Below are positions 1 to 64,000 of a stretch of DNA of 64,000 bases, one piece after another. Source of the stretch: Chloroflexota bacterium (GTDB taxonomy: Bacteria; Chloroflexota; UBA11872; VXOZ01); contig OZ244145.1 of assembly GCA_965216245.1 (NCBI GenBank), forward strand, positions 2,449,055 to 2,513,054. The letters run 5' to 3'. Made by a program: the position numbers and the translations under genes. The notes below the pieces were generated by a model. The model was given only the letters and a program-made list of their open reading frames with translations. It did no database searches and was not told where the DNA came from. Numbering within the stretch: position 1 is the stretch's first letter; the number at the start of each line of letters is the position of its first letter.

Positions 1-108
1 AGTCTTGCCCAGACCATTCCTAGAGTCCGTCCTCGTGGACTCCTTCGTTCGGTCCGCCAACACAACATTGAATCCAGGCTGAAGTCTGACCTCTCTAAAT
101 GAAGCCAT
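1..108 (-). CDS. P-loop ABC/SMC-like ATPase, first 36 codons only (gene runs off the left edge); candidate ABC-3C (DUF2326-like) ATPase
   Basis: My own translation of the minus strand from the ATG at 108: MASFREVRLQPGFNVVLADRTKESTRTDSRNGLGKT. This is a 'pGfNvv' strand followed by an NGxGKT Walker A. It is too short for the ORF track. It starts 20 nt downstream of the 129..359 ORF on the same strand. Confidence 0.45.
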   Translation of the reverse strand, partial: MASFREVRLQPGFNVVLADRTKESTRTDSRNGLGKT

Positions 109-128
109 ATTGCAGCGAATCGCAGTGA

Positions 129-359
129 TCATCGCGGCGTCCTAACGATGGAGTATTCTACGAAATCTATAGCTCCAATGGCATAAAGATAGTCTAGTGC
201 CAGGACAAAAGTGCTGAAACTCCCAACTTCTTGTTCACTCTTGACTGATTCCCAAAGACCATTCAAAGTCGATGATGTCTCTATGCGGTCGAGCAATAGT
301 GCGCCTATCCCAACTATTGAACGGCTGGTAGTTACATGCTTATTCGGCAAGACCGTCAT
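129..359 (-). CDS. 76-aa protein, candidate 'middle component' of the ABC-3C-like operon
   Basis: ATGA stop/start overlap (356-359) with the upstream HNH gene. It lies between the effector gene and the ATPase start. I can name no catalytic motif, so the function is assigned by position only. Confidence 0.45.
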   Translation of the reverse strand: MTVLPNKHVTTSRSIVGIGALLLDRIETSSTLNGLWESVKSEQEVGSFSTFVLALDYLYAIGAIDFVEYSIVRTPR

Positions 360-1171
360 TTTTCAAATACCTCGCACCGTTCAAATAAGTAAACCAAGAC
401 CGCTAGTCCTGCAGATTGAAATTCTATATCTGTTCTTCCTTGTGCTGAAAACAACCTCATCGCCTCAAATAAGGAATCACCCTCCAGCCCGGTTTGCTTT
501 TGGTGATGATACTCTGCTACAAATCCCGAAGTTAATCGCCCTACAAAAGTGATATCAATTCCACTCATTGATTCAACGAATTGTTGAACCTGACTAGATT
601 GAAGAAGTCCAATACTGAAGAGATTCCGTACCCGTTCAGTCAGTCCGTTGCGGTTCATTTTTTCCAACGGCGGAATTACAGACATTGAAACTGATGACAT
701 CCCTTTTCTGTTTACTAGCGCTTGAGTTATAGTCTCTAATTCTGCGAAAGTTACTTTTACCATTCCTTGCGCTAGCAATTCGCAAAACCTCGTCTCAGTG
801 TCCTCTTTCCAGCCCCGCAGCATATCTGCGGTGTAAGTACTATCTCTTGCATCGACAAGTCGATGGTGGTTTCGACACAGCAGAATTAGGTTTGAATACT
901 CATCCCGTTGTCGATCTGAAAGGTTTGGATTAGACCTCGGGCCAAAATCACTACTTGCTTCTATGTGGGCGATCTCTCCGAGAATGGCGGATTGGTCACC
1001 GTTGCTGGCTTGCCGGACTAACAGTTCGCTACAGTCCGGAAAACAGCAGAAACCACCTGATCGCGACCACAATAGAAGTAGGTCGGCACGCCTGTATGAC
1101 CTTCTACGGTTGGGCATCAGCGCTAATCGCTCCTTCGAAATCTTTATCGTTGCGTTGGGTAAATTGCCCAC
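356..1171 (-). CDS. HNH (His-Me finger) endonuclease domain fused to a C-terminal helical domain resembling ABC-3C effector C-terminal domains
   Basis: 'CCFPDC' Cys pair, then 'HIEASSDFGPRSNPN...NLILLCRNHHRLVD'. About 150 aa of helical tail ends in 'LAVLVYLFERCEVFEK'. GTG start at 1171; an alternative ATG lies 18 codons in. Sits in an AT-richer patch. Confidence 0.75.
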   Translation of the reverse strand: MGNLPNATIKISKERLALMPNRRRSYRRADLLLLWSRSGGFCCFPDCSELLVRQASNGDQSAILGEIAHIEASSDFGPRSNPNLSDRQRDEYSNLILLCRNHHRLVDARDSTYTADMLRGWKEDTETRFCELLAQGMVKVTFAELETITQALVNRKGMSSVSMSVIPPLEKMNRNGLTERVRNLFSIGLLQSSQVQQFVESMSGIDITFVGRLTSGFVAEYHHQKQTGLEGDSLFEAMRLFSAQGRTDIEFQSAGLAVLVYLFERCEVFEK

Positions 1172-1724
1172 TTATCCAATCGACTTTAGCTGAGAATGCC
1201 TTTAAAGGCCTCCAATCAGCGCGATACTCGCTCCCGCACGCTATGACGATAATACTCTCTTTTCGTCAGCCAAGCTGCGGTCTTTAGATCCCAATTATGC
1301 AAAGGGGTTTAGGTAATTGGTGCTGCACTCATTCGCAGGGATGCGATCACAATTTGGGCATCTGCAGGCTCCGCCTAAGTCTATCTCGGTCATTTTACTT
1401 CACAACGAGGACCCCAAGCGAACGGAAATATACTAGGAACAATTGTGTTCCGCCACTGGTACTGTCAACCCATAGGCGCTCAGGTTTGTGGGCATTCTGA
1501 CCGGAAAGGGAGAATTCTTCTCGATCCGATCTCTGTGTGTGAAGTTGGGACTGAATTGCTTCATATGATTGCTAATTGGGGGCTGACGCACCGCCAAGAG
1601 TGTTTGACAAGCCGCATGTTGTAGGTTAGATTCGCCACAACTTACAAGATTAGACCGGGTGCCTGGCACAGGTTGCGCATCAGTCAAACATTCCACGGAC
1701 GTGGATTACCACAAGGAGAACGTC

Positions 1725-2939
1725 ATGATAGTAAATCGAGACCAGTTTATGGATCAAGGCTACCTGATTTTCCGCAATCTTATTCCCGCGGACAGACTGG
1801 AATCCATGCGCGCCAGTTGCGAGACGATGCTGGAGCGGCAGAAGGTGAACTGGGCGCGTGAGCGCGGTCCGGATGATCCGCCGGGCGGCGAGTATGAAAA
1901 GGTCCGCCAGCCGCGCGTCATGATGAAGCGTCCGGGTCTCATCGACGCAGAGACCGCCAACGTCGTGGAAGAGTTTTGGGTCGCTGATGAGACCCTGGAA
2001 ATAGCTAGTCAGTTGCTTTGCGAACCCGAGCCTTGCATTACCGAAATGATGATGATGTGCAATCCGGTCCGCGATTGGCCCGGCGGCACCGGCTGGCACC
2101 GGGACATCCATCCCGTGGACATGGCCCCGCTGGATGCACTTACAGCAGACCTCATGGAGAACGGCCCCAGATATACCCAGTGGAACGTGCCACTTTATGA
2201 CGACAGCGTGTTGTGGGTCATTCCCGAAAGCCATCGCAGGCGCAACACCGAGCAGGAGAATGCCGAGTTGCTCAAAGACCGCGCCGCGCCGGTTACCGGG
2301 GGCATTCCGGTGGAGTTGAACGCCGGAGACGGTGTTATCTATATCAACTATCTGAACCACACCGGCAGCAATTACACTACAAAAAAGCGGCGCACCCTCC
2401 ATGGCGGCCACGCCATTTACGGAACGTACCCGGAAACCGGCTTTGTCGAGAGTCTGGCTCCTTGGGCCCGTGAGCGGTTTGAATCCTACGCCGCACGCGG
2501 CGAGCGCATGAAAGATGCGACGGAGGAAGCACTCCGCGCCGTCATCGCAAAGGATGATCCCGCTTACCGTGCCGCTTTGGATGCTCTGCAGCCGGGCGCA
2601 GGCCCCTACGGCAGAACTACACTAACGATTTGCTTGTCCAAGGTGGCGTTGCAGATGCGCATCCTGAAGGACCCCAATCACGGCCCGCTGGACGATCTCC
2701 ATCGGTGGGTTGAGGGAGAGCACGCCATTACCCTGAATTGGGGACCGGACTTCACCGCACGCTTTACCGCTGAGGAAGCGGCGACCCTGTGGAGCCGGTT
2801 CAAGGGTATGGATGCCGCGCTTCAGAGCGACGTGGATGTGTTCGAGCCTGCATTTCAGGCACGGCCCATGCGCTACTATTTCAATGAACTGCCGGACGGC
2901 ATCGACACCGAGTCGTTCATAGCGAGTTGGCGCACCTAG
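1725..2939 (+). CDS. phytanoyl-CoA dioxygenase (PhyH) family Fe(II)/2-oxoglutarate oxygenase
   Basis: 'GYLIFRNLIP', 'GWHRDIHP' (HxD) and a distal 'LHGGH'. I prefer the ATG at 1725, preceded by AAGGAG (1713-1718), over the track start at 1659. Confidence 0.8.
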   Translation: MIVNRDQFMDQGYLIFRNLIPADRLESMRASCETMLERQKVNWARERGPDDPPGGEYEKVRQPRVMMKRPGLIDAETANVVEEFWVADETLEIASQLLCEPEPCITEMMMMCNPVRDWPGGTGWHRDIHPVDMAPLDALTADLMENGPRYTQWNVPLYDDSVLWVIPESHRRRNTEQENAELLKDRAAPVTGGIPVELNAGDGVIYINYLNHTGSNYTTKKRRTLHGGHAIYGTYPETGFVESLAPWARERFESYAARGERMKDATEEALRAVIAKDDPAYRAALDALQPGAGPYGRTTLTICLSKVALQMRILKDPNHGPLDDLHRWVEGEHAITLNWGPDFTARFTAEEAATLWSRFKGMDAALQSDVDVFEPAFQARPMRYYFNELPDGIDTESFIASWRT

Positions 2940-3330
2940 ACCAAGTATTTCATTTCGGCTTGGTAGAGCGAGTCAAGACTGCGGCACCAAGACGCGCGTA
3001 TTCGGTGTTGCAACTTCCCCCGGACCGGTCAGTACGCGTCTTGGCGTTAATGGCACTCTTGACTAAAGCAACACACCACAGGGTAAATCCATCGATCTTA
3101 TGGATTGAAATAGGTCGTCAATTCCACACTGTGCAGGGATGGGCAGGGAAGGCGCCCACACACCTTGTGACACTGTTGTGTGACTTCTGTGTAGCATTCT
3201 TGGCAAAATGCGCGGCAAGAGTTTACATGTTGGCGAACTCCAGTCGGTGCCTATGTATACTTAAAGGTGTTCGTTGCACGAAGAAGTTTGTATAGGAATC
3301 TATTTCGGTATCTCAAAGAGGAGGACATCA

Positions 3331-5361
3331 GTGCTTAGCCGGATACGACGCGGTATTGCGGTTTTGGTGGCTACAGCGGCGCTCACGGTCGCTGTTTCCT
3401 GTAGTGTGCAAGTGATTCAGCCCCCGCCCGATCCCGCGACTGCGCCCGCGGAATATACCCAGTATTTCGTGGACCAGGCGATTGCCTACTACGAGGCACA
3501 CGGACTTGAGGCGACCGTTGCCTTTTACAACTCGATGGAGAGTGTGGATGGCGAGTGGTACGTCTTCATCGGTGATGAGAACGACGTGATGATTGCGCAC
3601 CCGACCGTGCCGCAGAACCGTGGGCAGCGCTTCCAGGACCTTCTCGGTCCAGATGGCTATCCCGCGGGAGCACTGATCGCCGGTGCTGCTACCGAGGAGG
3701 GGGCCTGGGTTGACTATACGTACTTGAATCCGGCGGCGGAGTCGATCCAGTGGAAACACACGTGGACGATCAGGTATGACGGGCTAATCTTTGGCTCCGG
3801 CTGGTATGAAGAAGGCGTGTCGAAGTCAGATCCGGCGGCGTACACACAAGCCTTCGTAGAGCTGGCTATTCGGCTCTATGACGCGATAGGGGTTGAAGAC
3901 ACGGTAGCGTTCTACAATACGCAGGAGAGTATTGATGGAGCGTGGTACGTCTTCATCGGTGACGAGAACGTTGTCGTGCTTGCGCATGCGGCTGTTCCGA
4001 AGAACGTTGGGCTACGCTTTGATGAGATTCTGGGGCCGGGCGGCTATCCTGCCGGCGCGCAGGTCGCAGCAGCGGCCGTTGAAGGGGGTTCGTGGACAGA
4101 ATACATGTACATTAACCCGGCGGCGGGGGCATTCCAGCTCAAACATTCATGGGTAGTGCGGCACGACGGACTGATCTTCGGCTCCGGTTGGTACGAAGAC
4201 GGCGCGTCCAAGTCCGGTGCGGCGGCGTACACCCAAGCGTTCGTAGAGCAGGCAATTCGGCTCTATGGCGCTATAGGGCTTGAAGACACGGTAGCGTTCT
4301 ACAATACGCCGGAGAGCGTAGATGGAGCGTGGTACGTCTTCATCGCCGACGAGAGTGACACCATGATTGCGCATGCTGCGGTACCCGCGAACGTCGGGCT
4401 GCACGCAAATGAGATTTTGGGGCCGGGTGGATACCCGGCGGGCACGCAAGTAGCAGCTGCGGCCACGGAGGAGGGAGCATGGACAGACTACACCTACATT
4501 AATCCTTCCACAGGCGCGTTCCAGTCGAAGCATACGTGGGTAGTACGGCATGCCGGACTGATCTTTGGCTCTGGCTGGTATGAAGACGGCGCGTCCAAGT
4601 CCGATCCGGCGGCGTACACTCAGGCATTCATCGATCAAGTGATACGGCTGTATGACGCGGTCGGACGCGAAGCCACGTTTGCCTACTACAACACGCCGGA
4701 GAGCGTAGATGGTGACTGGTATGTCTTCATTGTCGATGAGAACGACAACACCGTGGTGCATCCCACTCGTCCCGAACTTATTGGCAGCTCTCCCAAACAA
4801 CGCGTTGATGTTCGCGGCAAAGAGTATGGCCTTGAGCTCGTCGAGGCTACAGAGGACGGTACTTGGGTGGACTACTACTTCTTGAACCCGTCCACCGGCT
4901 ATGAGGAGCAAAAGCATGCCTGGGCGGTTAGGCACGACGGGCTAATCTTCGTCTCCGGCTGGTACGAGCGAGCCGAAGCAGAAGACGACGCTACATACAC
5001 CCAGTCATTCGTGCACCGTGCAATGCAACGGTACGATGCCCAAGGGCGTGAGGCTGCGTTCGAGTACTTCAAGTCCCCGCAGAGCGTGCAGGGTCAGTGG
5101 TACGTCTTCGTCCTGGATGAGAACCAGGTCACCATCGTGCATCCCAATCCCGAACACATAGGCCGCACCAGGGAACAACGGATCGATGTACGAGGCTATG
5201 ACCACGGCGCTGAATTCCTGACTGCGACCGAGGAAGGCAAGTGGATAGACTACGTCTTCCTGAACCCGGAGACAAACAAGGACACGTTGAAACATACGTG
5301 GCTTGTCCGTCACGATGGACTGTTCTTCGGCTCGGGCTGGTATGGAGAGGCAGAGGAATAG
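3331..5361 (+). CDS. secreted lipoprotein built from five tandem single-Cache (sCache_2-like) domains, with no output domain
   Basis: GTG at 3331 follows AAAGAGGAGGA. The signal peptide has a lipobox-like 'TVAVSC'. Each repeat shows 'DG.WYVF..DE', 'G.W.DY.(Y/F).NP......KH.W.VRHDGL.FGSGWY'. Confidence 0.8.
   Translation: MLSRIRRGIAVLVATAALTVAVSCSVQVIQPPPDPATAPAEYTQYFVDQAIAYYEAHGLEATVAFYNSMESVDGEWYVFIGDENDVMIAHPTVPQNRGQRFQDLLGPDGYPAGALIAGAATEEGAWVDYTYLNPAAESIQWKHTWTIRYDGLIFGSGWYEEGVSKSDPAAYTQAFVELAIRLYDAIGVEDTVAFYNTQESIDGAWYVFIGDENVVVLAHAAVPKNVGLRFDEILGPGGYPAGAQVAAAAVEGGSWTEYMYINPAAGAFQLKHSWVVRHDGLIFGSGWYEDGASKSGAAAYTQAFVEQAIRLYGAIGLEDTVAFYNTPESVDGAWYVFIADESDTMIAHAAVPANVGLHANEILGPGGYPAGTQVAAAATEEGAWTDYTYINPSTGAFQSKHTWVVRHAGLIFGSGWYEDGASKSDPAAYTQAFIDQVIRLYDAVGREATFAYYNTPESVDGDWYVFIVDENDNTVVHPTRPELIGSSPKQRVDVRGKEYGLELVEATEDGTWVDYYFLNPSTGYEEQKHAWAVRHDGLIFVSGWYERAEAEDDATYTQSFVHRAMQRYDAQGREAAFEYFKSPQSVQGQWYVFVLDENQVTIVHPNPEHIGRTREQRIDVRGYDHGAEFLTATEEGKWIDYVFLNPETNKDTLKHTWLVRHDGLFFGSGWYGEAEE
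3454..5358 (+). repeat. five in-frame tandem repeats of 381-387 nt (127-129 aa) inside the Cache lipoprotein gene
   Basis: The 'YTQ(A/Y/S)F' repeat starts fall at 3454, 3841, 4228, 4615 and 4996. Repeats 2 and 3 share long near-identical DNA runs (for example gaagacacggtagcgttctacaatacgc at ~3894 and ~4284). Repeats 4-5 form a second subtype. Confidence 0.9.
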
Positions 5362-5405
5362 CGCTGAACACTGCATGGCGCCATGCCGTGTTGATGTGGA
5401 AGTTG

Positions 5406-5450
5406 ACCAAGGCGGCTGGCAGAACTCTTGCCGGCCGCCTTGGTTGTTTG
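5406..5450 (+). terminator. hairpin terminator candidate after the Cache lipoprotein gene
   Basis: 11-bp stem ACCAAGGCGGC / GCCGCCTTGGT followed by TGTTTG. The U-tract is weak. Confidence 0.45.
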
Positions 5451-5778
5451 GCCCTGCCCCTGCAGAAGCATGCGGGGCGTCACACACGACCGTCCAGAGC
5501 CTCTCAATATCTCCGGTTGCGAGTGTGTTTACCGGGCGCGCGTGCATCGTTGAGTCGCCCATGAAGACTGCCCGGCTGCCGCGACACAATGTATGGCGCT
5601 TTCTTTTGCGGCCTGCTGCAACGCTGCTAGGGGCATGCATACGCTGCCTTCGCTATAATGTGACCCACATAGTCTGCCCGATGACGGCTACGAGGTGGGT
5701 GGCTGCATCAAGGGCATAGACAGGGCAGTACCATTGGTGTGAATGAAGCGGCCGCAATTGCGGCGAAAGGTAGTGCTG

Positions 5779-7053
5779 ATGGCTGACGGGCTGCTGGCCG
5801 GGATAGGGCGCGCGACGATTACGCCGCCGTTAGGAACATGGCTGTGTGGGTTTGCCGGGCGAGAGCACGGCTGCGACACAGTCCTCGACGACCTTTACGC
5901 GACAACTCTCGTGCTCGCCAACGATGAGACCTCCATAGCGATTATTACCTGCGACGTCTGCGGCCTGCCAACTCAGCAAGTCGTGGCCTTGCGCGCACTA
6001 ATTGCGGAGCGTACGGGCATTAACCCTGCCAACGTCCTCATCAACACGTCCCATACGCATTCAGGGCCATTTACGAGCATCCGGGACGACATGCTCGCTC
6101 ACGAGCGGGCGTATTGCACCACGCTGATTCACGCTATTGCCGGTACGGTGGAACTAGCACAGCAAAGTCTGGAGGCGTGCCGCATTACGCACGGGGCAGG
6201 CAGTGTGGCGGTGAACGTGAATCGGCGCCTCCTCAGCGAGGCCGGCTGGGCAGGCATGGGCGAGAACCTGGGCGGCGCTATCGATAGGACGGTGCAGCTA
6301 CTGCGCGTAGATACGTCGGAGGGTGAGCCGCTTGCTGCCCTCGTACACTACGCGTGTCATCCGGTGGTGATACAACCGCCCAGCGTTGCCGTTTCCGCGG
6401 ACTTCGTGGGCGTGGCGCGCGGCCTCTTCGAAGCCGCCAGCGGCGCGACGATGCTCTTTCTCCAAGGCGCGTGCGGCAACATCAATCCAATCGGGCAACG
6501 CGCCGAGGTCGACATGCGGGAGCGTCTCTGGGGCGTGGGCAGCGCGCTGGGCGCAGAGGCGCTGAAAGTGTATTCGCTCAACGGACTGCACATGGCCTTC
6601 GCCGAGGGGGAACCACTCGCTCCCACACTCGGAGCAGCGCAGGAGACGCTGACGCTCGATCTACATACACCCAACGAGCCGCCGGCAGCGTTAAGTGGGC
6701 GTACCCCTGCCCTCCGCTACTGGACGCCGCCGCTCGCGGAGGACGGGAAGGTCGAGTTCGAAGTGCAGGCGCTCCGCATCGGCGACGTGGCCTTGGTCGG
6801 CGGCGCGGGTGAGGTTTTCATCGAGATCGCGCAAGCGGTGCAGGAACGCTCGCCGTTTGACCATACCATGTACTTGGGTTACACAAACGGCGACGTCGGC
6901 TACATCCCCACCGCCGCCGCCTATCCCGAAGGCGGCTACGAGGTCGATAGCGCGCACTTCCACTACAATCTCCCCGCCGCCGTGGCCCCGAACAGCGCCG
7001 GGCGCGTCGTAGACACCAGCGTAGCGTTGTTGGAATCGCTACACGATGGCTAG
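5779..7053 (+). CDS. neutral/alkaline ceramidase-like hydrolase
   Basis: 'GRATITPPLGTWLCGFAGR', 'DDLYATTLVL' and 'NTSHTHSGP'. ATG at 5779 preferred; the track start at 5743 is possible. Confidence 0.65.
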   Translation: MADGLLAGIGRATITPPLGTWLCGFAGREHGCDTVLDDLYATTLVLANDETSIAIITCDVCGLPTQQVVALRALIAERTGINPANVLINTSHTHSGPFTSIRDDMLAHERAYCTTLIHAIAGTVELAQQSLEACRITHGAGSVAVNVNRRLLSEAGWAGMGENLGGAIDRTVQLLRVDTSEGEPLAALVHYACHPVVIQPPSVAVSADFVGVARGLFEAASGATMLFLQGACGNINPIGQRAEVDMRERLWGVGSALGAEALKVYSLNGLHMAFAEGEPLAPTLGAAQETLTLDLHTPNEPPAALSGRTPALRYWTPPLAEDGKVEFEVQALRIGDVALVGGAGEVFIEIAQAVQERSPFDHTMYLGYTNGDVGYIPTAAAYPEGGYEVDSAHFHYNLPAAVAPNSAGRVVDTSVALLESLHDG

Positions 7054-7105
7054 CGGTCAATCTGGCTTGTAGGGACCACTTTGAAACGAATGCACGAGGT
7101 AAACC

Positions 7106-7933
7106 ATGTTCTCACTTGGGGTAATGACCGATGAAGTCTCGCAGGATTTTGCGCATGCGCTCGACGTGATCGAGGAGTTCGGTGTGCGCACCGTTGAGTT
7201 GCATAGCATGTGGGACAAGAATGTCTGCGATCTGGACAGCCACGAGCTGACGCAGGTATTGCACATGGTGCGGCAGCGAGGCCTTGCCGTGTGCGACATT
7301 GCTTCGCTCTTCCTACGCTGTCCCATTGATGATTTGGACGCCTACAACGAGCACATCACGGTCTTGGAGCGCTCAATCCAGATTGCGCCGCTCTTCGATT
7401 GCCAGCTTGTGCGCTGCTTTTCGTTCTGGCGCGAAGGCGATCTCTCTGCCCACTGGGACTCCATCCTCGAGCGTCTGGAACTGCCGGTGCGCATGGCGGA
7501 GTCCGCTGGCGTGACGCTGGCATTCGAAAATGTGCGCTCGTGCAACATCGGTACCGGCGCGGAGACTGCGCGCTTGATGGAGACAGTCAACTCGCCAAAC
7601 CTGCGGGTGATCTGGGACCCGGGGAATGCGTACGTTTCCGGCGAGGCGCGGCCCTATCCGGACGGCTACGCGGCGGTGAAGCCCTGGATCGTGCACGTGC
7701 ACGTCAAAGATGCGGTGCTGGGCACCGACGGCAGTTCTGTATGGAAGCCCATTGGCGCGGGTAAGGTGGACTACGCGGGACAACTCAGGGCACTGGCGGA
7801 CGACGGCTACGAAGGCGTGGTGTCGCTGGAGACCCACTACTACCCGGAAAACGGCACACGCGAGCAGGGCAGCCGCGAGTCGTTTGCCGGTCTGCAGGAG
7901 ATTTTGTCCGAGCAGGGGATTGTGCCCAGCTAG
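7106..7933 (+). CDS. sugar phosphate isomerase/epimerase (xylose-isomerase-like TIM barrel)
   Basis: 'VTLAFENV', 'IVHVHVKD', 'VVSLETH'. Confidence 0.8.
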   Translation: MFSLGVMTDEVSQDFAHALDVIEEFGVRTVELHSMWDKNVCDLDSHELTQVLHMVRQRGLAVCDIASLFLRCPIDDLDAYNEHITVLERSIQIAPLFDCQLVRCFSFWREGDLSAHWDSILERLELPVRMAESAGVTLAFENVRSCNIGTGAETARLMETVNSPNLRVIWDPGNAYVSGEARPYPDGYAAVKPWIVHVHVKDAVLGTDGSSVWKPIGAGKVDYAGQLRALADDGYEGVVSLETHYYPENGTREQGSRESFAGLQEILSEQGIVPS

Positions 7934-8016
7934 GCTCGAGACGACGGGCACGCGGTATGATGATAGTTTCGTTACAATAAGAGCGTGTAGCTTCAGTATC
8001 CCAGGGAGAGTGCGCC

Positions 8017-9411
8017 ATGAGCACGACTGTCGGGTCATCCAGTCTAACGCTAGACGAACAGTTCACGCGGCAGTTTGCCGGATCAGCCGCGCGCTTCCAG
8101 GAAGCCGTGAACGTATTTCCGAATGGCGCAACCCATGATGGCCGCGCCCAGAAGCCCTTTCCGCTCTATGTCGAACGGGCGCAGGGCGCGTATAAGTGGG
8201 ACTTCGACGGCAACCGCTTCATCGATTTTCTCGTGGGCCACGGCGCCTTGATTTTGGGTCACGGCCACCCCGATATCGTCGAGGCCGTGACTGCACAGAT
8301 GCAGCGCGGCACGCATTTCGGGGCGGCACACGAACGCGAGGTCGAGTGGGGCCGCTGGGTGCAGCGGCTCGTGCCCTCCGCCGAGCGCGTGCGCTTCACG
8401 AGTTCCGGAACCGAGGCCACATTGATGGCCCTGCGGCTGGCGCGCGTGTATACCGGCAAGAGTAAGATCATCAAGTTTGAGCACCACTTCCACGGCTGGC
8501 ACGATTACGTCGTGGTGGAAGCGCCGCCAGAACCGCCCCCTGCAGGAGTCCCGGCTGGCACGGCTGACTCAATGCTTGTGCTCCCGGTGCACGACCTCGA
8601 CCGTCTTGAATCCGTCTTGCGGGATGACCCCGATATTGCCGCCGTCATTATGGAGCCCACCGGCGCTGGGTACTCCTCGTATCCGCTCGACCCTGATATT
8701 CTTGCTGCCGTGCGCAAACTCACGCTCGACTACGGCGTGCTGCTCATCATGGACGAAGTAATCACCGGTTTTCGCTGTTCGCCGGGTGGGGCGCAAGCGG
8801 CCACCGGCGTGATTCCCGATGTCACGACACTGGCGAAAATCCTGGCTGGCGGTCTACCCGGCGGGGCCGTGGCGGGACGCGCCGACATCATGGCCCACCT
8901 CGAATATCGTGATGTACCGGAGTGGAACGCCCGCAAGAAGGTCCGCCACCAGGGTACGTTCAATGCCAACCCGCTTTCGGCCTCCGCCGGTGCAACCGCG
9001 TTGGCCATCGTGGCCGAAGGTTGGCCCGCTCGCCACGTGAATGACCTGGCGGCCATGCTACGGGAAGAATTCAACCAGGTTATGGATGTTCACGGCCTAA
9101 CCGGGTGCGTCTACGGGACGTACTCAATGTTTCACATCCTGCTCTATAACCCCCACAATCCTCACGAGAAGATTCGCCTCGCGGATTTTGGCTCGGCAGA
9201 GGTGCCGCCATTTAGCGCCATGCGGGACGCCGATCCGGCGATTTACGGCAAAATGAAGCGTGGCTTGCAGGTCAACGGCGTCGATCTGATGGGGGACGGC
9301 GGGATGCTCTCTACTGCCCACACCGAGGAAGATGTGCGCGAAGCGGCTGCGGCTTTCGACCGCACTATCGGCCTTCTGAAACAAGAGGGCGTGATCCCCG
9401 GTGTGCGGTAG
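8017..9411 (+). CDS. class-III PLP aminotransferase (glutamate-1-semialdehyde aminomutase-like)
   Basis: 'GHGHPDIVEAV', 'SGTEATLMALRLAR', 'DEVITGFR' and 'LAKILAGGLPGG' (PLP lysine). Confidence 0.85.
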   Translation: MSTTVGSSSLTLDEQFTRQFAGSAARFQEAVNVFPNGATHDGRAQKPFPLYVERAQGAYKWDFDGNRFIDFLVGHGALILGHGHPDIVEAVTAQMQRGTHFGAAHEREVEWGRWVQRLVPSAERVRFTSSGTEATLMALRLARVYTGKSKIIKFEHHFHGWHDYVVVEAPPEPPPAGVPAGTADSMLVLPVHDLDRLESVLRDDPDIAAVIMEPTGAGYSSYPLDPDILAAVRKLTLDYGVLLIMDEVITGFRCSPGGAQAATGVIPDVTTLAKILAGGLPGGAVAGRADIMAHLEYRDVPEWNARKKVRHQGTFNANPLSASAGATALAIVAEGWPARHVNDLAAMLREEFNQVMDVHGLTGCVYGTYSMFHILLYNPHNPHEKIRLADFGSAEVPPFSAMRDADPAIYGKMKRGLQVNGVDLMGDGGMLSTAHTEEDVREAAAAFDRTIGLLKQEGVIPGVR

Positions 9412-9447
9412 GACAACGACTGCAAGGCAGGTACGGTTGAGGCCCAG

Positions 9448-10379
9448 TTAGAAGTGACCCTGTTTCAATACCTTGTCCAGGTCAGGGCACTTATCGTCAA
9501 ACATGAGTTGCACACTGTCAACCAGACGTTGGAATACGTCCGCATGGTATCGAGAAGAATTCAGAAAAGTAACGTATTCGCTTCTGTTTTGTTGTCGTTC
9601 TCTCGCGGTCCGATACGCTTGCCGAATACTGGAAGGGATACGTTTGGCTTTCCTCGCAATTAGAACATCATCAATCTGTGTAGACACTATGGAAACTGGG
9701 GACATATCTAGGTAGTCACAGACAAGAAAGTAAAGGGACGACGGTACTGCAATCTTGAGGTCCCGGCTGGTGGCAACTGCTTCTTGAAACATGGTCTTAT
9801 CTAGATTTGTCTTACACTCAATGCACACATATCCGAGATGGGATTCCACGCGCTCACTGTCCTCGAAGTTTTCGTTGAAGGATGTCATGATGTCATTAGG
9901 TAAAGGCGTTTACCAAGAATAAAGTCTTGGTTCTTAGTTCGAAGAGTGGGGCGGCCGCCTGCGCCAGGACTGGTAAGTGACGATGTGAAACTTAGACCAG
10001 CGTACGTATTGCGTGGGCCAAATTCAAGACTTCTGTCTGCCAAGTTCAGTGCTCGGTAAAGCAGTTGAGGCAAAAACTCCTCTAGAATTGTATTGTCTAG
10101 TTTGAGTTGGCCTTTCTGTCTGTAAAGGAAGTCTTCGGGACTGTCGAATACGAGGTCAAGCTCAACAAAGTTCTTATAGTGATTAGTCGCATAGACTAGC
10201 TGCTTGACCGCATCCTTACGTCCAATTTGCACATTCTCAAGCTCGCTAATCCATTGCCTATAGCGTTGCAAAGCCTCGCACACTCTCGATTTATCGGCTT
10301 CAGGTAGTCGTTGATTATTGAGTAGCGCTTTGAGTTTGTCACTGTGTGGCGTTGGCAGGTTTGGCGCAGCGCTACTCAT
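9448..10379 (-). pseudogene. type II restriction endonuclease (PD-(D/E)xK) split into 164-aa and 146-aa ORFs by a +8 frameshift
   Basis: ORF 1 ends '...TKNQDFILGKRLYLMTS*' and ORF 2 starts 'MTSFNENF...LGYVCIECK'. The putative catalytic D and ExK therefore lie in different ORFs. Deleting one copy of the 8-bp duplication restores a single ~307-aa frame. Confidence 0.6.
9881..9896. repeat. exact 8-bp tandem duplication GATGTCAT GATGTCAT at the endonuclease ORF junction
   Basis: Read directly: 9881-9888 equals 9889-9896. On the coding strand this is ATGACATC x2. Confidence 0.95.
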
Positions 10380-11617
10380 GCGGATACTCCCCTTTCCTTC
10401 ACCATCATTACGTCCTTTCTAGACTGGTATTTTTCGTAGGATATTCCGTCAAAATAGGGTGTGCCGGTAATCTCACTAATTTGGGAGACTGCATCGCCAA
10501 GTAGGGCATGATTGTCTTCAGGTACGGTCTTCCGTGCTAAAGCGAGAGCTTGTAGCGCGATATCTCGTCCTAGCTTGGTAGTAGATTCAAAGCCACTTTG
10601 TTGATCGTTTCTCTGCAGATTCAGAATGTCCTCGCGAATCGATGTGCCAAAGCGATTCGTGAATACTCTATGCTGACGAAGAATAACGTCGAACATCCTC
10701 GAACCATGCGCGATTTGCGCAAGAATGTCCGCATTGTAGAACGTGGCACCGAGCACTTTGGATTGATAACCAAGAATCATAATGGCTCGACCGGATGGTT
10801 TTAGAACCCGAGCTAATTCGTGTATCGCATTAGCCATGTCAATGCAGTATTGGACAACAGTGTAGAAGCGATTGCTTCGATTAGCTCGATTAGAGCCTAT
10901 TTCCGATCGCGCAACCCGCAGTAGATTCCAGCCGAGTACTTCTACTGAGCGTCTATAGTTTTGATGGTAATTGAAGACGTTGATATAAGGCGGCGACGTT
11001 AAGACAAAGTCAACAACCTTGTCGTCCAATGGTAAGTTTCTGGCATCCTGAAGGTCTACCTCTATCCTCTGATCTGAATAAGGAAGGTTCCGTACTAACT
11101 TAGATAGAGCCGCGTACTTGCCTTGCACAAAACTATTGGTGACGTGACTGTTGTGAACGTCCAGAATCACTACGAGTGCATTAAGCAGAATCTTCGCAGG
11201 GCGGCTTAGATTCTTACCAATAGACACCACCCTCCGTTCAATGTCTTCAAGCGGCGGCTCATCCTCGCGTGAAATAGTAATCGGAAACTCAGAATTGACT
11301 TGGCGCCGCAGTTCACTTATTGTTGTTTCGCGCTCCATGGGATGCACGTTGGCAATTTCATAGAGCTTGCTGAAACACCAAGCGGAAGGGTTAATCTCGT
11401 ACCCAAAGGCAGCCAGTTTCGCTAAAGCCGCTTCGTGCAACACTGTCCCGCTGCCAGCAAACGGGTCAAGTACCGTTGAGCCAGTGTCACAATAGGCTTT
11501 GAGCAAGTATTCGATTAGCTGAGGAGAAAATTGACCGCGCCAGGGAAACAGATTAGAGCGCCTCTTATCCTCAATGTTTAGCAGCGATTGTGAGAGTGGC
11601 TTAGTAAAGTCCTTCAC
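10376..11617 (-). CDS. N6-adenine/N4-cytosine DNA methyltransferase (motif I before motif IV)
   Basis: 'LDPFAGSGTVLHEAA' (motif I) near residue 50 and 'LTSPPYINVFNY' (motif IV) near residue 205. ATGA overlap with the downstream endonuclease ORF. AT-rich islet. Confidence 0.85.
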   Translation of the reverse strand: MKDFTKPLSQSLLNIEDKRRSNLFPWRGQFSPQLIEYLLKAYCDTGSTVLDPFAGSGTVLHEAALAKLAAFGYEINPSAWCFSKLYEIANVHPMERETTISELRRQVNSEFPITISREDEPPLEDIERRVVSIGKNLSRPAKILLNALVVILDVHNSHVTNSFVQGKYAALSKLVRNLPYSDQRIEVDLQDARNLPLDDKVVDFVLTSPPYINVFNYHQNYRRSVEVLGWNLLRVARSEIGSNRANRSNRFYTVVQYCIDMANAIHELARVLKPSGRAIMILGYQSKVLGATFYNADILAQIAHGSRMFDVILRQHRVFTNRFGTSIREDILNLQRNDQQSGFESTTKLGRDIALQALALARKTVPEDNHALLGDAVSQISEITGTPYFDGISYEKYQSRKDVMMVKERGVSA

Positions 11618-11696
11618 AAGAGTGTCTTCCAGAATTTGCGACCGAAGATAACCGTTCCCAATTATACTATTCCCTAGAGATTGGAGAAGTATTGAG

Positions 11697-12686
11697 ATGA
11701 ACGCTTCTGCGAACGAACAGTCCTATGGCGGGCCGGAACAAGAAATCTTCAAGCACGCGTTCTCCGATCCGATTATCGAGAACGAGATGCTGTATCCGGC
11801 GCTGACGACGCTCGATGACATATACGAGGCTAATGCCACTCTGCTCATGCCGGTCGAGCATTTCTTTACGGCGTACGAGAACCTGGAAATCGAGTCGGCG
11901 GAGTCGCTGGTGCTCGATGGCGGGGCTACGCACCTCTTGCGCGTTACGTACACCCTTGGCGGCGCCACGTATCACGGCTACGCCTATGCGCCTGCCGCCC
12001 CGCAGACGGACCGGCCGGCCTCGCTGATCATCCCTGGGAGCGGTCTCAATTGCTCCGAGCCGATCTACCGCAAAGATCCGGCGAGCTACCACGACGGCAT
12101 AATCGACGCGCTGGGCGAGGGCTTCATGAACTACGTGTTCATTAAGCCTAACGAGGACTGCCTGGCCTTCCACAACGGCGAAGGCAAGGTCAACGTCGCC
12201 TTCTTTGTGAATTGGCTGCTCAACAATGCCACCTCCTACTCCGCGGCGTACGTCGTGAGCGCCATGGCCATCACCAAGTACCTCCAGGGGCGGCATGAAT
12301 CTGTGGTGGTTGCCGGGCTTTCGCAAGGCGGCGGGGCGGCACTGCTCACGTCTCTGCAGTCGCAACCCACGGCCGCGGTCATTGCCTCCGGCTTTTCCGT
12401 AATCATGGAGCGCATCCACTGGTCGGGGCACAACCAGATCATCATCCCCGGCATCGGCCAGGCCTACAGCAATGAGAACGTGCGAGAGAAAATCAAGGCT
12501 TCGCCCACGCAGTTCCTCTTCACCTACGGCAGGCAGGAACACGTGATCTACCGCCTTGAGGCAGAAGAGCACTATAGCTGCGACTTCCTCGCCGACTGCT
12601 CCAATGTGCGCTGCGAATCCCACGACGACGGCCACATCTTTCATGTTGACATAACAAGCGACTTTTTGCGCGGCCTCGGCATGTAA
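11697..12686 (+). CDS. alpha/beta-fold hydrolase (esterase-like)
   Basis: Nucleophile elbow 'GLSQGG' and distal 'HDDGH'. Chosen over the mirror minus-strand ORF 11667..12644. Confidence 0.65.
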   Translation: MNASANEQSYGGPEQEIFKHAFSDPIIENEMLYPALTTLDDIYEANATLLMPVEHFFTAYENLEIESAESLVLDGGATHLLRVTYTLGGATYHGYAYAPAAPQTDRPASLIIPGSGLNCSEPIYRKDPASYHDGIIDALGEGFMNYVFIKPNEDCLAFHNGEGKVNVAFFVNWLLNNATSYSAAYVVSAMAITKYLQGRHESVVVAGLSQGGGAALLTSLQSQPTAAVIASGFSVIMERIHWSGHNQIIIPGIGQAYSNENVREKIKASPTQFLFTYGRQEHVIYRLEAEEHYSCDFLADCSNVRCESHDDGHIFHVDITSDFLRGLGM

Positions 12687-12796
12687 ACGGCTGGTTTAGG
12701 CACGTGCGGAGGCGGCGCTGTGGTCGCATGGGGAAGGCACGGCTAGTTATGACCGGCCCGTATCGTCGCGGCGCAAGGCGATGGGGTTGAACGGCA

Positions 12797-14749
12797 ATGA
12801 GTGCGATAGAGCACTATACAGACGAATGGACTCCCCTCAACCCCGCAATCCTGGAGGCGCACCGACCGGGTTCCAACGCGGTAGTGGCGGCGAATTGCTC
12901 GCCAGCGCAGGCTACGGTAGGAACGTGGCAGTGCGTGGCGATGCGAGTGAGCCTCGGCCCCGAGGGGTTGTGTGAGGGCGATGCCCTGGTCGTGCAGTCT
13001 GCGACGCGCGGCTTGCAGTCCTGGCCGGTGTTGCAGCACCTCATGCCGGCAGAGGCGGGATACACCACTGCCGAGACCGCTTCGGGAAGGCGCGTGACCT
13101 GCGTTGTGGCCGGGCAGCACGTGCGCATGGTCGCGGCAGAGCTGCTTCCCGCCGGAGACACTCTCTGTCTTACGTACGGCGACCGGCGCGCCGGCGGGCC
13201 GGGCATCAAGATGACGCTGGCGGCGCTCCGCCAGTGGTTTCGTATTCTTTACGTGCCGCAGAATGGCGCAGGTGCCCGCGAGGTGGTTGCAAAGCCACCG
13301 TACGTTGACCTGCTGCCGGCGGCGGCGGTCGGTCTGGACGTCTTGGCCCCAAGCCATGCTCGACGAGGAGAGGAATTCACGCTCGTCGTTAAGGCGGTAG
13401 ATGAACATGGCAACACGGTCGCGCCATTGGCCGAACCCGCAGCTATCTCTCCTGTAATTGGCGTCGAGTGCCCTCCCAATATCACCCTAAACGAGTGCGA
13501 TCGCGCTGTTCGACGCACAACCGTACTGCTCACCGAAGAGCTGCCGCCCACCGGGCGGTTGCGCCTCGTCGTTCGCCAACCCAATAGTGGCACCGTAGGA
13601 TTCAGCAATGCGGTGGAGGTGCTCCCCGAAGATAACCCCTCCGACCGCATCTTCTGGGGCGATTTGCATGCGCATACCTCTCACGGCCACGCGTACGGCG
13701 AGATCGAAGACCTCTACCATTACGCGCGCGATGAGGCGCGGCTCGACTTCGTAGCGCATGTGGAGCACTACACGCGCGCGGGCGAGTGGCTGCACCCGTG
13801 GTGGCGGCGGCGCTATCCCGAATGTCAAACGGTTGAAGACTTCGTCCAGCGCTCCTGGCAGGAGCGTCTGGCGCAGGCGCGGAAGTTCGATGCGCCGGGT
13901 CGGTTCGTGCCGTTGCTGGGTTTCGAGTGGGCGCACACCACGGGGCATCTCAACGGCTTCTTCCCCGGTTTGGAGGCGCCGCTTGTCTATCCCACGAGCT
14001 TTCGCGATCCGGCGATGACCCCTGCTCACCTCAAAGCGCTGCTTGCAGGACATGAGTGGTTCGGCGTGCCCCACCATACCGCCTTCCCGCTGGGTCGGGG
14101 TACCTTGGGCGGGTTCCGTTGGGAACTCTTCGATCCTGAGACCATGCCCTGCGTGGAGATTGCGTCCAAGCAAGGGAACGGTGAGTACTTCGGCGCGCCG
14201 TACGCGGCGCTGCCATCGGGAGTAGGGGGCACAATACGCGAGGGGTTGGGAAGAAAACTGCGCTTTGGCTTCGTGGGCGCAACGGATACGAATATCGCGC
14301 GGCCGGGCTCGTTCACGGCCCAGGAAAAACGCCAGCGGCTGCCGGGACTGACGGCGGTGTTTGCGCCTGCCCTGGAGCGTGAGTCGATCTACAACGCAAT
14401 CCGCCAGCGGCGTTGCTACGCTACCCTCGGCGGCAGACCTATCTTACGCTTCTCTATCAACGGCGCGTTCATGGGCGAGTCGTTGCGCTTGGCACGTGCC
14501 GACACCGTGAAGCACATCGTGTGCGACGTAGCCGGCACGGCAGAGCTGGAGCGCGTGGAATTGATCAAGAACGGCGAACCGTTCTTTCAGTTCGTTACCA
14601 CGGACACCGGCGTCCACAACCGCACGTACGACTACCGCGAAGAGTTCCCCGACATGAACCCCAGCCAAGCAGGCGACTACTACTATCTGCGCGTGCAGCA
14701 ATTCGACGGCGCCCTCGCCTGGTCAAGCCCCATCTGGATCGACCTGTAA
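12797..14749 (+). CDS. DUF3604-like (PHP-fold-like) metal-dependent hydrolase
   Basis: 'IFWGDLHAHTSHGH' and 'FVAHVEH', at the size typical of DUF3604 proteins. Confidence 0.65.
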   Translation: MSAIEHYTDEWTPLNPAILEAHRPGSNAVVAANCSPAQATVGTWQCVAMRVSLGPEGLCEGDALVVQSATRGLQSWPVLQHLMPAEAGYTTAETASGRRVTCVVAGQHVRMVAAELLPAGDTLCLTYGDRRAGGPGIKMTLAALRQWFRILYVPQNGAGAREVVAKPPYVDLLPAAAVGLDVLAPSHARRGEEFTLVVKAVDEHGNTVAPLAEPAAISPVIGVECPPNITLNECDRAVRRTTVLLTEELPPTGRLRLVVRQPNSGTVGFSNAVEVLPEDNPSDRIFWGDLHAHTSHGHAYGEIEDLYHYARDEARLDFVAHVEHYTRAGEWLHPWWRRRYPECQTVEDFVQRSWQERLAQARKFDAPGRFVPLLGFEWAHTTGHLNGFFPGLEAPLVYPTSFRDPAMTPAHLKALLAGHEWFGVPHHTAFPLGRGTLGGFRWELFDPETMPCVEIASKQGNGEYFGAPYAALPSGVGGTIREGLGRKLRFGFVGATDTNIARPGSFTAQEKRQRLPGLTAVFAPALERESIYNAIRQRRCYATLGGRPILRFSINGAFMGESLRLARADTVKHIVCDVAGTAELERVELIKNGEPFFQFVTTDTGVHNRTYDYREEFPDMNPSQAGDYYYLRVQQFDGALAWSSPIWIDL

Positions 14750-14851
14750 GGGTGGACGAGCCTCAGCACCTTGCAGTAACGTACTGTGTAAGGCCCAGGC
14801 GGGCGGTCACCCATTCCCCGTGGCACTCAGTCGCAATGCCCTGAGCATCTA

Positions 14852-15457
14852 ATGCCAATCACGAGAAACACCGTTGACGTAACAAAGTTCAATCAGCAGT
14901 TGCAACTGCCCTATGCGCTGCGCGTACAGGACTTTCAGATGGCTATGCAGGATGTTTACGATTTCCTGTATGACGTCAATGCCCATCTCATCGGTAGAGG
15001 ACTGCAACGGCTCGACGACATGTTGCGCCCCGCGATACTATCGGGAGTTTTGTCAGACATGCTGACGGCCAGTCTTGCAAAACACTCCCGAGTGCTCAGT
15101 GAAAACCAATATCACAACGGTCACCCAGACCTCGTTGTCCAAGGAGTCTATGCCCGTAATGCTGTCAAGGCTGGAACGGAGGGTGTGGAGGTGAAGACGA
15201 CGCGGAAGGCAGGGGGAGCTGTTGATACGCACGGGGCGCGCGACCAATGGATGTGTGTCTTTGTCTACCGTGTGGACATGGAGTCCGAACCTGCGATAGA
15301 TCGCCAGCCGATGACATTCACTGAGACCTATCTTGGTCACGTAACCATTGAGGACTTTCGCAAGAATCCGCGAAGTGAGCTTGGGACTCGAACCGCAACG
15401 CTCCATAGGGATGGCATTCGGAAACTCCGTGAAAGCTGGGTTTACCGCTTGGACTGA
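14852..15457 (+). CDS. type II restriction endonuclease candidate (PD-(D/E)xK)
   Basis: 'NGHPDLVVQG...GTEGVEVKTT' (PD...ExK). Convergent with the methyltransferase, with a 16-nt 3' overlap. AT-richer islet. Confidence 0.55.
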   Translation: MPITRNTVDVTKFNQQLQLPYALRVQDFQMAMQDVYDFLYDVNAHLIGRGLQRLDDMLRPAILSGVLSDMLTASLAKHSRVLSENQYHNGHPDLVVQGVYARNAVKAGTEGVEVKTTRKAGGAVDTHGARDQWMCVFVYRVDMESEPAIDRQPMTFTETYLGHVTIEDFRKNPRSELGTRTATLHRDGIRKLRESWVYRLD

Positions 15458-16725
15458 CGCTCATTTGGCGAAAAGCGAATCAGCTTCGGAATTGCAGCGG
15501 TAGCCATGTCAAAGTAGCGTTCATCCTTCTCTACGCCAATGCTTGCATAGCCAAGCATTTCAGCGGCCGCTAAAGTTGACCCTGCACCCGCGAATGGATC
15601 GAGGATGATGCCTTCTCCTAGCGGTAGTACAGACCGTACTAACTGCCGGAGAAAAGACTGTGGCTTCAGGCTTGGGTGAGGGGCTAAGTCACGTTCGGCT
15701 TTGCGCGTGGGTGCCGATACTATCACGTCGCCAAACGGTTTGTCCTGACTAGGTCGGCGAAAGCCACCGGTCTTCCACTGCCGAAGATTGTCCTGCACTC
15801 TGCCTTCAATGGGTTTGCGGTACGTAAGCCACGGCTCCCACATGGAACGGGGCATGACACTAACGCCTGCAAACTCATTGTGGGCCGCTTTCGGGCGGTC
15901 GCCCCCCCGCATCGTCATGGTCAACCGTACAACCTCTCCCCGTCGCTCTAATCCGGCCTCTGCTAGCGCTGCTGACACTAAGTACGAAACAAGGGGGTTG
16001 GACGCCACGATCACATGGGCGCCCGGAACCAGTTTCGGTAGCAGTAGGCGCGCCCACACGAAGAAGAACGCTTCAATGTGCTTGAGTTGCTCATCACTTA
16101 ATGTAGTAAACCGGGGCACTGGAGAGCGAATATGGCCGTCGAATGAGGGCGGAATTCGCCATACGCCGCCTCTTCCCTTGCGGAGTTTGGCTTGCTGCTG
16201 GACCGTATACTCGTGCAGGCCAAACGGGGGATCAGTGACAACAGCGTGAATGCTGGTGTCTGGTTGTTGCTGCAGCCAATCAAAGCAGTCGGCGTGATGC
16301 AGTGTTGCGCGCCCAAATGATACCGGGGCTTTGAGAGCGCGCGTGGCCGGCATCTCCTGTTGTATGGAGGAAGCCGCATCATGGCGGAGCGTGTACACTC
16401 CCCGCTCTTCTCGGGTAAAAAACTGCGGCGTGTTCAATCTTAAATAGGACCTAACGGAGGAATCCTTGACCGGACCGATGACTTGTGATACTCGATCTCC
16501 TATCTCCTTAGCCGTCAGGCCCTTTGAGGTGAACGACATCACCTGAAGTATGCCGTCACGTACTTGTCCGGGTGCACGTCTATTCTGATCCTGTTCCATA
16601 GTATTCACTAGTATGGACGTCTGGACGTCTTTAGTCAAGGGAGGTGTGAGTGCCGTTCCACTCGGTATCGTCGATTGCTCGGCCAAGGTGGCAGCAGGAT
16701 CAGGGTAAAACGACGAATGTCTCAA
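15442..16725 (-). CDS. beta-class N4/N6 DNA methyltransferase with an N-terminal wHTH-like extension
   Basis: 'VVTDPPFGL' (motif IV) precedes 'ILDPFAGAGSTLAAAEMLG' (motif I). The N-terminal ~110 aa ('LTAKEIGDRVSQ...VRSYLRL...GVYTL') look like a winged helix. The start is uncertain: a TTG at 16725 overlaps the ubiA-like stop, and the alternative is the ATG at 16599. Confidence 0.85.
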   Translation of the reverse strand: MRHSSFYPDPAATLAEQSTIPSGTALTPPLTKDVQTSILVNTMEQDQNRRAPGQVRDGILQVMSFTSKGLTAKEIGDRVSQVIGPVKDSSVRSYLRLNTPQFFTREERGVYTLRHDAASSIQQEMPATRALKAPVSFGRATLHHADCFDWLQQQPDTSIHAVVTDPPFGLHEYTVQQQAKLRKGRGGVWRIPPSFDGHIRSPVPRFTTLSDEQLKHIEAFFFVWARLLLPKLVPGAHVIVASNPLVSYLVSAALAEAGLERRGEVVRLTMTMRGGDRPKAAHNEFAGVSVMPRSMWEPWLTYRKPIEGRVQDNLRQWKTGGFRRPSQDKPFGDVIVSAPTRKAERDLAPHPSLKPQSFLRQLVRSVLPLGEGIILDPFAGAGSTLAAAEMLGYASIGVEKDERYFDMATAAIPKLIRFSPNERQSKR

Positions 16726-17590
16726 GGGCGACGAAGACGAAGAACACGGCGGAGAGGGAGCTATTGACGTGGAAGAAGGCGGTGTTGATGCGGGAGAGGT
16801 CGCGGGGGTTTACGAGCAGGTGCTCCCAGGTCAGCAGGGCCGCCGTGGCCGCGATGCCGAGCCAGTAGAACAGGCCGAGACCGAGTAGCAGGCCCACACC
16901 CGCCAAGCACAGAGCGGTGGCTGTGTGGGAAAGGGCGGAGATGATGAGCGCTCCTGGGATGCCGAACCTGGCAGGCACGGAGTAGAGGCCCTCACGCAGG
17001 TCTATGTCGTAGTCCTGGCAGGCGTAGATCATGTCGAAACCCGCCATCCAGGTTACTACGGCCGCTCCCAGGAGCACCGTGCTCCACGCGAATTCCCCGG
17101 TTACCGCAATCCAGCCGCCCATGGGGGCCATGGAGCCGGAAACGCCGAGCGCAAAGTGGCTCAGCCACGTGAAGCGTTTGGTGTAGGAGTAGGCCACCAG
17201 CCAGAAGATTGCCACCGGCGAAAGCAGCGCACAGAGCGGATTGAGCATGGCCGCGGCCAGTACCATTATCGCCAGGGCCACGATGCTTGCGCCCCACATG
17301 AATTGCGGTGTGAGAATCCCCTGGGGCAGGGCGCGAATGGCGGTACGCGGGTTGCGGCTGTCAAGGTGACGGTCGATGATGCGATTGAGCGACATGGCCG
17401 CCGTCCTGCCCGCGGTCATGGCTACCGAGACCCAGATGAACTGCCACAGCGTCGGCAAGCCATCCGCTGCCAATAGCATGGCGAGATAGGCGAACGGCAA
17501 GGTAAACGCCGCGTGTTCGATCTTGATTGCTTCCAGGAACACCGGCACTTTGCGTATGACAGACACCACGGAGGTTGAAGTCGCGCTCAT
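16700..17590 (-). CDS. UbiA-family aromatic polyprenyltransferase (4-hydroxybenzoate polyprenyltransferase-like)
   Basis: 'IKIEHAAFTLPFA' and 'NRIIDRHLDSRNPRT'. Multiple TM segments. Confidence 0.85.
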   Translation of the reverse strand: MSATSTSVVSVIRKVPVFLEAIKIEHAAFTLPFAYLAMLLAADGLPTLWQFIWVSVAMTAGRTAAMSLNRIIDRHLDSRNPRTAIRALPQGILTPQFMWGASIVALAIMVLAAAMLNPLCALLSPVAIFWLVAYSYTKRFTWLSHFALGVSGSMAPMGGWIAVTGEFAWSTVLLGAAVVTWMAGFDMIYACQDYDIDLREGLYSVPARFGIPGALIISALSHTATALCLAGVGLLLGLGLFYWLGIAATAALLTWEHLLVNPRDLSRINTAFFHVNSSLSAVFFVFVALETFVVLP

Positions 17591-17622
17591 GTTATTCCAC
17601 TACCAAGTCCAATTCCATAAGG

Positions 17623-18228
17623 CTATTCGTCTGTTAGCATTTCCTCGAGCAGAGCTTCCATAGTTGCGATCGGCAGCGGGCCGACAAACTTTGCGATGAT
17701 CTTACCGTCCGGCGTGATGAAAAACGTCTCGGGTATGCCGGAAACCCCATACTCAATGGCGATTTTGCCATTTGGATCGGGCCCGCTGGGGTACGTTTGC
17801 CCGAATACTTTGCGGAATTCAGCCGCGGCCTCTTCGGAATCCCAGAGATTTATGCCGAGGATAACAACGCCGCGGTCCACGTAACGTTGATGGGTCTCTT
17901 CCAGCGTTGGCGCTTCGGCGCGGCACGGGGCGCACCAGGAGGCCCAGAAATTGATTACCACCGGTTGGCCGCGAAAGTCACTCAAACGCACCACGCGCCC
18001 GTCGCTGAGCGTCAGCGTAAAGTCCGGCGCGGGGCGGTTATCCATGCGGATGAGTTTCGGCTCCAGGTTGATGCCGGGCGAAAAGCCGGCCAGTTGCCCG
18101 CTCTGCGTGAGCACGTAGAAGAGGAGCGCCAACAGCCCCGATATCATCGCGACAAAGAGCGGAATGAGAATAAACCGCAGCGGTATACTCCGCGGAGCCT
18201 TAGGCGCGCTCACTGCACAGTCTCCCAA
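17623..18228 (-). CDS. membrane-anchored TlpA/ResA-like thiol:disulfide oxidoreductase
   Basis: N-terminal TM helix and 'FWASWCAPC'. Confidence 0.85.
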   Translation of the reverse strand: MGDCAVSAPKAPRSIPLRFILIPLFVAMISGLLALLFYVLTQSGQLAGFSPGINLEPKLIRMDNRPAPDFTLTLSDGRVVRLSDFRGQPVVINFWASWCAPCRAEAPTLEETHQRYVDRGVVILGINLWDSEEAAAEFRKVFGQTYPSGPDPNGKIAIEYGVSGIPETFFITPDGKIIAKFVGPLPIATMEALLEEMLTDE

Positions 18229-19013
18229 ATGTGCTCGATCAGGTAGGGAAGTTCATTGCCGCGGAAGACGGCATTGCGCCCATCGAGACGCTCCTGTCGG
18301 GGAGGGCTGTAGACGCTCTGGTCCCAGATATGCGTGTCCGTGACAGTAACCTGAACTTCATACGGCGGTTGCAGCGCCCAGATCGGGGGGAGAGAGGGAG
18401 AAGCAAGCGCGCCGCGAACCGATTCATCTAGCTCAGCGCGTACCGTGGCGGGAGGGCGCAGCTTGGCAGCTTGAAAGCCAAACCCCCACTTCGTCGTGCA
18501 CGTTCGCACACCCGACAGTAATGACTCCGCCTCGGCGCAGGCGTGATTGTCGCCACTCACCAACACCACAGGTACATTCCGTGTGCCGCACAATGCAGCG
18601 TGGATGCCGATAGTGCCGAGGTCTTGTCCGTTTATCAGGACGCGCTGAATGCTCGGTGCTACTGTTTGACAGAGCACCCCGCCCCAGGCGCCGGCCTTGG
18701 CGGGGTGGCCGAGCAGGACGGCGGCATGCGCGTTGGCAAGCTCGGCAAACCGCACCTGTTGTTGCTCGCCAAAGACATACGTTGCGCCAGGATGCAGCAG
18801 GTCTTCGTGAAACGGCACAAGACCCGTGGCGTCGTGCACAATGACCTCACTTGCGCCCGCCCGCTGCGCTCCGGTGACCGCAGCCTGTATCTCACGCGCC
18901 ATCAACGTGCGCGCTTCATCGTAGAGGAAGGATGCCTCCCCGTGTGGGTCAACCTGGTTGCGGTGTACGACGCCGGCAGTACCGGCGTACAGAGCGATGA
19001 TTACGACTTTCAT
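18210..19013 (-). CDS. peptidase M55 (DppA D-aminopeptidase) family homologue, probably non-catalytic
   Basis: Family-like 'MKVVIIA..G.AGV', 'SEVIVHDATG' and 'VVLVSGDNHACAEAE'. ATG at 19013 preferred over the track start at 19073. Confidence 0.6.
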   Translation of the reverse strand: MKVVIIALYAGTAGVVHRNQVDPHGEASFLYDEARTLMAREIQAAVTGAQRAGASEVIVHDATGLVPFHEDLLHPGATYVFGEQQQVRFAELANAHAAVLLGHPAKAGAWGGVLCQTVAPSIQRVLINGQDLGTIGIHAALCGTRNVPVVLVSGDNHACAEAESLLSGVRTCTTKWGFGFQAAKLRPPATVRAELDESVRGALASPSLPPIWALQPPYEVQVTVTDTHIWDQSVYSPPRQERLDGRNAVFRGNELPYLIEHIWETVQ

Positions 19014-19209
19014 AGGGACATTACTAGCTAGGGACGGTGGATATGTGCAAGAACTGTGCGCTCGACATAGCATTATCCAACGGAGGCGTCAGGCAGATTA
19101 CAGATTCAATTGGATGTAACTGGCACAAGACAAGGGATTACGAGCATGGTTGCGGAAATGCGTGCGGAATTTAGGACCTCCAATGGGCGCGATACACTAG
19201 ACTACACGA

Positions 19210-20379
19210 TTACATGGTAGGCCCGATCCTGTGGGGAGCGAATTCACGATGTCCCAGGATTTCCGTAGCCGTAAGCAGCCCGTTGACGGTGTCGAGTGTG
19301 AGGTCGAAAAGATCCTCGCCAAGCTCGCGGATGGTGGCGTTGCCTTCCAGCACCGGCACGCCGGAAAAGTCGATGTTGTCCTGCATACGCTCCACAGTCT
19401 GCGGATTGGCGCACACTTTGATGACCGGCGCGATCGGATTGCCCAGCGGCGAGCCCCGCCCGGTGGTGAAGAGGCAGATCTGCGCGCCGCCGGCCATCAT
19501 GCCGGTCACCGATTCCGAGTCAAACCCCGGCGTGTCCATCACCACCAGTCCTTTCTTGCTGGGGGCGTCGGCATAGCCGATCACCTCTTCCAGGACGGTA
19601 GTGCCGCCTTTGTAGATGCAGCCCAGGGACTTCTCTTCGATGGTCGTCAGACCGCCCTGAATGTTGCCCGGGGCTGGATTAGCCCCCCGAATCGAGACAC
19701 CCATCTTGAGCGCGTCGTTTTCCGCTTTGCGCACCACGGCGATGAGCTGCTCGCCAATTTCCGGTACGCGCGCCCTTTGGGCAAAGATGTGTTCGGCGCC
19801 GATGAACTCCGCGGCCTCGCTAATTATCACTGTGCCGCCGGCTTCCACCAGCATGTCGGAAACCACGCCCACGATGGGGTTGCTGGACAACCCGCTGGTG
19901 GTGTCGGAGCCCCCGCATTCGGTCGCCAGGACGAGCTCTGAGAGTGGGAATTCCTCCCGCTGCATAGAAGAAAGCTTGGCTGAGAGTTTTTGCGCCATCT
20001 GCGCGCCTTGTTGGATAGTCTTGATGGAGCCGCCGGCCTCTTGTATCACGATGAGCTCCACCGGCTTGCCTGTCTTGGCGATACCCTCGGCAATCAGGGG
20101 CGCTTCCGCCGTCTCGCAGCCAAGCCCGACCACGATGACACCCCCGACGTTCGGATTGCTGCCGGTTCCTACCATCGTGCGCACGAAAAGGTCTGCATCC
20201 GCTCCCAGTTGGCCGCATCCGTATTGATGTGTCGTGGTAACCGCGCCGGGCACGAGTTCCGTAATGCGCTGGCCCACGGTAGCCGAACAAATCACCGAGG
20301 GCAGGATCGCCAGGTGATTGCGCACTCCCACACGACCGTCGGGTCGGCGGTAGCCTCGAAATGTCTCTGCACGTGCCAC
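19210..20379 (-). CDS. UxaA/GarD-family dehydratase, large (C-terminal) subunit only
   Basis: 'FRGYRRPDGRVGVRNHLAILPSV' opening, typical of the large-subunit form. No SAF-domain ORF upstream. Confidence 0.75.
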   Translation of the reverse strand: MARAETFRGYRRPDGRVGVRNHLAILPSVICSATVGQRITELVPGAVTTTHQYGCGQLGADADLFVRTMVGTGSNPNVGGVIVVGLGCETAEAPLIAEGIAKTGKPVELIVIQEAGGSIKTIQQGAQMAQKLSAKLSSMQREEFPLSELVLATECGGSDTTSGLSSNPIVGVVSDMLVEAGGTVIISEAAEFIGAEHIFAQRARVPEIGEQLIAVVRKAENDALKMGVSIRGANPAPGNIQGGLTTIEEKSLGCIYKGGTTVLEEVIGYADAPSKKGLVVMDTPGFDSESVTGMMAGGAQICLFTTGRGSPLGNPIAPVIKVCANPQTVERMQDNIDFSGVPVLEGNATIRELGEDLFDLTLDTVNGLLTATEILGHREFAPHRIGPTM

Positions 20380-20522
20380 GGTGTTTTCCCCCTCTTCCGG
20401 CCTTGTTTGGTATCAAATACAGTCCATCTCGCTTTGCTTTCCCTCGTATTGTACTCTTCTTGTGGATTTAGTGTTACCGCACGAATAGCACCTGCACGAT
20501 CGACAGAAAACGGCCCCGCCTC

Positions 20523-20544
20523 TATGACGCACGTATGACGCACG
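20523..20544. repeat. exact tandem 11-mer TATGACGCACG x2 in the uxaA/groEL divergent intergenic region
   Basis: Read directly: 20523-20533 equals 20534-20544. Confidence 0.9.
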
Positions 20545-20851
20545 CGCCTGCGCTCTTGGGAGTCGAGCACAATGCTGTGGAGTGCCGGGAATGGTAATTG
20601 AGCCGAAGTAGTGTGATGGTCCAAGAGGAGTATTCTTGCAGGGATACGCTGCTATTAAGCGAAAACACAGGCATTTCTCGCACAAATGGGAGGTAATTTG
20701 ACATTAAAGTGCATGTAGAGTACGGTGAATCACTGTGCTATTGCACACTTTTGCTTGACAGCACGCACGAAGTAAACCGAGACTCGGCAAGAGCGAGTGT
20801 AGTTTGCCGGGTGTGTAAAATCATAGTTTGTTGAACGAGGAGACTGCATAG

Positions 20852-22474
<1,623 letters not shown>

Positions 22475-22502
22475 TCGCAAGCTATAGACAATGACAGCTT
22501 TG

Positions 22503-22533
22503 GCCCCTCCACGCTGGAGGGGCTTGCTTTTTC
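22503..22533 (+). terminator. Rho-independent terminator of groEL
   Basis: Stem GCCCCTCCA, loop cgc, stem TGGAGGGGC, followed by TTGCTTTTTCT. Confidence 0.8.
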
Positions 22534-22801
22534 TGTCTGCGCCGCTTCTTGGACTCTCGTCCGCCGACCCCGAGCCTCTCGCGGGCGGGACACACGTACG
22601 CGTGCGCAGTTGGCTGCGGCCTTGCAAATCGCCTGTACTAGCGAATGGCAGCCTTCCCGTAACGCAAAGGCTTCGACGTTACTTGAGGCGAGATCAAGGG
22701 ATAACGGTTTTGAAGCTAGCAAAAACCAGAGCGTGTTCGGTAAGAACTGGTGATACTATGTAGTCAAAGGCTGTAAGTGCCGCTACAAAGGAGTAGAAGT
22801 C

Positions 22802-23419
22802 ATGAATAAGCGGGCATTGCTGATTGCTATTGGCTTGATCGTCGTCGTGGTTGGTGGGGCAGGAGCCTGGTGGCTTGGGTCGCCCCTATTCCTCAATACG
22901 GTCGTCGAGGAGGAGCTGCCGTTCGAGATTCCAACCGCGGAAGAAATGGACAAGATGTCTGAAGATGAGCGTGAGAAAGTGGCCGCGGATGTAATGGACG
23001 CGGCAGCCAAGATGCCGGACAAAGAGATGGAAGAAGAGATGCCGGAGCAGGCGCAAGACGCCCAACCCGCGGTGGTAGCACAGGGCCAGTTCCGCGATGC
23101 GGATGACTTTCACAAGGGGGCCGGCACGGTGACGCTCTACCGCTTGGCGGACGGCACGCACCTCTTGCGGTTCGAAGACTTCCGCGTGACCAACGGCCCG
23201 CAGCTTCACGTGCTGCTGGTGAACCATGCTGATCCTGCCAGCCGCGCCGACATTGAGGAGGGGTACGTCGATCTGGGGTCGATAAAAGGAAACGTGGGCA
23301 GCCAGAACTACGAGATTGCGGCTGACACCGCCATAGATTCCGTCAAGAGCATCGTAATCTACTGCAAGCCCTTCCACGTCATCTTTGCCACGGCTACGCT
23401 CAGCAGCGACGGGAGTTAG
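22802..23419 (+). CDS. membrane-anchored DM13 domain protein
   Basis: N-terminal TM helix, an acidic linker, then 'GQFRDADDFHKGAGTVTLYRL.DG.HLLRFEDFRVTNGPQLHVLL'. Confidence 0.7.
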   Translation: MNKRALLIAIGLIVVVVGGAGAWWLGSPLFLNTVVEEELPFEIPTAEEMDKMSEDEREKVAADVMDAAAKMPDKEMEEEMPEQAQDAQPAVVAQGQFRDADDFHKGAGTVTLYRLADGTHLLRFEDFRVTNGPQLHVLLVNHADPASRADIEEGYVDLGSIKGNVGSQNYEIAADTAIDSVKSIVIYCKPFHVIFATATLSSDGS

Positions 23420-23607
23420 GGTGGTTTGGCGCTAGATAGCATTCCTGTAGCTTCCTCGAATTGCGCTCACAGATTGATCACCGAGGAGGCAACGCGACGA
23501 AGGCCGATGCGGAGGCATCAATGCGCGACAGTGACGTTGGCGGGAGGCCGATTGGGATCGCTTAGCGGGAACAAAGCTGAGTGATCGGTTGATCTCTCGC
23601 AAAGGAC

Positions 23608-23635
23608 GTAGGGGCACGGCATGCCGTGCCCCTAC
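23608..23635. repeat. 28-nt perfect palindrome GTAGGGGCACGGCATGCCGTGCCCCTAC (REP-like)
   Basis: Read directly. Located in the convergent intergenic region between the DM13 gene and ctaA. Confidence 0.9.
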
Positions 23636-23780
23636 TGTTTCGTCGCTGCTGCGGTAAGCTCGCGCGCCGAGAACGGAATGCCGCAAGGCATTGCGTCGCG
23701 TCGAACGCAGGAGTTTGCAAAGCAGGCGTTGCAAACGGTGCCGGAGCGTGGGTAGGAATTCCAATCCGCACCGATGGGGC

Positions 23781-23804
23781 GCAGGTCTGCAACCTGCGCT
23801 ACCG
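23781..23804. repeat. REP-like hairpin, family 2 (GCAGGT-N-ACCTGCGCTACC)
   Basis: gcaggtctgcaacctgcgctaccg. Related copies lie at 49367-49386 and 49556-49575. Confidence 0.8.
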
Positions 23805-23939
23805 GAGTTTAGGCAATCGGAACTGGTGACGGCGCAGCGAGGGCCGGAACCGGCAACGCTTCCATTAGACCGACGGCCGCTATTGGCAGAGACTCTCCAG
23901 CCAGCTACCGATTGCGCCCAGGCAGTACCAAGCTCCCGC

Positions 23940-24875
23940 TCACGCCGGATCAGGCGCAGGCGATTTTGCGGGGGCGTTAGCAGTCTGCGGCTGCTCAGCG
24001 TGGCGTTCCAGCGGCCAGAAGAAGAGCGCCGTTGCCGAAGCCATGATCAAGGCTGCGGTAAGAACGTGCGCCACCCGCAGCGGGTCGGGCAGGCCCATCA
24101 ATACCTGCGCAAAGCCCAGCGTGATTTGCAGCGCCAAAAGCGCGATTACGAGGACGCCGATCATTCTTGCATTGCTCTGGTCCACACGTATGCGCCAGCC
24201 CGCCAGCAAAGCCAACGTAATGGCGAATACGTACGCGGCGTAGCGGTGGCCCATGTGCACCTCTTCCAGGACACGAGGCGAGCCGCCGCCGCCATCGCAA
24301 CTCAGGATGCCGTGGCAGGCAATGCCGGCCGCCATGCCGACCACAAACGCGCCGGAAACCACGACGAGAAGCCCGGCGGAGAAGGCGGCAATTCCGCGCC
24401 ACTTGGGGAATGCACTGACGCTGAGCGATTTGTTCTGCACCTGCACCGCGCCCAATACGGTCGCGGAGATGAAGAGCATGGAAATCGTTAGGTGGGAACC
24501 TACGAGCAGGGCCGGCAATTCCGTAAGTACCGTCACCGCTCCGAGGACTATCTGCGCCACGAGCAGACAAGTGATCACAAGCACGGTAGGACGAATCTGG
24601 CGCATGCGGCCTTGGCCGAACCACGCCTTGACCAGCACCCAGATCACGCCGACAGTCAAGAGCAACGCCAACAAGCGATGAACAAACTCAATGACCGCCG
24701 CTGTTTCGAACGGCGGAATCACCTGACCTGAACAGAGCGGCCAATCGGGACATCCAAGTCCCGAGCCCGTCGCCCGTACCACCGCTCCCCATAGAATGTG
24801 TATGAGGGCCAGCGCAACGACACTCCACATTACCAGCTTTGCTTGATTGTCACCACGCTTCAATGCCTTCGTCAT
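23940..24875 (-). CDS. ctaA: heme A synthase (CtaA/COX15 family)
   Basis: 'GSGLGCPDWPLC', conserved His in TM helices ('FVHRLLA', 'HMGHRY'), about 8 TM segments. Confidence 0.85.
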   Translation of the reverse strand: MTKALKRGDNQAKLVMWSVVALALIHILWGAVVRATGSGLGCPDWPLCSGQVIPPFETAAVIEFVHRLLALLLTVGVIWVLVKAWFGQGRMRQIRPTVLVITCLLVAQIVLGAVTVLTELPALLVGSHLTISMLFISATVLGAVQVQNKSLSVSAFPKWRGIAAFSAGLLVVVSGAFVVGMAAGIACHGILSCDGGGGSPRVLEEVHMGHRYAAYVFAITLALLAGWRIRVDQSNARMIGVLVIALLALQITLGFAQVLMGLPDPLRVAHVLTAALIMASATALFFWPLERHAEQPQTANAPAKSPAPDPA

Positions 24876-25131
24876 GCTTCTCTCCTTCTGCGTAACATCT
24901 CAAATTCAGTATATCATTACGCTCACAATTGAAGCATCAGCGCAAGACCTCAGTGAGTTGCCAGGCAGGTACATCCATGTCATTATCTTGGACAGAGCCG
25001 CCGCCGGAGAGTAGAGAGTAATGTGGAGGCGCACGACATTCTGTTGGTCGTGATCAGTGTGTGAGGGTCGTGCGCGCAAGCTTGTCCCGGTAGTTTATGA
25101 GAATGGGCCTACAACGTAAGGAGCATTAACT

Positions 25132-26154
25132 ATGCCGGAAAGTATCAAGATCGTCGCACTTGAATCAGCGCACACCCACATGAACAGTCTAATCAGGCAG
25201 ACGCAGGAGTTGGAAGGCGCCGAGTTTGTCGGCTTTGCCGATCCAAAGCCGGAACACCGCGCCCAGACCAAAGAGCGCAGTGGACTCGGCGACGATATGG
25301 TTTTTGCCGAATATGAAAGGCTCCTTGACGAACGCCAACCGGACGCCGCGATCATATGTTCCACGAATGCCGATCACGTGAAGTACGTGGAGGCGCTGGC
25401 GCCGCGGGGCATTCACATCATGCTGGAGAAACCGTTTGCCGCCAGCCTCTCAGATGCCGACCGCATGATTGCGGCGTGCGAGAAGCACGACGTGACCTTG
25501 ATGGTCAATTGGCCGACCGCTTGGGGTCCGGCATTGCGGCGGGCGCGCGAAATCACTCAATCGGGCGTGCTCGGGCAAGTCTTTCAGATTGCCTTCCGGG
25601 GCGGGCACATGGGGCCCACCGCCGATTTCGATAGTTGGTGGTACCGTCCGCAGGATGGCGGCGGCGTGCTGCTGGACTACTGCTGCTACGCGGCTAACGT
25701 CTTTACGTGGATTCTCGGCAAGGTGCCGCGCCAGGTCTGCGGCATGGCCGATACACTGGTTAAGCCGGTCAAGTCTGAGGACAACGCGGTGCTGCTCCTG
25801 CGCTATGACGACGCGCTCTGTGTCAGCCAGGCCACCTGGACGCGATTTGGCCCGGAACCGATTCACGGACCTGTCATCAATGGCACAGCCGGCAGCGTGA
25901 CCGTGATCGGCAGAAACCAAGTCAAGCACTGCACCCAGGAGAATCCGGTCGGCGACATCATTGATGTACCCGATTTGCCGGAACCCCACATGCAGAGCGG
26001 GCCGGCGTATTTCGTCCACGCTCTTCAGAACGGCACGCCCATCGAGTCGCCGTGCGACGCGGCGTTCAACCGGGACGGACAGGAAATCCTGGAGGCGGGC
26101 AAGATAGCGGTCCAGACCGGCGTTACGGTGAATCTGCCTATTTTACGGGCCTAG
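25132..26154 (+). CDS. Gfo/Idh/MocA family NAD(P)-dependent oxidoreductase
   Basis: N-terminal Rossmann fold and 'IMLEKPFA'. Confidence 0.85.
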   Translation: MPESIKIVALESAHTHMNSLIRQTQELEGAEFVGFADPKPEHRAQTKERSGLGDDMVFAEYERLLDERQPDAAIICSTNADHVKYVEALAPRGIHIMLEKPFAASLSDADRMIAACEKHDVTLMVNWPTAWGPALRRAREITQSGVLGQVFQIAFRGGHMGPTADFDSWWYRPQDGGGVLLDYCCYAANVFTWILGKVPRQVCGMADTLVKPVKSEDNAVLLLRYDDALCVSQATWTRFGPEPIHGPVINGTAGSVTVIGRNQVKHCTQENPVGDIIDVPDLPEPHMQSGPAYFVHALQNGTPIESPCDAAFNRDGQEILEAGKIAVQTGVTVNLPILRA

Positions 26155-26185
26155 AGTCCTAACACATATCCTGCTATCGGATGAA

Positions 26186-26224
26186 AGAGAGGGAATGCCA
26201 TGCGTTCCCTCTCTCTGTGTTTGA
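26186..26224 (+). terminator. hairpin terminator candidate after the Gfo/Idh/MocA gene
   Basis: 10-bp stem AGAGAGGGAA / TTCCCTCTCT with a 9-nt loop, then CTGTGTTTGA. Confidence 0.55.
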
Positions 26225-26500
26225 GGACGAACTCTCTAAGGAGCCGACGAAAGATTCTGCAATTGCTTCTTGGTTGCCAAGATAGTTTGTTAGCCCAAGA
26301 CTCGTCTAGACTTCAGTGAGATTCGTCCAAAGCATGTCCAAGTTCGACGCGATGGAATTGGAGGAGCCACAGAGGGTCTGCACTCCATTCGTGCTGAGCA
26401 CTTGGACAAGTCAGTGCTGAGCTTGCCGTAGTGGTCAGCACAGGCTTCTCGCAGCATGAGCGGAACATTCATGTGCGCTTGCTACGCATCTTGCCCATCC

Positions 26501-26522
26501 ATATACCCCCCAGTGGTATAAT
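26501..26522 (+). promoter_or_regulatory. candidate metal-responsive operator overlapping a TATAAT -10 box upstream of copA
   Basis: Perfect dyad TATACC-N7-GGTATA (26502-26520) around a C-tract. TATAAT lies at 26517-26522, TTGCCC 20 nt upstream, about 130 nt before the copA start. Confidence 0.35.
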
Positions 26523-26650
26523 TGTAGGAGAGCATAGTTGCTCGCTGCGTGGGTCGCCGGTGCGCCAATAGTCTTAGCCGGCGGTAAGAGACGAGACATA
26601 ATGGGAAGGCTGCGGGCGGGAAGTGCCCGCTGCATCAAGAGGATTGATCC

Positions 26651-29182
26651 GTGGCGGTTACTGAGCATACGCAAGAACAACAATCGATCTCGCTGGTCGT
26701 GCAGGGTATGACCTGCGCGGCATGCGTTTGGCGGATCGAGGAAGCCGTTACCCGAATTCCGGGCGTGCGCGAGGCAGCCGTAAACCTGGCGACGGAGCGG
26801 GCGCGGGTTACCTATGACCCGGCTGTGGTTACGCCCGCCCACATTGCCCATGCCGTGACGGACGCGGGCTATACCCCTGCGGTAGTAAAGCGCACGTTGC
26901 GCGTGGGCGGCATGCAGGACGCCTCGGCGGTCAGCCGCGTAGAAGCAGCCCTCAGGGCCGTGCCGGGAGTCCTGCGAGCGGACCTGAACCTGGCGGCAGA
27001 GAATGCGTTTATCGCCTATCTCCCTGACGTTACGGACGTGGCTGCACTGAAAAGTAGCGTTGCGGCGGCGGGATATACGCTGGATGCCGTGGGGCATGAG
27101 CCGGAAACCGCCCTCGGCGGGCCTGCGCAGGCAGCCGGCAGCGCCGAGCAGCGTGCCATGAAGACGCGCTTGGGCATCGCTCTGGCGCTCTCGCTCTTGG
27201 TCCTGCTTGGCAGCATGGGCAGCGTGCTTTTCCCCTCTCTGCGCGGCTGGTGGGGCGAAAACCCCTATCTGCTCTGGGCGCTGGCGACACCGGTGCAGTT
27301 TTGGGTGGGCTGGCGTTTCTACCGGGGGGCATGGGCCACACTGAGGCACCTCACTTTTGACATGAACGCGCTCATCGTCATGGGCACCAGCGCAGCTTAT
27401 TTCTATAGCGTAGCGGCCGTGATGGCGCCGGGGTTCTTTATCAGCCAAGCAGTGGATGGCGAAATGCCGCTGTATTTCGACACTGCGGCAGTCATCATTA
27501 CGTTGATTCTCCTTGGGCGCTATCTTGAGGCGCGCGCCAAACGGCAAACCGCTGCTGCAATCCACGCATTGATGGACTTCCAACCGCAAATGGCGCGCAT
27601 TGTCCGTGAAGGCACACCCCACGAGGTGCCGGTCGCCGAGCTAGCCGTGGGCGACGTAGTCCAAGTGCGACCGGGCGAACGGGTGCCCGTGGATGGTCTT
27701 GTCTTGGCGGGGCAGAGCGCGGTTGATGAATCGATGCTTACCGGCGAAAGCATGCCCGTAGAGAAGGAGCCCGGAGATGAAGTCGTCGGCGGAACGCTGA
27801 ATACGATCGGCGCCTTCACGTTCCGCGCCACGAGGATAGGAAAGGACACGGCGCTCGCACGCATCGTGCGCTTGATCGAAGAGGCACAAGGCTCCAAAGC
27901 GCCGCTGCAGCGACTGGCGGATCGTATTGCCGCGCGCTTTGTACCCGCGGTTATCGCGGTTGCGCTGGTGACGTTTTTCGCGTGGTATCTTCTGGGGCCG
28001 GAGCCGGCGCTTACGCGGGCGCTGCTGGCTTTCGTGGCGGTGCTCATTATTGCGTGCCCCTGCGCATTGGGACTGGCGACCCCGACGGCAGTCATGGTCG
28101 CGATGGGCGCCGGCGCGGCAAAGGGCGTGCTGGTGCGCGACTCGGAAGCCCTCGAACGCCTGCACAACGTGACGACGGTCGTGCTGGACAAAACAGGCAC
28201 GCTCACCCAAGGCAAGCCTGAGGTTACGGACGTGATCGCTGTTGACCGGATGGACTCCGGCTTGCGCCGGAATGATGAACCGGGAGACAGCTCCCCTCAA
28301 AGCAATGACAGCGAATCCGCAGCCGAAATGCTGCGGCTTGCCGCCGCGGCGGAGCAGGCGAGCGAGCACCCGTTAAGTCAGGCGGTGGTGCGCGCGGCAC
28401 TTGCCAAGGCACTCACATTGCCGCCGGCCAAGGAATTCATTGCCGCGCCGGGACGCGGTATCCGCGCAGAGGTGACAGGCAAGTTGATTCGCGTGGGCAA
28501 CCAAGCCTACATGGAAGAGAGCGGCGTTGACTTAGGTGAGTATGCGGCCCGTGCCCGATCGTTTCACGAAGAAGGCAAGACCGCTCTATTCGTAGCCGTG
28601 GATGGAATTGTGGCGGGTGTGATCGCGGTAGCCGATACGCTCAAACCAAGTGCCGCGCCCACAATACAGACCCTCCGCGAAAGAGGACTCACAGTGATGA
28701 TGCTCACGGGTGATGCGGCGCGGACCGCGCAGGCGATTGCAGGGCAGCTTGCTATCGAGCACGTCTCGGCGGAAGTCTTGCCCGGACAAAAGGCGGCGGC
28801 AATCGAAGCGCGTCAGGCAGCAGGAGAAGTCGTCGCCATGGTCGGTGACGGCATTAATGATGCGCCGGCACTCGCCCGCGCGGACGTGGGCATTGCGCTG
28901 GGGGCCGGTGCTGACGTGGCGCTGGAAGCTGCGGACATAACACTCATGGGTGACAGCCTTAGCGGTCTTGAGACGGCCTTTGCGCTTTCCCTGGCCACGC
29001 GCCGCACGATTTGGCAGAATCTAGGCTGGGCGTTTGGTTACAACGTGGTGCTTATTCCAGTAGCTGCGGGCGTGCTATATCCCTTTATCGGAATCGTGCT
29101 GAATCCGATGCTGGCGGCAGCGGCAATGGCGTTTTCCTCTGTGTCAGTAGTCATGAACTCCCTCCGTTTGCGGCGGCTGTAA
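26651..29182 (+). CDS. copA: copper-translocating P1B-type ATPase
   Basis: HMA 'GMTCAAC', 'TGES', 'CPC' ('[12 protein letters not shown]'), 'DKTGT', 'GDGINDAP'. GTG start. Confidence 0.95.
28251..28277. repeat. REP-like hairpin, family 1 (GGAyTCCGGC-N4-GCCGGAATGA), inside the copA reading frame
   Basis: tggactccggcttgcgccggaatgatg, translated in frame as 'MDSGLRRND'. Related copies lie at 38925-38949, 38968-38993 and 63974-63998. Confidence 0.8.
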
Positions 29183-29252
29183 GGCTTCTTTTAGGGTAAC
29201 TGTGGGACTGAGGCAAGACGTTGTTCAATTCACTTGAGTGCGTTTGAGGGTC

Positions 29253-29300
29253 GTCATTCCAAGCGCGCCATAGCCCCGTGCTTGACACGGGGGAGGAATC
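29253..29300. repeat. REP-like composite hairpin (GTCATTCC...CCCCGTG-cttgaca-CGGGGG...GGAATC)
   Basis: Read directly downstream of copA. The outer arms resemble family 1. Confidence 0.6.
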
Positions 29301-29561
29301 TAGAAATCTAGCAAAGTGCATAGATGGAGAGTTAATGGCCCGTGCATTGTGCGGTGTGGGGGACAAGCCCCGCGCTACAGCTATTGCAAGAGCCAAGTGT
29401 GAAGCGGCACGGGCAGACGTGCAAGGGTCGAACGCTTATTGGTCAAGATCCTAATGGAATTCACACGGAAAATTGCGTACGATGGACGAAGAATACGAAG
29501 GCTTACGCCTTGCCGACGGCAAGACGCCTGGAGCACCCCCACTATCGAAAGGAGCACTATC

Positions 29562-29708
29562 ATGGCCAAGTGCGCGACCTGCAATGAATCGGTTGACCCC
29601 GCGACTGCCGAACACAAAGTGGAATACCGAGGCACAGTCTACTACTTCTGCTGCCGTCACTGTCTAGCAGCCTTCGAGCAGGGGCCGGAGCGGTACGTGA
29701 AGGCGTAG
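29562..29708 (+). CDS. YHS/TRASH-type metal-binding mini-protein (48 aa)
   Basis: 'MAKCATCNESVDP...YRGTVYYFCCRHCLAAFEQGPERYV'. GAAAGGAG RBS before the ATG at 29562. The track ORF starts further upstream at 29439. Confidence 0.7.
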   Translation: MAKCATCNESVDPATAEHKVEYRGTVYYFCCRHCLAAFEQGPERYVKA

Positions 29709-29984
29709 CGGCGAGTCTGAACAGCAGTCAATTCCGCTACTGGATGCTCCCCTCACGCACTGGCGACTCGCGTGAAGGCACTCGCTCCTATACGCGAAAA
29801 GGCAAGGCATTCCTAGATTCTTAGCCTTTTCTTAGGCTGGGATTCCCGCGCGTTTGATCATAGTTATCCTGTGCATTCCTTCGTGCTCCGTTTCCTTGCA
29901 TAGCAAAGAATGCCTGCATTTGCCCGCAAACGGCGCTCATTTGCTAGCGCCGACTTATGGCGGCGGCGTTTCCCCTCTTAATGC

Positions 29985-30012
29985 TTGACAGACCGCGCCA
30001 CTGTGTAATGAT
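29985..30012 (+). promoter_or_regulatory. sigma70-like promoter candidate for the first SBP paralogue
   Basis: TTGACA (29985-29990), a 16-nt spacer, then extended -10 TGtAATGAT (30004-30012), about 95 nt upstream of the ATG at 30108. Confidence 0.3.
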
Positions 30013-30107
30013 GGATTCTATACACGGTGCCGGGTGGAGCGAGAGATGTGGGGGATGAAGGCGCCTTAACAGTTTAAGCACTGCACTTTGGCGAAAGGAG
30101 CAGAGCA

Positions 30108-31451
30108 ATGCTTACACGTCGATCGTTACTTGCCAGCACGGCGGTGCTCGCCGCCGGCTGCGGTTCGTTAGGGAATCCACTTGCACCGCCAAGCCCGCCG
30201 CAAGATGCTGAGATAAATGTGGCGGCATTCACGAGATCTGTGTATCTCAACTTGCCGTACGGTGAAGACAGTGAACTTCTCGGTGCCGAAGATAGGTACG
30301 AACGGGCGCTGGCAGCGCTCGCGGAGGATGAGGATAACGCGTATGGCCCGGCCCGAGGCGGGTACTCGCTGGCGCTGCGGTTTGTAGAGAGCTTCTACCC
30401 GCCACGAGAAGTGTCCGATGAAGGGCCCATGACGGATGAAGAGATCGAAGCGGACCGCGCGGCAAGGCTGATCTCAGTTGCCGAGACTCTAGAGCTACTT
30501 GATGCGGACCTTGTGACTGTGTGGCCTGAGCAGGCGCGGTGGTGGGGCGAGAACGGGCTCTTGCTGCCCTTAGACCGTTTCAGCGGCGCCGGGGAGTCTG
30601 AGCTCAATCAGGAATTCTTCCCCACCGTGCTCAATCAGTACCGGCGAGACGGTGCGCTCTATGCGCTGCCAGTGGACGCGATGCCGCTCATGCTCTATTA
30701 CGACGAGGAATACCTCGCGCTGAAAGGCGTGCCGCCGGTTGACGCGAATTGGGATTGGGACGAGCTAGTTAGAAATGCCGTTGAGCTCACGGCGTCCAGG
30801 CCGGACGGCACCGTGGTGCGCTGGGGCCTGATTGCACATGCCAGTGGGGTCTCTTGGGCCCTGTGGCAGAACGAAGCGACCTTATTCGATGCAGACACGC
30901 AGCAGTGCCGCCTGCCGGAACCGGTGGCGGTTGAAGCCCTGCAATTCGTGCACGACCTGCTGCACAAGCACTGGGTCTCCCCGCTGGCAGAGATGAGAGA
31001 CCTGTGGGATTACTCCCGGAGAACGCCGCCGGCCATGCTATACGACTACCCTCCCATAGTTCTCAATCAAAGGAGGAACTTTCGCATGGCGGCGCTGCCC
31101 AGGGGCAAGGTGCCCGCAGGGCCGGTACGCACCAGTCTTGGAATCGGCATTGCCGCCAGGACGCAACGCACGGAAGCGGCGTTTGTGGCGCTGAAAGGGT
31201 TCACCCGTGCTATGCAGGAGCACGTGGCAATTCCTGCCGGTAGGGAGGCGGTCGCGCGCTTGGCAGACATCCGCCCGGACATTAGTCCGGAGGAAGTTGC
31301 AGCAGTGCAACACTCTTTGGAACACGGCCGCGAGTGGCCGCAGCACGGGCTGACGCTGCAAATCATGTATGAATTAACGCAGGGCCTCGGGCGCGGCGAC
31401 GACGTAGCGACCATTGTCAATCAGGCCTGCTCCCTCGCGCACGAGTATTAG
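30108..31451 (+). CDS. extracellular solute-binding lipoprotein (ABC SBP family-1-like), paralogue 1 of 3
   Basis: 'MLTRRSLLAS...LAAGCG' (twin-Arg plus lipobox) and 'GALYALPVDAMPLMLYYDEEY...VPPVDANWDWDEL'. Confidence 0.8.
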   Translation: MLTRRSLLASTAVLAAGCGSLGNPLAPPSPPQDAEINVAAFTRSVYLNLPYGEDSELLGAEDRYERALAALAEDEDNAYGPARGGYSLALRFVESFYPPREVSDEGPMTDEEIEADRAARLISVAETLELLDADLVTVWPEQARWWGENGLLLPLDRFSGAGESELNQEFFPTVLNQYRRDGALYALPVDAMPLMLYYDEEYLALKGVPPVDANWDWDELVRNAVELTASRPDGTVVRWGLIAHASGVSWALWQNEATLFDADTQQCRLPEPVAVEALQFVHDLLHKHWVSPLAEMRDLWDYSRRTPPAMLYDYPPIVLNQRRNFRMAALPRGKVPAGPVRTSLGIGIAARTQRTEAAFVALKGFTRAMQEHVAIPAGREAVARLADIRPDISPEEVAAVQHSLEHGREWPQHGLTLQIMYELTQGLGRGDDVATIVNQACSLAHEY

Positions 31452-31556
31452 TGGGCCGGCTAGCTGTCGTTCCCCGGCGACTGGGATGGGGACAAGACCA
31501 TGAGGGGGATTGAGCGCAGCGTCGAGGTTGCATTTGGAACGAAAAGGAACAGAATA

Positions 31557-32957
31557 ATGCTTACGCGTCGTTCGTTGCTGGGAAGCTCGGCGGTGCTCGT
31601 CGCCGGTTGCGGCACGGTGGGGACTCCGGTCTCAACATCGCCACCGAGCGCCCCGCAAGAGACCGAGCTGAACGTGGCAGCGTACACGAGATATATCCAC
31701 CTCGTCGGTCCATTCGGTGAGGGTTCGTTCTATCAAAGGCCTGAGGACAAGTACCTCCAAGCCGCTGCGACACTTGCAAGAGACGTGCAGAATCCCTACG
31801 GGCCCACACGCGGTGGCTACCAGCTCGCGTTGCGGTTTGTGGAAGAATTCTTCCCATCACGTAGCCAGACCGTGACCCGTGAAGAGGGTGCGACGGCAGA
31901 GGAGGCCGCTTCAGAGGGCGCGGGTACTGCATTTGACGAGGAGGTGGCGTTGGACGATTTCGCGGGAGTGCTGGATGACCTTGACGCAGACCTCGTGACC
32001 GTGTGGCCGGGGGAGGCTCGTTGGCTGGGGAAGCACGGGCTATTGCTGCCCTTAGACCGCTTCAGTGGCGCGGAGGAGTCGGCACTCAACCGTGAGTTCT
32101 ATGCGACCGTGCTCAATGAGTTTCGGAGAGACGGCGCGCTCTACGCGTTGCCAATTGGCGCGACCCCGCTCATGCTCTACTACGACGAGAGGCACTTCGC
32201 TGCACAGGGCGTGCCGCCGGTGGACGCGAGCTGGGATTGGGACGACCTCGCGGAGAATGCAGCCAAGCTGACGACTCATAGGCAAGACGGCGCCGTAGCT
32301 CGCTGGGGGCTAGTAGCACATGGAGAATTGGTCTGGTGGGCGCTGTGGCAGAATGAAGCGTCGTTGGTTGATTTAGACACGCTGCAGTGCCGTTTGCAAG
32401 AACCGGCGGCGGTCGAAGCCTTGCAGTTTGTGCATGACCTGATACACAAGCATCGCGTCTCTCCAGTAGCTTCCCCGCGGGAATTGAGGGACTTGATCTG
32501 GAGAACGCCGCCTGCGATGCTCTATAACTACCCTCCGTGGATTCGCAATCAGACCGGATATCGCATGGCGGCGCTGCCCCGCGGCAAAGTGCACGCGGTG
32601 CCGGTCAGAGCCGGATTTGGGCTCGGCATTGCCGCCCGGACGCAGAATACAGAGGCGGCGTATACGGCGCTGAGGGGTTTCGCCGACGCCATGCAGGATC
32701 AAGTGCTTGTACCAGCCAGTAGAGCGGCCGTCGCGCGACTGGAGGAGATCCGCCCGGACCTGAACACGGAAGAAGTGGTCGCGGTGCAGCATTCGCTGGA
32801 GCACGGACGCGCGTGGCCGCATGAAAGACTGCAATTGTACGCCATGTTCCACACGATGGCGCATCTTGGGCGCGGCGACGACGTAGCCACGGTGGTGAAC
32901 GCAGTATGCTCCCTGGTGCAGGAATACAAAGAGTCGGGCAAGCTGCCGCTCCCCTGA
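31557..32957 (+). CDS. extracellular solute-binding lipoprotein, paralogue 2 of 3
   Basis: 'MLTRRSLLGS...VAGCG'. ATG at 31557 after GAAAAGGAAC. Collinear with paralogue 1. Confidence 0.8.
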   Translation: MLTRRSLLGSSAVLVAGCGTVGTPVSTSPPSAPQETELNVAAYTRYIHLVGPFGEGSFYQRPEDKYLQAAATLARDVQNPYGPTRGGYQLALRFVEEFFPSRSQTVTREEGATAEEAASEGAGTAFDEEVALDDFAGVLDDLDADLVTVWPGEARWLGKHGLLLPLDRFSGAEESALNREFYATVLNEFRRDGALYALPIGATPLMLYYDERHFAAQGVPPVDASWDWDDLAENAAKLTTHRQDGAVARWGLVAHGELVWWALWQNEASLVDLDTLQCRLQEPAAVEALQFVHDLIHKHRVSPVASPRELRDLIWRTPPAMLYNYPPWIRNQTGYRMAALPRGKVHAVPVRAGFGLGIAARTQNTEAAYTALRGFADAMQDQVLVPASRAAVARLEEIRPDLNTEEVVAVQHSLEHGRAWPHERLQLYAMFHTMAHLGRGDDVATVVNAVCSLVQEYKESGKLPLP

Positions 32958-33035
32958 GACTAGGGTGCGAGCCAGGCAAATTGGGGTATCCAGGGCAGCG
33001 TTTAGGTGGAACCCGGAACGGAAAGGAGCAGAGCG

Positions 33036-34385
33036 ATGCTTTCACGCCGTACGTTACTTGCAGGCACAGCCGCTCTTGCTGTGGGCTGCGGGCGCGCCAA
33101 GCCACCGGTTTCCAAGCCGGTGCAACTGAACGTAGCGGCGTTCATCGGGTTCGCGACTGTTGAAATACGCGGGCTGGGGTGCCATGAGAGGGTGTACCAA
33201 GATGTAGTAGACGCCCTTGAGCGAGATACGGAGAGTCCGTATGGAGCGACACGCGGCAGGTACAGTCTTGAACTGAAATTCATTGAGGAGTTCTTTCCAG
33301 CGACCAATTTTAGGACGCCGCCGGATGTCGCGCTTGACACGGTCGCGGCGTTGCTCGATGAACTCGACGCAGACCTCGTGACCGTGTGGCCGGAACTCGC
33401 GCAGTGGCTCGGCCGTCGCGGCCTCTTGCTGCCCTTGGACCAATTCAGCGGAGCGGACAAAGAGACTCTTGAGCGGGAGTTCTTTCCGGTCGCTCTCGAC
33501 CGCTACCGCGCAGATGGCGCGCTCTACGCGCTGCCGGTAAGCGCCGCGCCGCTGATGTTGTACTATCATGCACGGCATTTCCGGGAGCGCGGGGTGCCGC
33601 CCGTGGATGCTAGTTGGGATTGGGACGATCTCGTGGAGAACGCGATCAAGTTGACGACGCACACAGATGACGGCGCCGTGCAGCGGTGGGGGTTGGTAGC
33701 TCACCACCAAAACATCTGGTGGGCACTGTGGCAAAACGGAGCGGATGCGCTTGATCCTGATGCACTCGGTTGCCGGTTGCAGGAGCCGGCTGCTGTCGAA
33801 GCTTTGCAGTTCGTGCATGAGCTAATTCACAAACATGGGGTTTCACCTCCCCTCGGGCACATAGAGCTTTATGACATATTCAATTCAATGCCCCCCGCGA
33901 TGAGATATGCGTACTCACACGACTATCTCGATACGGGAATATACCGCATGGCGGCGCTACCACGCGGCAAGGAGTACGCCGTGCCGGTTCAAGACGGCTT
34001 TGGGATCGGCATCGCCACGCGGAGGCCACGGACGGAGGCGGCATTCACGGCCTTGCAGGGATTTACTAACGCTATGCAGGGAAATGTGAAAATGCCCGCA
34101 AAGAGGGAGGCAGTCGCGGGGCTAAAGGGCTTTCAATATAGCCTGCAGCCGGAAGAGATAGCAGCGGTGGAGCGGTCGCTGGAACATGGGCGTCCGGTGC
34201 CGCTGGACATCTTGCAGGAAATCGCCATAGGCGTATCGCTAGAGTCCATTGTGCGCAGCGAGGACGCAGCAACCGCGGTGAACAGAGCTTGTGCCGCCGT
34301 GCGGAAGCGTCAGCAGAACGGCAAATTGAGTCCGCCAATACCCCTAATGCCGAATCCAAGGAGGTACTGTGAGTCGGCAAGGTGA
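33036..34385 (+). CDS. extracellular solute-binding lipoprotein, paralogue 3 of 3
   Basis: 'MLSRRTLLAG...AVGCG'. ATG at 33036 after GGAAAGGAGC. Collinear with paralogues 1-2. Confidence 0.8.
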   Translation: MLSRRTLLAGTAALAVGCGRAKPPVSKPVQLNVAAFIGFATVEIRGLGCHERVYQDVVDALERDTESPYGATRGRYSLELKFIEEFFPATNFRTPPDVALDTVAALLDELDADLVTVWPELAQWLGRRGLLLPLDQFSGADKETLEREFFPVALDRYRADGALYALPVSAAPLMLYYHARHFRERGVPPVDASWDWDDLVENAIKLTTHTDDGAVQRWGLVAHHQNIWWALWQNGADALDPDALGCRLQEPAAVEALQFVHELIHKHGVSPPLGHIELYDIFNSMPPAMRYAYSHDYLDTGIYRMAALPRGKEYAVPVQDGFGIGIATRRPRTEAAFTALQGFTNAMQGNVKMPAKREAVAGLKGFQYSLQPEEIAAVERSLEHGRPVPLDILQEIAIGVSLESIVRSEDAATAVNRACAAVRKRQQNGKLSPPIPLMPNPRRYCESAR

Positions 34386-34705
34386 CATTCCCGCGCGCCA
34401 GCGGACAAGCCAAACTTGGCCCCTCACGCGCGTGTGTCACCAAGGAACGCCGTGCGGCACCAGGCCTCAGTCTTGGGAGAATTCAGGAGCGTCCTATAGG
34501 CACATGGACAACTCTATTTGCCGGGCAAGCCACGGAATCCACAGGGGGAGATCCTACCGCTCTAGACCCGATAGCGGAGGACAAGCCCTCGCGCTACGGA
34601 TTCTCTTTGCGGGGCCTCGACTATACCCGAGTGAAGTTTACCGAATTGAGTACCGTTCAACCCTTTTGCCCACGTGCCGGACTTAAGGTGACGAGTGCGT
34701 ATTCG

Positions 34706-36136
34706 CTAAGTTAAGTCCGGCCCGATCATGTCCAGGGGCGGGGTGGTGGTGCTGAGCAGGCGGTCGGTGAGCAGGCCGTGGTGTTCGCGCATGCGGGCTT
34801 GGGCGGCGGGATCGTGTGCCAGGTTGCGGAATTCGTGGGGGTCTTCCTGCAGGTCGTAGAATTCGCTGCCTAAGTCTCGTCCCCAGTAGGCGTACTTGTA
34901 GCGATTAGTGATGAGCGCCGTGCCGCGCGTGACGCGGTCGCCGTGTATGTAGTCGGATAGCGCCATGCCGGGCAGGTTTGCCTTGCCTTCGATCACCGGA
35001 CGCAGGCTGGTGGCGGCCATCGCCTCGGGTATCGGCACACCGGCGTAGTCGAGAATTGTCGGCGCGATCTGGAAGGTCTCCACCACGTCCTCCACCACCG
35101 GTGTGCGCGCGTTACCGGCCGGAGGTACGACGATGAGGGGCACCCGCGCCGACGGTTCCCAAAACGTGCCTTTGCCGCTGCGCGACCAATCGCACATGTG
35201 GTCGCCGTGGTCGCTCGCGTAGATGATGAGCGTATTGTCCAGCGTACCGGCGTCCGCCAGCGTTTGCACCAACTGACCCACCATGTCGTCGATCATGGTG
35301 CAAAGACTCCAGTACTTGGCAATAGCTTTGCGGATGATGCGGTCGTCCGGCTCCTTGGCAAAGCGCCCGCCGCCGTTCTGCAGGTGCTTGGGCTTGTCGC
35401 TATCGTCGGCGAGGTAGGTCACCGGCATGTCGACCTCGGCGGGGTCGTACATGCTGGCGTAGGGCTCCGGCGGGTCCAGCGGGCCGTGGGGGCCGCAGAT
35501 GCCGCACCAGGCAAAGAAGGGCCGGTCGCGGCTCTCGCGCATGAAGCCGGCGGTGTTATTCGTAATCCACGTGTCGATATAATCTTCCAGGGGCAGTACG
35601 TTGGTGATGGCCGTCATCTCTTTGTACTCAGGTTGACGGCGCTGGGCGTATATCTTCTCATAGCCGCCGGGGTGCCGTTCCTCCAGCCAGGCGGCGTAGA
35701 GCGGCCCCAAAGGTCCCGGCCCAAAATGCGTGCCGGAGGATTCCGTCCAGCGGGAACCTTTGCCCTCGGTGAGGATCGTGAAGCGGAATCCCTTTGGCGG
35801 CCACATGTGAATCTTGCCGAACGCGGCGGTATAGTAGCCCGCCATGTCGTGGAGATGTTCCATGAAGGTCAACTCCGACGGGGGCAGACCCGGTGTGCGG
35901 TCGATGGGTACCGCTTGGAAAGTTACACCGTGTTGATGGATGTAGCGTCCGGTCTGGATGCACGCGCGGGCAGGTGTACAGATAGTGTTTTGGGTGTAGG
36001 GGCGCGCAAAGCGGGTGCCTTTGGCGGCCAAGGCATCGATGTGGGGTGTCTTGACCTTTTTGTTGCCGTAGCAGCCGAGCGTATCCCAGCGCTGCTGGTC
36101 GGTGGTAATGAGCAAAACGTTCGGAGCTTGCGCCAT
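34706..36136 (-). CDS. Cys-type (formylglycine) sulfatase, no signal peptide
   Basis: 'NVLLITTDQQRWD' and 'CTPARACIQTGR' (CxPxR). Confidence 0.9.
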   Translation of the reverse strand: MAQAPNVLLITTDQQRWDTLGCYGNKKVKTPHIDALAAKGTRFARPYTQNTICTPARACIQTGRYIHQHGVTFQAVPIDRTPGLPPSELTFMEHLHDMAGYYTAAFGKIHMWPPKGFRFTILTEGKGSRWTESSGTHFGPGPLGPLYAAWLEERHPGGYEKIYAQRRQPEYKEMTAITNVLPLEDYIDTWITNNTAGFMRESRDRPFFAWCGICGPHGPLDPPEPYASMYDPAEVDMPVTYLADDSDKPKHLQNGGGRFAKEPDDRIIRKAIAKYWSLCTMIDDMVGQLVQTLADAGTLDNTLIIYASDHGDHMCDWSRSGKGTFWEPSARVPLIVVPPAGNARTPVVEDVVETFQIAPTILDYAGVPIPEAMAATSLRPVIEGKANLPGMALSDYIHGDRVTRGTALITNRYKYAYWGRDLGSEFYDLQEDPHEFRNLAHDPAAQARMREHHGLLTDRLLSTTTPPLDMIGPDLT

Positions 36137-36491
36137 GAAAGTGCCTCCTCATCTGGTGTTAGAAGCAAACAAGCCATCGTGTCGTTGTCGATTATATACC
36201 CTGAAGCCACTTGGTTAATCAGCGCGCAAAATTGTAACGTGCGAGGGTTTGGCAACCCAGGTCGTTCGCCAGCGCAACCGCCCTGCTAAGTTGGCCGACA
36301 ACCACCCCGAGTTGCGATGCGCCATTAGCGTCAGGCATCTCAACCGCCTAGTAGTCGTCCTACTAAGAATGCCACCAATGAGCTTGCTAAGCGTACAAGC
36401 AGTCGAGAAAAGTGAGAAAGTGGCAGGTTCCTTTGGGCTAGCAAGAGGTATACTTTAACCTGAAGCCCAATAGTGACAGGAGAGGTCGTTT

Positions 36492-36860
36492 GTGGCGTCC
36501 AAAATTGCAATGGATCACTTGAATACAAGCTATCGATTTATCGAACAAGCGCAAGAGGAATTTGAGAAGGGCGACATTCTTCAAGCTTCGGAGAAGGCCT
36601 GGGGTGCAGCAGCACGAGCCGTCAAAGCTGCTGCTGAGCAAAGAGGCTGGGAGCACAGGAGCCATAGGCACCTCTTTGAGAGCGTGGCTAAGATTGCAAG
36701 CGAGACTTCAGATGGCGAATTGAGAATGCTCTTCTCAGCGGCGAACACGCTTCATCAGAACTTCTATGAGGGTTCGCAGAATGAGGAGTTTGTCCAAGAC
36801 AACATTCAGCATGTGCTGGCGCTAGTAAACAAACTGACAAAGTTCGTGGTCGAATCCTAA
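36492..36860 (+). CDS. PaREP1-like (HEPN-related) helical protein
   Basis: 'EEFEKGDILQASEKAWGAAARAVKAAAEQRGW' and 'ANTLHQNFYEG'. GTG start after GGAGAGG. AT-richer islet. Confidence 0.5.
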   Translation: MASKIAMDHLNTSYRFIEQAQEEFEKGDILQASEKAWGAAARAVKAAAEQRGWEHRSHRHLFESVAKIASETSDGELRMLFSAANTLHQNFYEGSQNEEFVQDNIQHVLALVNKLTKFVVES

Positions 36861-36872
36861 GGAGAAGAGAGT

Positions 36873-37124
36873 GTGAACCAGTTTCTTGTAAGTCAACTCG
36901 AATTGGATGACCCCAATTGGTCATCCAACACTGAGGTCATACAGGGGTCGCATGGAGAAATCACCGCTGTCAAGATTACTCTTGTTGTGAAGCGCCGTAC
37001 GCGTACTGGTCTGGCCAGAGTGCTCTATGATCGGGTCTCCTTAACCTTTGACGCAGTGGAGGAGGCCACAGAGAAAGCGTTTGCACAAGCTGCAAGCCAA
37101 TTCGGCATCGTCGCACCGCAATAG
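36873..37124 (+). CDS. hypothetical 83-aa protein, translationally coupled partner of the PaREP1-like gene
   Basis: GTG at 36873, 8 nt after AAGGAG and 12 nt after the upstream stop. No recognisable motif. Confidence 0.4.
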   Translation: MNQFLVSQLELDDPNWSSNTEVIQGSHGEITAVKITLVVKRRTRTGLARVLYDRVSLTFDAVEEATEKAFAQAASQFGIVAPQ

Positions 37125-37428
37125 GTGCAAAGACAAGTCGTTCCATTTGAGCGAGAGGCCGGGCGGTAAGGCACACAAACCCGGATTGGCAAGCGGCTGG
37201 TTTTCTACCTCAGAAAACAGGTAGTTACTAAGTGTAAGTAAAGGACAGAGCCACTTCCGGCTTGGCTGCTCTTTCCCGGTGTACTCTTGCCGGGATTGTT
37301 TATTTTGCGCCGATCCGAGTGGTCGAATTCTGCTAATTCGGTGAGAATACGCCGCTTGCTGGGTTTGAGATCGTGTGTTAGCATACGGGTACTCCTCGGT
37401 ATTATCTGCCCCTAATTTAAGGTTTCGT

Positions 37429-38022
37429 ATGGCTTCCCCGGTGAAGCAGCCCCGCTCGCGACGCGTGGGCGTTCGCAAGCAATCTTCTTCGGCCTCGGCT
37501 GCCTTTAAGACACCGCGCTTGGAGGCCCTTCTCACGCCCAAGAATCTCAGCGCCACAGGAGTCACGAAGTGGCCCTCAGCTCCGACATCTGCGCGGCGCC
37601 CCCGACAGCGGCGCATACCTACCTCGGCACGAATGTTTTCTCTGCGGCGCTTGCTGCCCGCGTGGCTGTTGCGGGCACTATTCATGATTGCCGCGATCAG
37701 CGCAAGCTGGCTCACGCTAATTTGGGTCATGGTCACGCAAGATCCCGCCCAAAGCGGCAGCCGGGTGGTCTTCGTCGTCAGCGTCTTCATCACCATATTC
37801 GTCACCAGCTTACCCATAATGCACCGCGTCTTTTCGCGGTTTGCACCATCGCGCTTGCAGCAGGGCAATCCGGTGCTGGTTGCCGGTAACTCTTTTCTGC
37901 TGGCGAGCATCATCGTGGCAAACTTGAGCCTGCTGCTCGTGGGAAGCTGGAACGTGGCGATGTTCGTTTTGATCGCTGCGATAACTGTTGTGGTAGAGTT
38001 CCTCTTCCTCGCGCGCAAGTAA
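37429..38022 (+). CDS. hypothetical membrane protein (Arg-rich N-terminus, about 4 TM segments)
   Basis: Clear hydrophobic helices ('LLRALFMIAAISASWLTLIWVMV', 'VVFVVSVFITIFVTSLPI' and others). Preferred over the 325-aa minus-strand ORF. The start is uncertain. Confidence 0.4.
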   Translation: MASPVKQPRSRRVGVRKQSSSASAAFKTPRLEALLTPKNLSATGVTKWPSAPTSARRPRQRRIPTSARMFSLRRLLPAWLLRALFMIAAISASWLTLIWVMVTQDPAQSGSRVVFVVSVFITIFVTSLPIMHRVFSRFAPSRLQQGNPVLVAGNSFLLASIIVANLSLLLVGSWNVAMFVLIAAITVVVEFLFLARK

Positions 38023-38052
38023 TCACGCCCGAAGGAAATCCCATCGGATACT

Positions 38053-38820
38053 ATGCTTGAGTCAGATGACCTCGCCCAACTCTACGATCTTGAATACGAC
38101 GACTGGGACGAGGACAACACGTTCTGGCAGAGCTTTGCCGTGCGTACGGGCGGTCCAATCGTCGAGCTTGGCTGCGGCACGGCCCGCGCCCTGGCCCCAT
38201 TGGCGCAACGCGGCTATAGCGTTGTCGGCATCGATTCTTCACGGGCCATGCTGGAACGCGCAGAAGAACGGTTCCAAGCATATGGCATTGACGACGAAGA
38301 TTTCCAGCTTGCGTGTGAACCTATGGAGTCCGCCGCGATTTCCGAGCCGGGGCGCCTCGTCTTCTCGGCGCTGAACGCCTTCGCCCACTTGACGACGCCC
38401 CTCCAACAGACTCAAGCGCTCGACGCCGCCCACCGCATGCTCCACCCTGAGGGGCTGCTCGTGCTCGATCTCTTCAATCCGCTCACCCAGGAGTATGACG
38501 AACGCGATCGCATGGTGACGCTGCGCAACGTCTTGGCAGACCCGCGGACCGGCGCACCCATTCAGCAATTTGAGGTGTGGGAAGTGGACCGCGAAACGCA
38601 GGTGGTGCAGACCACGTATCTTTACGACCACTTACAGGCCGACGGCAGCATTCGCCGCACTACAACCACGTTCCCCATGCGATACTCCTACCGCTATGAG
38701 ATCGAGGCAAGGCTGGCTCAGTCGAACTTTGCAGTCGAGAACGTCTTCGGCTCGTATGAGGCCGATCCGTTTACGGGCAGCGAGGAAAAGATGATCTTCG
38801 TGGCCCGGCCGCAACGGTAG
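38053..38820 (+). CDS. class I SAM-dependent methyltransferase
   Basis: Motif I 'IVELGCGTARAL', followed by 'VVGIDSS'. Confidence 0.8.
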   Translation: MLESDDLAQLYDLEYDDWDEDNTFWQSFAVRTGGPIVELGCGTARALAPLAQRGYSVVGIDSSRAMLERAEERFQAYGIDDEDFQLACEPMESAAISEPGRLVFSALNAFAHLTTPLQQTQALDAAHRMLHPEGLLVLDLFNPLTQEYDERDRMVTLRNVLADPRTGAPIQQFEVWEVDRETQVVQTTYLYDHLQADGSIRRTTTTFPMRYSYRYEIEARLAQSNFAVENVFGSYEADPFTGSEEKMIFVARPQR

Positions 38821-38924
38821 AGTTGGGCTATAGTTGCACGTCCTTCAATATTAAAACGTTGGCTATGATTGTGACAGACCTTGTCTTTCGGTGATTACGA
38901 CAAGCGCAAGAGATATCAGGCGCC

Positions 38925-38993
38925 GTCATTCCGGCGTAGGCCGGAATCCAGCATCGCCACATGCCCTGGACTCCGGCGAAAGCCGGAGTGACC
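38925..38993. repeat. two adjacent family-1 REP-like hairpins
   Basis: gtcattccggcgtaggccggaatcc (38925-38949) and ggactccggcgaaagccggagtgacc (38968-38993). Confidence 0.8.
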
Positions 38994-39272
38994 GGTAACT
39001 TCCGACGACCTCTTCCATATTCATTCTTGGGATTGTCACGGCTGGAGGACCCGTATTTGACACACGAGTCTGTGGGGAGATTCGCTTTCGCGGCCTTGCC
39101 TCTCCATTGCCCAAATTTCCGGGGAACTGCCTGACACCAACAATTCCAAGTACGCCACGGTCCCCTACCGGAGCAGTGCCTTTGCGTCATTGGGAACGCG
39201 ACCGTCGAACGTGCTATTCTGAGTGAGAGCTTTTCCCTGAGTGCACTGTATTAGATGTGAAGATAATCTCCT

Positions 39273-40151
39273 ATGGCAACAAAAATCGAACGAAAGCCGG
39301 ACTGGATCCGTGTCCGCTGGAAAGAGGGCGACCAGTACCGCGAACTCAAGCAGATCATGCGCGGTCTGGACCTGCATACTGTCTGCGAAGAGGCGCGGTG
39401 TCCGAACATCAGCGAGTGCTGGAATTCGCGCACGGCGACGTTCATGATCCTGGGCGATACCTGCACCCGCGCGTGTAGTTTCTGTGCGGTAAAGAGCGGC
39501 CGTCCCGCGGGTTTGGACAAGATCGAACCCATCCGCGTGGCCTGGGCGGTGAAGCAGATGGGGCTGCGCCACGCCGTGATTACGTCCGTGGCTCGCGATG
39601 ACTTGGAAGACGGCGGCGCGCAGATCTTTGCCGAGACCATCCGCAAGGTGCGGGAACTCAACCCGGATTGTTCTATAGAAGTGCTCATTCCCGACCTGGC
39701 CGGCAAACACGACGCGCTGAAAGAGGTGGTGGCCGCCAAGCCGGCAATCCTCAACCACAACGTGGAAACCGTGCCCCGCCTGCAACGCCGCGTGCGCCCC
39801 AAAGCCCGCTACGAGCGCAGCCACTGGGTGCTGCGCACCGCCAAGCAGCTCGACGCAGACATTCTCACCAAGTCCGGCATGATGCTCGGCTTGGGCGAGA
39901 CCTGGGACGAGATTGTGCAAACGCTCACGGACATGGCCGCAACGGGTGTGGACATATTCACCATCGGCCAATACCTGCGCCCTTCCAAGAAGCACCAGAA
40001 GCTGGAACGCTACTACCGCCCCGAAGAGTTTGTCGAACTCAAGGATATCGGCGAGTCCCTCGGCATCCGCCACGTCGAGTCCGGCCCCCTCGTCCGCTCC
40101 TCTTACCACGCCCGCGACCAAGTGGAGACACTGCAGAATAAGGCAGAGTAG
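39273..40151 (+). CDS. lipA: lipoyl synthase
   Basis: '[13 protein letters not shown]' and the radical-SAM motif 'CTRACSFC'. Confidence 0.95.
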
Positions 40152-40245
40152 CCGAAATCGTGGGTTGTAAGTTTCAAAGAATTGAGAAGTGGAGGATTGA
40201 TCACTTCGCAATTCACATTAGATCTCCTGAACTGAGGAAGCAGGT

Positions 40246-41163
40246 ATGAATCTGATCAATGACATTCAAGAGGCGGCAGTTGATTCCAGTGTTGACTTAT
40301 CCACATTGCTCCGGAAGTGTAAGCTCTTGGCTGCCAGGATACGCAATGATGACCTTGCAGGCTGGGTTGACCATGAACTAAACGGCTACCCTTCGGCGGA
40401 CAATCTCCCCCCATACAGGGTCATTAAGGTACAGTCATTTGGCAATTTCTACGGTCCATTTGGAAGAGCTCAATTGGGCGTACCAATACCCAGTGTTTCA
40501 CTTCCATCAGAGTACCGAGAATACGCAACTACTGAGTACCTTATGGAAGGGGCAAGCTCCCTGTCGGCTTCGCTCGAGAGTAATTCTTCTAACCCAAATA
40601 TCCAATATACATGGTCCCCTGACCTTATAGCCTACGTGGGTACGAACATTTATAAGGGCTATACATGCCTAAGTGCTTGGAAAAGCTTTTCTCGTCACAA
40701 CATCACGGGGATACTTGACATTGTGCGCAATAGAATACTGGACTTTACCATTTCAATTGAAGCCGAAATCCCGGATGCAAGTAATGCTTCGTCACTTGCT
40801 GCAATCTCTCCAGATAGGTCGCAGCAGATATTCAAGACCGTGATCATGGGAAGTGTTGGAAATTTGGCTTACGGTAGTTCTGATTTTTCTCAGGCGACAG
40901 AATTGCATGTGAGTACAGGGGACTTCTCTGGTCTAAGGGAATGTCTAGAAAAATTGCGGGTATCAACCGAAGACATTGATGAACTGGAAACTATACTACA
41001 AGAAGACGGCCCGCCTGAACAGAGTGGCGCATTTGGTTACCGAACAGCCCGATGGGTCGGAAATATGGTTTCCAAGGCACTATCCGGAACCTGGGACATT
41101 GGTACATCGGTTGCAGCCGATGCACTGAAGAAGGCTATTTTCTCTTACTATGGTTTGGGTTAA
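40246..41163 (+). CDS. AbiTii-domain protein (abortive-infection-associated N-terminal domain)
   Basis: 'IQEAAVDSSVDLSTLLRKCKLLAARIRNDDLAGWVDHELNGYPSADNLPPYR'. AT-rich. Confidence 0.65.
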   Translation: MNLINDIQEAAVDSSVDLSTLLRKCKLLAARIRNDDLAGWVDHELNGYPSADNLPPYRVIKVQSFGNFYGPFGRAQLGVPIPSVSLPSEYREYATTEYLMEGASSLSASLESNSSNPNIQYTWSPDLIAYVGTNIYKGYTCLSAWKSFSRHNITGILDIVRNRILDFTISIEAEIPDASNASSLAAISPDRSQQIFKTVIMGSVGNLAYGSSDFSQATELHVSTGDFSGLRECLEKLRVSTEDIDELETILQEDGPPEQSGAFGYRTARWVGNMVSKALSGTWDIGTSVAADALKKAIFSYYGLG

Positions 41164-41325
41164 GCAGTGGTTGAAGAATTCGATATGCTAGTCAAAACTA
41201 ACATGGAATTCTCTCAGGTAGTTCAATCAACCGAGTTGAGGCGCAAGTGGAATGTCGAAGCAAATAGCCTTCCTACTTGATGGGGAATAGAGACCAGCTT
41301 ACTCTAGCAGGCCAAAACTAAATCC

Positions 41326-43008
41326 TCAAAGAGTCTTGATCTTTGTTAGTAGTTCGTTTGCTGTTTCAGAAAGTAGCTGTGCCCGTTCGATTAGGAAATC
41401 ATGGTAGTTCTCCACGCTCCAATCTCGCTGGATGCGGTCACTACTATAGTCATCCGTTACGAATCTCTCAGGAATTAGATGGGAACGAAGTAGATCCGAC
41501 TTGATCTGAAACTGCTGGATGTATTTCCAAGGCTCCTTGCCTGATAGCTTGCTAACATTTGTGCGTTCATTCAACACAGTAATATTGGCTATAGCTTGAA
41601 TATCATCTTCATCGAGATTCTGCTGTTTGAGCACTCGACGAGGATAGATGTGGTGCCATTGGGGTTGAAAACCAGTAGAGACTATGGCGCCTGTATTGTC
41701 AAAACTAATGCGTGTTTCACTTACCCAATCTCGGGCGCTCCGGTCAAAGAGCATAAGATAGAGCATGAGACTTTGGAATCTATTGCCTGCTCGGTCGTAG
41801 CGGCTTAAGAACTCTTCTTCGTCGATCTCATTGGATACTCGCAGTCGTTCCAGCAGTCTATTGAGTGATGATTCAAAGTTTGGAGAAGACTTGATGGCGC
41901 GCACATCTTCGTCCAAGCTCGTGAGAGCGGATCCACTATAGCGACCATCTCTATTTGCGAGCAAAAACCAATACATCGCTTGGCCGAAGAGGTAATCAGG
42001 CTTGCCGTTCCAGTGGTCATGAAGTACAAACAACGGTATCAAGCTGTTTGAAGAAGGTAGTAAGTCAGACGTTAGGATGCCCAATTCTGCGAGTCTCTTT
42101 AGCACATCAGTGATGGCAATAGTCGTCTGTTTCCATACTGTTGGCAAGTTGCCCGGATCCCAAAAGCTGCTTGGCACTTCTTTTAGACGGGCACGTCCAT
42201 ATCCAATTCCTGTCATAGTCCGAATGAATACACCGGGATCAAGGTCCCACCCTCTATCTTCAAGGTCGGTAAGAAAGTGCAAGTAGTCTTCTCTTACCCA
42301 TTGAGGGTTGCGCACTGCTGCGAGGGCCAAGACAACATCTGCCTCTTTTACTCGCGTGCCGGCGCGGTTCAGCCTAGAGAAAATCTCGGCAACATCTTCA
42401 ATTTCGTGAGTGATCTTGATAATAGGGATTTCGCGTGCCCGAATCTGCCAAATTCGCTGCATTCGACCATGTATTAAAGCGAACTTTAGCATTGCTTCCT
42501 GCATATCATCCGTTAGTTGGTTCGCTAGCTGTTGGGCAAGGAGGGTCAGATCCTCAACTTTAGGGGAACTGAGAATACGGCGTATCTCGACCCATCTAGG
42601 GTCTCTTTGACGGACAGGATTAGTGAGAGCGAATTCAAGGGAATCTACTCCTTCCTCGGGCAGCAGGTTGACCATCACGTTGTAGCGTGTGAGAGCCCTA
42701 TTCCACCCTTCAGCGTCAGCCCACCAATATGGTTTCTGACCGCATAGGATACAGAGAGCAGTTATGCGCTGTTGACCGTCAACTATCCAGAGCGAAGATT
42801 GTGCACCTTCTGCAGTTCTAGATTGTACGTATTCGGAGGAGTTCCAAAGAAGAAATGACCCAACGGGATAGTCGCGATAGAGGGACTCAGCCAAGAGCCT
42901 TACTTGTACAGGATCCCACACAAAGTCTCTCTGGAATTCTGGTACGTCCAAGCTCTTGCTGACTGCCTGTCTTACAATTTCATGTACCTGTATTTGTTCA
43001 ATCGCCAT
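41326..43008 (-). CDS. GmrSD-type type IV (modification-dependent) restriction enzyme: DUF262 plus a DUF1524 His-Me finger
   Basis: N-terminus 'DVPEFQRDFVW' and 'VDGQQRITAL'. C-terminus 'WHHIYPRR...IANITVLNERTN'. AT-rich. Confidence 0.8.
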   Translation of the reverse strand: MAIEQIQVHEIVRQAVSKSLDVPEFQRDFVWDPVQVRLLAESLYRDYPVGSFLLWNSSEYVQSRTAEGAQSSLWIVDGQQRITALCILCGQKPYWWADAEGWNRALTRYNVMVNLLPEEGVDSLEFALTNPVRQRDPRWVEIRRILSSPKVEDLTLLAQQLANQLTDDMQEAMLKFALIHGRMQRIWQIRAREIPIIKITHEIEDVAEIFSRLNRAGTRVKEADVVLALAAVRNPQWVREDYLHFLTDLEDRGWDLDPGVFIRTMTGIGYGRARLKEVPSSFWDPGNLPTVWKQTTIAITDVLKRLAELGILTSDLLPSSNSLIPLFVLHDHWNGKPDYLFGQAMYWFLLANRDGRYSGSALTSLDEDVRAIKSSPNFESSLNRLLERLRVSNEIDEEEFLSRYDRAGNRFQSLMLYLMLFDRSARDWVSETRISFDNTGAIVSTGFQPQWHHIYPRRVLKQQNLDEDDIQAIANITVLNERTNVSKLSGKEPWKYIQQFQIKSDLLRSHLIPERFVTDDYSSDRIQRDWSVENYHDFLIERAQLLSETANELLTKIKTL

Positions 43009-43243
43009 GGGTCATCCTAGTACTCATTTGCATTCAACTCTTAGACAATTCTTGGAGCGGATTGCCTCTTCCCGTTATAGATAGTATCCTTATGAGGGAA
43101 TAACCACAGACTGACTCTAGCACAATTGACTTCCTACAATCATGGTGAGAGATTAAGAGGCAACGAAACAGCCCACGGTCTTGGGATTATGCGTTTACTA
43201 CCTAAGAAGAAATTAAGAGGATTCTTACAAAAAGGACACGGCT

Positions 43244-43567
43244 TTGGCGAAACAGATTCAGTCCGCGCCACAGATACCGGTACCGCGAGAGCAAATTGCT
43301 GCGGTCTGCCTGCGGTATCACATTCGCACGCTGGCGCTAATTGGCTCCGTATTGAGCGAGGACTTTTCGTCCAACAGCGATGTTGACGTGCTCGTGGAGT
43401 TCGAGCCGGGGCGGACGCCCGGATTCTTTGCGCTGGCACGGATCGCGCGGGAGCTTTCACCGCTCTTCGGCGGACGCGAGGTAGACCTGCGGACCCCGCA
43501 AGATCTGTCCCGGTATTTCCGTAATGAAGTAGTCAACACGGCATATCCGGTCTATGGAAACTCGTGA
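43244..43567 (+). CDS. minimal nucleotidyltransferase (MNT) antitoxin-like protein
   Basis: 'LIGSVLSEDFSSNSDVDVLVEF' (GS...DxD). TTG start. 14-nt overlap with the HEPN gene. Confidence 0.8.
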   Translation: MAKQIQSAPQIPVPREQIAAVCLRYHIRTLALIGSVLSEDFSSNSDVDVLVEFEPGRTPGFFALARIARELSPLFGGREVDLRTPQDLSRYFRNEVVNTAYPVYGNS

Positions 43568-43943
43568 CCGCGTGAGAATTCAGCACATGTTGGAGGCGGC
43601 CAAAGAAGCGCTAGCATTTGCCCATGAGAAGGAGCGCGACGACATTGAATCGAATCGCATATTGGCGCGCGCACTTGTGGAGTGTTTGCGTGTTGTGGGT
43701 GTGGCTGCACGGCAAGTTTCGATAGAGACCCGCCAACAACATCCAAGAGTTCCATGGCAAGATATCATTGGCATGCGCAACAGACTAGTACACGAGTACT
43801 TTGACGTCAACTATGACGTCATTTGGCAAACGGTGACAGCAGAATTGCCCAATTTGGTTGAAGTGCTGGAACAGCAAAAATTTGACAACACAACAGCCCC
43901 ATCCATGCGCCTTGATAGACCTGGGCATGGTGCCGTATCGTGA
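43554..43943 (+). CDS. HEPN (DUF86) toxin-like protein
   Basis: 'GMRNRLVHEY' (Rx4H). Confidence 0.85.
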   Translation: METRDRVRIQHMLEAAKEALAFAHEKERDDIESNRILARALVECLRVVGVAARQVSIETRQQHPRVPWQDIIGMRNRLVHEYFDVNYDVIWQTVTAELPNLVEVLEQQKFDNTTAPSMRLDRPGHGAVS

Positions 43944-44625
43944 CGCCTGGGAGTTGCAGCGGCGCTTGGCGGCGGCGCGGCAGACGGACGCGATCCCCGA
44001 CGTTGTGCTGCTGCTGGAGCATCCGCACACCTACACGATAGGTCGCAGGGGAGATGACAGTGAGGTGCTCGCCTCACCGGAGCACTTACGAAGGCTAGGT
44101 GCGACCGTGGTTGAGGTGGATCGCGGGGGCCTGGCGACCTATCACGGACCGGGGCAACTGGTGGGATATCCCATCCTCGACCTGCGGCCGCGCAACCGCG
44201 ACGTGCACCGCTACCTGCGGGACCTCGAACAGGCCCTTATCGACACGTTACAGGAGTGCGCCATACCGGCGCAGCGCATCGAGAAGAAGACGGGCGTATG
44301 GGTGGGTGACCGCAAGATTGCCTCCATCGGCGTACGTTTCAGCCGTTGGATCAGCAGCCACGGCTTCGCTCTCAACGTCACCACCGATCTCAGCTACTTT
44401 TCCCATATTGTGCCCTGCGGCATGCCGACGGTTACGATGACGTCTGTTGCACAGGAGACGTCCGTTGCACAGGAGGCCGACACAGTAAATATGGCTTGGC
44501 TCCGCGAGCGCATAGCGCACCACCTGGCGCAGGTCTTCGCGCTTCGCTACCTGGACGACTTTCCACCCACGCTGTGCGACATGCTTGCGGCAATTCAAGA
44601 AGATAGAGTGGAAGCGCTGCGGTAA
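43858..44625 (+). CDS. lipB: octanoyltransferase
   Basis: 'LGMVPYRDAWELQ', 'LLLEHPHTYTIGRRG', 'DRGG..TYHGPGQLVGYPI' and 'KIASIGV'. The true start is probably the TTG at 43882 (MTTQQPHPCALIDLG). Either start lies inside the HEPN 3' end. Confidence 0.85.
   Translation: MKCWNSKNLTTQQPHPCALIDLGMVPYRDAWELQRRLAAARQTDAIPDVVLLLEHPHTYTIGRRGDDSEVLASPEHLRRLGATVVEVDRGGLATYHGPGQLVGYPILDLRPRNRDVHRYLRDLEQALIDTLQECAIPAQRIEKKTGVWVGDRKIASIGVRFSRWISSHGFALNVTTDLSYFSHIVPCGMPTVTMTSVAQETSVAQEADTVNMAWLRERIAHHLAQVFALRYLDDFPPTLCDMLAAIQEDRVEALR
44443..44478 (+). repeat. in-frame 18-bp tandem duplication in lipB (SVAQET / SVAQEA)
   Basis: tctgttgcacaggagacg / tccgttgcacaggaggcc, 15 of 18 identical. Confidence 0.85.
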
Positions 44626-45006
44626 TTGCCACGGCCGCAGGTCTTCCGCCGCTACCTTGCCGCAGTCTTGCGCGGGGTGTGATTTCCTCAAGAGCCGTTC
44701 ATGGTTCGACCCCGCGGCAGGCTCAGGACAGGCAGACTCACCACGTACGGAATCTGTGCCTACTAACCACGAAGTGGGGGCCCATACGCCACGCACGGAA
44801 TCCCCGTACACCCCGAACGGGAGCCCCGCTCTTTTCGAATGGCCAATCCGGCTAGGCATGATCGTCTGGAGCGCAGTTCACTGCCCAATCGCAACTTGCT
44901 CGCAGCCAGCATGCGGGGTACACTTGCGCTCAATGCAGCGTTTTCAACGAAGTCAGCCTTCACAGATCGAGCGCAGCCCATTGCAACCACGGCACGGTCT
45001 TCTTCG

Positions 45007-46230
45007 ATGAAGCCGTCATCCGCCCATGTCTTCACCCTCTCGTGGGCTGCAATGTCTGCCTTCTTCGTTATCCTCTTCTTCAATGTTGGCGCTGCCAATC
45101 CGCCGCGCGCGCAACTGCCGGTCTACGTAGAGAGCGCGCTGGCAGCGGCGCCAATTGTCACCTCAATTGTCCAATCCACGTTTCACATCGTCTTTGCGGC
45201 GATGCTGCTGGTTGGCGGCTTTCTCGCCGACCGTTTCCGTCCCAAGCGGACATTTGTCATTGGCTTGCTGACACCTGCCGTTGCCGGCTTCTTGCTGATT
45301 GCGCAGGAGGTCTGGCAGCTCGCGCTCGTAGCGGCGCTCACGGGCGCCTTCTTTGCGTTGCACGCTGCCGGCAGTCGGGCCTATCTCGTGTTGGCGGTGC
45401 CGCTCAAACGCATGGGACTGCTCGGCAACCTCTACGAGCTTGGGTTTACGTTGGGCGCAGCTCTCGGCAATGCCGCCGTGGGCATTATCGCCGCGCGGTC
45501 CGGCTTTCCACTCGCTGGCATTATCATCGTAGCGTTGGGATTTCTCACCGCTCTTGCCGCGCAGCTTTGGCTGCCATCGGTCAAGCCGAAGGTAGTGAGT
45601 GCCACGCCCATAACGCTAGGGAGCTACTGGCAGATGGTGCAGCGCCGCTCGGTGCAACTCTTGCTCCTCTTGCGCGCTCTGCCGACTATCTACTGGGCCA
45701 CCGGGCAACTGGTGATCGGCATTCAACTCTTGCGATTGACAGAGTCTCCCGTAGCGCCGGCGCTTTTCTACGCGGCAAGCCTCTTGGCGATTGGCACCAC
45801 CATGATGCCTGTGGGCTGGGCTGCCGATCGATGGGGCAGCGCGCACCCGGTAGTCGCGTCTACTGTGCTGGTGATTGTCGGGTCGGTGTTGGCGGCAATA
45901 TTCATAGGCAATGTATGGGGGCTGGCCTGTGGGGCCTTTGTGGGGCACCTCGGCGCGTGGTGGCTCTCCGGTCTCTTTCCGCTGCTCGTTGCTGAAAGCG
46001 GAGCGCACGACGAACAAGGCCGATTGACTGCCGTCACGGAGATGGCGTGGAGCCTTGGCGCGGTGGTGGGCGCTTTGGGAGCCGGCGTGCTCTTGACCCT
46101 CCACCTGAGCGCGCCGTTCTTGATGGCGGCATGGCTGAACATACCAACGCTTTTCGTCGCCATGCTCGTCGCGAGCGGCGGGCACCGGGCTATCTCCAAA
46201 GAGCCGGTCGCAGCGAGAGAAGCAGGATAG
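45007..46230 (+). CDS. MFS transporter, paralogue 1
   Basis: Multi-TM hydrophobic protein collinear with the next gene. ATG at 45007 preferred; the track start at 44839 runs through repeat-derived sequence. Confidence 0.7.
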   Translation: MKPSSAHVFTLSWAAMSAFFVILFFNVGAANPPRAQLPVYVESALAAAPIVTSIVQSTFHIVFAAMLLVGGFLADRFRPKRTFVIGLLTPAVAGFLLIAQEVWQLALVAALTGAFFALHAAGSRAYLVLAVPLKRMGLLGNLYELGFTLGAALGNAAVGIIAARSGFPLAGIIIVALGFLTALAAQLWLPSVKPKVVSATPITLGSYWQMVQRRSVQLLLLLRALPTIYWATGQLVIGIQLLRLTESPVAPALFYAASLLAIGTTMMPVGWAADRWGSAHPVVASTVLVIVGSVLAAIFIGNVWGLACGAFVGHLGAWWLSGLFPLLVAESGAHDEQGRLTAVTEMAWSLGAVVGALGAGVLLTLHLSAPFLMAAWLNIPTLFVAMLVASGGHRAISKEPVAAREAG

Positions 46231-46264
46231 CGCACGAAGGTTAAAAGGGAGGAAAATGTAGTAA

Positions 46265-47509
46265 ATGGTCTCAAAGTTGCACGCGCGTATGGGCAAATTA
46301 GGCACGTGGCGGCCGGTCCTGATAATGTTCGGCCTGCTCTTCCTAAACCTGACATTCATGAGTCCGGCGCAGGGCCTTCTTCCGGTCTTTGTCGAGAAGG
46401 TGCTCGAGCGGTCTCCCTTCTTTACCGCGATTGTCGTCTCGCTGAACACGGCGGTCTATGGCGTCATGCTGTTGGTCGGCGGAGTGCTGGCCGACCGTCT
46501 GGGCGCGAAATGGACGTTAGTTCTGGGGTTCTGCGGGGCGATCGCGGTGGGTCTTATGCTGCGATTGGAGTCGGCATGGATGTTGCTTATCATCGCGCCG
46601 GTGTACGGTCTGCTTTTCTCGTTTATGACCACGGGGAGCCGCTCGTACCTAGCGCGTGCCCTGCCGTTGACGCAGATGGGCATCGGCGGCGCTCTGTATT
46701 TCTTGAGCCTCATCGTCTCTATGGCGGTTGGCAGCGCAATAGGCGGCAGAATCGCGGATACGGTGGGATTTGGCACATTGGGCCTGATTTCCATTATCGC
46801 CGGTGTTGTGCTCGTGCCGCTGACTGCCTGGTTGCTGCCTTCCGTCCACGCCGAACCCGATAAGACGGAGTCCGGTGACGAATCTCCGCAGAACAAAGCG
46901 AGGTTCACGGACTACCTAGTCATGTTGCGCGACTCTCGTATTCTCGCCCTCTGCGGCCTGCGCTTCTGTGCAACGTACTTCTACGGCACAATGAACCTGC
47001 TCCTGGTGTTGCAACTCTTTCGGCTCACAGAATCGGTAACGTTTGTGGGGCTCTACGGCAGCGTGATCCTGTTTATCATCGGGCCGACACAGCTTGTAAT
47101 CGGCTGGATTGCGGATAAGCGCGGCCGCGAAGGGCCGGTGCGCATGGCAGCCGTGCTCGTGATGGGTGGCGCCGTGCTCATTACGCTCCTCATTGATAAC
47201 GTTTGGGGACTGGCCGCCGGCGGTCTTTTGGCTAATATGGGCGCCTGGTGGTTTTCAGGGCTCTATCCGAAGCTGGTGGCGGAGGCCGGCCCGCCGGAGG
47301 AGCAAGGACGCCTCATCGCCATTACGGAGTTCTTCTGGGCTGTGGGCATTTTGGCGGGTACGCTTATCTCCGGCGCACTGGTATTGGTCTTTCTGCAACT
47401 GCCGTTCATTGTCTGCATAGGGGTCACGATTCCCATGTTCCTGTTGGCCTTGCTGGTTGCGCGGGGTTACCATCGTGCCCCCGATCAAAACCCTGGCGCT
47501 ACAGGCTGA
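46265..47509 (+). CDS. MFS transporter, paralogue 2
   Basis: Shares blocks with paralogue 1 ('LLVGG.LADR', 'QL.RLTES', 'GAWW.SGL.P.LVAE.G..(D/E)EQGRL.A.TE'). The start may be the ATG at 46289. Confidence 0.7.
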   Translation: MVSKLHARMGKLGTWRPVLIMFGLLFLNLTFMSPAQGLLPVFVEKVLERSPFFTAIVVSLNTAVYGVMLLVGGVLADRLGAKWTLVLGFCGAIAVGLMLRLESAWMLLIIAPVYGLLFSFMTTGSRSYLARALPLTQMGIGGALYFLSLIVSMAVGSAIGGRIADTVGFGTLGLISIIAGVVLVPLTAWLLPSVHAEPDKTESGDESPQNKARFTDYLVMLRDSRILALCGLRFCATYFYGTMNLLLVLQLFRLTESVTFVGLYGSVILFIIGPTQLVIGWIADKRGREGPVRMAAVLVMGGAVLITLLIDNVWGLAAGGLLANMGAWWFSGLYPKLVAEAGPPEEQGRLIAITEFFWAVGILAGTLISGALVLVFLQLPFIVCIGVTIPMFLLALLVARGYHRAPDQNPGATG

Positions 47510-47587
47510 TGGCAGTTGGCTGGAATGAGTGCAACTGCTCTTAGGGGTGTATAATTCGGTAGCGTACCGTCGCGAAACTGCATAGGG

Positions 47588-48388
47588 ATGGGCAATGCCA
47601 TGATCATCGACGTTCACGTTCATACACGCCTGGGGCCGGACCCCGAGGGATTCCAGTACCTGCTGGACCAAGCAGAGACTCTCGACGTGACGCTCTGCGT
47701 GAATAGTCTGAGCCCGAAAGACGGCACCGGCATGCCTTATGATCCGACCGAGGACGAAGTCAAGCGTTGCAATGACTGGACCGCAGAACTGGCCGCCGCG
47801 CATCCGGCGCGCATAATTCCGATGTGGTACCTCAATCCGGCGCACGGCGAATTCGCCTGTCGGGAGCTTGAACAGCGCGTGGCAGCGTATACAGGTCTTC
47901 AGGGAGTGAAACTCTGGGTAGCAGTGCGCTGCAACGACTCGCGTCTCGATCCCATCATGCGCCTTTGCGCCACCCACAAATTGCCGGTGCTGCAGCACAC
48001 GTGGTTCAAGGTCACCGGCAATCTGCCCGGAGAGTCCACGCCAATGGATCTGCGTGTCTTGGCATTGCGGCATCCGAATGTTTGCTTCTTCTGGGGCCAT
48101 TGCGGCGGCGACTACGAATACGGCGCCAAGTGCGGGCGCGGCCTCCCGAACGTTTTTATGGACTTGGGCGGCGGCGAAGCCATGAGCGGCTACGTTGATA
48201 TACTTGTGGAGCACGAGACCGCCGATCATATCGTCTTTGGCAGCGATGCGCCGGGGCGCTCTCTCGCGTCCCAGCTTGCCAAAGTATACGGCGCGGATCT
48301 CAATGACGAAGAGCGTGAGAAGATCCTCTACCGCAATGCGCAGGCTATCTTCGCTCGCCAGGAAGTAACCAACGGAGCGACGTCATGA
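47588..48388 (+). CDS. amidohydrolase-2-type TIM-barrel metal hydrolase
   Basis: 'IIDVHVH' and 'FGSDAP'. Confidence 0.75.
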   Translation: MGNAMIIDVHVHTRLGPDPEGFQYLLDQAETLDVTLCVNSLSPKDGTGMPYDPTEDEVKRCNDWTAELAAAHPARIIPMWYLNPAHGEFACRELEQRVAAYTGLQGVKLWVAVRCNDSRLDPIMRLCATHKLPVLQHTWFKVTGNLPGESTPMDLRVLALRHPNVCFFWGHCGGDYEYGAKCGRGLPNVFMDLGGGEAMSGYVDILVEHETADHIVFGSDAPGRSLASQLAKVYGADLNDEEREKILYRNAQAIFARQEVTNGATS

Positions 48389-49152
48389 TTGATGCCAACG
48401 CGTATGTGGGCAATTGGCCGTTTCGCCAGTTGCGTTACACCACACCGGCAGCTCTGCTCGGCAAAATGGACGCGCTCGGCATCGAACGGGCCGTGGTGTC
48501 GTCGCTGGAGAACGTCTTCTACAAAGACCTGCTTGCAGGTAACCGAAATCTCAATGCCCTGGTGAAAGCGCACGCGGACCGCTTCCTCCCCGCGTTCACC
48601 ATCAATCCGACCTTCCCCGGGTGGAAAGAAGACCTGGAGATTTGCGTGCATGAATTCGGCATGCGCGTCATGCGGCTGCATCCGAACTACCACCAATACG
48701 CGCTTGACGCAGCAGAAGGCACGGCGGTGCTGGAAGCAGCCCGCGCGCACGGGTTCGTAGTGATTGTCACTATCGGTATGGAAGACACGCGCCACCACCA
48801 CCCGCTGATTAAGGTGCCCGACGTGCCGAGCGGGCAGGTGGCAGCGGCCGTCTCCGCTTTTTCTGACGTGCCGTTTCTCGTTGCCGCCGGTTCGTTCTCA
48901 GCGCAAAACGCGGTATGGGCGCAGTCCACGCACACAGGAAACCTCAATATCGAAAATTCACGAGTGCAAGGGCCGGTGGGAGATATTGAGAAGCTCTGCG
49001 AAACGATGGGCGCCGACCACGTGCTCTTCGGCACCAATTTGCCGCTGCACGTGCCCGAAGCTGCGACGATGGCAATTGAGCATGCCAAGATCAGCGCTGA
49101 CGAACGCCGGATGATCGTGCAGGGCAATGCCGCGCGCCTGTTCGGCCTTTGA
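48385..49152 (+). CDS. amidohydrolase-2-like protein lacking the N-terminal HxH
   Basis: 'MIDANAYVGNWPF' and 'LFGTNLPL'. ATGA overlap with the upstream gene. Confidence 0.65.
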   Translation: MIDANAYVGNWPFRQLRYTTPAALLGKMDALGIERAVVSSLENVFYKDLLAGNRNLNALVKAHADRFLPAFTINPTFPGWKEDLEICVHEFGMRVMRLHPNYHQYALDAAEGTAVLEAARAHGFVVIVTIGMEDTRHHHPLIKVPDVPSGQVAAAVSAFSDVPFLVAAGSFSAQNAVWAQSTHTGNLNIENSRVQGPVGDIEKLCETMGADHVLFGTNLPLHVPEAATMAIEHAKISADERRMIVQGNAARLFGL

Positions 49153-49217
49153 TGTAGGCGACCCTAACGACACGAGCAGGGCCTTCGCTTCTCCTACTTC
49201 GAAGGTGCTGCCGCGCA

Positions 49218-49573
49218 CTGGTATGTGTTCGCCCCGACCGCCAATCCCGTTCGAACTGAGTCTGTCGAAGGCCAACGGGATGGGCGCGATCTATGTCAAC
49301 GGCGACGAATTCTGTTTTCACACACGGCTCATGCTGCGACTCTGGATGTGCCAGGCAGATAAGAACGCAGGTTACAAACCTGCGCTGGTATGTGTTCGCC
49401 CCCGACTGCCGGTCCCGTTCGGACTGAGCTTGTCGCAGGCCAACGGGATTGGCGCGATCTATTTGCATTCACACACGGCTCATGCCGATGGCGACGAATT
49501 CTTTTTTCACACACGGCTCATGCTGCGACTCTGGATGTGCCAGGCGAGAGAGGACGCAGGTTACAAACCTGCG
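49218..49573. repeat. two tandem copies (167 and 189 nt) of a composite REP-like unit
   Basis: Unit A is 49218-49384 and unit B is 49385-49573. Both run ctggtatgtgttcgcccc...cccgttcg-N-aacggg...ttcacacacggctcatgctgcgactctggatgtgccagg...acgcaggttacaaacctgcg. Unit B has an extra internal copy of ttcacacacggctcatgc. Confidence 0.9.
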
Positions 49574-49625
49574 CTACCGGAAGGAAGGGAGAGAGCAGTT
49601 CTACCGAAGGGAAGGGAGAGAGCAG
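49574..49625. repeat. short tandem repeat ctaccg(g)aagg(a)agggagagagcag x2
   Basis: Units at 49574-49598 and 49601-49625, read directly. Confidence 0.85.
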
Positions 49626-49712
49626 ATCGCGACGGCAGTAGAGGCGGCAAGGAAAGCCTTTCTCCCAAGTGTGCGATGGTCTTTGGACAGCCTGCGACCT
49701 TAGCTATGCAGG

Positions 49713-50552
49713 CTAGGAAGACCGTGATTGGGCGTGGAATTGGGTGCCGACTTGGTCGTCAGTAAGTAGTTGGCGCAGGACGGCGTGCGGCTCGCGGCCG
49801 TCAACGATGTGGGCGGAGGGCACCCCTTCCAACGCATCCAAACAGGCAGTGACTTTGGGGATCATACCCCCGGAGATCGTGCCGTTGCGGATAAGTTGCC
49901 GTGCTTTAGCAGCCGTAAGGGAAGGCAGTATGTCGCCGTCCTTGTCCTGCACCCCCGGGACGTCGGTGAGCAAGAGGAAGTGACGAGCCGAAAGCGCCTT
50001 GGCAATATCGCCTGCCACAGTGTCGGCGTTGATGTTGAGAAGCTGTCCTTCTTCCGTGATGCCGAGCGGGGCAATAACCGGCACGGCTCCGGCTTCCCCC
50101 AGGGCCACAAACATCGAGACATTCACCTTCTCCACTTCACCAACAAATCCAAGTCCGGCAGGATTCTTGCGCGGCCTCGCCAAGATCAATGTGCCGTCCG
50201 CGCCGGTCAGGCCGATCGCGTTGATCCCACGCGCGTTGAACATTGCCACCAAATCGCTATTCACTTTACCGGCGAGGACCATTTGCACCAGTTCCAGGGC
50301 ATCGGCGTCCGTGACCCGCAGGCCCTGCACGAACTTTGCTTCTCGGCCTAAGGTCTTCTCCCATTCCGTCACTGCCTTGCCGCCGCCGTGCACGATCACG
50401 GGGAAGACGCCGGCTTCCCACAACGCATTCACGTCTTCGCAGAATGCCTCGTGATGAGGCAGTACGTTGCCCCCAATTTTGATTACCACAGCCTCTTCGC
50501 TAAGTGTGCGGAGTCGCGACAGTGTTCCGATGAAGTGTTCATATGCTGCCAC
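49713..50552 (-). CDS. argB: acetylglutamate kinase
   Basis: 'VIKIGGN', 'VIVHGGG' and 'GLRVTD'. Confidence 0.92.
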   Translation of the reverse strand: MAAYEHFIGTLSRLRTLSEEAVVIKIGGNVLPHHEAFCEDVNALWEAGVFPVIVHGGGKAVTEWEKTLGREAKFVQGLRVTDADALELVQMVLAGKVNSDLVAMFNARGINAIGLTGADGTLILARPRKNPAGLGFVGEVEKVNVSMFVALGEAGAVPVIAPLGITEEGQLLNINADTVAGDIAKALSARHFLLLTDVPGVQDKDGDILPSLTAAKARQLIRNGTISGGMIPKVTACLDALEGVPSAHIVDGREPHAVLRQLLTDDQVGTQFHAQSRSS

Positions 50553-50582
50553 TATCGTCTGCTCCTTTGCGATTGTGTCCCA

Positions 50583-51548
50583 TCATTTTGATAGCACTTC
50601 GGGGTTGACGCAGAAGTGGGGACGTTCTCCCTGCAGAACGCGGGTGATGTCCAGGGCGAGAGTCGTTGCCATCCGTATCATCGCCTCTTCGGTATGCGCA
50701 GCCATGTGCGGGCTGACGATGACGTTCTCCAAGGCAAAGAGAGGGTGGTCTGCAGGCGGTGGTTCTTGCTGCCAGACGTCAACCGCCGCTCCGGTAATCT
50801 GGCCTTCCAACAGCGCCGTGGCCAGCGCCTGTTCATCCAGGATGCCGCCGCGCGCGCAGTTGATGAGGATGGCCGTGGGCTTCATCAAGCTGAGCTCGCG
50901 CGTCCCGATGAGATCGCGAGTCTCAGGTGTCAGCGGCGAATGCAGAGAGATGTAGTCGGCTTCTTGCAACAAGGCCGAAAGGTCTGAAACGAGTTCAACC
51001 CCCCGCAGGCGGGCATCATCCGGCGAAAGGTACGGATCGTAGGCGATCACGTGCATGTCAAGCGCGGCGCGGCACATGCGGGCGACCCGGCTGCCAACCC
51101 GGCCCGCACCCACGATCCCAAGTGTCTTCCCATAGAGTTCGAAGCCAATGAGGCGCGTGCGTGACTGGAAATCGCCGTTGCGCTGGGCGCGGTCGCCGAG
51201 CAGCAACATCTTGCTCACGGCGAGCATCATCCCCAGCGTGTGCTCCGCCACCGATTCCGCGTTTGCGGCGGGAGTATACAGCACCGGAATGCCGCGCGAC
51301 GTAGCATACGCTACGTCCACGCTATCTACGCCGACGCCGTGCCGGGAAATGGCGCGCAAAGAGGGCGCGGCGTCGATAAGCGCCGGCGTTACTTTGGTGA
51401 GGCGAGCGACCAGGGCGTGGGCGTCACGAATTTGGTCTGTCAAGGGGATACCGCCGGCTTGGCTTGCTTGGCGCACCGTTGCGATCTGCTCCAGAATCGC
51501 GATCCCTTGCTCATGAATGGGATCAGCGAGGACGATGGTATAGGCCAT
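50583..51548 (-). CDS. D-isomer-specific 2-hydroxyacid dehydrogenase (phosphoglycerate-dehydrogenase-like, no ACT domain)
   Basis: 'LGIVGAGRVGSRVA' and 'SPHMAAHT'. ATG at 51548 ('MAYTIVLADP') preferred over the track start at 51650. Confidence 0.85.
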   Translation of the reverse strand: MAYTIVLADPIHEQGIAILEQIATVRQASQAGGIPLTDQIRDAHALVARLTKVTPALIDAAPSLRAISRHGVGVDSVDVAYATSRGIPVLYTPAANAESVAEHTLGMMLAVSKMLLLGDRAQRNGDFQSRTRLIGFELYGKTLGIVGAGRVGSRVARMCRAALDMHVIAYDPYLSPDDARLRGVELVSDLSALLQEADYISLHSPLTPETRDLIGTRELSLMKPTAILINCARGGILDEQALATALLEGQITGAAVDVWQQEPPPADHPLFALENVIVSPHMAAHTEEAMIRMATTLALDITRVLQGERPHFCVNPEVLSK

Positions 51549-51701
51549 TGGCTCTTTCCCCCACAGAGGCGATGCAGCCCAGATTTCACGCGCGATCAGC
51601 GCCAAATGCATGCTATAATGTAGCAGAAGTTCCAACTCTCTGCCAGGCATGGCGCCATTGTTCCGTCAGTGATCGCTAGCTGTCTGGACGTGTGGATTAC
51701 A

Positions 51702-51731
51702 CACGCAGGTCTCTGCGTGCTTTATTATTTG
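51702..51731 (+). terminator. terminator-like hairpin in the lysC upstream region
   Basis: Stem CACGCAG, loop gtct, stem CTGCGTG, followed by CTTTATTATTT, about 100 nt before the lysC ATG. Confidence 0.4.
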
Positions 51732-51832
51732 TAGGCAATACTGCGCGCCTGCAAGAATATGGATGTGTAGCCTGCGGGGGCCGGATTCAGCAGGAATGAG
51801 AGAGTATTGACGGCTAAGGAGAAGACGAGCGC

Positions 51833-53059
51833 ATGGCGCGAGTCGTTCAGAAATTCGGCGGCAGTTCGGTAGCATCGGCGGAGCGCATCAGGGCCGTGGC
51901 TGCGCGCCTCGCTGCTGTCCACGATGCCGGCAACAACGTGATCGTCGTGGTCTCCGCCATGGGAGACACCACCGACGACCTCATAGCCCTCGCGCATGAA
52001 GTGTCCCGCACGCCAGGGGGCCGCGACCTGGACCTGCTTCTCTCGACCGGTGAGATCGTTTCCTCTACGTTGCTCTCGATGTGCCTCCGCGACATGGGCT
52101 ACGATGCTGTCGCGCTCACCGGCCAGCAAGCGGGGATTCGCACCGACTCTTTCTATTCTCGCGCGCGCATCGTTGACATCGACCCTTCACGGATGGAACA
52201 AGAGCTCGCCCAGGGCCGCATCGTCATTGTGGCCGGATTCCAAGGTGTAACCCACGACCTGGATGTAACCACACTCGGGCGGGGTGGTTCGGACACCACC
52301 GCAGTCGCCATCGCAATTGCGGTGAAAGCCGCCACCTGCGAGATATATACCGACGTAGACGGCATCTACACCGCCGACCCGCGCGTAATCCCCACCGCAC
52401 GGAAGCTCAGCCGGATTGCCCACGAGGAGATGCTGGAGATGGCAATGCTCGGCGCGCGCGTGATGCACGCCAGGGCGGTAGAGCTGGCAGAACTCTTTGA
52501 CATGCCCATCGTAGTGCGTTCATCGTTCAATGACGATTCAGGTACAGTGATCACGCGAGGAGAGGATATGGAGAAAGACGCTAAACGCATTCGCGGCATC
52601 GCAGTAGATACCGACGTCGCCAAGATTTCTGTGCTCGGCATCCCAGACCGCCCCGGCATTGCCCACGGGCTTTTTCAACCCCTTGCCGATGAAAGCATCA
52701 ACGTGGACGTAATCGTGCAGAACATCAGCCATGACGGTATAGCCGATATCTCTTTCACGGTTTCGCGCGACGATCTGGCTAAGACGCTGGAGTTAGTCGA
52801 AGTTGCCTGCCAGGCTTTGGGCGCATCCGACGTGCTGCACTTTGCCAATCTGGCAAAGGTGTCGATCGTGGGCACCGGCATACAGAGTACTCCCGGTGTG
52901 GCCGCACGCATGTTCGGCGCACTGGCAGAACCGGGCATCAACATCGAGAGCATAACGACGAGCGAGATCAGACTTACGTGCCTCGTGCATGAAGACGACG
53001 CTGTGCGGGCAGCCAAATCCCTGCACCACGCGTTTGAGCTAGACCAACCGGAAGAGTAA
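51833..53059 (+). CDS. lysC: aspartate kinase with C-terminal ACT domains
   Basis: 'VQKFGGSSV', 'VVSAMGDTTD' and 'GRGGSDTTA'. Confidence 0.92.
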   Translation: MARVVQKFGGSSVASAERIRAVAARLAAVHDAGNNVIVVVSAMGDTTDDLIALAHEVSRTPGGRDLDLLLSTGEIVSSTLLSMCLRDMGYDAVALTGQQAGIRTDSFYSRARIVDIDPSRMEQELAQGRIVIVAGFQGVTHDLDVTTLGRGGSDTTAVAIAIAVKAATCEIYTDVDGIYTADPRVIPTARKLSRIAHEEMLEMAMLGARVMHARAVELAELFDMPIVVRSSFNDDSGTVITRGEDMEKDAKRIRGIAVDTDVAKISVLGIPDRPGIAHGLFQPLADESINVDVIVQNISHDGIADISFTVSRDDLAKTLELVEVACQALGASDVLHFANLAKVSIVGTGIQSTPGVAARMFGALAEPGINIESITTSEIRLTCLVHEDDAVRAAKSLHHAFELDQPEE

Positions 53060-53164
53060 ACTAAAAGTACTGAGGGTACGCGTGCTGTTGCCCTTGGACG
53101 CTCGGCGGCGCCGGGCGACTGTGACCGGAAGACACTGTAGAGAAGCTACGCAGGCGGTATTTCG

Positions 53165-53698
53165 ATGGTCGAGATGGTGATAGAGAAGGTGGGCAGGAAT
53201 CCAGCCAATCCGACCCGGCTGGTTGTCCTGCGCGAGAAGGACCAACAGCGTTATCTCGTGATCGTAATCGGCATTGCCGAGGCCGATTCGATTGCGATCA
53301 AGCTCCACAAGCACAGTTTCTCCCGACCGCTAACCCACGACCTCCTCAGCAGCGTCATAGAGATGCTCGGCGCTACAGTGGTTAGTATCCTCATCAACGA
53401 TTTGGCGGATCGCACCTACTACGCGCGCATCGTGCTCGACCACAATGGACGGCACATCGAAATCGACGCGCGACCTAGCGACGCGATTGCCCTGGCAGTG
53501 CGTGTCGATGCGCCAATTCTCGTCGCGGAGAGCGTGCTGGATGCTGCGAGTTTTACTCCAGCGAAGGAAGAAGAAGGCGATGGCGAGTCCGGACGGGAAA
53601 GCGCGCTCGATCCTGAGCTTGAGGAACAACTCGGCGTCTTTCGCGAGTTTATAAACTCCCTCGACGTCGATGACTTGGAGAAACCGAAGCAGGAGTGA
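53165..53698 (+). CDS. bifunctional nuclease (BFN/DUF151) family protein
   Basis: 'LVVLREKDQQRYLVIVIG..EA..I', 'RPLTHDLL' and 'ARPSDAIALA'. Confidence 0.8.
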   Translation: MVEMVIEKVGRNPANPTRLVVLREKDQQRYLVIVIGIAEADSIAIKLHKHSFSRPLTHDLLSSVIEMLGATVVSILINDLADRTYYARIVLDHNGRHIEIDARPSDAIALAVRVDAPILVAESVLDAASFTPAKEEEGDGESGRESALDPELEEQLGVFREFINSLDVDDLEKPKQE

Positions 53699-53866
53699 GC
53701 ACTGCGCGGACAAGAAAATTAATCTGAGCGAGTTCGCGTCCCGTAACATTAAGTGGCGGGGCGTGTTTGCCTTAAAGACTTGGCGATATGCTTATCATGT
53801 CCAGAGCAAATTCGTGGTGAGGTCTTTGGGCAATTGCAGCATAAAATCCTCTAGGGTACACGGGAA

Positions 53867-54295
53867 TCAAGCTCTACGTTCCGCGAATTCGCAGCCCGGC
53901 AGTGGAGGAGTTCCAGGGTTGACTTCCCGGAACTTTCTATATAATCGAGGATCAAAAAGCTTGGCAGAAACTACCTCGGCTGAAGATATGATCACCCGCG
54001 TGTCACTAGCAACGATGTCGCTATCAGCTAGTATTACTCCGGTATAGTCAATCTCTATAACCAGCTTTTGCGTTGATTCGTCACGGTATCCACTTTGCAG
54101 TGGTGAGAGCTCAATGTCAGCATTGCGACCGTTTTTCATGCTTAGCGGATAGCCAATATAGGACTTCCTGTTCTTAAGTGTAATCTCAACGAACATGTCC
54201 GATCCGAGAGCTTCGGCGATAAGTGCTCCAAGTTGGTCGCCTCTCTCTCGCAGACTTAATGAAGCCTGCTGCTTCGTCGTAGAACGCCAGCTCAA
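53867..54295 (-). CDS. hypothetical soluble domain, possibly the C-terminal half of a frame-broken membrane protein
   Basis: 'MFVEITLKNRKSYIGYPLS...DIELSPLQSGYRDE'. It overlaps the upstream ORF by 110 nt in another frame. An alternative independent start is the ATG at 54196. AT-rich islet. Confidence 0.4.
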   Translation of the reverse strand: MSWRSTTKQQASLSLRERGDQLGALIAEALGSDMFVEITLKNRKSYIGYPLSMKNGRNADIELSPLQSGYRDESTQKLVIEIDYTGVILADSDIVASDTRVIISSAEVVSAKLFDPRLYRKFREVNPGTPPLPGCEFAERRA

Positions 54296-54593
54296 AGAGC
54301 AACCAGATCAATCCTAGGGCGATGCCTGCAATATAAGCGCCGACGTAGAATCCGAATGGTGAAAGCGATCCCCATGTTTCAGAGATTCGTAGAACCCAAT
54401 CTGCAGAAGCAAAAATGTGCCCAATAATCGAACCAAGTACATAGGGCACACCTACGAGACCATAGCCGACAAGTGCAGACTTGAAGAAGAGATGGTAGCC
54501 GGATTCGTGGGGTATCGTCAAACGGGTGCGTTTTGAGGCCGTAAGGAAGAAATATCCAATTAGAGCGGGAAAGAGTGTCGATACTAGATCCAT
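54186..54593 (-). CDS. hypothetical membrane protein (about 4 TM segments)
   Basis: Hydrophobic helices. Its ATG abuts the upstream stop (TAGATG at 54591-54596). Confidence 0.45.
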   Translation of the reverse strand: MDLVSTLFPALIGYFFLTASKRTRLTIPHESGYHLFFKSALVGYGLVGVPYVLGSIIGHIFASADWVLRISETWGSLSPFGFYVGAYIAGIALGLIWLLFELAFYDEAAGFIKSARERRPTWSTYRRSSRIGHVR

Positions 54594-54836
54594 CTAGGAC
54601 TCGGCTACAGTTGGACTATCCTTTGGTGAGTACTCTGCCATTGGCCCAAGTTCATTGAGTTCTCTGATTTTTTCGCGAATTGTTGGGTTCTTGAACACGT
54701 CTTCTGGCTTGACATACAGTCCCCCATTTCCATCCGCATAAACCTTAATCTTCTTCTCTTTTTCGCCACTAGATTCAAGCATCTTGCACATTCCAATCTG
54801 CTTTTCCCCAGGACACCCCCTTAATCCTATTCTCAT
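54594..54836 (-). CDS. hypothetical small hydrophilic protein (60-80 aa)
   Basis: First gene of the AT-rich three-gene cassette. Several candidate starts (M1, M16, M19). No motif. Confidence 0.35.
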   Translation of the reverse strand: MRIGLRGCPGEKQIGMCKMLESSGEKEKKIKVYADGNGGLYVKPEDVFKNPTIREKIRELNELGPMAEYSPKDSPTVAES

Positions 54837-54998
54837 TCGTAGTATTGTAGCAAGTCATCGACGACCAACTGCGCACAGACCCCAGGTTGCTTCAGGAATT
54901 TACCAAATTTCCGTCTACTCTCTCTGCTGAACACACAACACTGTAGTGGATTGATCACCGATTGATCGTTGGCCACAAGTGTCTTGGAGATATTTACC

Positions 54999-56000
54999 TC
55001 AAGCCGTCACGTGCTTGAGGAGTTTCCCTAGAGAGACGGAATCTTGCGCGAGAAGCCGGCGCAATGCGCGGCCGGAGTCCGAATCTGAAGAGGCCAACGC
55101 AACTGCGGCTTGGAACTCGGCTGCTGAGAAGTCACCTTCCGGTTCTGACAAGAGTGCGTCTCGAATTCTCAGCCTCAGCGCGTAGCAGTCAATCTGTTCT
55201 CCACTTGGCAGCACGACCGGCGCTGTGTAGACGCCCGTAGCAGCGATGAAGTCTTGCACGAATTCAGGCACCGACGTCGCACCGGCGGCGCTGCCGCTGC
55301 CTTGAGCATATTCTGTACGAACACTCGTTGATGAGAGCGCGGGGTCATGGTATGCGGGCAGCGTGGTCAATGCCGCGATACGCTCGCGATACATGCGATT
55401 CTCCTTCTGATCGAGCAAGAAGTCCAGTGCCTGGGTACCGTGCGTGCCGCGTTCTGCGACCAGGAATCGCGCCAGCGAAAAGAGCCGGTCAAGGCTGGTT
55501 TTTCGATCGGTATAGTAGCGTGGATCGAGTATCTGCTGAATCTTGTCGTAGCCCACAACGAACACCAGCTCCCGCCCGGGCGCGACGATGGCTCTGTGCA
55601 GCGCCTCGGCCTGGTCAACGTAGAGTCCGCGATTGCAGAGCACAACACCCACATTCGGCCGCGATTGTGTGAGCGATTCGAGCATGCAGAGACGGTCTTC
55701 CAAGCACGCGCCGGTAACCTCCTCCTTATCTACAGTGTGAATCGCGAGCAAGAACCAGACTGCGTCTATGTTCGGTTGCTGCAGCGCGCCGTCGCAAAGG
55801 CTGAGGTGCGCGTACGTTACCGGGTTAAACGACCCCGCCACCACCGCTACGTTGCGGGCTGACACTTCCTTTAGCCGCCCAATGGCTGGTGCCCCAGGGG
55901 GTACAACTACGCGGGCTTCAGGGGGCGAAACGTGTGCAAGTGCGGCGACGTGCCTGGCACAGGCACGTAATCGCTGCACGTCATACAAATGATTCTTCAC
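54999..56000 (-). CDS. NadD-like nucleotidyltransferase (nicotinate/nicotinamide mononucleotide adenylyltransferase family) with a C-terminal extension
   Basis: 'VVAGSFNPVTYAH' ((H/T)xxH motif) and 'LSSTSVR' (ISSTxxR-type motif). Confidence 0.6.
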   Translation of the reverse strand: MKNHLYDVQRLRACARHVAALAHVSPPEARVVVPPGAPAIGRLKEVSARNVAVVAGSFNPVTYAHLSLCDGALQQPNIDAVWFLLAIHTVDKEEVTGACLEDRLCMLESLTQSRPNVGVVLCNRGLYVDQAEALHRAIVAPGRELVFVVGYDKIQQILDPRYYTDRKTSLDRLFSLARFLVAERGTHGTQALDFLLDQKENRMYRERIAALTTLPAYHDPALSSTSVRTEYAQGSGSAAGATSVPEFVQDFIAATGVYTAPVVLPSGEQIDCYALRLRIRDALLSEPEGDFSAAEFQAAVALASSDSDSGRALRRLLAQDSVSLGKLLKHVTA

Positions 56001-56496
56001 CGCCTCACTCTTTCATGTCCCCAGCAATGACGGCTCTTGCGTAGCGCGAGGGGTTGTCCTTCGCTCCTTGCGCCAAGGAGCGGACACCGCATGGGGCCTG
56101 CTGCTTCGCCTCTCAAATCTCGCTGCTCCTCGGAATCGTTGCTTTGGTGCGTGCTCTCCCAGACATCCGGCTGCTTGGCGCAAGCCTCAACACCATGAGA
56201 GAAATCGCGGTTGAGGACGGTAGTAGGCAGAATAGCGGGATAGCGGCTCCGGGGCAAGAGGCGGAACGCGGTTCATTGCGGGGCATCTCCCGTTGCATCC
56301 GGTGCTGTATACCCAGCAAAGGCAGCACCGCTATAATGAGAGTCTATGGTGACAACGCTAATCAAATGCCGCGCAGACCGGCCGCAGAGTCCTCCGCTTT
56401 AGCAACGGTGGACTAATAGTTGCGAAAGAAGAGAGCGGCCCAAGAGTCCGCAATGGCAAAGTACGCGGATTTTCATCCCTAAGAAGGCGGACACAT

Positions 56497-57348
56497 ATGG
56501 CTGACGAAAGCAATTTTACCAACCAAACTCCTTCAATCACACTCTCCGCCGGCTCGCTTTATACGTATGGTTTGGCGCGAACCTTTGAATTGATGAAGGG
56601 CTCCGCGTTTGACGGTGTGGAAGTCATCGTTGACGATCGCTGGGATACCCGCCAAGCGGAATACATCAATGCACTAACCGCGCAGTGGGGCATTCCTGTT
56701 TGCAGTGTACACGCGCCGTTTGGAACCATACCGGAAATGGGAGCGGACTATCCCGGCACGCTCAGGGCGACGATACGCTTAGCCGAGGAAGTCGGCGCGC
56801 GCACGGTTGTCATTCACCCTATTTCGCGAGGCACGCCTGACCTTGCTGAATGGCTGCTGCAGAACCTCGCCGACCTGCAAGCACAGACGCCATTGCTGCT
56901 CACTGTCGAGAATATGCCCCGCATATTGGTGAAACGCTTGGGAATCTTGCAGCGGGACGTTCACGAATTCTGGTACCCGGAGGCCATGCGCCCCTTTCCG
57001 GCGCTGACGATGGATACGACGCACTTTGGCGTATCGAAAATCGACATCTTGGAAGCGTGGAAACAGCTACACACTACGGTGCGGCATATCCACCTTTCGG
57101 ACGAATACAATGGTCGGGAACACCTATTTCCCGGCGAGGGCACGCTGCCGCTTGCGGACTTTCTTAACGAATTGAGCCGCAGCCGCTTTGGGGGCAACCT
57201 CGTGGTGGAGCTTCACCCCTATGCACTGCATGCGGGCCGCTCTGATGAGAAGGTGCGCGACCGCATCCACCGGGCGTCTGCCTTTTGCCGCGAGCACTTG
57301 CACTTGGAAGCAGCTCAAGCAGAGCCTGCAGGACAGACGAGCAGATAG
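56497..57348 (+). CDS. sugar phosphate isomerase/epimerase (xylose-isomerase-like TIM barrel)
   Basis: 'TVVIHP', 'LLTVENM', 'VRHIHLSD' and 'LVVELH'. Confidence 0.8.
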   Translation: MADESNFTNQTPSITLSAGSLYTYGLARTFELMKGSAFDGVEVIVDDRWDTRQAEYINALTAQWGIPVCSVHAPFGTIPEMGADYPGTLRATIRLAEEVGARTVVIHPISRGTPDLAEWLLQNLADLQAQTPLLLTVENMPRILVKRLGILQRDVHEFWYPEAMRPFPALTMDTTHFGVSKIDILEAWKQLHTTVRHIHLSDEYNGREHLFPGEGTLPLADFLNELSRSRFGGNLVVELHPYALHAGRSDEKVRDRIHRASAFCREHLHLEAAQAEPAGQTSR

Positions 57349-57442
57349 TCGTTGCTCTGAGGGTTGGCGATGACTCTGCGGGTCACGGTAAGGTGATTCG
57401 GCAGCACGAGGCCGGATCGCCGGGAAATAACCCTCATCCTAG

Positions 57443-57463
57443 CCTTCTCCCTCGGGGAGAAGG
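57443..57463. repeat. REP-like hairpin CCTTCTCC-ctcgg-GGAGAAGG
   Basis: Read directly. The surrounding sequence translates to the 'NPHPSLLPRGEGT' type of junk peptide typical of GC-rich REP elements. Confidence 0.7.
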
Positions 57464-57747
57464 GACTTTCTTCTTCTGCCGCAGTCTTGCGCAGGACGCC
57501 GCCAGCGTGGGCCCGTAGGTTTCCAGGATCTCTAGCCGCAGTGGCACTCCCGTCAATCCTACGCAAGCGGGAATCCATCTTCTCAGTGCTGCGGAATGGC
57601 ACCGTCAGAAATGTCTTACCAAGAGAAGCCGGAATCCCTCTTCCCTAAATCAATTGGGGACCGTGTCTCCATCAATCGAAGGCCCTGGGCTCGCGCTATT
57701 ACCGCTCGGACGCCAGTCGCGCTACTCTCGTTTGCAAAAAAGAGACT

Positions 57748-58992
57748 CTACACGGCAACTCGTTGCAGTTGGTCCACGTGGCGGCGCACCTTGGCAATGC
57801 CCTCCGCAATATCGTCCATGTCCGACTCTTCCGCCAGCAGGGTCACGTGGCCCATGGCGATGCCCTCTTCCCTAGTGACAAGCTCGGACTCCGGACAATC
57901 CATCACGCGGAATTTTCCCGCGCCGCCGACAATGTCGCCGGATTCAAGGTCGAGCATAGGATTCTCATAGATCGGCCGCGGGTGGCCGCCGGAGACCGGC
58001 ACGCCCTCCGCGTGGGCAGCGCGTAGGAAGGTCTCTTTGTCCGTGCCGAATTGCTCCGGCTTTAGGCGGAACGTATAGATATGCATCCCGTGCTGGGTGA
58101 CCTCGGGCGGAATCGGCGGCGGCTCGATGCCGTCTATTTGCGCCAAGAGGTTGGAGAGGTATTTTGCGTTGCGGTTGCGCTTCTTCGTTTGTTCGTCGAA
58201 GCGTGACAGTTGCCCCAGCAGAATTGCCGCCAGGAACTCGTTCATGGGGTAGTGGCCGCCCAACTCGTAGTGCACGTAGCCCGGTTCACCCTTGGCTCGG
58301 CCAAAGCTGGAGAGCGTATAGAGCCAGCGCTCGGCAAGCTCCTCGTGGTTGGTGGTGAGCATGCCGCCCTCGCCGGTGCTCATGTTCTTGCCGCCGCCTA
58401 AGCTATAGGAACTGGCGTCGCCCATGCCGCCAAGTTTCTTGCCCTTCCACTCCGCGCCGTGGGCATGGGCGGCATCGACGATGATCGCCAGGTCGTGCTT
58501 GCGGGCGATTTCCTCAAACCGTTCCATGTCCGCCGGGTAGCCGCCGTAATGCACCGGGCTGATGGCGCGCGTGCGCGGCGTAATGGCCTCTTCGGTGCGA
58601 TCAGGATCAAGGCATAGCGAATCCGGATGAATATCTGCCATTACCGCAGTCGCGCCGAGGTACATAGGCGCAAATGCAGTGGCGATGAACGTGAAGGCCG
58701 GCACGATCACCTCATCTCCTGCGCCGACACCATATGCCTTCAGCCCGATTTCGAGACCGGCGGTGCAACTGGTGAGGCCGATGCCGAATCGGGCGTCGTG
58801 ATAGGCGGCGAACTGCTCCTGCGCCGCGGTCTTCATGGGCCCATGGGCCGTGCCGCCCCACGTTCTACTCTCGAAGACCTCTTGCACGTTGCGCAGTTCG
58901 CGTTCATCGTATTGCGGCCACTTCGGCCAGCGCTTCGTGCCGTCCCGAACCGGTGTCCCGCCATGCAGGGCAAGTCGCTCCATTACACCCAC
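57748..58992 (-). CDS. DegT/DnrJ/EryC1/StrS-family PLP-dependent aminotransferase
   Basis: 'LALHGGTPVR', 'DEVIVPAFTFIAT', 'DAAHAHGA' and 'SLGGGKNMSTGEGG'. Confidence 0.88.
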   Translation of the reverse strand: MGVMERLALHGGTPVRDGTKRWPKWPQYDERELRNVQEVFESRTWGGTAHGPMKTAAQEQFAAYHDARFGIGLTSCTAGLEIGLKAYGVGAGDEVIVPAFTFIATAFAPMYLGATAVMADIHPDSLCLDPDRTEEAITPRTRAISPVHYGGYPADMERFEEIARKHDLAIIVDAAHAHGAEWKGKKLGGMGDASSYSLGGGKNMSTGEGGMLTTNHEELAERWLYTLSSFGRAKGEPGYVHYELGGHYPMNEFLAAILLGQLSRFDEQTKKRNRNAKYLSNLLAQIDGIEPPPIPPEVTQHGMHIYTFRLKPEQFGTDKETFLRAAHAEGVPVSGGHPRPIYENPMLDLESGDIVGGAGKFRVMDCPESELVTREEGIAMGHVTLLAEESDMDDIAEGIAKVRRHVDQLQRVAV

Positions 58993-59196
58993 TCCTATTT
59001 GTCCAAATAGTCAGAGAATCTCGACACACGTCAGTGCACAATTCATGCCGGTAATCCTAGACGCAATTATATACCCTTTGGCCGGAATTGTGCTCCTGTC
59101 AAACGAACGAGGGAGTAGCTTTGTGAGCTGCTCCCTCGTGTCGAACCGACAAAGCGATTAGCAACCTTAACCGGTTACTACGCCTCAGACGATCTG

Positions 59197-60585
59197 CTAC
59201 TCCCGATGCTCGTCGGGCCGGCGGTCGATAATCTCTTGGAGAATTCGCGCCGATTCGCGCAGGCCTTCAGGCACGGTAAGTTCGCCTCTGAGCGCGCTGT
59301 ACCACGGCTGCTGCAGCGGCCCCCAGGCCTCGTTGAACTCAGGCAGGCGCAGGAAGTTGTGGCCTTCCTCGGCCCACGCCTGGATGGCGTCCTGGACGTT
59401 TGTGCCTTCGAAGCGCGACGCCCACCCGGGGTGGGAGGCGTGCTCGATGATGGAGGGCCAGGACGTCCAGCCAAAGTACTCGGAACCGGTAGCGCCCTCA
59501 TCCGAGCCGAGCCACTTCAGGAAGTCCCACACGGAATCCTGCACTTTGGAAAGACCCATGACGGAGTGGGCGTTGCCGACGACGGTTGCCGTGCCGCGCT
59601 CACCACGGGGTGGCCTGGTCACACTTAGGTTTTCACCCAAGTGCTGCTGGGAGGCGTTGTAGCGAAAGACGCCGTTGAACTCCATGGCGATGTGCCCAAG
59701 CTCCAGAATGCCGATACCGGACCGGCCTGCCAGAAGCTCTCTGACTATCTCGCTCGGCGGTGTGAACTCATGTTTCAGGTGCAGGTCCACGTTGAACTGG
59801 GCGCCGGCGTGCGACTTTGGATCTTCGCCGTAGAGTACCCTGTTGCCGTCTTCGGTCAACTCCTCTCCGCCAAAATTGAGCATGAACGTACTGGCCATGT
59901 AGAAGAGGCTGTTTTGACCGACCCGCACGGCCCAGCGGTTGTCCTCAGGCTTGTGCAGCTTCTGACACATGTCGATCATGTCGTCATAGGTCCACTGCCC
60001 GTCCGGATAATTCAGACCGGCTTCATCGAAGAACTGCTTGTTAAAGAGCACCAACTCGCCGCCGGATTGGGTGGGGATGGCGTACAACTTGCCGGCCCAG
60101 CTCCAGGCTTTGATGTCAGCGGGATAGTAGCGGCTGATGTCGATATTGTCACGCTGCATCAACGGTATGTGGTCGACGAACATGCCGTTGAACCCGCCAA
60201 AGAAGACCCAGTTGACCTGATTCATTGAAATGTCCACGTCGGCCGTGCCGGCGGCAAAGGCTGTCTTCCGCCGGTCCCAGATGCCGCTATACTCACCGGG
60301 AATTACGTTGAACTCGACGTTCAACTCCTCTTCGGCCAGATCGAGCGTGGCCAGGTACGGCGCGTGGCGCCCGTCAGACTCGGTGAAGTACTCATCGATG
60401 TTGATGACGGGTATCACGGCCTCGGGCATGGCCTCTTTGGCCTTGGGCTCCTCAGCCATTTCTTCTGCGGGCGCAGTTGTGGCAGCCGGCATTGCGCCGC
60501 AGGCAGCGAGCGCCAGCACACTAGCCATGCCACCGGCGCCAATGAACAGGCGCCTACGCGTAAGCAAATTCGATCGTGTCTTCAT
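59197..60585 (-). CDS. extracellular solute-binding lipoprotein (ABC SBP family-1-like), no adjacent permease
   Basis: 'LTRRRLFIGAGG...LALAACG' (twin-Arg plus lipobox) and 'GKLYAIPTQSGGELVLFNKQFFDEAGL'. Confidence 0.85.
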   Translation of the reverse strand: MKTRSNLLTRRRLFIGAGGMASVLALAACGAMPAATTAPAEEMAEEPKAKEAMPEAVIPVINIDEYFTESDGRHAPYLATLDLAEEELNVEFNVIPGEYSGIWDRRKTAFAAGTADVDISMNQVNWVFFGGFNGMFVDHIPLMQRDNIDISRYYPADIKAWSWAGKLYAIPTQSGGELVLFNKQFFDEAGLNYPDGQWTYDDMIDMCQKLHKPEDNRWAVRVGQNSLFYMASTFMLNFGGEELTEDGNRVLYGEDPKSHAGAQFNVDLHLKHEFTPPSEIVRELLAGRSGIGILELGHIAMEFNGVFRYNASQQHLGENLSVTRPPRGERGTATVVGNAHSVMGLSKVQDSVWDFLKWLGSDEGATGSEYFGWTSWPSIIEHASHPGWASRFEGTNVQDAIQAWAEEGHNFLRLPEFNEAWGPLQQPWYSALRGELTVPEGLRESARILQEIIDRRPDEHRE

Positions 60586-61021
60586 CGCAAATGACCTCCT
60601 CCGGTCAATGGCGTACGTACACTGTAGCTGTGCGTTGCTAAGCCAACTGAAAACGAGAACGAGGACCGGCTTAGAGCGTCACAGCCCTTGGGAAGCGCTG
60701 ATTGTGTGGCCTCCTTTCGTCAAAATGCTCCAAACACACATCTTATCAATGCTGTATTGTAGCACAGTACCGCAAGAATAACTGTGTCAATAATTCTTTT
60801 TCGGAATCTTACGTGCCATCCTCGTCCGTGAAAGTGCCCGTGCGCGGACATTCGCGTTGGCCGAATGCAATTCTGCCTGCAGATTTGCTTTCGCAAGAGC
60901 TTGGATGAAGGATTGTTGGCGGCCATTGGTTGACAAGGCGTTCGCCAGCGCCTATGTTCTTTGCAAGTACCTCGGATGAGCCATATCGCGTTAAAGGTCC
61001 CACCAAGAGAGAGTCTGTTCT

Positions 61022-62239
61022 ATGGCACGCATGCAGTTCACCGTCCGCGCAGGAAATCACGCAAGGCGGCATTGTCCGGTTTGGGTCGATGGCGAAGGGC
61101 TCGATCCGGCCCGCGACTACGTCGTGGTATCAGACGAGAGCAAGGAAACGCTCCCCGCACAGGCAGTGCAAACCGCAGACGGCCTCCGTCTGGCCTGGAT
61201 TCTGCCCGCGCTTGCCGCTAATGCCAGCCGGTCGTTCACGCTGGAGGAAGGCGCGAAGGGCGGTCTGGATTCCCGCCCCGTATCGAGTACGGGGCAAGCT
61301 TTTCGCGGGAATGACGACGCCGTGACCGTGGCTGACGGCAAGTACGGCCTGGACATTCACCTCAATGGCGAGCTCTTTACCACCTATCACCATGCGGCCA
61401 ATCACAATAAACAGTTTCTCTATCCCGTGATCGGCCCTACGGGCAAAGGTATGACGCGCGGGTACCCCATGGTCTCTGATATTCCCGGCGAGAAACACGA
61501 CCACCCGCACCATAAGTCAATCCACGTCGCGCACGGCGACGTAAACGGCGTGGACCTCTGGAGCGAACTCGACGCCCACGGCTACCAGCGCCACGACTCT
61601 TTTCTCCCTGCCTTTGGTGCGGGTACCGCCTTTGTAAACGGCCCGGTCTGCGGCGCGTTTCGTTCACGCAGCTACTGGGTAAGCCGCAACGAACGGCCCG
61701 TGGTGGCGGAAGAGAAGCGCGTGGTGGCGTACGCCGCTGGGCCGGATGCGCGCATTCTGGACATCGCCGTGACTCTCCACGCCACGGAAGGCCCCGTGCG
61801 CTTTGGCGACACAAAAGAAGGCGCCATGCTCTCCGTGCGGGTAGCCAGCAGCATGGACGCGGATGCGGAGGGAACCATCGAAAACGCGTACGGCGGCAGA
61901 GGCGAAACCGAATGCTTTGGCAACCGCGCCCAGTGGATGGATTACGCGGGGCCCGTGGACGGCAAGACCGTGGGCGTTGCGGTGTTCGACCACCCCTCCA
62001 GCTTTCGCTATCCCACCTACTGGCACATGCGCAATTACGGCTTGATGCATGCAAACCCGTTCGCCTGGCGCGAGTTTCTGGGACACCCCGGCGTGGACGG
62101 CAGCTACGTGCTGCCCGAAGACGCGCGCCTCAATTGCAATTTCCGCGTCTACCTCCACACCGGCGACACACAAGACGCCCACGTCGCAGACCGCTACCAC
62201 GACTTCATCACCCCACCGGTGGTGGAAGTAGAGGGGTAG
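61022..62239 (+). CDS. PmoA-like / DUF6807 family protein
   Basis: 'KQFLYPVIGPTG' and 'DHPHHKSIHVAHGDVNGVDLW'. Confidence 0.65.
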   Translation: MARMQFTVRAGNHARRHCPVWVDGEGLDPARDYVVVSDESKETLPAQAVQTADGLRLAWILPALAANASRSFTLEEGAKGGLDSRPVSSTGQAFRGNDDAVTVADGKYGLDIHLNGELFTTYHHAANHNKQFLYPVIGPTGKGMTRGYPMVSDIPGEKHDHPHHKSIHVAHGDVNGVDLWSELDAHGYQRHDSFLPAFGAGTAFVNGPVCGAFRSRSYWVSRNERPVVAEEKRVVAYAAGPDARILDIAVTLHATEGPVRFGDTKEGAMLSVRVASSMDADAEGTIENAYGGRGETECFGNRAQWMDYAGPVDGKTVGVAVFDHPSSFRYPTYWHMRNYGLMHANPFAWREFLGHPGVDGSYVLPEDARLNCNFRVYLHTGDTQDAHVADRYHDFITPPVVEVEG

Positions 62240-62464
62240 AGCGAGCTTCTACCCGCGTGACGTGCTCCGGGGCGACGGAATGCCCTGCGCGGCAAGCCTA
62301 AGTATTGCTGCAGTACGTAGCGTCATAAGTGCTTTGACCCTCTCTCAGCGTTTGACTATTATGAACTCTGAAGATAAGTACCTATGATGTACACTGCTTC
62401 CATACCCCAATGCAGAAAAGCAGAGAATACAAGCACTCAGTCTGACGGCAAGGACGCACAATAG

Positions 62465-63583
62465 ATGGACTTCATCGACGAAGTACGCACGCGCTCGAGC
62501 AATTTCGCTATGCGAATTGATCACCTCGATACCGAAGAAGCCACCAAGCAAGCGCTCGTATTGCCGTTCATTCAGATGTTGGGCTACGCGATATACGATC
62601 CAACTGAAGTCGTGCCTGAGTTTACCGCTGACGTGGGGACGAAGAAGGGCGAGAAAGTAGACTACGCGATTTTGCAGGACGGGAGGCCTGTGCTCCTCAT
62701 CGAATGCAAGACCTATGGCACTACCCTCAACGAGAAGATCGTCTCTCAGCTACTGCGCTATTTCCATACCACTGAAGCCCGATTCGGAATTCTTACAGAC
62801 GGTATCGTGTATCGATTTTTCTCCGACCTCGATAAAGACAACAAGATGGATCAAGAGCCCTTCTTTGAGTTCAACATTCTCGACTTTACCGAAGCACAGG
62901 TTGATCAGCTAAAGCGTTTTACGAAGGCAGACTTCGACGTGTCCGAGAACGTCAACGCCGCAACAGAACTAAAATACACGACGAAGATCAAACGGATGTT
63001 CGCTCAGGAACTTCACAGTCCCTCAAAGGAGTTTATCCAATTCATCCTTAAGCGCGTGTATAGGGGGAAGGCAACTCAGAAGACACTAGAGCGATTCAAT
63101 TCTCTTGGGCAGCAAGCATTCGCGCAGTTCATCAGCGAACAAGGGTCTGCGCCCCCGGTTATCCCGTCGCCCGTAGAACCTGTCTCTCCTGAACCGATTG
63201 TTCCCGACAGTGAGGAAAAAGAGTGGCAGCCACTACCAACTCTGAAGCCGGCAAAAGGTGCCCTCAAGCCTACAGGCATTCGGTTCCCTGATAGTTCTCA
63301 CCGTCCTATCAAGTATTGGAAAGATATCGCGACAGAAGTTACCGGCTGGCTCGTGCAAAGCAAGACTCTGCATACTGGTTCTTGCCCAATTCAGCGTGCC
63401 GATCTTTACATAGTATCTACTGAGCCTATCCATCCAAGTGGCGATTCGTTCAGGCAACCCCAACAAGTACATTCTGTCTATGTTGAGACCAACTACCGTG
63501 CCTTCAGTCACGTAGAAAATGCTTGCATCATCGTTAAGCATGTCGGTCAGGACCCGGCGCAGTTCGCGGTGTGCTTTGACTGA
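62465..63583 (+). CDS. stand-alone type I restriction enzyme HsdR-N-terminal-like PD-(D/E)xK nuclease domain protein with an uncharacterised C-terminal half
   Basis: 'EEATKQALVLPFIQMLGY', 'KVDYAIL', 'VLLIECK', 'QLLRY' and 'FGILTDGIVYRFF'. AT-richer islet. Confidence 0.6.
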   Translation: MDFIDEVRTRSSNFAMRIDHLDTEEATKQALVLPFIQMLGYAIYDPTEVVPEFTADVGTKKGEKVDYAILQDGRPVLLIECKTYGTTLNEKIVSQLLRYFHTTEARFGILTDGIVYRFFSDLDKDNKMDQEPFFEFNILDFTEAQVDQLKRFTKADFDVSENVNAATELKYTTKIKRMFAQELHSPSKEFIQFILKRVYRGKATQKTLERFNSLGQQAFAQFISEQGSAPPVIPSPVEPVSPEPIVPDSEEKEWQPLPTLKPAKGALKPTGIRFPDSSHRPIKYWKDIATEVTGWLVQSKTLHTGSCPIQRADLYIVSTEPIHPSGDSFRQPQQVHSVYVETNYRAFSHVENACIIVKHVGQDPAQFAVCFD

Positions 63584-63725
63584 CTAGCATTGGCGTCGCG
63601 CCGTTTTCAGAGCGCGTGCGTGGAGCGGAAGGAAGGTAGGAATTATTCGGCCAATTGAAGTTGGACCCCGTGAGGGGTACCGGATATGGCTCCGGTACTC
63701 AGACGGCGCTGCCGGGGAAATCGAT

Positions 63726-63926
63726 TTGTCGCATCTGGCAGGGCGTGGAGTGTTCGAGGCATGGAATGACCGCACCTATTTCGAGACCGTGCACGTTACT
63801 CAGGACGGAGGGATTGCCTGGAGGGACGAGATTGAGCTTTGCCCTGACGCACTTTACATGCGGCTGACCGGTGCAACGGTTTCGGAAGTTATACTGGGTG
63901 CTGATCGCCTCGTCTATGATGTTTGA
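63726..63926 (+). CDS. DUF2442-like protein. The domain appears to begin upstream of the first canonical start codon.
   Basis: 'GIAWRDEIELCPDALY' tail. The same frame is open from 63588 and encodes 'GYRIWLRYSDGAAGEIDL', which looks like the missing N-terminal strands. There is no ATG/GTG/TTG in that stretch. Confidence 0.45.
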   Translation: MSHLAGRGVFEAWNDRTYFETVHVTQDGGIAWRDEIELCPDALYMRLTGATVSEVILGADRLVYDV

Positions 63927-63973
63927 CCGGTATCGCTACTCCTTTGCATCGCCGACTTGCATTGCGTTGTACT

Positions 63974-63998
63974 GGATTCCGGCTTTTGCCGGAATGAC
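63974..63998. repeat. family-1 REP-like hairpin at the right window edge
   Basis: ggattccggcttttgccggaatgac. Confidence 0.8.
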
Positions 63999-64000
63999 GG

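Follow-up and report, generated by a model that had tools for sequence, protein, structure and literature searches.

Three closely packed genes run off the left edge of the 64,000-nucleotide window analysed here (the whole stretch, from contig OZ244145.1 of a Chloroflexota bacterium), and they raise the question of whether they form a conflict system, to which family it belongs and how it might act. A first-pass annotation had proposed an HNH-armed ABC-three-component (ABC-3C) operon. The analysis supports a more specific reading: the genes very probably constitute an HNH-subtype defence operon of the short type II Lamassu (ABC-3C) kind, with the order lmuA-lmuC-lmuB, carried on a horizontally acquired islet and acting by a mechanism proposed by analogy.

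The operon occupies positions 1-1117 of the minus strand and comprises the effector, the middle component and the 5' part of the ATPase gene (Table 1). The genes are joined by two ATGA stop/start overlaps, at 356-359 and 129-132, and appear to be translationally coupled through these 4-nt overlaps; the middle-component stop codon lies inside ATGA or GTGA in 45 of 50 complete loci. The first-pass annotation correctly described three co-directional minus-strand genes, the overlap at 356-359 and the 76-aa reading frame, but wrongly placed the start of the third gene at 108, after a gap of 20 nt. The start is the ATG at 132-130, eight in-frame codons (MITAIRCN) further upstream, as judged from (i) the same start being called in four related contigs, (ii) the retention of the additional N-terminal residues in 67 homologues, with M1, I2, R6, N8 and M9 conserved in at least 90%, and (iii) the offset in the PADLOC PDC-M68B match to the 36-aa short version (E 4e-14), where residue 2 falls on profile position 10. 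At the opposite end, the effector reading frame is open up to a GTG at 1171, which would give 271 aa; the most likely start is the ATG at 1117, giving 253 aa, because the homologues measure 253-254 aa and an AAGGAG sequence precedes this codon.

Table 1. Features of the operon and its upstream flank, in window coordinates
Feature	Position	Strand	Basis
lmuB-like DUF2326 ABC ATPase, 5' end, 44 codons, cut by window edge	1..132	-	sequence; PADLOC PDC-M68B, E 4e-14
Middle component ABC-3C MC6, 76 aa, lmuC position	129..359	-	Pfam MC6, E 5e-17
Effector, 253 aa, lmuA position, HNH + CTD10	356..1117	-	PADLOC PDC-M68A, E 2e-82; Pfam HNH_2 + CTD10
HNH domain, aa 6-109	791..1102	-	PDB sequence matches, Foldseek, conservation
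CTD10 domain, aa 126-252, all-helical	362..742	-	Pfam CTD10; predicted helices
Island-specific lower-GC stretch upstream of operon	1118..1600	.	absent from empty-site relative L103
PhyH promoter-like site, conserved, TTGACA-17-TAGATT	1604-1632	+	right of island boundary at about 1600

The window contains only the beginning of the ATPase, MITAIRCNMASFREV...SRNGLGKT, and the edge fragment reads MASFREVRLQPGFNVVLADRTKESTRTDSRNGLGKT, spanning, as first described, a strand and Walker A, or more exactly the first β-strands and the Walker A motif (G40-L-G-K43-T44). The complete gene is present in near-identical contigs (99.6% and 97% identity), being found in L004 (99.6% DNA identity) and in L001-L003, and the protein P0121, encoded on a 3.70-Mb contig, is 100% identical to the L004 ATPase; the left flank was also read from a database entry that seems to represent the genome of the window itself. 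It encodes 580 aa, which bears out the earlier expectation that the left flank would specify an ABC ATPase of roughly 500-700 aa with a coiled coil. The protein matches Pfam DUF2326 (E 4e-39; score 134 bits, cut-off 28.7) together with AAA_23, and aligns from end to end with PDC-M68B (E 2e-199, residues 1-580 against positions 1-581 of 581). A coiled coil of about 280 aa (modelled helices at aa 171-450) interrupts its SMC/Rad50-like head, with DUF2326 forming the C-terminal head part. Across 67 homologues there is no variation in the Walker A motif, the SGSQG signature or LLIHD508-S509. No CxxC hook is present, and the catalytic glutamate is missing from the Walker B motif (LLIHD-S). Both this motif and the length of the protein fit the pattern given for short Lamassu in a 2025 survey, which lists HNH among the short-Lamassu effectors and describes an LmuB of about 600 aa with the Walker B sequence hhhhD[Q/S/T/E].

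The AlphaFold2 model of the ATPase (pLDDT 75) retrieves in Foldseek the Bacillus subtilis protein YydD as its best match (9a6c_A, E 2e-22, TM about 0.54), followed by four Lamassu LmuB structures (9uxh_F, 9ux7_A, 9hqx_B and 9nyg_B, E 1e-11 to 2e-9), YydD and LmuB both ranking above SMC, Rad50 and JetC. Sequence searches of the PDB with the single ATPase and with a 67-sequence profile returned no LmuB, Rad50 or SMC, and the PADLOC LmuB profile PDLC03859 matches aa 38-428 only (E 1e-11), PDC-M68B being the best profile by far. The connection to LmuB is thus drawn from the fold ranking and one partial profile match, a sequence-level match to the solved proteins being absent.

The 76-aa protein belongs to Pfam MC6 (score 62.1 bits, cut-off 27.2; E 5e-17), in agreement with its earlier reading as the small middle component, and each of the 50 complete loci has a homologue of it flanked by the effector and ATPase genes.

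The effector contains, as first read, CCFPDC and the HNH motif NLILLCRNHHRLVD, ends in LAVLVYLFERCEVFEK, and matches PDC-M68A over its full length (aa 25-270 of the 271-aa frame against profile positions 4-251 of 253). Pfam HNH_2 scores above its cut-off. In sequence searches of the PDB the HNH domain matches the SPARHA HNH protein 9om4_A (E 2e-21) and Cap5 7rwk (E 5e-12), and the AlphaFold2 model (pLDDT 86) superimposes best on the Cap5 tetramers 8fmf, 9dih and 8fmh, with an rmsd of 3.1-3.4 Å over about 110 residues. Eight residues (C24, C29, H51, N76, C81, H84, H85 and D89) are invariant across 93 effector homologues; C24, C29, C81 and one of H84/H85 form the zinc site, and H51, N76 and the other of H84/H85 are catalytic. 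The nuclease belongs to the Cap5/SPARHA HNH clade, and none of its catalytic or zinc residues is lost. The HNH domains of that clade are activated by tetramerization and have been reported in ABC-3C effectors. The position equivalent to the bridging glutamate of the Cap5/SPARHA tetramer interface is E48 here and varies among Q, E, H, R and K within the family.

The C-terminal half, with helices at 124-247 in the model, had been read as helical sequence in an effector of the ABC-3C type, and this reading is upheld by a match to the whole Pfam CTD10 model (positions 2-134 of 134, E 6e-6) at 27.2-27.4 bits, just below the cut-off of 28.1. Among the 93 effector homologues 70 match CTD10, with a best E of 3e-8. 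Foldseek with the whole effector returned matches to the HNH half alone, leaving CTD10 without a structural counterpart. Across 542 representative clusters the domain is always C-terminal. CTD10 is a swappable adaptor, its fusion partner being HNH here and PNP_UDP_1 in other proteins, and it is predicted to serve as a docking and oligomerization module. A further match of the Pfam CTD10 model falls on the coiled-coil apex of the ATPase, so that the effector CTD and the ATPase hinge could share a docking fold; a profile-profile comparison by hhalign detected no homology between the effector and ATPase profiles (probability 0.2%) and gave this idea no support.

All three proteins thus match Pfam component families, in accord with the ABC-3C assignment, and the E values (5e-17 for MC6, 2e-82 for PDC-M68A and 4e-14 for PDC-M68B with a 36-aa fragment) lie far beyond what chance would give. 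The locus displays the elements of ABC-3C systems, including (i) a DUF2326 coiled-coil ATPase, (ii) a middle component encoded between the other two genes and (iii) an effector with an N-terminal enzyme and a CTD; the gene order is that of lmuA-lmuC-lmuB in one operon, and the adjacent genes match PDC-M68A and PDC-M68B, the pair that defines PADLOC PDC-M68. With respect to these two computational definitions the architecture shows no difference, and the operon is a member of both. The ABC-3C architecture was defined computationally by Krishnan, Burroughs, Iyer and Aravind (2020) and is now equated with the Lamassu superfamily (type II LmuA-LmuC-LmuB, DdmABC). Because of this equation, the earlier statement that no experimental work existed on such systems is outdated for the family: restriction of phages and plasmids by type II Lamassu/DdmABC has been documented, and cryo-EM structures date from 2025; it holds for the HNH subtype, on which the literature search found no published experiments. 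Searches of the literature for PDC-M68, DUF2326 and YydD yielded nothing useful, and NCBIfam gave no match for effector, middle component or ATPase. This kind of system is already catalogued in Pfam, PADLOC and RefSeq annotation, and as a Lamassu subtype in the 2025 survey. PADLOC lists it as the candidate PDC-M68 and not as Lamassu.

The operon shares with Vibrio cholerae DdmABC and Salmonella enterica LmuACB (PDB 9hqx, 9uxh, 9nyg) the order effector, middle component, ATPase. As in type II Lamassu generally, the ATPase measures about 600 aa, has a coiled-coil insert and lacks the catalytic glutamate of Walker B, and the effector comprises an N-terminal nuclease and a C-terminal helical CTD; the LmuB proteins of this type are the best experimentally solved fold matches to the ATPase. 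The solved complexes differ in that they carry a Cap4 PD-(D/E)xK nuclease, CTD7 or CTD12, and MC3, whereas this operon carries a Cap5-type HNH nuclease, CTD10 and MC6, and its ATPase bears the DUF2326 signature and does not resemble the solved LmuB proteins at the sequence level. The CBASS Cap5 and SPARHA effectors (8fmf, 9dih, 7rwk, 9om4) fall into the same HNH clade, as both sequence (E 2e-21 to 5e-12) and fold show; the catalytic histidine, the zinc site and an N-terminal helix are common to them and the present effector. Their regulatory parts are the cyclic-nucleotide-binding SAVED domain (Cap5) or an APAZ/Argonaute partner (SPARHA), in place of a CTD10 predicted to dock to an ABC ATPase.

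The genomic setting points to mobility. The islet that carries the operon is low in GC and measures about 3.3 kb, and a close relative, L103, has an empty site at this position; comparison with it sets the right boundary at about 1600. The AT-richer patch noted in the first-pass annotation is real (GC 0.46 over 1-1117, 0.49 over 1118-1724 and 0.58 over the whole window), but its edge lies closer to 1600 than to the proposed 1700. The empty site, the low GC content and the plasmid-borne copies described below together argue for mobility, and the islet is horizontally acquired, in a Dehalococcoidia-like (Chloroflexota) chromosome. Strains with flanks diverging by 3-10% carry almost identical copies, and there are indications that the islet has spread recently between strains. 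It was found to encode neither an integrase or transposase nor a replication gene. The only att-like repeat, a 14-nt direct repeat (13/14) at positions 9168 and 12020 of L001, was treated as chance.

The stretch between the effector start and the boundary presumably holds the promoter and leader of the operon. It contains no convincing ORF, comparison of its 480 island-specific bp with the sequence upstream of other loci revealed no similarity, whether as DNA or in translation, and a promoter and terminator scan of 1-1800 gave nothing usefully above shuffled expectation. Neither a tRNA nor an Rfam family was detected anywhere in the window.

Of 63 genome loci, 50 are complete, the remainder being cut by contig ends or disrupted, and the order effector, middle component, ATPase is held in all 50, across bacteria and archaea. 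Plasmid-borne trios occur in Rhizobium, Agrobacterium, Sinorhizobium, Blastomonas, Rhodococcus and Arthrobacter, beside IS elements. Phage genomes gave matches to the HNH domain only, the full effector never being found.

The proposed mechanism takes the solved Cap4-type Lamassu complexes as its template. Two ATPase protomers and one middle component would keep a single effector inactive, its CTD buried on the folded coiled coil, and the complex would bind DNA ends or aberrant replication structures generated by phages or plasmids. ATP-driven head engagement would then free the effector, and freed effectors would oligomerize via CTD10, bringing the HNH domains into a composite double active site; the resulting indiscriminate DNA cleavage may abort the infection or eliminate the plasmid. 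Two Lamassu structural studies described effector release followed by CTD-mediated tetramerization and proposed this sequence as general. The LmuA structures solved so far have CTDs of the CTD7 and CTD12 families, and CTD10 has no structural match; hence sequestration and tetramerization through CTD10 are assumptions of the model.

In the main competing explanation the same parts would act without abortive infection, the HNH effector being recruited or licensed on invading DNA in a restriction-like manner with neither effector release nor host killing. Plasmids too are eliminated by DdmABC-type Lamassu, and LmuACB binds directly to DNA ends; CTD10 lacks a solved counterpart, and the effector family does not conserve the residue that bridges the Cap5 tetramer interface. 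Release and CTD-mediated tetramerization were, however, found in both structural studies, and the HNH clade needs oligomerization to form its active site, which renders this explanation unlikely, though it is the strongest of the competitors. Similarly unlikely, to the same degree, is the broader possibility that the HNH-CTD10/MC6/DUF2326 clade departs from Cap4-type Lamassu in its trigger, in a CTD10 assembly other than the CTD7/CTD12 tetramer, given the variable Cap5-type bridging residue, or in licensing of the nuclease on invader DNA without killing of the cell. More improbable still is a module serving chiefly mobile elements, as a plasmid or island addiction system or a weapon between elements rather than host defence against phages: homologous trios on plasmids adjoining IS elements and the near-identity of the islet among strains with divergent flanks are compatible with such a role, but the present copy is chromosomal, its islet encodes no integrase, transposase or replication gene, and the functionally tested relatives restrict phages as well as plasmids.

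The two readings that take the operon out of the family fare worse. Septu (PtuA/PtuB) likewise combines an ABC ATPase with an HNH nuclease, and the effector HNH matches Cap5/SAVED-HNH profiles, as a CBASS Cap5 effector parted from its cyclase would; yet the middle component and long coiled coil are absent from Septu, and the Cap5/SAVED-HNH profiles and structures align to the HNH part only (aa 6-131). Septu was rejected as no PtuA or PtuB profile occurs among the PADLOC matches of the operon's proteins, and CBASS Cap5 as the effector has no SAVED domain, its C-terminal half is CTD10 and no nucleotidyltransferase gene lies nearby, so that either assignment is highly improbable. A housekeeping role in DNA repair, with an ATPase like Rad50/SbcC and a nuclease as its accessory, is the least probable reading of all and would account for the ATPase fold matching Rad50, SMC and RecN; it is contradicted by the absence of the locus from a close relative, the low GC content of the islet, the plasmid-borne copies and patchy spread across phyla, the ranking of LmuB and YydD above Rad50 by fold, the missing Walker B glutamate and the lack of an Mre11/SbcD partner.

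Read as a short Lamassu of the HNH subtype, the operon is a clean and intact example from a marine-type Dehalococcoidia lineage that is uncultured and whose defence systems have received little study, and it adds an empty-site comparison and the signs of recent inter-strain spread. It opens no new category, the architecture having been known computationally since 2020; it would bear on whether the 'sequester, release, oligomerise' logic of Cap4 also governs Cap5-type HNH effectors via CTD10.

A RefSeq plasmid copy, Rhizobium lusitanum p_4 HB780_RS02810-RS02820, comprises the same trio with 4-nt overlaps, labelled HNH endonuclease, ABC-three component system middle component 6 and DUF2326 domain-containing protein; its effector is only about 33% identical, and it resides on an alphaproteobacterial plasmid rather than on a chromosomal islet of an uncultured Chloroflexota. 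B. subtilis YydD, the best fold match to the ATPase, is known from an integrative YydD-YydB model (PDB 9a6c) and shows 18% identity, and its partner is a different effector protein, YydB, a predicted phosphoesterase. The names given by JGI to homologues of the ATPase read 'YydD (DUF2326 family)'.

The minus-strand genes at the left edge of the window very probably form an HNH-subtype operon of the short type II Lamassu/ABC-3C family, equivalent to the PADLOC defence candidate PDC-M68. Operons of this kind are already known and catalogued, and this locus is a new member among them, its HNH subtype being a predicted one. Several papers equate ABC-3C with the Lamassu superfamily, the type II Lamassu LmuA-LmuC-LmuB corresponding to DdmABC. 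A 2025 survey, with ABC-3C predictions in its seed set, divides Lamassu into long and short types, describes the short LmuB as a protein of about 600 aa with a Walker B motif hhhhD[Q/S/T/E] and zero to two zinc hooks, and names HNH as an effector confined to the short type.

As the first-pass annotation described, three co-directional reading frames occupy 1-1171 of the minus strand within an AT-richer patch (GC is 0.46 in 1-1117 and 0.49 in 1118-1724, whereas the whole window averages 0.58 and the flanks about 0.60), with the effector stop and the 76-aa gene start sharing an ATGA at 356-359. The effector frame is open from a GTG at 1171 (356..1171, 271 aa); the shorter form is preferred since its ATG is the start called in related contigs, the homologues comprise 253-254 aa with the same starting point, and an AAGGAG lies upstream. 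The ATPase start, initially placed at 108 after a 20-nt gap, moves to an in-frame ATG overlapping the middle-gene stop on the basis of (i) the gene calls of four related contigs, which begin there, (ii) conservation of the eight additional N-terminal residues MITAIRCN (67 homologues), (iii) the PADLOC profile alignment, which requires these residues, and (iv) the overlaps found elsewhere, the middle-gene stop lying within ATGA or GTGA in 45 of 50 complete loci from many phyla, and the effector stop in 48 of the 50. The two ATGA overlaps here imply translational coupling of the three genes.

Features of the operon and its surroundings, in window coordinates
Feature	Position	Strand	Description
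Effector gene	356..1117	-	253 aa, ATG at 1117
Middle-component gene	129..359	-	76 aa
ATPase gene, running off the window	from ATG at 132-130	-	second ATGA overlap at 129-132
Island-specific stretch	1118-1600		about 480 bp, upstream of the effector, without convincing ORF
Weak promoter-like site	1543-1514	-	
Hairpin	1451-1436		6 bp, then T-rich tail
Cache-repeat ORF	3274-5361	+	695 aa; five to six tandem ~130-aa units, each sCache_2/dCache-like

The remainder of the ATPase was read from four further public contigs (L001-L004) that encode the exact 76-aa protein, followed in all of them by a 580-aa gene. L004 matches window 1-805 at 99.6% identity and reaches 1.7 kb beyond it; for L001-L003 the identity is 97% over window 1-2939, and the ATPase copies of L004 and L001 are 99% identical. 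The database protein P0121, encoded on a 3.70-Mb contig that appears to belong to the window's own genome, is 100% identical to the L004 ATPase, and this genome almost certainly contains an intact gene. The coiled-coil ABC ATPase expected on the left flank is present, with Pfam matches to DUF2326 (aa 446-580, E 4e-39) and AAA_23, the invariant Walker A motif NGLGK43T, the signature SGSQG, and a Walker B LLIHD508 after which the invariant next residue is Ser, not Glu, the LmuB Walker B being likewise deviant; no CxxC motif occurs in the 580 aa. The AlphaFold2 model (pLDDT 75) displays a split ABC head and, between about aa 171 and 450, long antiparallel helices that break at 292-313. Its top fold match is the integrative model of B. 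subtilis YydD (9a6c_A, E 2e-22), followed by the solved Lamassu LmuB structures 9uxh_F, 9ux7_A, 9hqx_B and 9nyg_B (E 1e-11 to 2e-9), with SMC, Rad50, cohesin, Smc5/6, JetC and AriA ranking below; by sequence, it matches no solved structure. PADLOC PDC-M68B aligns at full length (E 2e-199) and an LmuB profile in part (E 1e-11).

The 76-aa protein belongs to Pfam MC6 (62 bits, cut-off 27.2), and the effector matches HNH_2 and, at full length, PADLOC PDC-M68A (E 2e-82). NCBIfam returned no match for the three operon proteins. The C-terminal half of the effector aligns with the entire CTD10 model at 27.2-27.4 bits, the cut-off being marginally higher at 28.1; the model matches 70 of 93 homologues. 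The proposal of an HNH-armed ABC-3C operon is borne out for each component family. The HNH domain belongs with those of Cap5 and SPARHA (sequence matches 9om4_A, E 2e-21; Cap5 7rwk, E 5e-12), and the effector model (pLDDT 86) superposes on chains of the activated Cap5 tetramer at 3.1-3.4 A over about 110 residues. All 93 homologues retain, without variation, the zinc site (C24, C29, C81 and one of H84/H85), the catalytic residues (H51, N76 and the remaining one of H84/H85) and D89. The effector also contains the N-terminal helix (aa 10-20, W17 invariant) whose counterpart mediates dimerisation in Cap5 and SPARHA.

Searched among 1.84 billion proteins, the CTD10 half retrieves 542 representative clusters. 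It occupies the C-terminus in every case, and most of the proteins are HNH proteins about 250 aa long; P0270, P0277 and P0283 have a PNP_UDP_1 domain (nucleoside phosphorylase/nucleosidase) ahead of it instead of HNH. Being always C-terminal and paired with either domain, CTD10 appears to be a swappable adaptor, and the PNP_UDP_1 proteins imply Lamassu/ABC-3C variants attacking nucleosides or nucleotides through it. Pfam CTD10 also matches ATPase aa 290-384 (L004:1541-1825, outside the window), the coiled-coil apex and descending helix, at 33.8 bits, above the cut-off and outscoring the effector's own domain; the match is precomputed for nearly all ATPase homologues. Profile-profile comparison finds no homology between the effector and ATPase families (probability 0.2%), and the match could stem from a bias in helical composition or from how the Pfam seed is composed. 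Very large proteins of Halococcus, Natrialba, Latescibacterota, Spirochaetia and a gammaproteobacterial MAG begin with an HNH domain of the effector's clade and have neither MC6 nor DUF2326 partner; they may be sensors, STAND-type or other (ORFs of about 1,350-1,450 aa from locus position ~5900-6000 in L068, L070, L072 and L075; from 273 in L071).

The first-pass annotation knew of no experimental work on such systems, a statement that holds for the HNH type, for which a literature search found no paper reporting a test, but not for the wider family. In cryo-EM structures of V. cholerae, Salmonella and Bacillus systems, the CTD anchors a single LmuA to the folded coiled coils of an LmuB pair, together with LmuC in type II. 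This complex binds DNA ends, and freed LmuA forms a CTD-mediated tetramer with an active Cap4 nuclease site. The Cap5/SPARHA HNH clade, which also occurs in ABC-3C effectors, acts as tetramers according to the SPARHA study. Searches on PDC-M68 found no literature, and those on DUF2326 and YydD nothing useful. By analogy, a monomeric HNH-CTD10 effector would be kept sequestered by a complex sensing DNA ends or aberrant DNA; ATP-dependent release would allow CTD10 to drive oligomerisation into a composite HNH site, and DNA degradation would lead to abortive infection or plasmid loss. This chain as a whole has, in our judgement, slightly better than an even chance of being correct. Several points leave doubt: CTD10 and MC6 have no solved structural counterparts, the residue at the Cap5 bridging-glutamate position (E48 here) is not conserved across the effector family, and the ATPase is linked to LmuB at fold level and by one partial profile match; a non-abortive role, or one serving mobile elements, is less likely. 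Assignments to Septu, to a stray Cap5 or to a housekeeping Rad50/SbcC each fail specific tests.

A search of one genome per species found 498 effector relatives. Among the 63 loci whose match reaches past the HNH domain, 50 preserve the complete co-directional order of effector, MC6 and DUF2326 ATPase, five are cut by contig ends and eight are disrupted or decayed; none contains a full effector without its partners. The closest relatives (54-68% identity) are from Dehalococcoidia and other Chloroflexota, and further hosts comprise (i) Acidobacteriota, Myxococcota, Magnetococcales, Spirochaetota, Verrucomicrobiota and Cyanobacteria, and (ii) archaea including Methanothrix, Methanoperedens, Methanobacterium, Nitrosopumilaceae and Bathyarchaeia. 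The trio is mobile, occurring, also with 4-nt overlaps, on plasmids of Rhizobium, Agrobacterium, Sinorhizobium, Blastomonas, Pseudomonas, Rhodococcus and Arthrobacter, where RefSeq labels it HNH endonuclease, ABC-three component system middle component 6 and DUF2326 protein. On the Rhizobium lusitanum plasmid p_4 (L115; NZ_CP050306.1 29561-38316), a TIGR02391-family gene directly follows the trio, and the flanking DUF6088, CoiA-family gene and IS3 transposase resemble a defence-island context. Decayed copies, mostly in Dehalococcoidia, include L010 and L067, L066 with the HNH part alone (5950-6294), L012 with an insertion of about 1.2 kb between effector and MC6, and L014 and L047 (the latter labelled 'uncultured bacterium') with truncated ATPase ORFs. 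L055 and L058 (5995-6640) retain just the 95 C-terminal residues of the effector (76-77% identity) and a truncated MC6, without ATPase, adjoining a Cache-repeat gene that resembles the one near the islet in the window.

In L103, a related metagenome contig, 553 bp separate the flanking genes for the MTS methyltransferase (93% aa identity) and PhyH (88%), and the operon is missing. The contig ceases to be homologous to the filled site ~60 bp past the ATPase stop (~12030 in L001, stop at 11970) and at window ~1600, breakpoints that define an islet of about 3.27 kb in place of about 335 bp; it contains no integrase, transposase or convincing att repeats. Differences per 300 bp amount to 0-6 within the islet among the window and L001-L003 (0-2 among L001-L003), and about 10-45 in the flanks, the near-identity taking in the adjacent MTS methyltransferase gene (L001 about 8700-13200, window 1-1800). 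This pattern, in low-coverage metagenome assemblies, suggests recent spread of a defence islet between co-occurring strains by recombination, as a sweep or transfer. The island-specific stretch upstream of the effector, which resembles neither the upstream regions of other loci nor any Rfam family, may be a promoter, leader or cargo remnant. The Cache-repeat region is the most divergent between strains in the neighbourhood: in L001 and L003 its ORF is broken into two or three, and in L002 it comprises 609 aa, which reflects either variable repeat number or unstable assemblies.

Follow-up and report, generated by a model that had tools for sequence, protein, structure and literature searches.

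A small, variable, defence-enriched site bounded by lipA and lipB in an uncultivated Chloroflexota clade

The window analyzed here is a 64-kb stretch of DNA from a Chloroflexota bacterium, in which the interval between the lipoate genes lipA and lipB is occupied by an AbiTii-domain gene, a GmrSD-like gene and an overlapping MNT/HepT pair. Coordinates refer to the window:

39273-40151, plus strand: lipA, lipoyl synthase (NCBIfam lipoyl synthase, 429 bits; cut-off 203)
40152-40245, plus strand: lipA-AbiTii spacer, with a Shine-Dalgarno-like GAGGAAG ahead of the AbiTii ATG
40246-41163, plus strand: AbiTii-domain gene, 305 aa (Pfam PF18864, E=1.6e-42; PADLOC AbiTii, 1.1e-41)
41164-41325, no strand: spacer between the convergent stop codons of AbiTii and GmrSD, with the left direct-repeat copy inside
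41326-43008, minus strand: GmrSD/BrxU-like gene, 560 aa (Pfam GmrSD_N, 1.5e-26; PADLOC HEC-05, 2.7e-31)
43009-43243, no strand: divergent GmrSD-MNT spacer, with the right direct-repeat copy inside; both promoters are presumed to lie here
43244-43567, plus strand: MNT (MntA-like) antitoxin, 107 aa (Pfam Polbeta/NTP_transf_2; PADLOC PDC-S09)
43554-43943, plus strand: HepT (HEPN RNase) toxin, 129 aa (Pfam HepT-like, 8.6e-22)
43880-43883, plus strand: site of a 1-nt deletion, seen in alignment with relatives
43881-44625, plus strand: lipB, octanoyltransferase (NCBIfam LipB, 199 bits; cut-off 155)

Positions and order of these reading frames are as the first-pass annotation had given them. AbiTii (GC 0.466, GC3 0.444) and GmrSD (GC 0.474, GC3 0.469) are, as it had also noted, richer in AT than lipA and lipB, which together with the MFS genes have a GC of 0.59-0.62 and a GC3 of 0.71-0.80; the GC3 of HepT is intermediate (0.51) and that of MNT nearly host-like (0.67). 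The reported absence of integrase, transposase and tRNA was borne out by domain searches of all four interval proteins, none of which contains an integrase or transposase domain, and by scans of the 64-kb window that returned 0 tRNA and 0 Rfam matches. Since a unitig of the public run X1 spans 39941-43273 with 0 differences and the identical gene order is found on a second contig from another sample, the arrangement is real and not an assembly artefact.

We compared the interval with its counterparts at 24 loci from the same Chloroflexota clade, with LipB identities of 63-97%. The earlier expectation that lipA and lipB would lie adjacent or close in relatives, with the modules wedged in between, failed: the two genes are adjacent in 0 of 24 loci (both are intact in 18), down to 63% LipB identity, and instead of an empty lipA-lipB site the relatives hold a methyltransferase gene in place of GmrSD. 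The ground state across the clade is lipA-[AbiTii or spacer]-methyltransferase-[optional cargo]-MNT-HepT-lipB, where a host-like SAM methyltransferase of 249 aa resides between slot 1 and slot 2. Six loci (L001, L005, L007, L017-19) show the order lipA-methyltransferase-MNT-HepT-lipB. An additional minus-strand SLFN_AlbA_2 (Schlafen/AlbA_2) gene is present in L006 and L016, an additional AbiTii in L008/9 and L020-26, and an additional DinB-like gene in L011-15 and L026; L022 carries genes of 204 and 301 aa in place of HepT, and even the deep outgroup L028 (LipB 63%) retains lipA-methyltransferase remnant-MNT-HepT-lipB. This alternative cargo, including two AT-rich genes of unknown function and divergent or absent AbiTii, upholds the description of a variable, defence-enriched site without mobility genes. 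SLFN_AlbA_2, the L022 cargo and GmrSD are all AT-rich and each is limited to a few near-identical contigs. On the left, lipA forms a conserved anchor (92-99% identity in clade loci that hold it), and alignability with every relative stops 2-15 nt past its stop codon; lipB is its conserved counterpart on the right. Synteny of the window with L001/L005 extends from about 32.4 to 54.7 kb, a region whose gene calls include no recombinase.

The GmrSD-like protein had been annotated as DUF262/DUF1524. DUF262 stands, with DGQQR at residues 77-81 followed by a helical linker; Pfam DUF1524 gave no match at E<=0.01, and the C-terminal nuclease is backed by an invariant, His-Me-finger-like HHxxP...N...NE..N motif (HHIYP 452-456, N475, N480, E481, N484) and by Foldseek, which matched the protein to BrxU over its full length (E=6.6e-12, 619 columns). 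A profile search matched the protein to BrxU 7P9K (8e-18). No homolog was found in the other 26 lipA/lipB-region loci. The nearest ones, 67% identical, are in other phyla, the family extends at 61-67% across many phyla, and only three sequences are >=90% identical. Its absence from the 26 loci, its relatives in other phyla and its GC3 of 0.47 argue that GmrSD is foreign, lineage-specific cargo, the only such gene in the interval. It took the place of the resident methyltransferase and did not fill an empty site. The AbiTii-GmrSD spacer (41164-41325) contains no methyltransferase remnant, and in no relative without GmrSD is the spacer ahead of MNT related to the GmrSD-MNT spacer of the window.

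The AbiTii protein consists of an N-terminal alpha+beta AbiTii domain (residues 3-184) and a C-terminal four-helix region (227-302), and its AlphaFold model (pLDDT 84) found no match in a PDB fold search. We rejected a recognizable c2405 or Ymh HEPN domain in the C terminus, as its last 120 aa hold no histidine or arginine conserved across 52 homologs. Alleles that are 62, 55 and 51% identical occupy the same position in L020-25, L026 and L008, respectively, and the slot is shared across lineages with LipB identities of 71-97%. The ten best homologs (51-62% identical) all have the same 305-aa form, with the next tier at <=47%; six of these ten lie on contigs identifiable as the same clade, four of them demonstrably at the same site. 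Because AbiTii occupies this slot in relatives with 71-80% LipB identity and its closest homologs share the 305-aa form, it has long been resident in slot 1, where its alleles are hyperdivergent, although it is AT-rich.

MNT contains an exact GSX10DXD motif (GS-VLSEDFSSNS-DVD; motif as defined in PMC7641770) and HepT an exact RX4HXY motif (R75-H80-Y82), and their reading frames overlap by 14 nt; both proteins score under the NCBIfam equivalog cut-offs (about 33 bits versus 60). Four other contigs, with different cargo upstream, encode an identical MNT protein. In all 24 clade loci the module lies directly upstream of lipB, four of them having it in decayed or partly replaced form, and in relatives the HepT stop codon overlaps the lipB GTG start (GTGA), giving 4-nt gene-call overlaps. 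For both reasons MNT/HepT is ancestral and not inserted. Of the three modules said to have accumulated at the site, only GmrSD is lineage-specific. In relatives, lipB resembles the third member of an operon with MNT and HepT, in which the toxin-antitoxin pair and lipB would be co-transcribed. MNT starts with TTG in the window and with ATG in 10 of 11 compared relatives without GmrSD; among relatives, GTG is seen in L011 and ATA in the decayed copy of L006.

A 1-nt deletion at 43880-43883 has turned TTGTGACA of the relatives into TTTGACA in the window, which destroys the TGA stop of HepT together with the GTG start of lipB that overlaps it. HepT, its stop codon lost, is ~20 aa longer and runs 63 nt into lipB, which is left with a TTG start; the lipB reading frame opens at TTG 43858, and the start homologous to that of relatives is TTG 43881. 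Unitigs of run X1 confirm the deletion: the version with a G inserted behind 43882 does not occur in X1 (0 of 20.7), whereas X5, X8 and X10 have it. The window HepT is of allele type A, and the HepT alleles of conspecific strains share 88-93% identity with it when of type A and 68-71% when of type B.

The biochemical activities and anti-phage roles of the interval proteins are predictions from the gene identities and motifs observed here. GmrSD would be an NTP-dependent nuclease directed against modified phage DNA and hence a type IV restriction candidate. HepT would be an RNase toxin, which MNT would restrain by adding AMP to Tyr82. AbiTii is a predicted abortive-infection-type sensor and effector, whose chemistry is a guess, as it has no PDB relative and no conserved C-terminal histidine.

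HepT and AbiTii alleles do not follow the backbone. Among strains with 95-99% LipA identity, every combination of AbiTii state (window type, second type or none) and HepT allele (A or B) is found, with several of the allele A loci without AbiTii being low-coverage contigs (2-9x). The window HepT shares 93% identity with that of a strain whose LipB is 87% identical, but only 69% with those of strains whose LipB is 93-95% identical, and between the window and L001 the backbone is 94-99% identical, falling to 59-82% over 43445-43945. Compared with L027, the AbiTii+GmrSD block shows 23 differences in 3092 nt (99.3% identity) versus 200 in 4199 nt (95.2%) in the flanks, i.e., about six times less divergence (Fisher p=2e-26). 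L027 also shares the lipA-AbiTii spacer at 100% identity, a spacer that is not alignable with that of the other AbiTii allele in conspecific strains, and it holds the other HepT allele. Together with the mixing of HepT alleles and AbiTii states, this contrast between block and flanks suggests that content turns over by homologous recombination by way of the conserved genes on either side. The contrast is the strongest sign of recent exchange and depends on L027, an 11x long-read metagenome contig in which a strain-collapsed flank consensus could mimic the contrast. The k-mer depth of the islet haplotype is below that of the flanks in four of four metagenome runs, which is compatible with polymorphism within the population.

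The slot structure, alternative cargo, allele incongruence and junction positions observed here are, in our judgement, probably best explained by a long-lived variable region anchored in core genes, with slots between conserved genes, three functionally independent modules and turnover mainly by homologous recombination. The scheme would read lipA, slot 1, 249-aa methyltransferase, slot 2, MNT-HepT, lipB. In the window, slot 1 would hold AbiTii in one of two or more highly divergent allelic forms, and GmrSD with its own spacers would have replaced the methyltransferase and slot 2. Incoming DNA of related strains would recombine via the conserved flanking genes and bring in whole slot contents, which would explain why integrase, transposase and tRNA are missing and why every junction falls at a gene end: 2 to 15 nt past the lipA stop, 12-19 nt before the methyltransferase start, at the methyltransferase stop and at the MNT start codon. 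The insertion mechanism, earlier described as unclear, is thus no longer wholly so; the initial acquisition of GmrSD, from a distant donor, would still need an illegitimate or microhomology-based step. Against this reading, a single RecA event does not predict tracts that end exactly at gene ends, so that repeated events or selection would be needed, and a repeat around GmrSD could instead mark a site-specific or duplicative insertion.

The first-pass annotation had seen no flanking direct repeat. This is correct for the lipA-lipB islet as a whole, for which none was found, and incorrect for GmrSD, which is bracketed by an imperfect 27-nt direct repeat (41283-41309 and 43096-43122, 20/27 matches) that can be extended to about 46 nt (41264-41309 and 43077-43122) and ends in ACTCTAGCA. 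It is unlikely, we believe, that the GmrSD segment, and perhaps other cargo, entered by site-specific or cassette-type insertion at such short repeats (through a recombinase encoded elsewhere, integron-like or duplicative), with flank recombination not being the cause. The repeat score was reached in 0 of 300 shuffles, which kept mononucleotide composition only; the junctions are very sharp and recur at the same bases (lipA stop, MNT start codon), and on the unrelated contig L049 a lone GmrSD homolog is wedged into a 2-oxoacid dehydrogenase operon with no mobility gene near. However, neither the interval nor the 7-10 kb of syntenic sequence on each side contains an integrase, a transposase or a tRNA, a search of the rest of the window and of 28 lipA/lipB-region loci (L001-L028) found the motif again only in the same haplotype in L027, and the SLFN_AlbA_2 cassette of the same slot has no flanking repeat. 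The repeat also lies inside the replaced segment, away from the homology breakpoints at 41139 and 43245, the latter one base past the first letter of the MNT start codon, where alignability with relatives resumes.

A purely vertical history, in which the clade ancestor already had every module and today's diversity arose through differential loss and fast divergence alone, without horizontal input, would agree with the clade-wide presence of MNT/HepT, the shared AbiTii site across lineages and the fact that all contig-identifiable AbiTii homologs belong to the same clade. We consider it very unlikely given the AT-rich cargo on few near-identical contigs, the next relatives of GmrSD in other phyla, the incongruence of HepT and AbiTii alleles with the backbone and the low divergence of the islet relative to its flanks between two contigs. 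A single cooperating multi-gene defence system made up of AbiTii and GmrSD, or of all three modules, seems highly improbable. Window-type AbiTii and GmrSD do occur together on the same three contigs and move as one 99.3%-identical block, but the two genes are convergent, an AbiTii homolog lies near a GmrSD homolog in 0 of 80 metagenomic loci, AbiTii occurs without GmrSD in L008/9 and L020-26, and BrxU-type GmrSD proteins act alone (bioRxiv 10.1101/2024.01.29.577857).

The lipA-lipB interval belongs to the known class of core-gene-flanked defence hotspots and is a clear but ordinary example of a small, long-lived site at which strains swap anti-phage and toxin genes. Like cDHS1 and cDHS2 of P. 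aeruginosa (PMC10250203) and the E. coli pan-genome hotspots that lack mobility genes (PMC10121019), for which flank-mediated homologous recombination has also been proposed, it is bounded by core genes in every relative, strain-variable, defence-enriched, lower in GC and not traceable to a single mobile-element class. It differs in its size (3-5 kb and 3-6 genes versus a core hotspot median of 26 kb), its division into slots by resident housekeeping-like genes, the lack of a flanking tRNA or tmRNA, its occurrence in uncultivated Chloroflexota and an MNT-HepT pair that is fixed across the clade and apparently translationally coupled to the right-hand core gene.

The individual modules likewise resemble known systems in part. 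The GmrSD-like protein has the single-polypeptide architecture of the BrxU/GmrSD family (PDB 7P9K; PADLOC HEC-05) but is only 18-19% identical to BrxU, and its gene stands alone between housekeeping genes, outside any BREX or Hma system. AbiTii shares the ~180-aa alpha+beta N-terminal domain with lactococcal AbiT (AbiTi + AbiTii) and AbiTii-HEPN fusions (Anantharaman et al. 2013, PMC3710099), and the extra C-terminal helical domain with non-lactococcal homologs; unlike lactococcal AbiT it has no AbiTi partner gene, and no solved structure resembles it. The MNT-HepT pair matches known pairs in its antitoxin-first order, overlapping genes, PF01909/PF01934 domains and exact motifs, and departs from them in its sub-cut-off scores, its fixed position upstream of lipB with stop/start overlap, the two alleles about 30% apart inside one species-level population and, in the window, a toxin without a stop codon of its own that reads on into lipB.

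The lipA-lipB region carries every gene that the first-pass annotation had named, and each was confirmed by the ORF list and by family scans:

39273-40151: lipA, above the NCBIfam lipoyl synthase cut-offs
40246-41163, + strand: AbiTii-domain protein, 305 aa (Pfam PF18864, E=1.6e-42; PADLOC AbiTii, 1.1e-41)
41326-43008, - strand: GmrSD-like protein, 560 aa, convergent with AbiTii (GmrSD_N, 1.5e-26; PADLOC HEC-05, 2.7e-31)
43244-43567: MNT nucleotidyltransferase, 107 aa (Pfam PF01909/PF18765)
43554-43943: HepT, 129 aa, overlapping MNT by 14 nt (Pfam PF01934, 8.6e-22)
43881-44625: lipB, counted from the homologous TTG start

All components belong to known families. AbiTii and GmrSD had been described as AT-richer than lipA and lipB, and the GC and GC3 profiles agree: both genes have a GC of 0.47 and a GC3 of 0.44-0.47, against 0.59-0.62 and 0.71-0.80 in the neighbouring core genes, while the composition of HepT is intermediate and that of MNT near host-like. 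Promoter and terminator consensus scans performed at or below chance and were left unused. The arrangement of the window is real, since a unitig from the metagenome run X1 spans 39941-43273 with zero differences and the gene order is identical on a contig from another sample.

We compared this interval with those of relatives. Among the matches listed in a LipB scan of species-representative genomes were one close relative and three distant ones (L002-L004); the latter were rejected as comparison loci because they do not share the lipA-lipB arrangement. One of them, an Actinomycetes MAG (L003, 9974-11629), encodes LipB-like and LipA-like halves in one 551-aa ORF, a fusion in the order opposite to that of the window. 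The complete Chloroflexota MAG chromosome L001 is ~95% identical at the nucleotide level and shares more than 20 kb of synteny with the window. Graded relatives, from 93% down to 63% identity, came from a LipB protein search; their contigs were retrieved, and the locus set also took in contigs with an identical MNT, AbiTii homologs and one member of the GmrSD cluster; an exact look-up of the window LipA matched no contig.

The clade shares a ground plan in which lipA is followed by a first variable position (slot 1), a host-like 249-aa class I SAM methyltransferase, a second variable position (slot 2), MNT, HepT and lipB. Slot 1 is a REP-rich spacer in L001, L005, L007, L010-12 and L014-19 and a 305-aa AbiTii gene in L008/9 and L020-26. 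Slot 2 is empty or holds one minus-strand gene, encoding either a 536-aa Schlafen/AlbA_2 protein (L006, L016) or a 158-179-aa DinB-like protein (L011-15, L026). In the outgroup L028 (LipB 63%), a methyltransferase remnant, MNT and HepT still precede lipB. The first-pass annotation had expected lipA and lipB to lie adjacent or close together in relatives, and had itself set its proposal against their being adjacent in none. They are never adjacent in the 24 clade loci, down to 63% LipB identity, and lie at least about 3 kb apart in all 24, so that there is no empty site.

The Schlafen/AlbA_2 gene (L016 5204-6814; L006 2143-3753; GC3 0.49) occupies the slot of the window's GmrSD, and fills exactly the space from the methyltransferase stop to the MNT start codon; the MNT next to it in L006 has ATA for a start codon, and HepT there is truncated. 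In L022, a conspecific contig, two AT-rich genes of 204 and 301 aa stand in place of HepT. They lie within 8957-10857, have a GC3 of 0.47-0.49 and are accompanied by a 102-aa minus-strand ORF; none of the three ORFs reached a Pfam gathering score or matched a PADLOC model, and the replacement genes are candidate defence or toxin genes in a third slot.

These comparisons identify the interval as a core-gene-flanked defence hotspot, with conserved flanks and variable, compositionally atypical cargo enriched in defence and toxin genes. It is flanked by lipA and lipB, together with the upstream methyltransferase and MFS transporter genes, in 18 of the 24 clade loci, and in the other six a contig end cuts the interval or the lipA or lipB call is fragmented. 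At least six different contents occur among the clade loci, and the alternative cargo anticipated for relatives was indeed present (Schlafen/AlbA_2, DinB-like and L022 genes). Cargo GC3 is 0.44-0.53 (AbiTii, GmrSD, Schlafen/AlbA_2, HepT and the L022 genes) versus 0.71-0.80 in core genes; the resident methyltransferase and the DinB-like gene are non-defence genes of host-like composition. The features of an integrative mobile element or genomic island (an integrase or transposase, a tRNA or tmRNA target, end repeats) were not found: there is no tRNA and no match to an Rfam family in the whole 64-kb window, no recombinase domain in the interval proteins (Pfam) or in the syntenic flanks (gene calls), and no att-type direct repeat at the homology breakpoints. 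The earlier description of a variable, defence-enriched site lacking integrase, transposase and tRNA thus stands for the interval and its syntenic flanks, and that of missing direct repeats stands at the homology breakpoints but not within the interval, where a sole imperfect repeat brackets GmrSD alone. The architecture is that of the core-gene-flanked defence hotspots of Pseudomonas and E. coli, on a smaller scale.

The idea that three modules had piled into a previously empty lipA-lipB junction has to be given up. MNT-HepT is fused into the lipB operon, AbiTii is likewise an old resident, and only GmrSD is recent, having replaced a resident gene. Homology with relatives ends 2-15 nt past the lipA stop and restarts at 43245, one base into the MNT start codon. 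Nothing in 41139-43244 could be aligned with L020-25, the conspecific loci that bear AbiTii; a spacer-GmrSD-spacer segment takes the place of the relatives' spacer-methyltransferase-spacer, and word-7 blastn found no remnants of the 249-aa methyltransferase or of the relatives' spacers in the window spacers. The window starts MNT with TTG; ATG serves in 10 of the 11 compared relatives without GmrSD, GTG in L011, and ATA stands at this position in the decayed MNT copy of L006. The right junction of the GmrSD segment therefore coincides exactly with the first base of this codon.

We also considered, as an explanation for its replacement, whether the 249-aa protein methylates DNA and would thereby clash with a type IV enzyme, and found this unsupported. 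It matches only small-molecule-type class I SAM families (Methyltransf_25/11, UbiE, TehB, daptide MTase), and no DPPY or PCQ motif was seen when the sequence was read by eye. In relatives, two class I SAM methyltransferase paralogs, ~26% identical, bracket lipA (window 38053-38820; L001 8202-8951), and the downstream one is lost in the window.

GmrSD has a DUF262 (ParB-like NTPase) N terminus (Pfam PF03235, E=1.5e-26, cut-off 33 bits) with a DGQQR motif at D77-R81 that is invariant in 25 homologs. Its C terminus carries an HHxxP...N...NE..N set in which H452, H453, P456, N475, N480, E481 and N484 are invariant among homologs; the DUF1524 His-Me finger gave no Pfam match at E<=0.01, and the PADLOC HEC-05 match extends to residue 555. 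HEC-05, the best PADLOC model, represents the BrxU family, which shields E. coli from phages by itself (bioRxiv 10.1101/2024.01.29.577857). A profile alignment with BrxU (7P9K) gave 8e-18 and covers residues 12-333 only, and Foldseek aligned the AlphaFold model with BrxU over its full length (619 columns, E=6.6e-12). On these motifs and folds, GmrSD is predicted to be an NTP-dependent nuclease directed against modified phage DNA.

GmrSD is the sole clearly imported, lineage-specific gene of the interval, because tblastn found no match in the other 26 lipA/lipB-region loci, its ~560-aa family (61-67% identity) is spread over Thermoflexus, Chloroflexus, Roseiflexus, Thermoleophilia, Bacillota, Bipolaricaulota, WOR-3 and others, relatives at least 90% identical number only three, all on the three contigs that also carry the window-type AbiTii, and metagenomic homologs usually have a lower GC than their own flanks. 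A search of IMG/VR for GmrSD on phages returned no close homolog. AbiTii and GmrSD are independent modules, since an AbiTii gene was found near GmrSD homologs in none of 80 loci and many relatives have AbiTii without GmrSD. A further case of a solitary GmrSD among lipoate-related housekeeping genes was seen on an unrelated high-GC metagenome contig (L049, 18-7114), where a lone homolog of 42% identity (GC 0.50 versus 0.63 in the flanks) is wedged into a 2-oxoacid dehydrogenase operon, between its E1-beta and E2 genes; lipB belongs to that operon too, and there is no mobility gene in the vicinity.

AbiTii is an old resident of the site that has kept its AT-richness; the gene is AT-rich in every lineage (GC3 0.44-0.53), and AT-richness thus need not mean recent arrival. 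Its ten best homologs (51-62%) all have the same 305-aa form, with the next tier at or below 47%, and six of the ten are on contigs identifiable as this clade, four of them shown at the same site. Compared with L020-25, the coding region is ~68% identical in nucleotides and 62% in amino acids and the upstream spacer is unalignable, so the window holds a different AbiTii allele. The gene lies 94 nt downstream of the lipA end and is followed by the convergent GmrSD or by the methyltransferase. The AlphaFold model (pLDDT 84) shows an alpha+beta AbiTii domain and a C-terminal four-helix region; neither the fold search nor a sequence search of the PDB found a solved-structure relative. The lactococcal AbiT abortive infection system has two components, both required (PMC13064643); it shares the AbiTii-domain protein with our locus, but no further ORF that could be an AbiTi partner lies beside AbiTii in the window or in any relative. 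Anantharaman et al. described AbiTii-HEPN fusions, c2405 with a conserved catalytic His and Ymh with Rx4-6H (PMC3710099). Unlike these, which carry C-terminal HEPN catalytic residues, the window AbiTii cannot be read as a HEPN fusion: its C terminus has no conserved His or Arg in 52 homologs, no Pfam match and no fold match. Our guess is that AbiTii combines a sensor domain with a helical effector. A search of IMG/VR for AbiTii on phages gave a single homolog, at 41%.

MNT has the motif GSX10DXD (GS-VLSEDFSSNS-DVD), and HepT, which overlaps it, has RX4HXY (R75-NRLV-H80-E-Y82). These motifs are the defining ones of type VII pairs, whose MntA AMPylates a tyrosine beside the RNase site (PMC7641770), and by these exact signatures MNT-HepT is probably a type VII-like toxin-antitoxin pair. 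The NCBIfam equivalog scores (MntA_antitoxin 33.4 and HepT_toxin 32.1 bits) are below the cut-offs of 60, and the pair belongs to the same broad family as the Shewanella MntA/HepT pair without being its equivalog. According to gene calls and alignment, the HepT stop overlaps the lipB GTG start (GTGA) in both HepT allele classes (A and B; the window has type A), so that MNT-HepT-lipB looks like one operon conserved across the clade. Relative to four type-A relatives, the window has a 1-nt deletion at 43880-43883 (TTGTGACA -> TTTGACA), which abolishes both the HepT stop and the lipB GTG start, extends HepT by ~20 codons into lipB and leaves TTG at 43881 as the only lipB start. This deletion is real, as it is the only form in X1, at a depth of 20.7 close to the 22.4 of the AbiTii-GmrSD islet; the undeleted form occurs in three other metagenome runs (X5, X8, X10). 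As the locus illustrates, a housekeeping gene can acquire a toxin-antitoxin pair as its fixed leader.

Strains with LipA 95-99% and LipB 87-97% identical to the window have HepT in two classes, ~88-93% versus ~68-71% identical, and these combine freely with three AbiTii states:

Combinations of AbiTii state and HepT class
AbiTii state; HepT class; loci
Second allele; A; L020
Second allele; B; L021, L023
None; B; L001, L005
None; A; L007, L016-19
Window type; A; window
Window type; B; L027

The window HepT shares 93% identity with the HepT of a strain whose LipB is at 87%, and only 69% with those of strains whose LipB is at 93-95%. In the alignment with L001, identity is 94-99%, dips to 59-82% over 43445-43945 and recovers to 98% at lipB. 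When the window is set against L027, the second contig with the same AbiTii and GmrSD order, 23 differences are found in 3092 nt of the AbiTii-GmrSD block (99.3%; two of the spacers are identical) and 200 in 4199 nt of the flanks (95.2%; Fisher p=2e-26). L027, like several other contigs, is a low-coverage long-read metagenome assembly, and collapse of strains into the flank consensus could overstate the contrast. In four metagenome runs the k-mer depth of the islet, pooled over related strains or species at >=90% identity, is well below that of the flanks, which fits a minority haplotype in mixed populations. Because of these allele combinations, the identity dip, the contrast between islet and flanks and the islet depth, we read the turnover of the interval as homologous recombination, which would run through lipA, the methyltransferase, MNT and lipB. 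Homologous recombination has likewise been proposed for core defence hotspots by Johnson et al. (PMC10250203). At one site such as this, defence alleles can differ by 40-50% in amino acids between strains whose core genes are 95-97% identical.

The imperfect direct repeat around GmrSD bears on another route, in which a cassette-type mechanism brought the gene in. Its copies (41283-41309 and 43096-43122) match at 20 of 27 positions, reach ~46 nt with extension and have a score attained by 0 of 300 shuffles. The repeat lies off the homology breakpoints, however, no other copy of its motif was seen in the window or, outside the same haplotype in L027, among the 28 lipA/lipB-region loci compared, and the Schlafen/AlbA_2 cassette of the same slot has no flanking repeat above chance, so we consider a cassette origin unlikely; the repeat may be a scar of the original GmrSD capture. 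A broader reading would have MNT-HepT, wired to lipB by the stop/start overlap, organise the hotspot as an addiction anchor that penalises deletions from the variable slots, with two alleles ~30% apart under balancing selection and cargo such as GmrSD entering gene-end junctions by a repeat-guided cassette mechanism with no recombinase gene close by. If this were true, the repeat and the ATG-to-TTG change at the MNT start would be scars of that mechanism; taken as a whole, we regard the scheme as a long shot and favour homologous recombination for the turnover.

Core-gene-flanked hotspots without a mobile-element signature are known mainly from well-sampled pathogens. The lipA-lipB site offers a miniature, unusually legible example in uncultivated Chloroflexota, with few genes, clear slots and many natural haplotypes in public assemblies. 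Practical benefits are modest: defence assays gain candidates in the GmrSD-like, AbiTii-like and unknown AT-rich genes, and recombination-driven turnover could be measured well at this site.

The surroundings of the interval show further features. Upstream, at 36492-37124, lies a low-GC (about 0.50) pair of genes encoding a 122-aa PaREP1-family protein (PF05942, assigned from precomputed calls for relatives) followed by an 83-aa ORF; the pair is kept in L005, L016, L017 and L019-25 and is possibly a further small module of toxin-antitoxin-like or HEPN-related type. At 38920-38998, in the gap that separates lipA from the upstream methyltransferase, are two REP-like hairpins (ATTCCGGC-GTAG-GCCGGAAT and ACTCCGGC-GAAA-GCCGGAGT). 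Four metagenome runs give 38734-38967 a k-mer depth of 6,000-13,000, against tens to hundreds nearby, which marks the stretch as a repeat of very high copy number; where relatives lack AbiTii, their lipA-methyltransferase spacers are filled with similar REP-like motifs. Directly downstream of lipB (44839-47509) are tandem MFS transporter paralogs of 463 and 414 aa, ~39% identical, which are conserved in closer relatives and have NUDIX and ABC genes in their place in L008 and L010.
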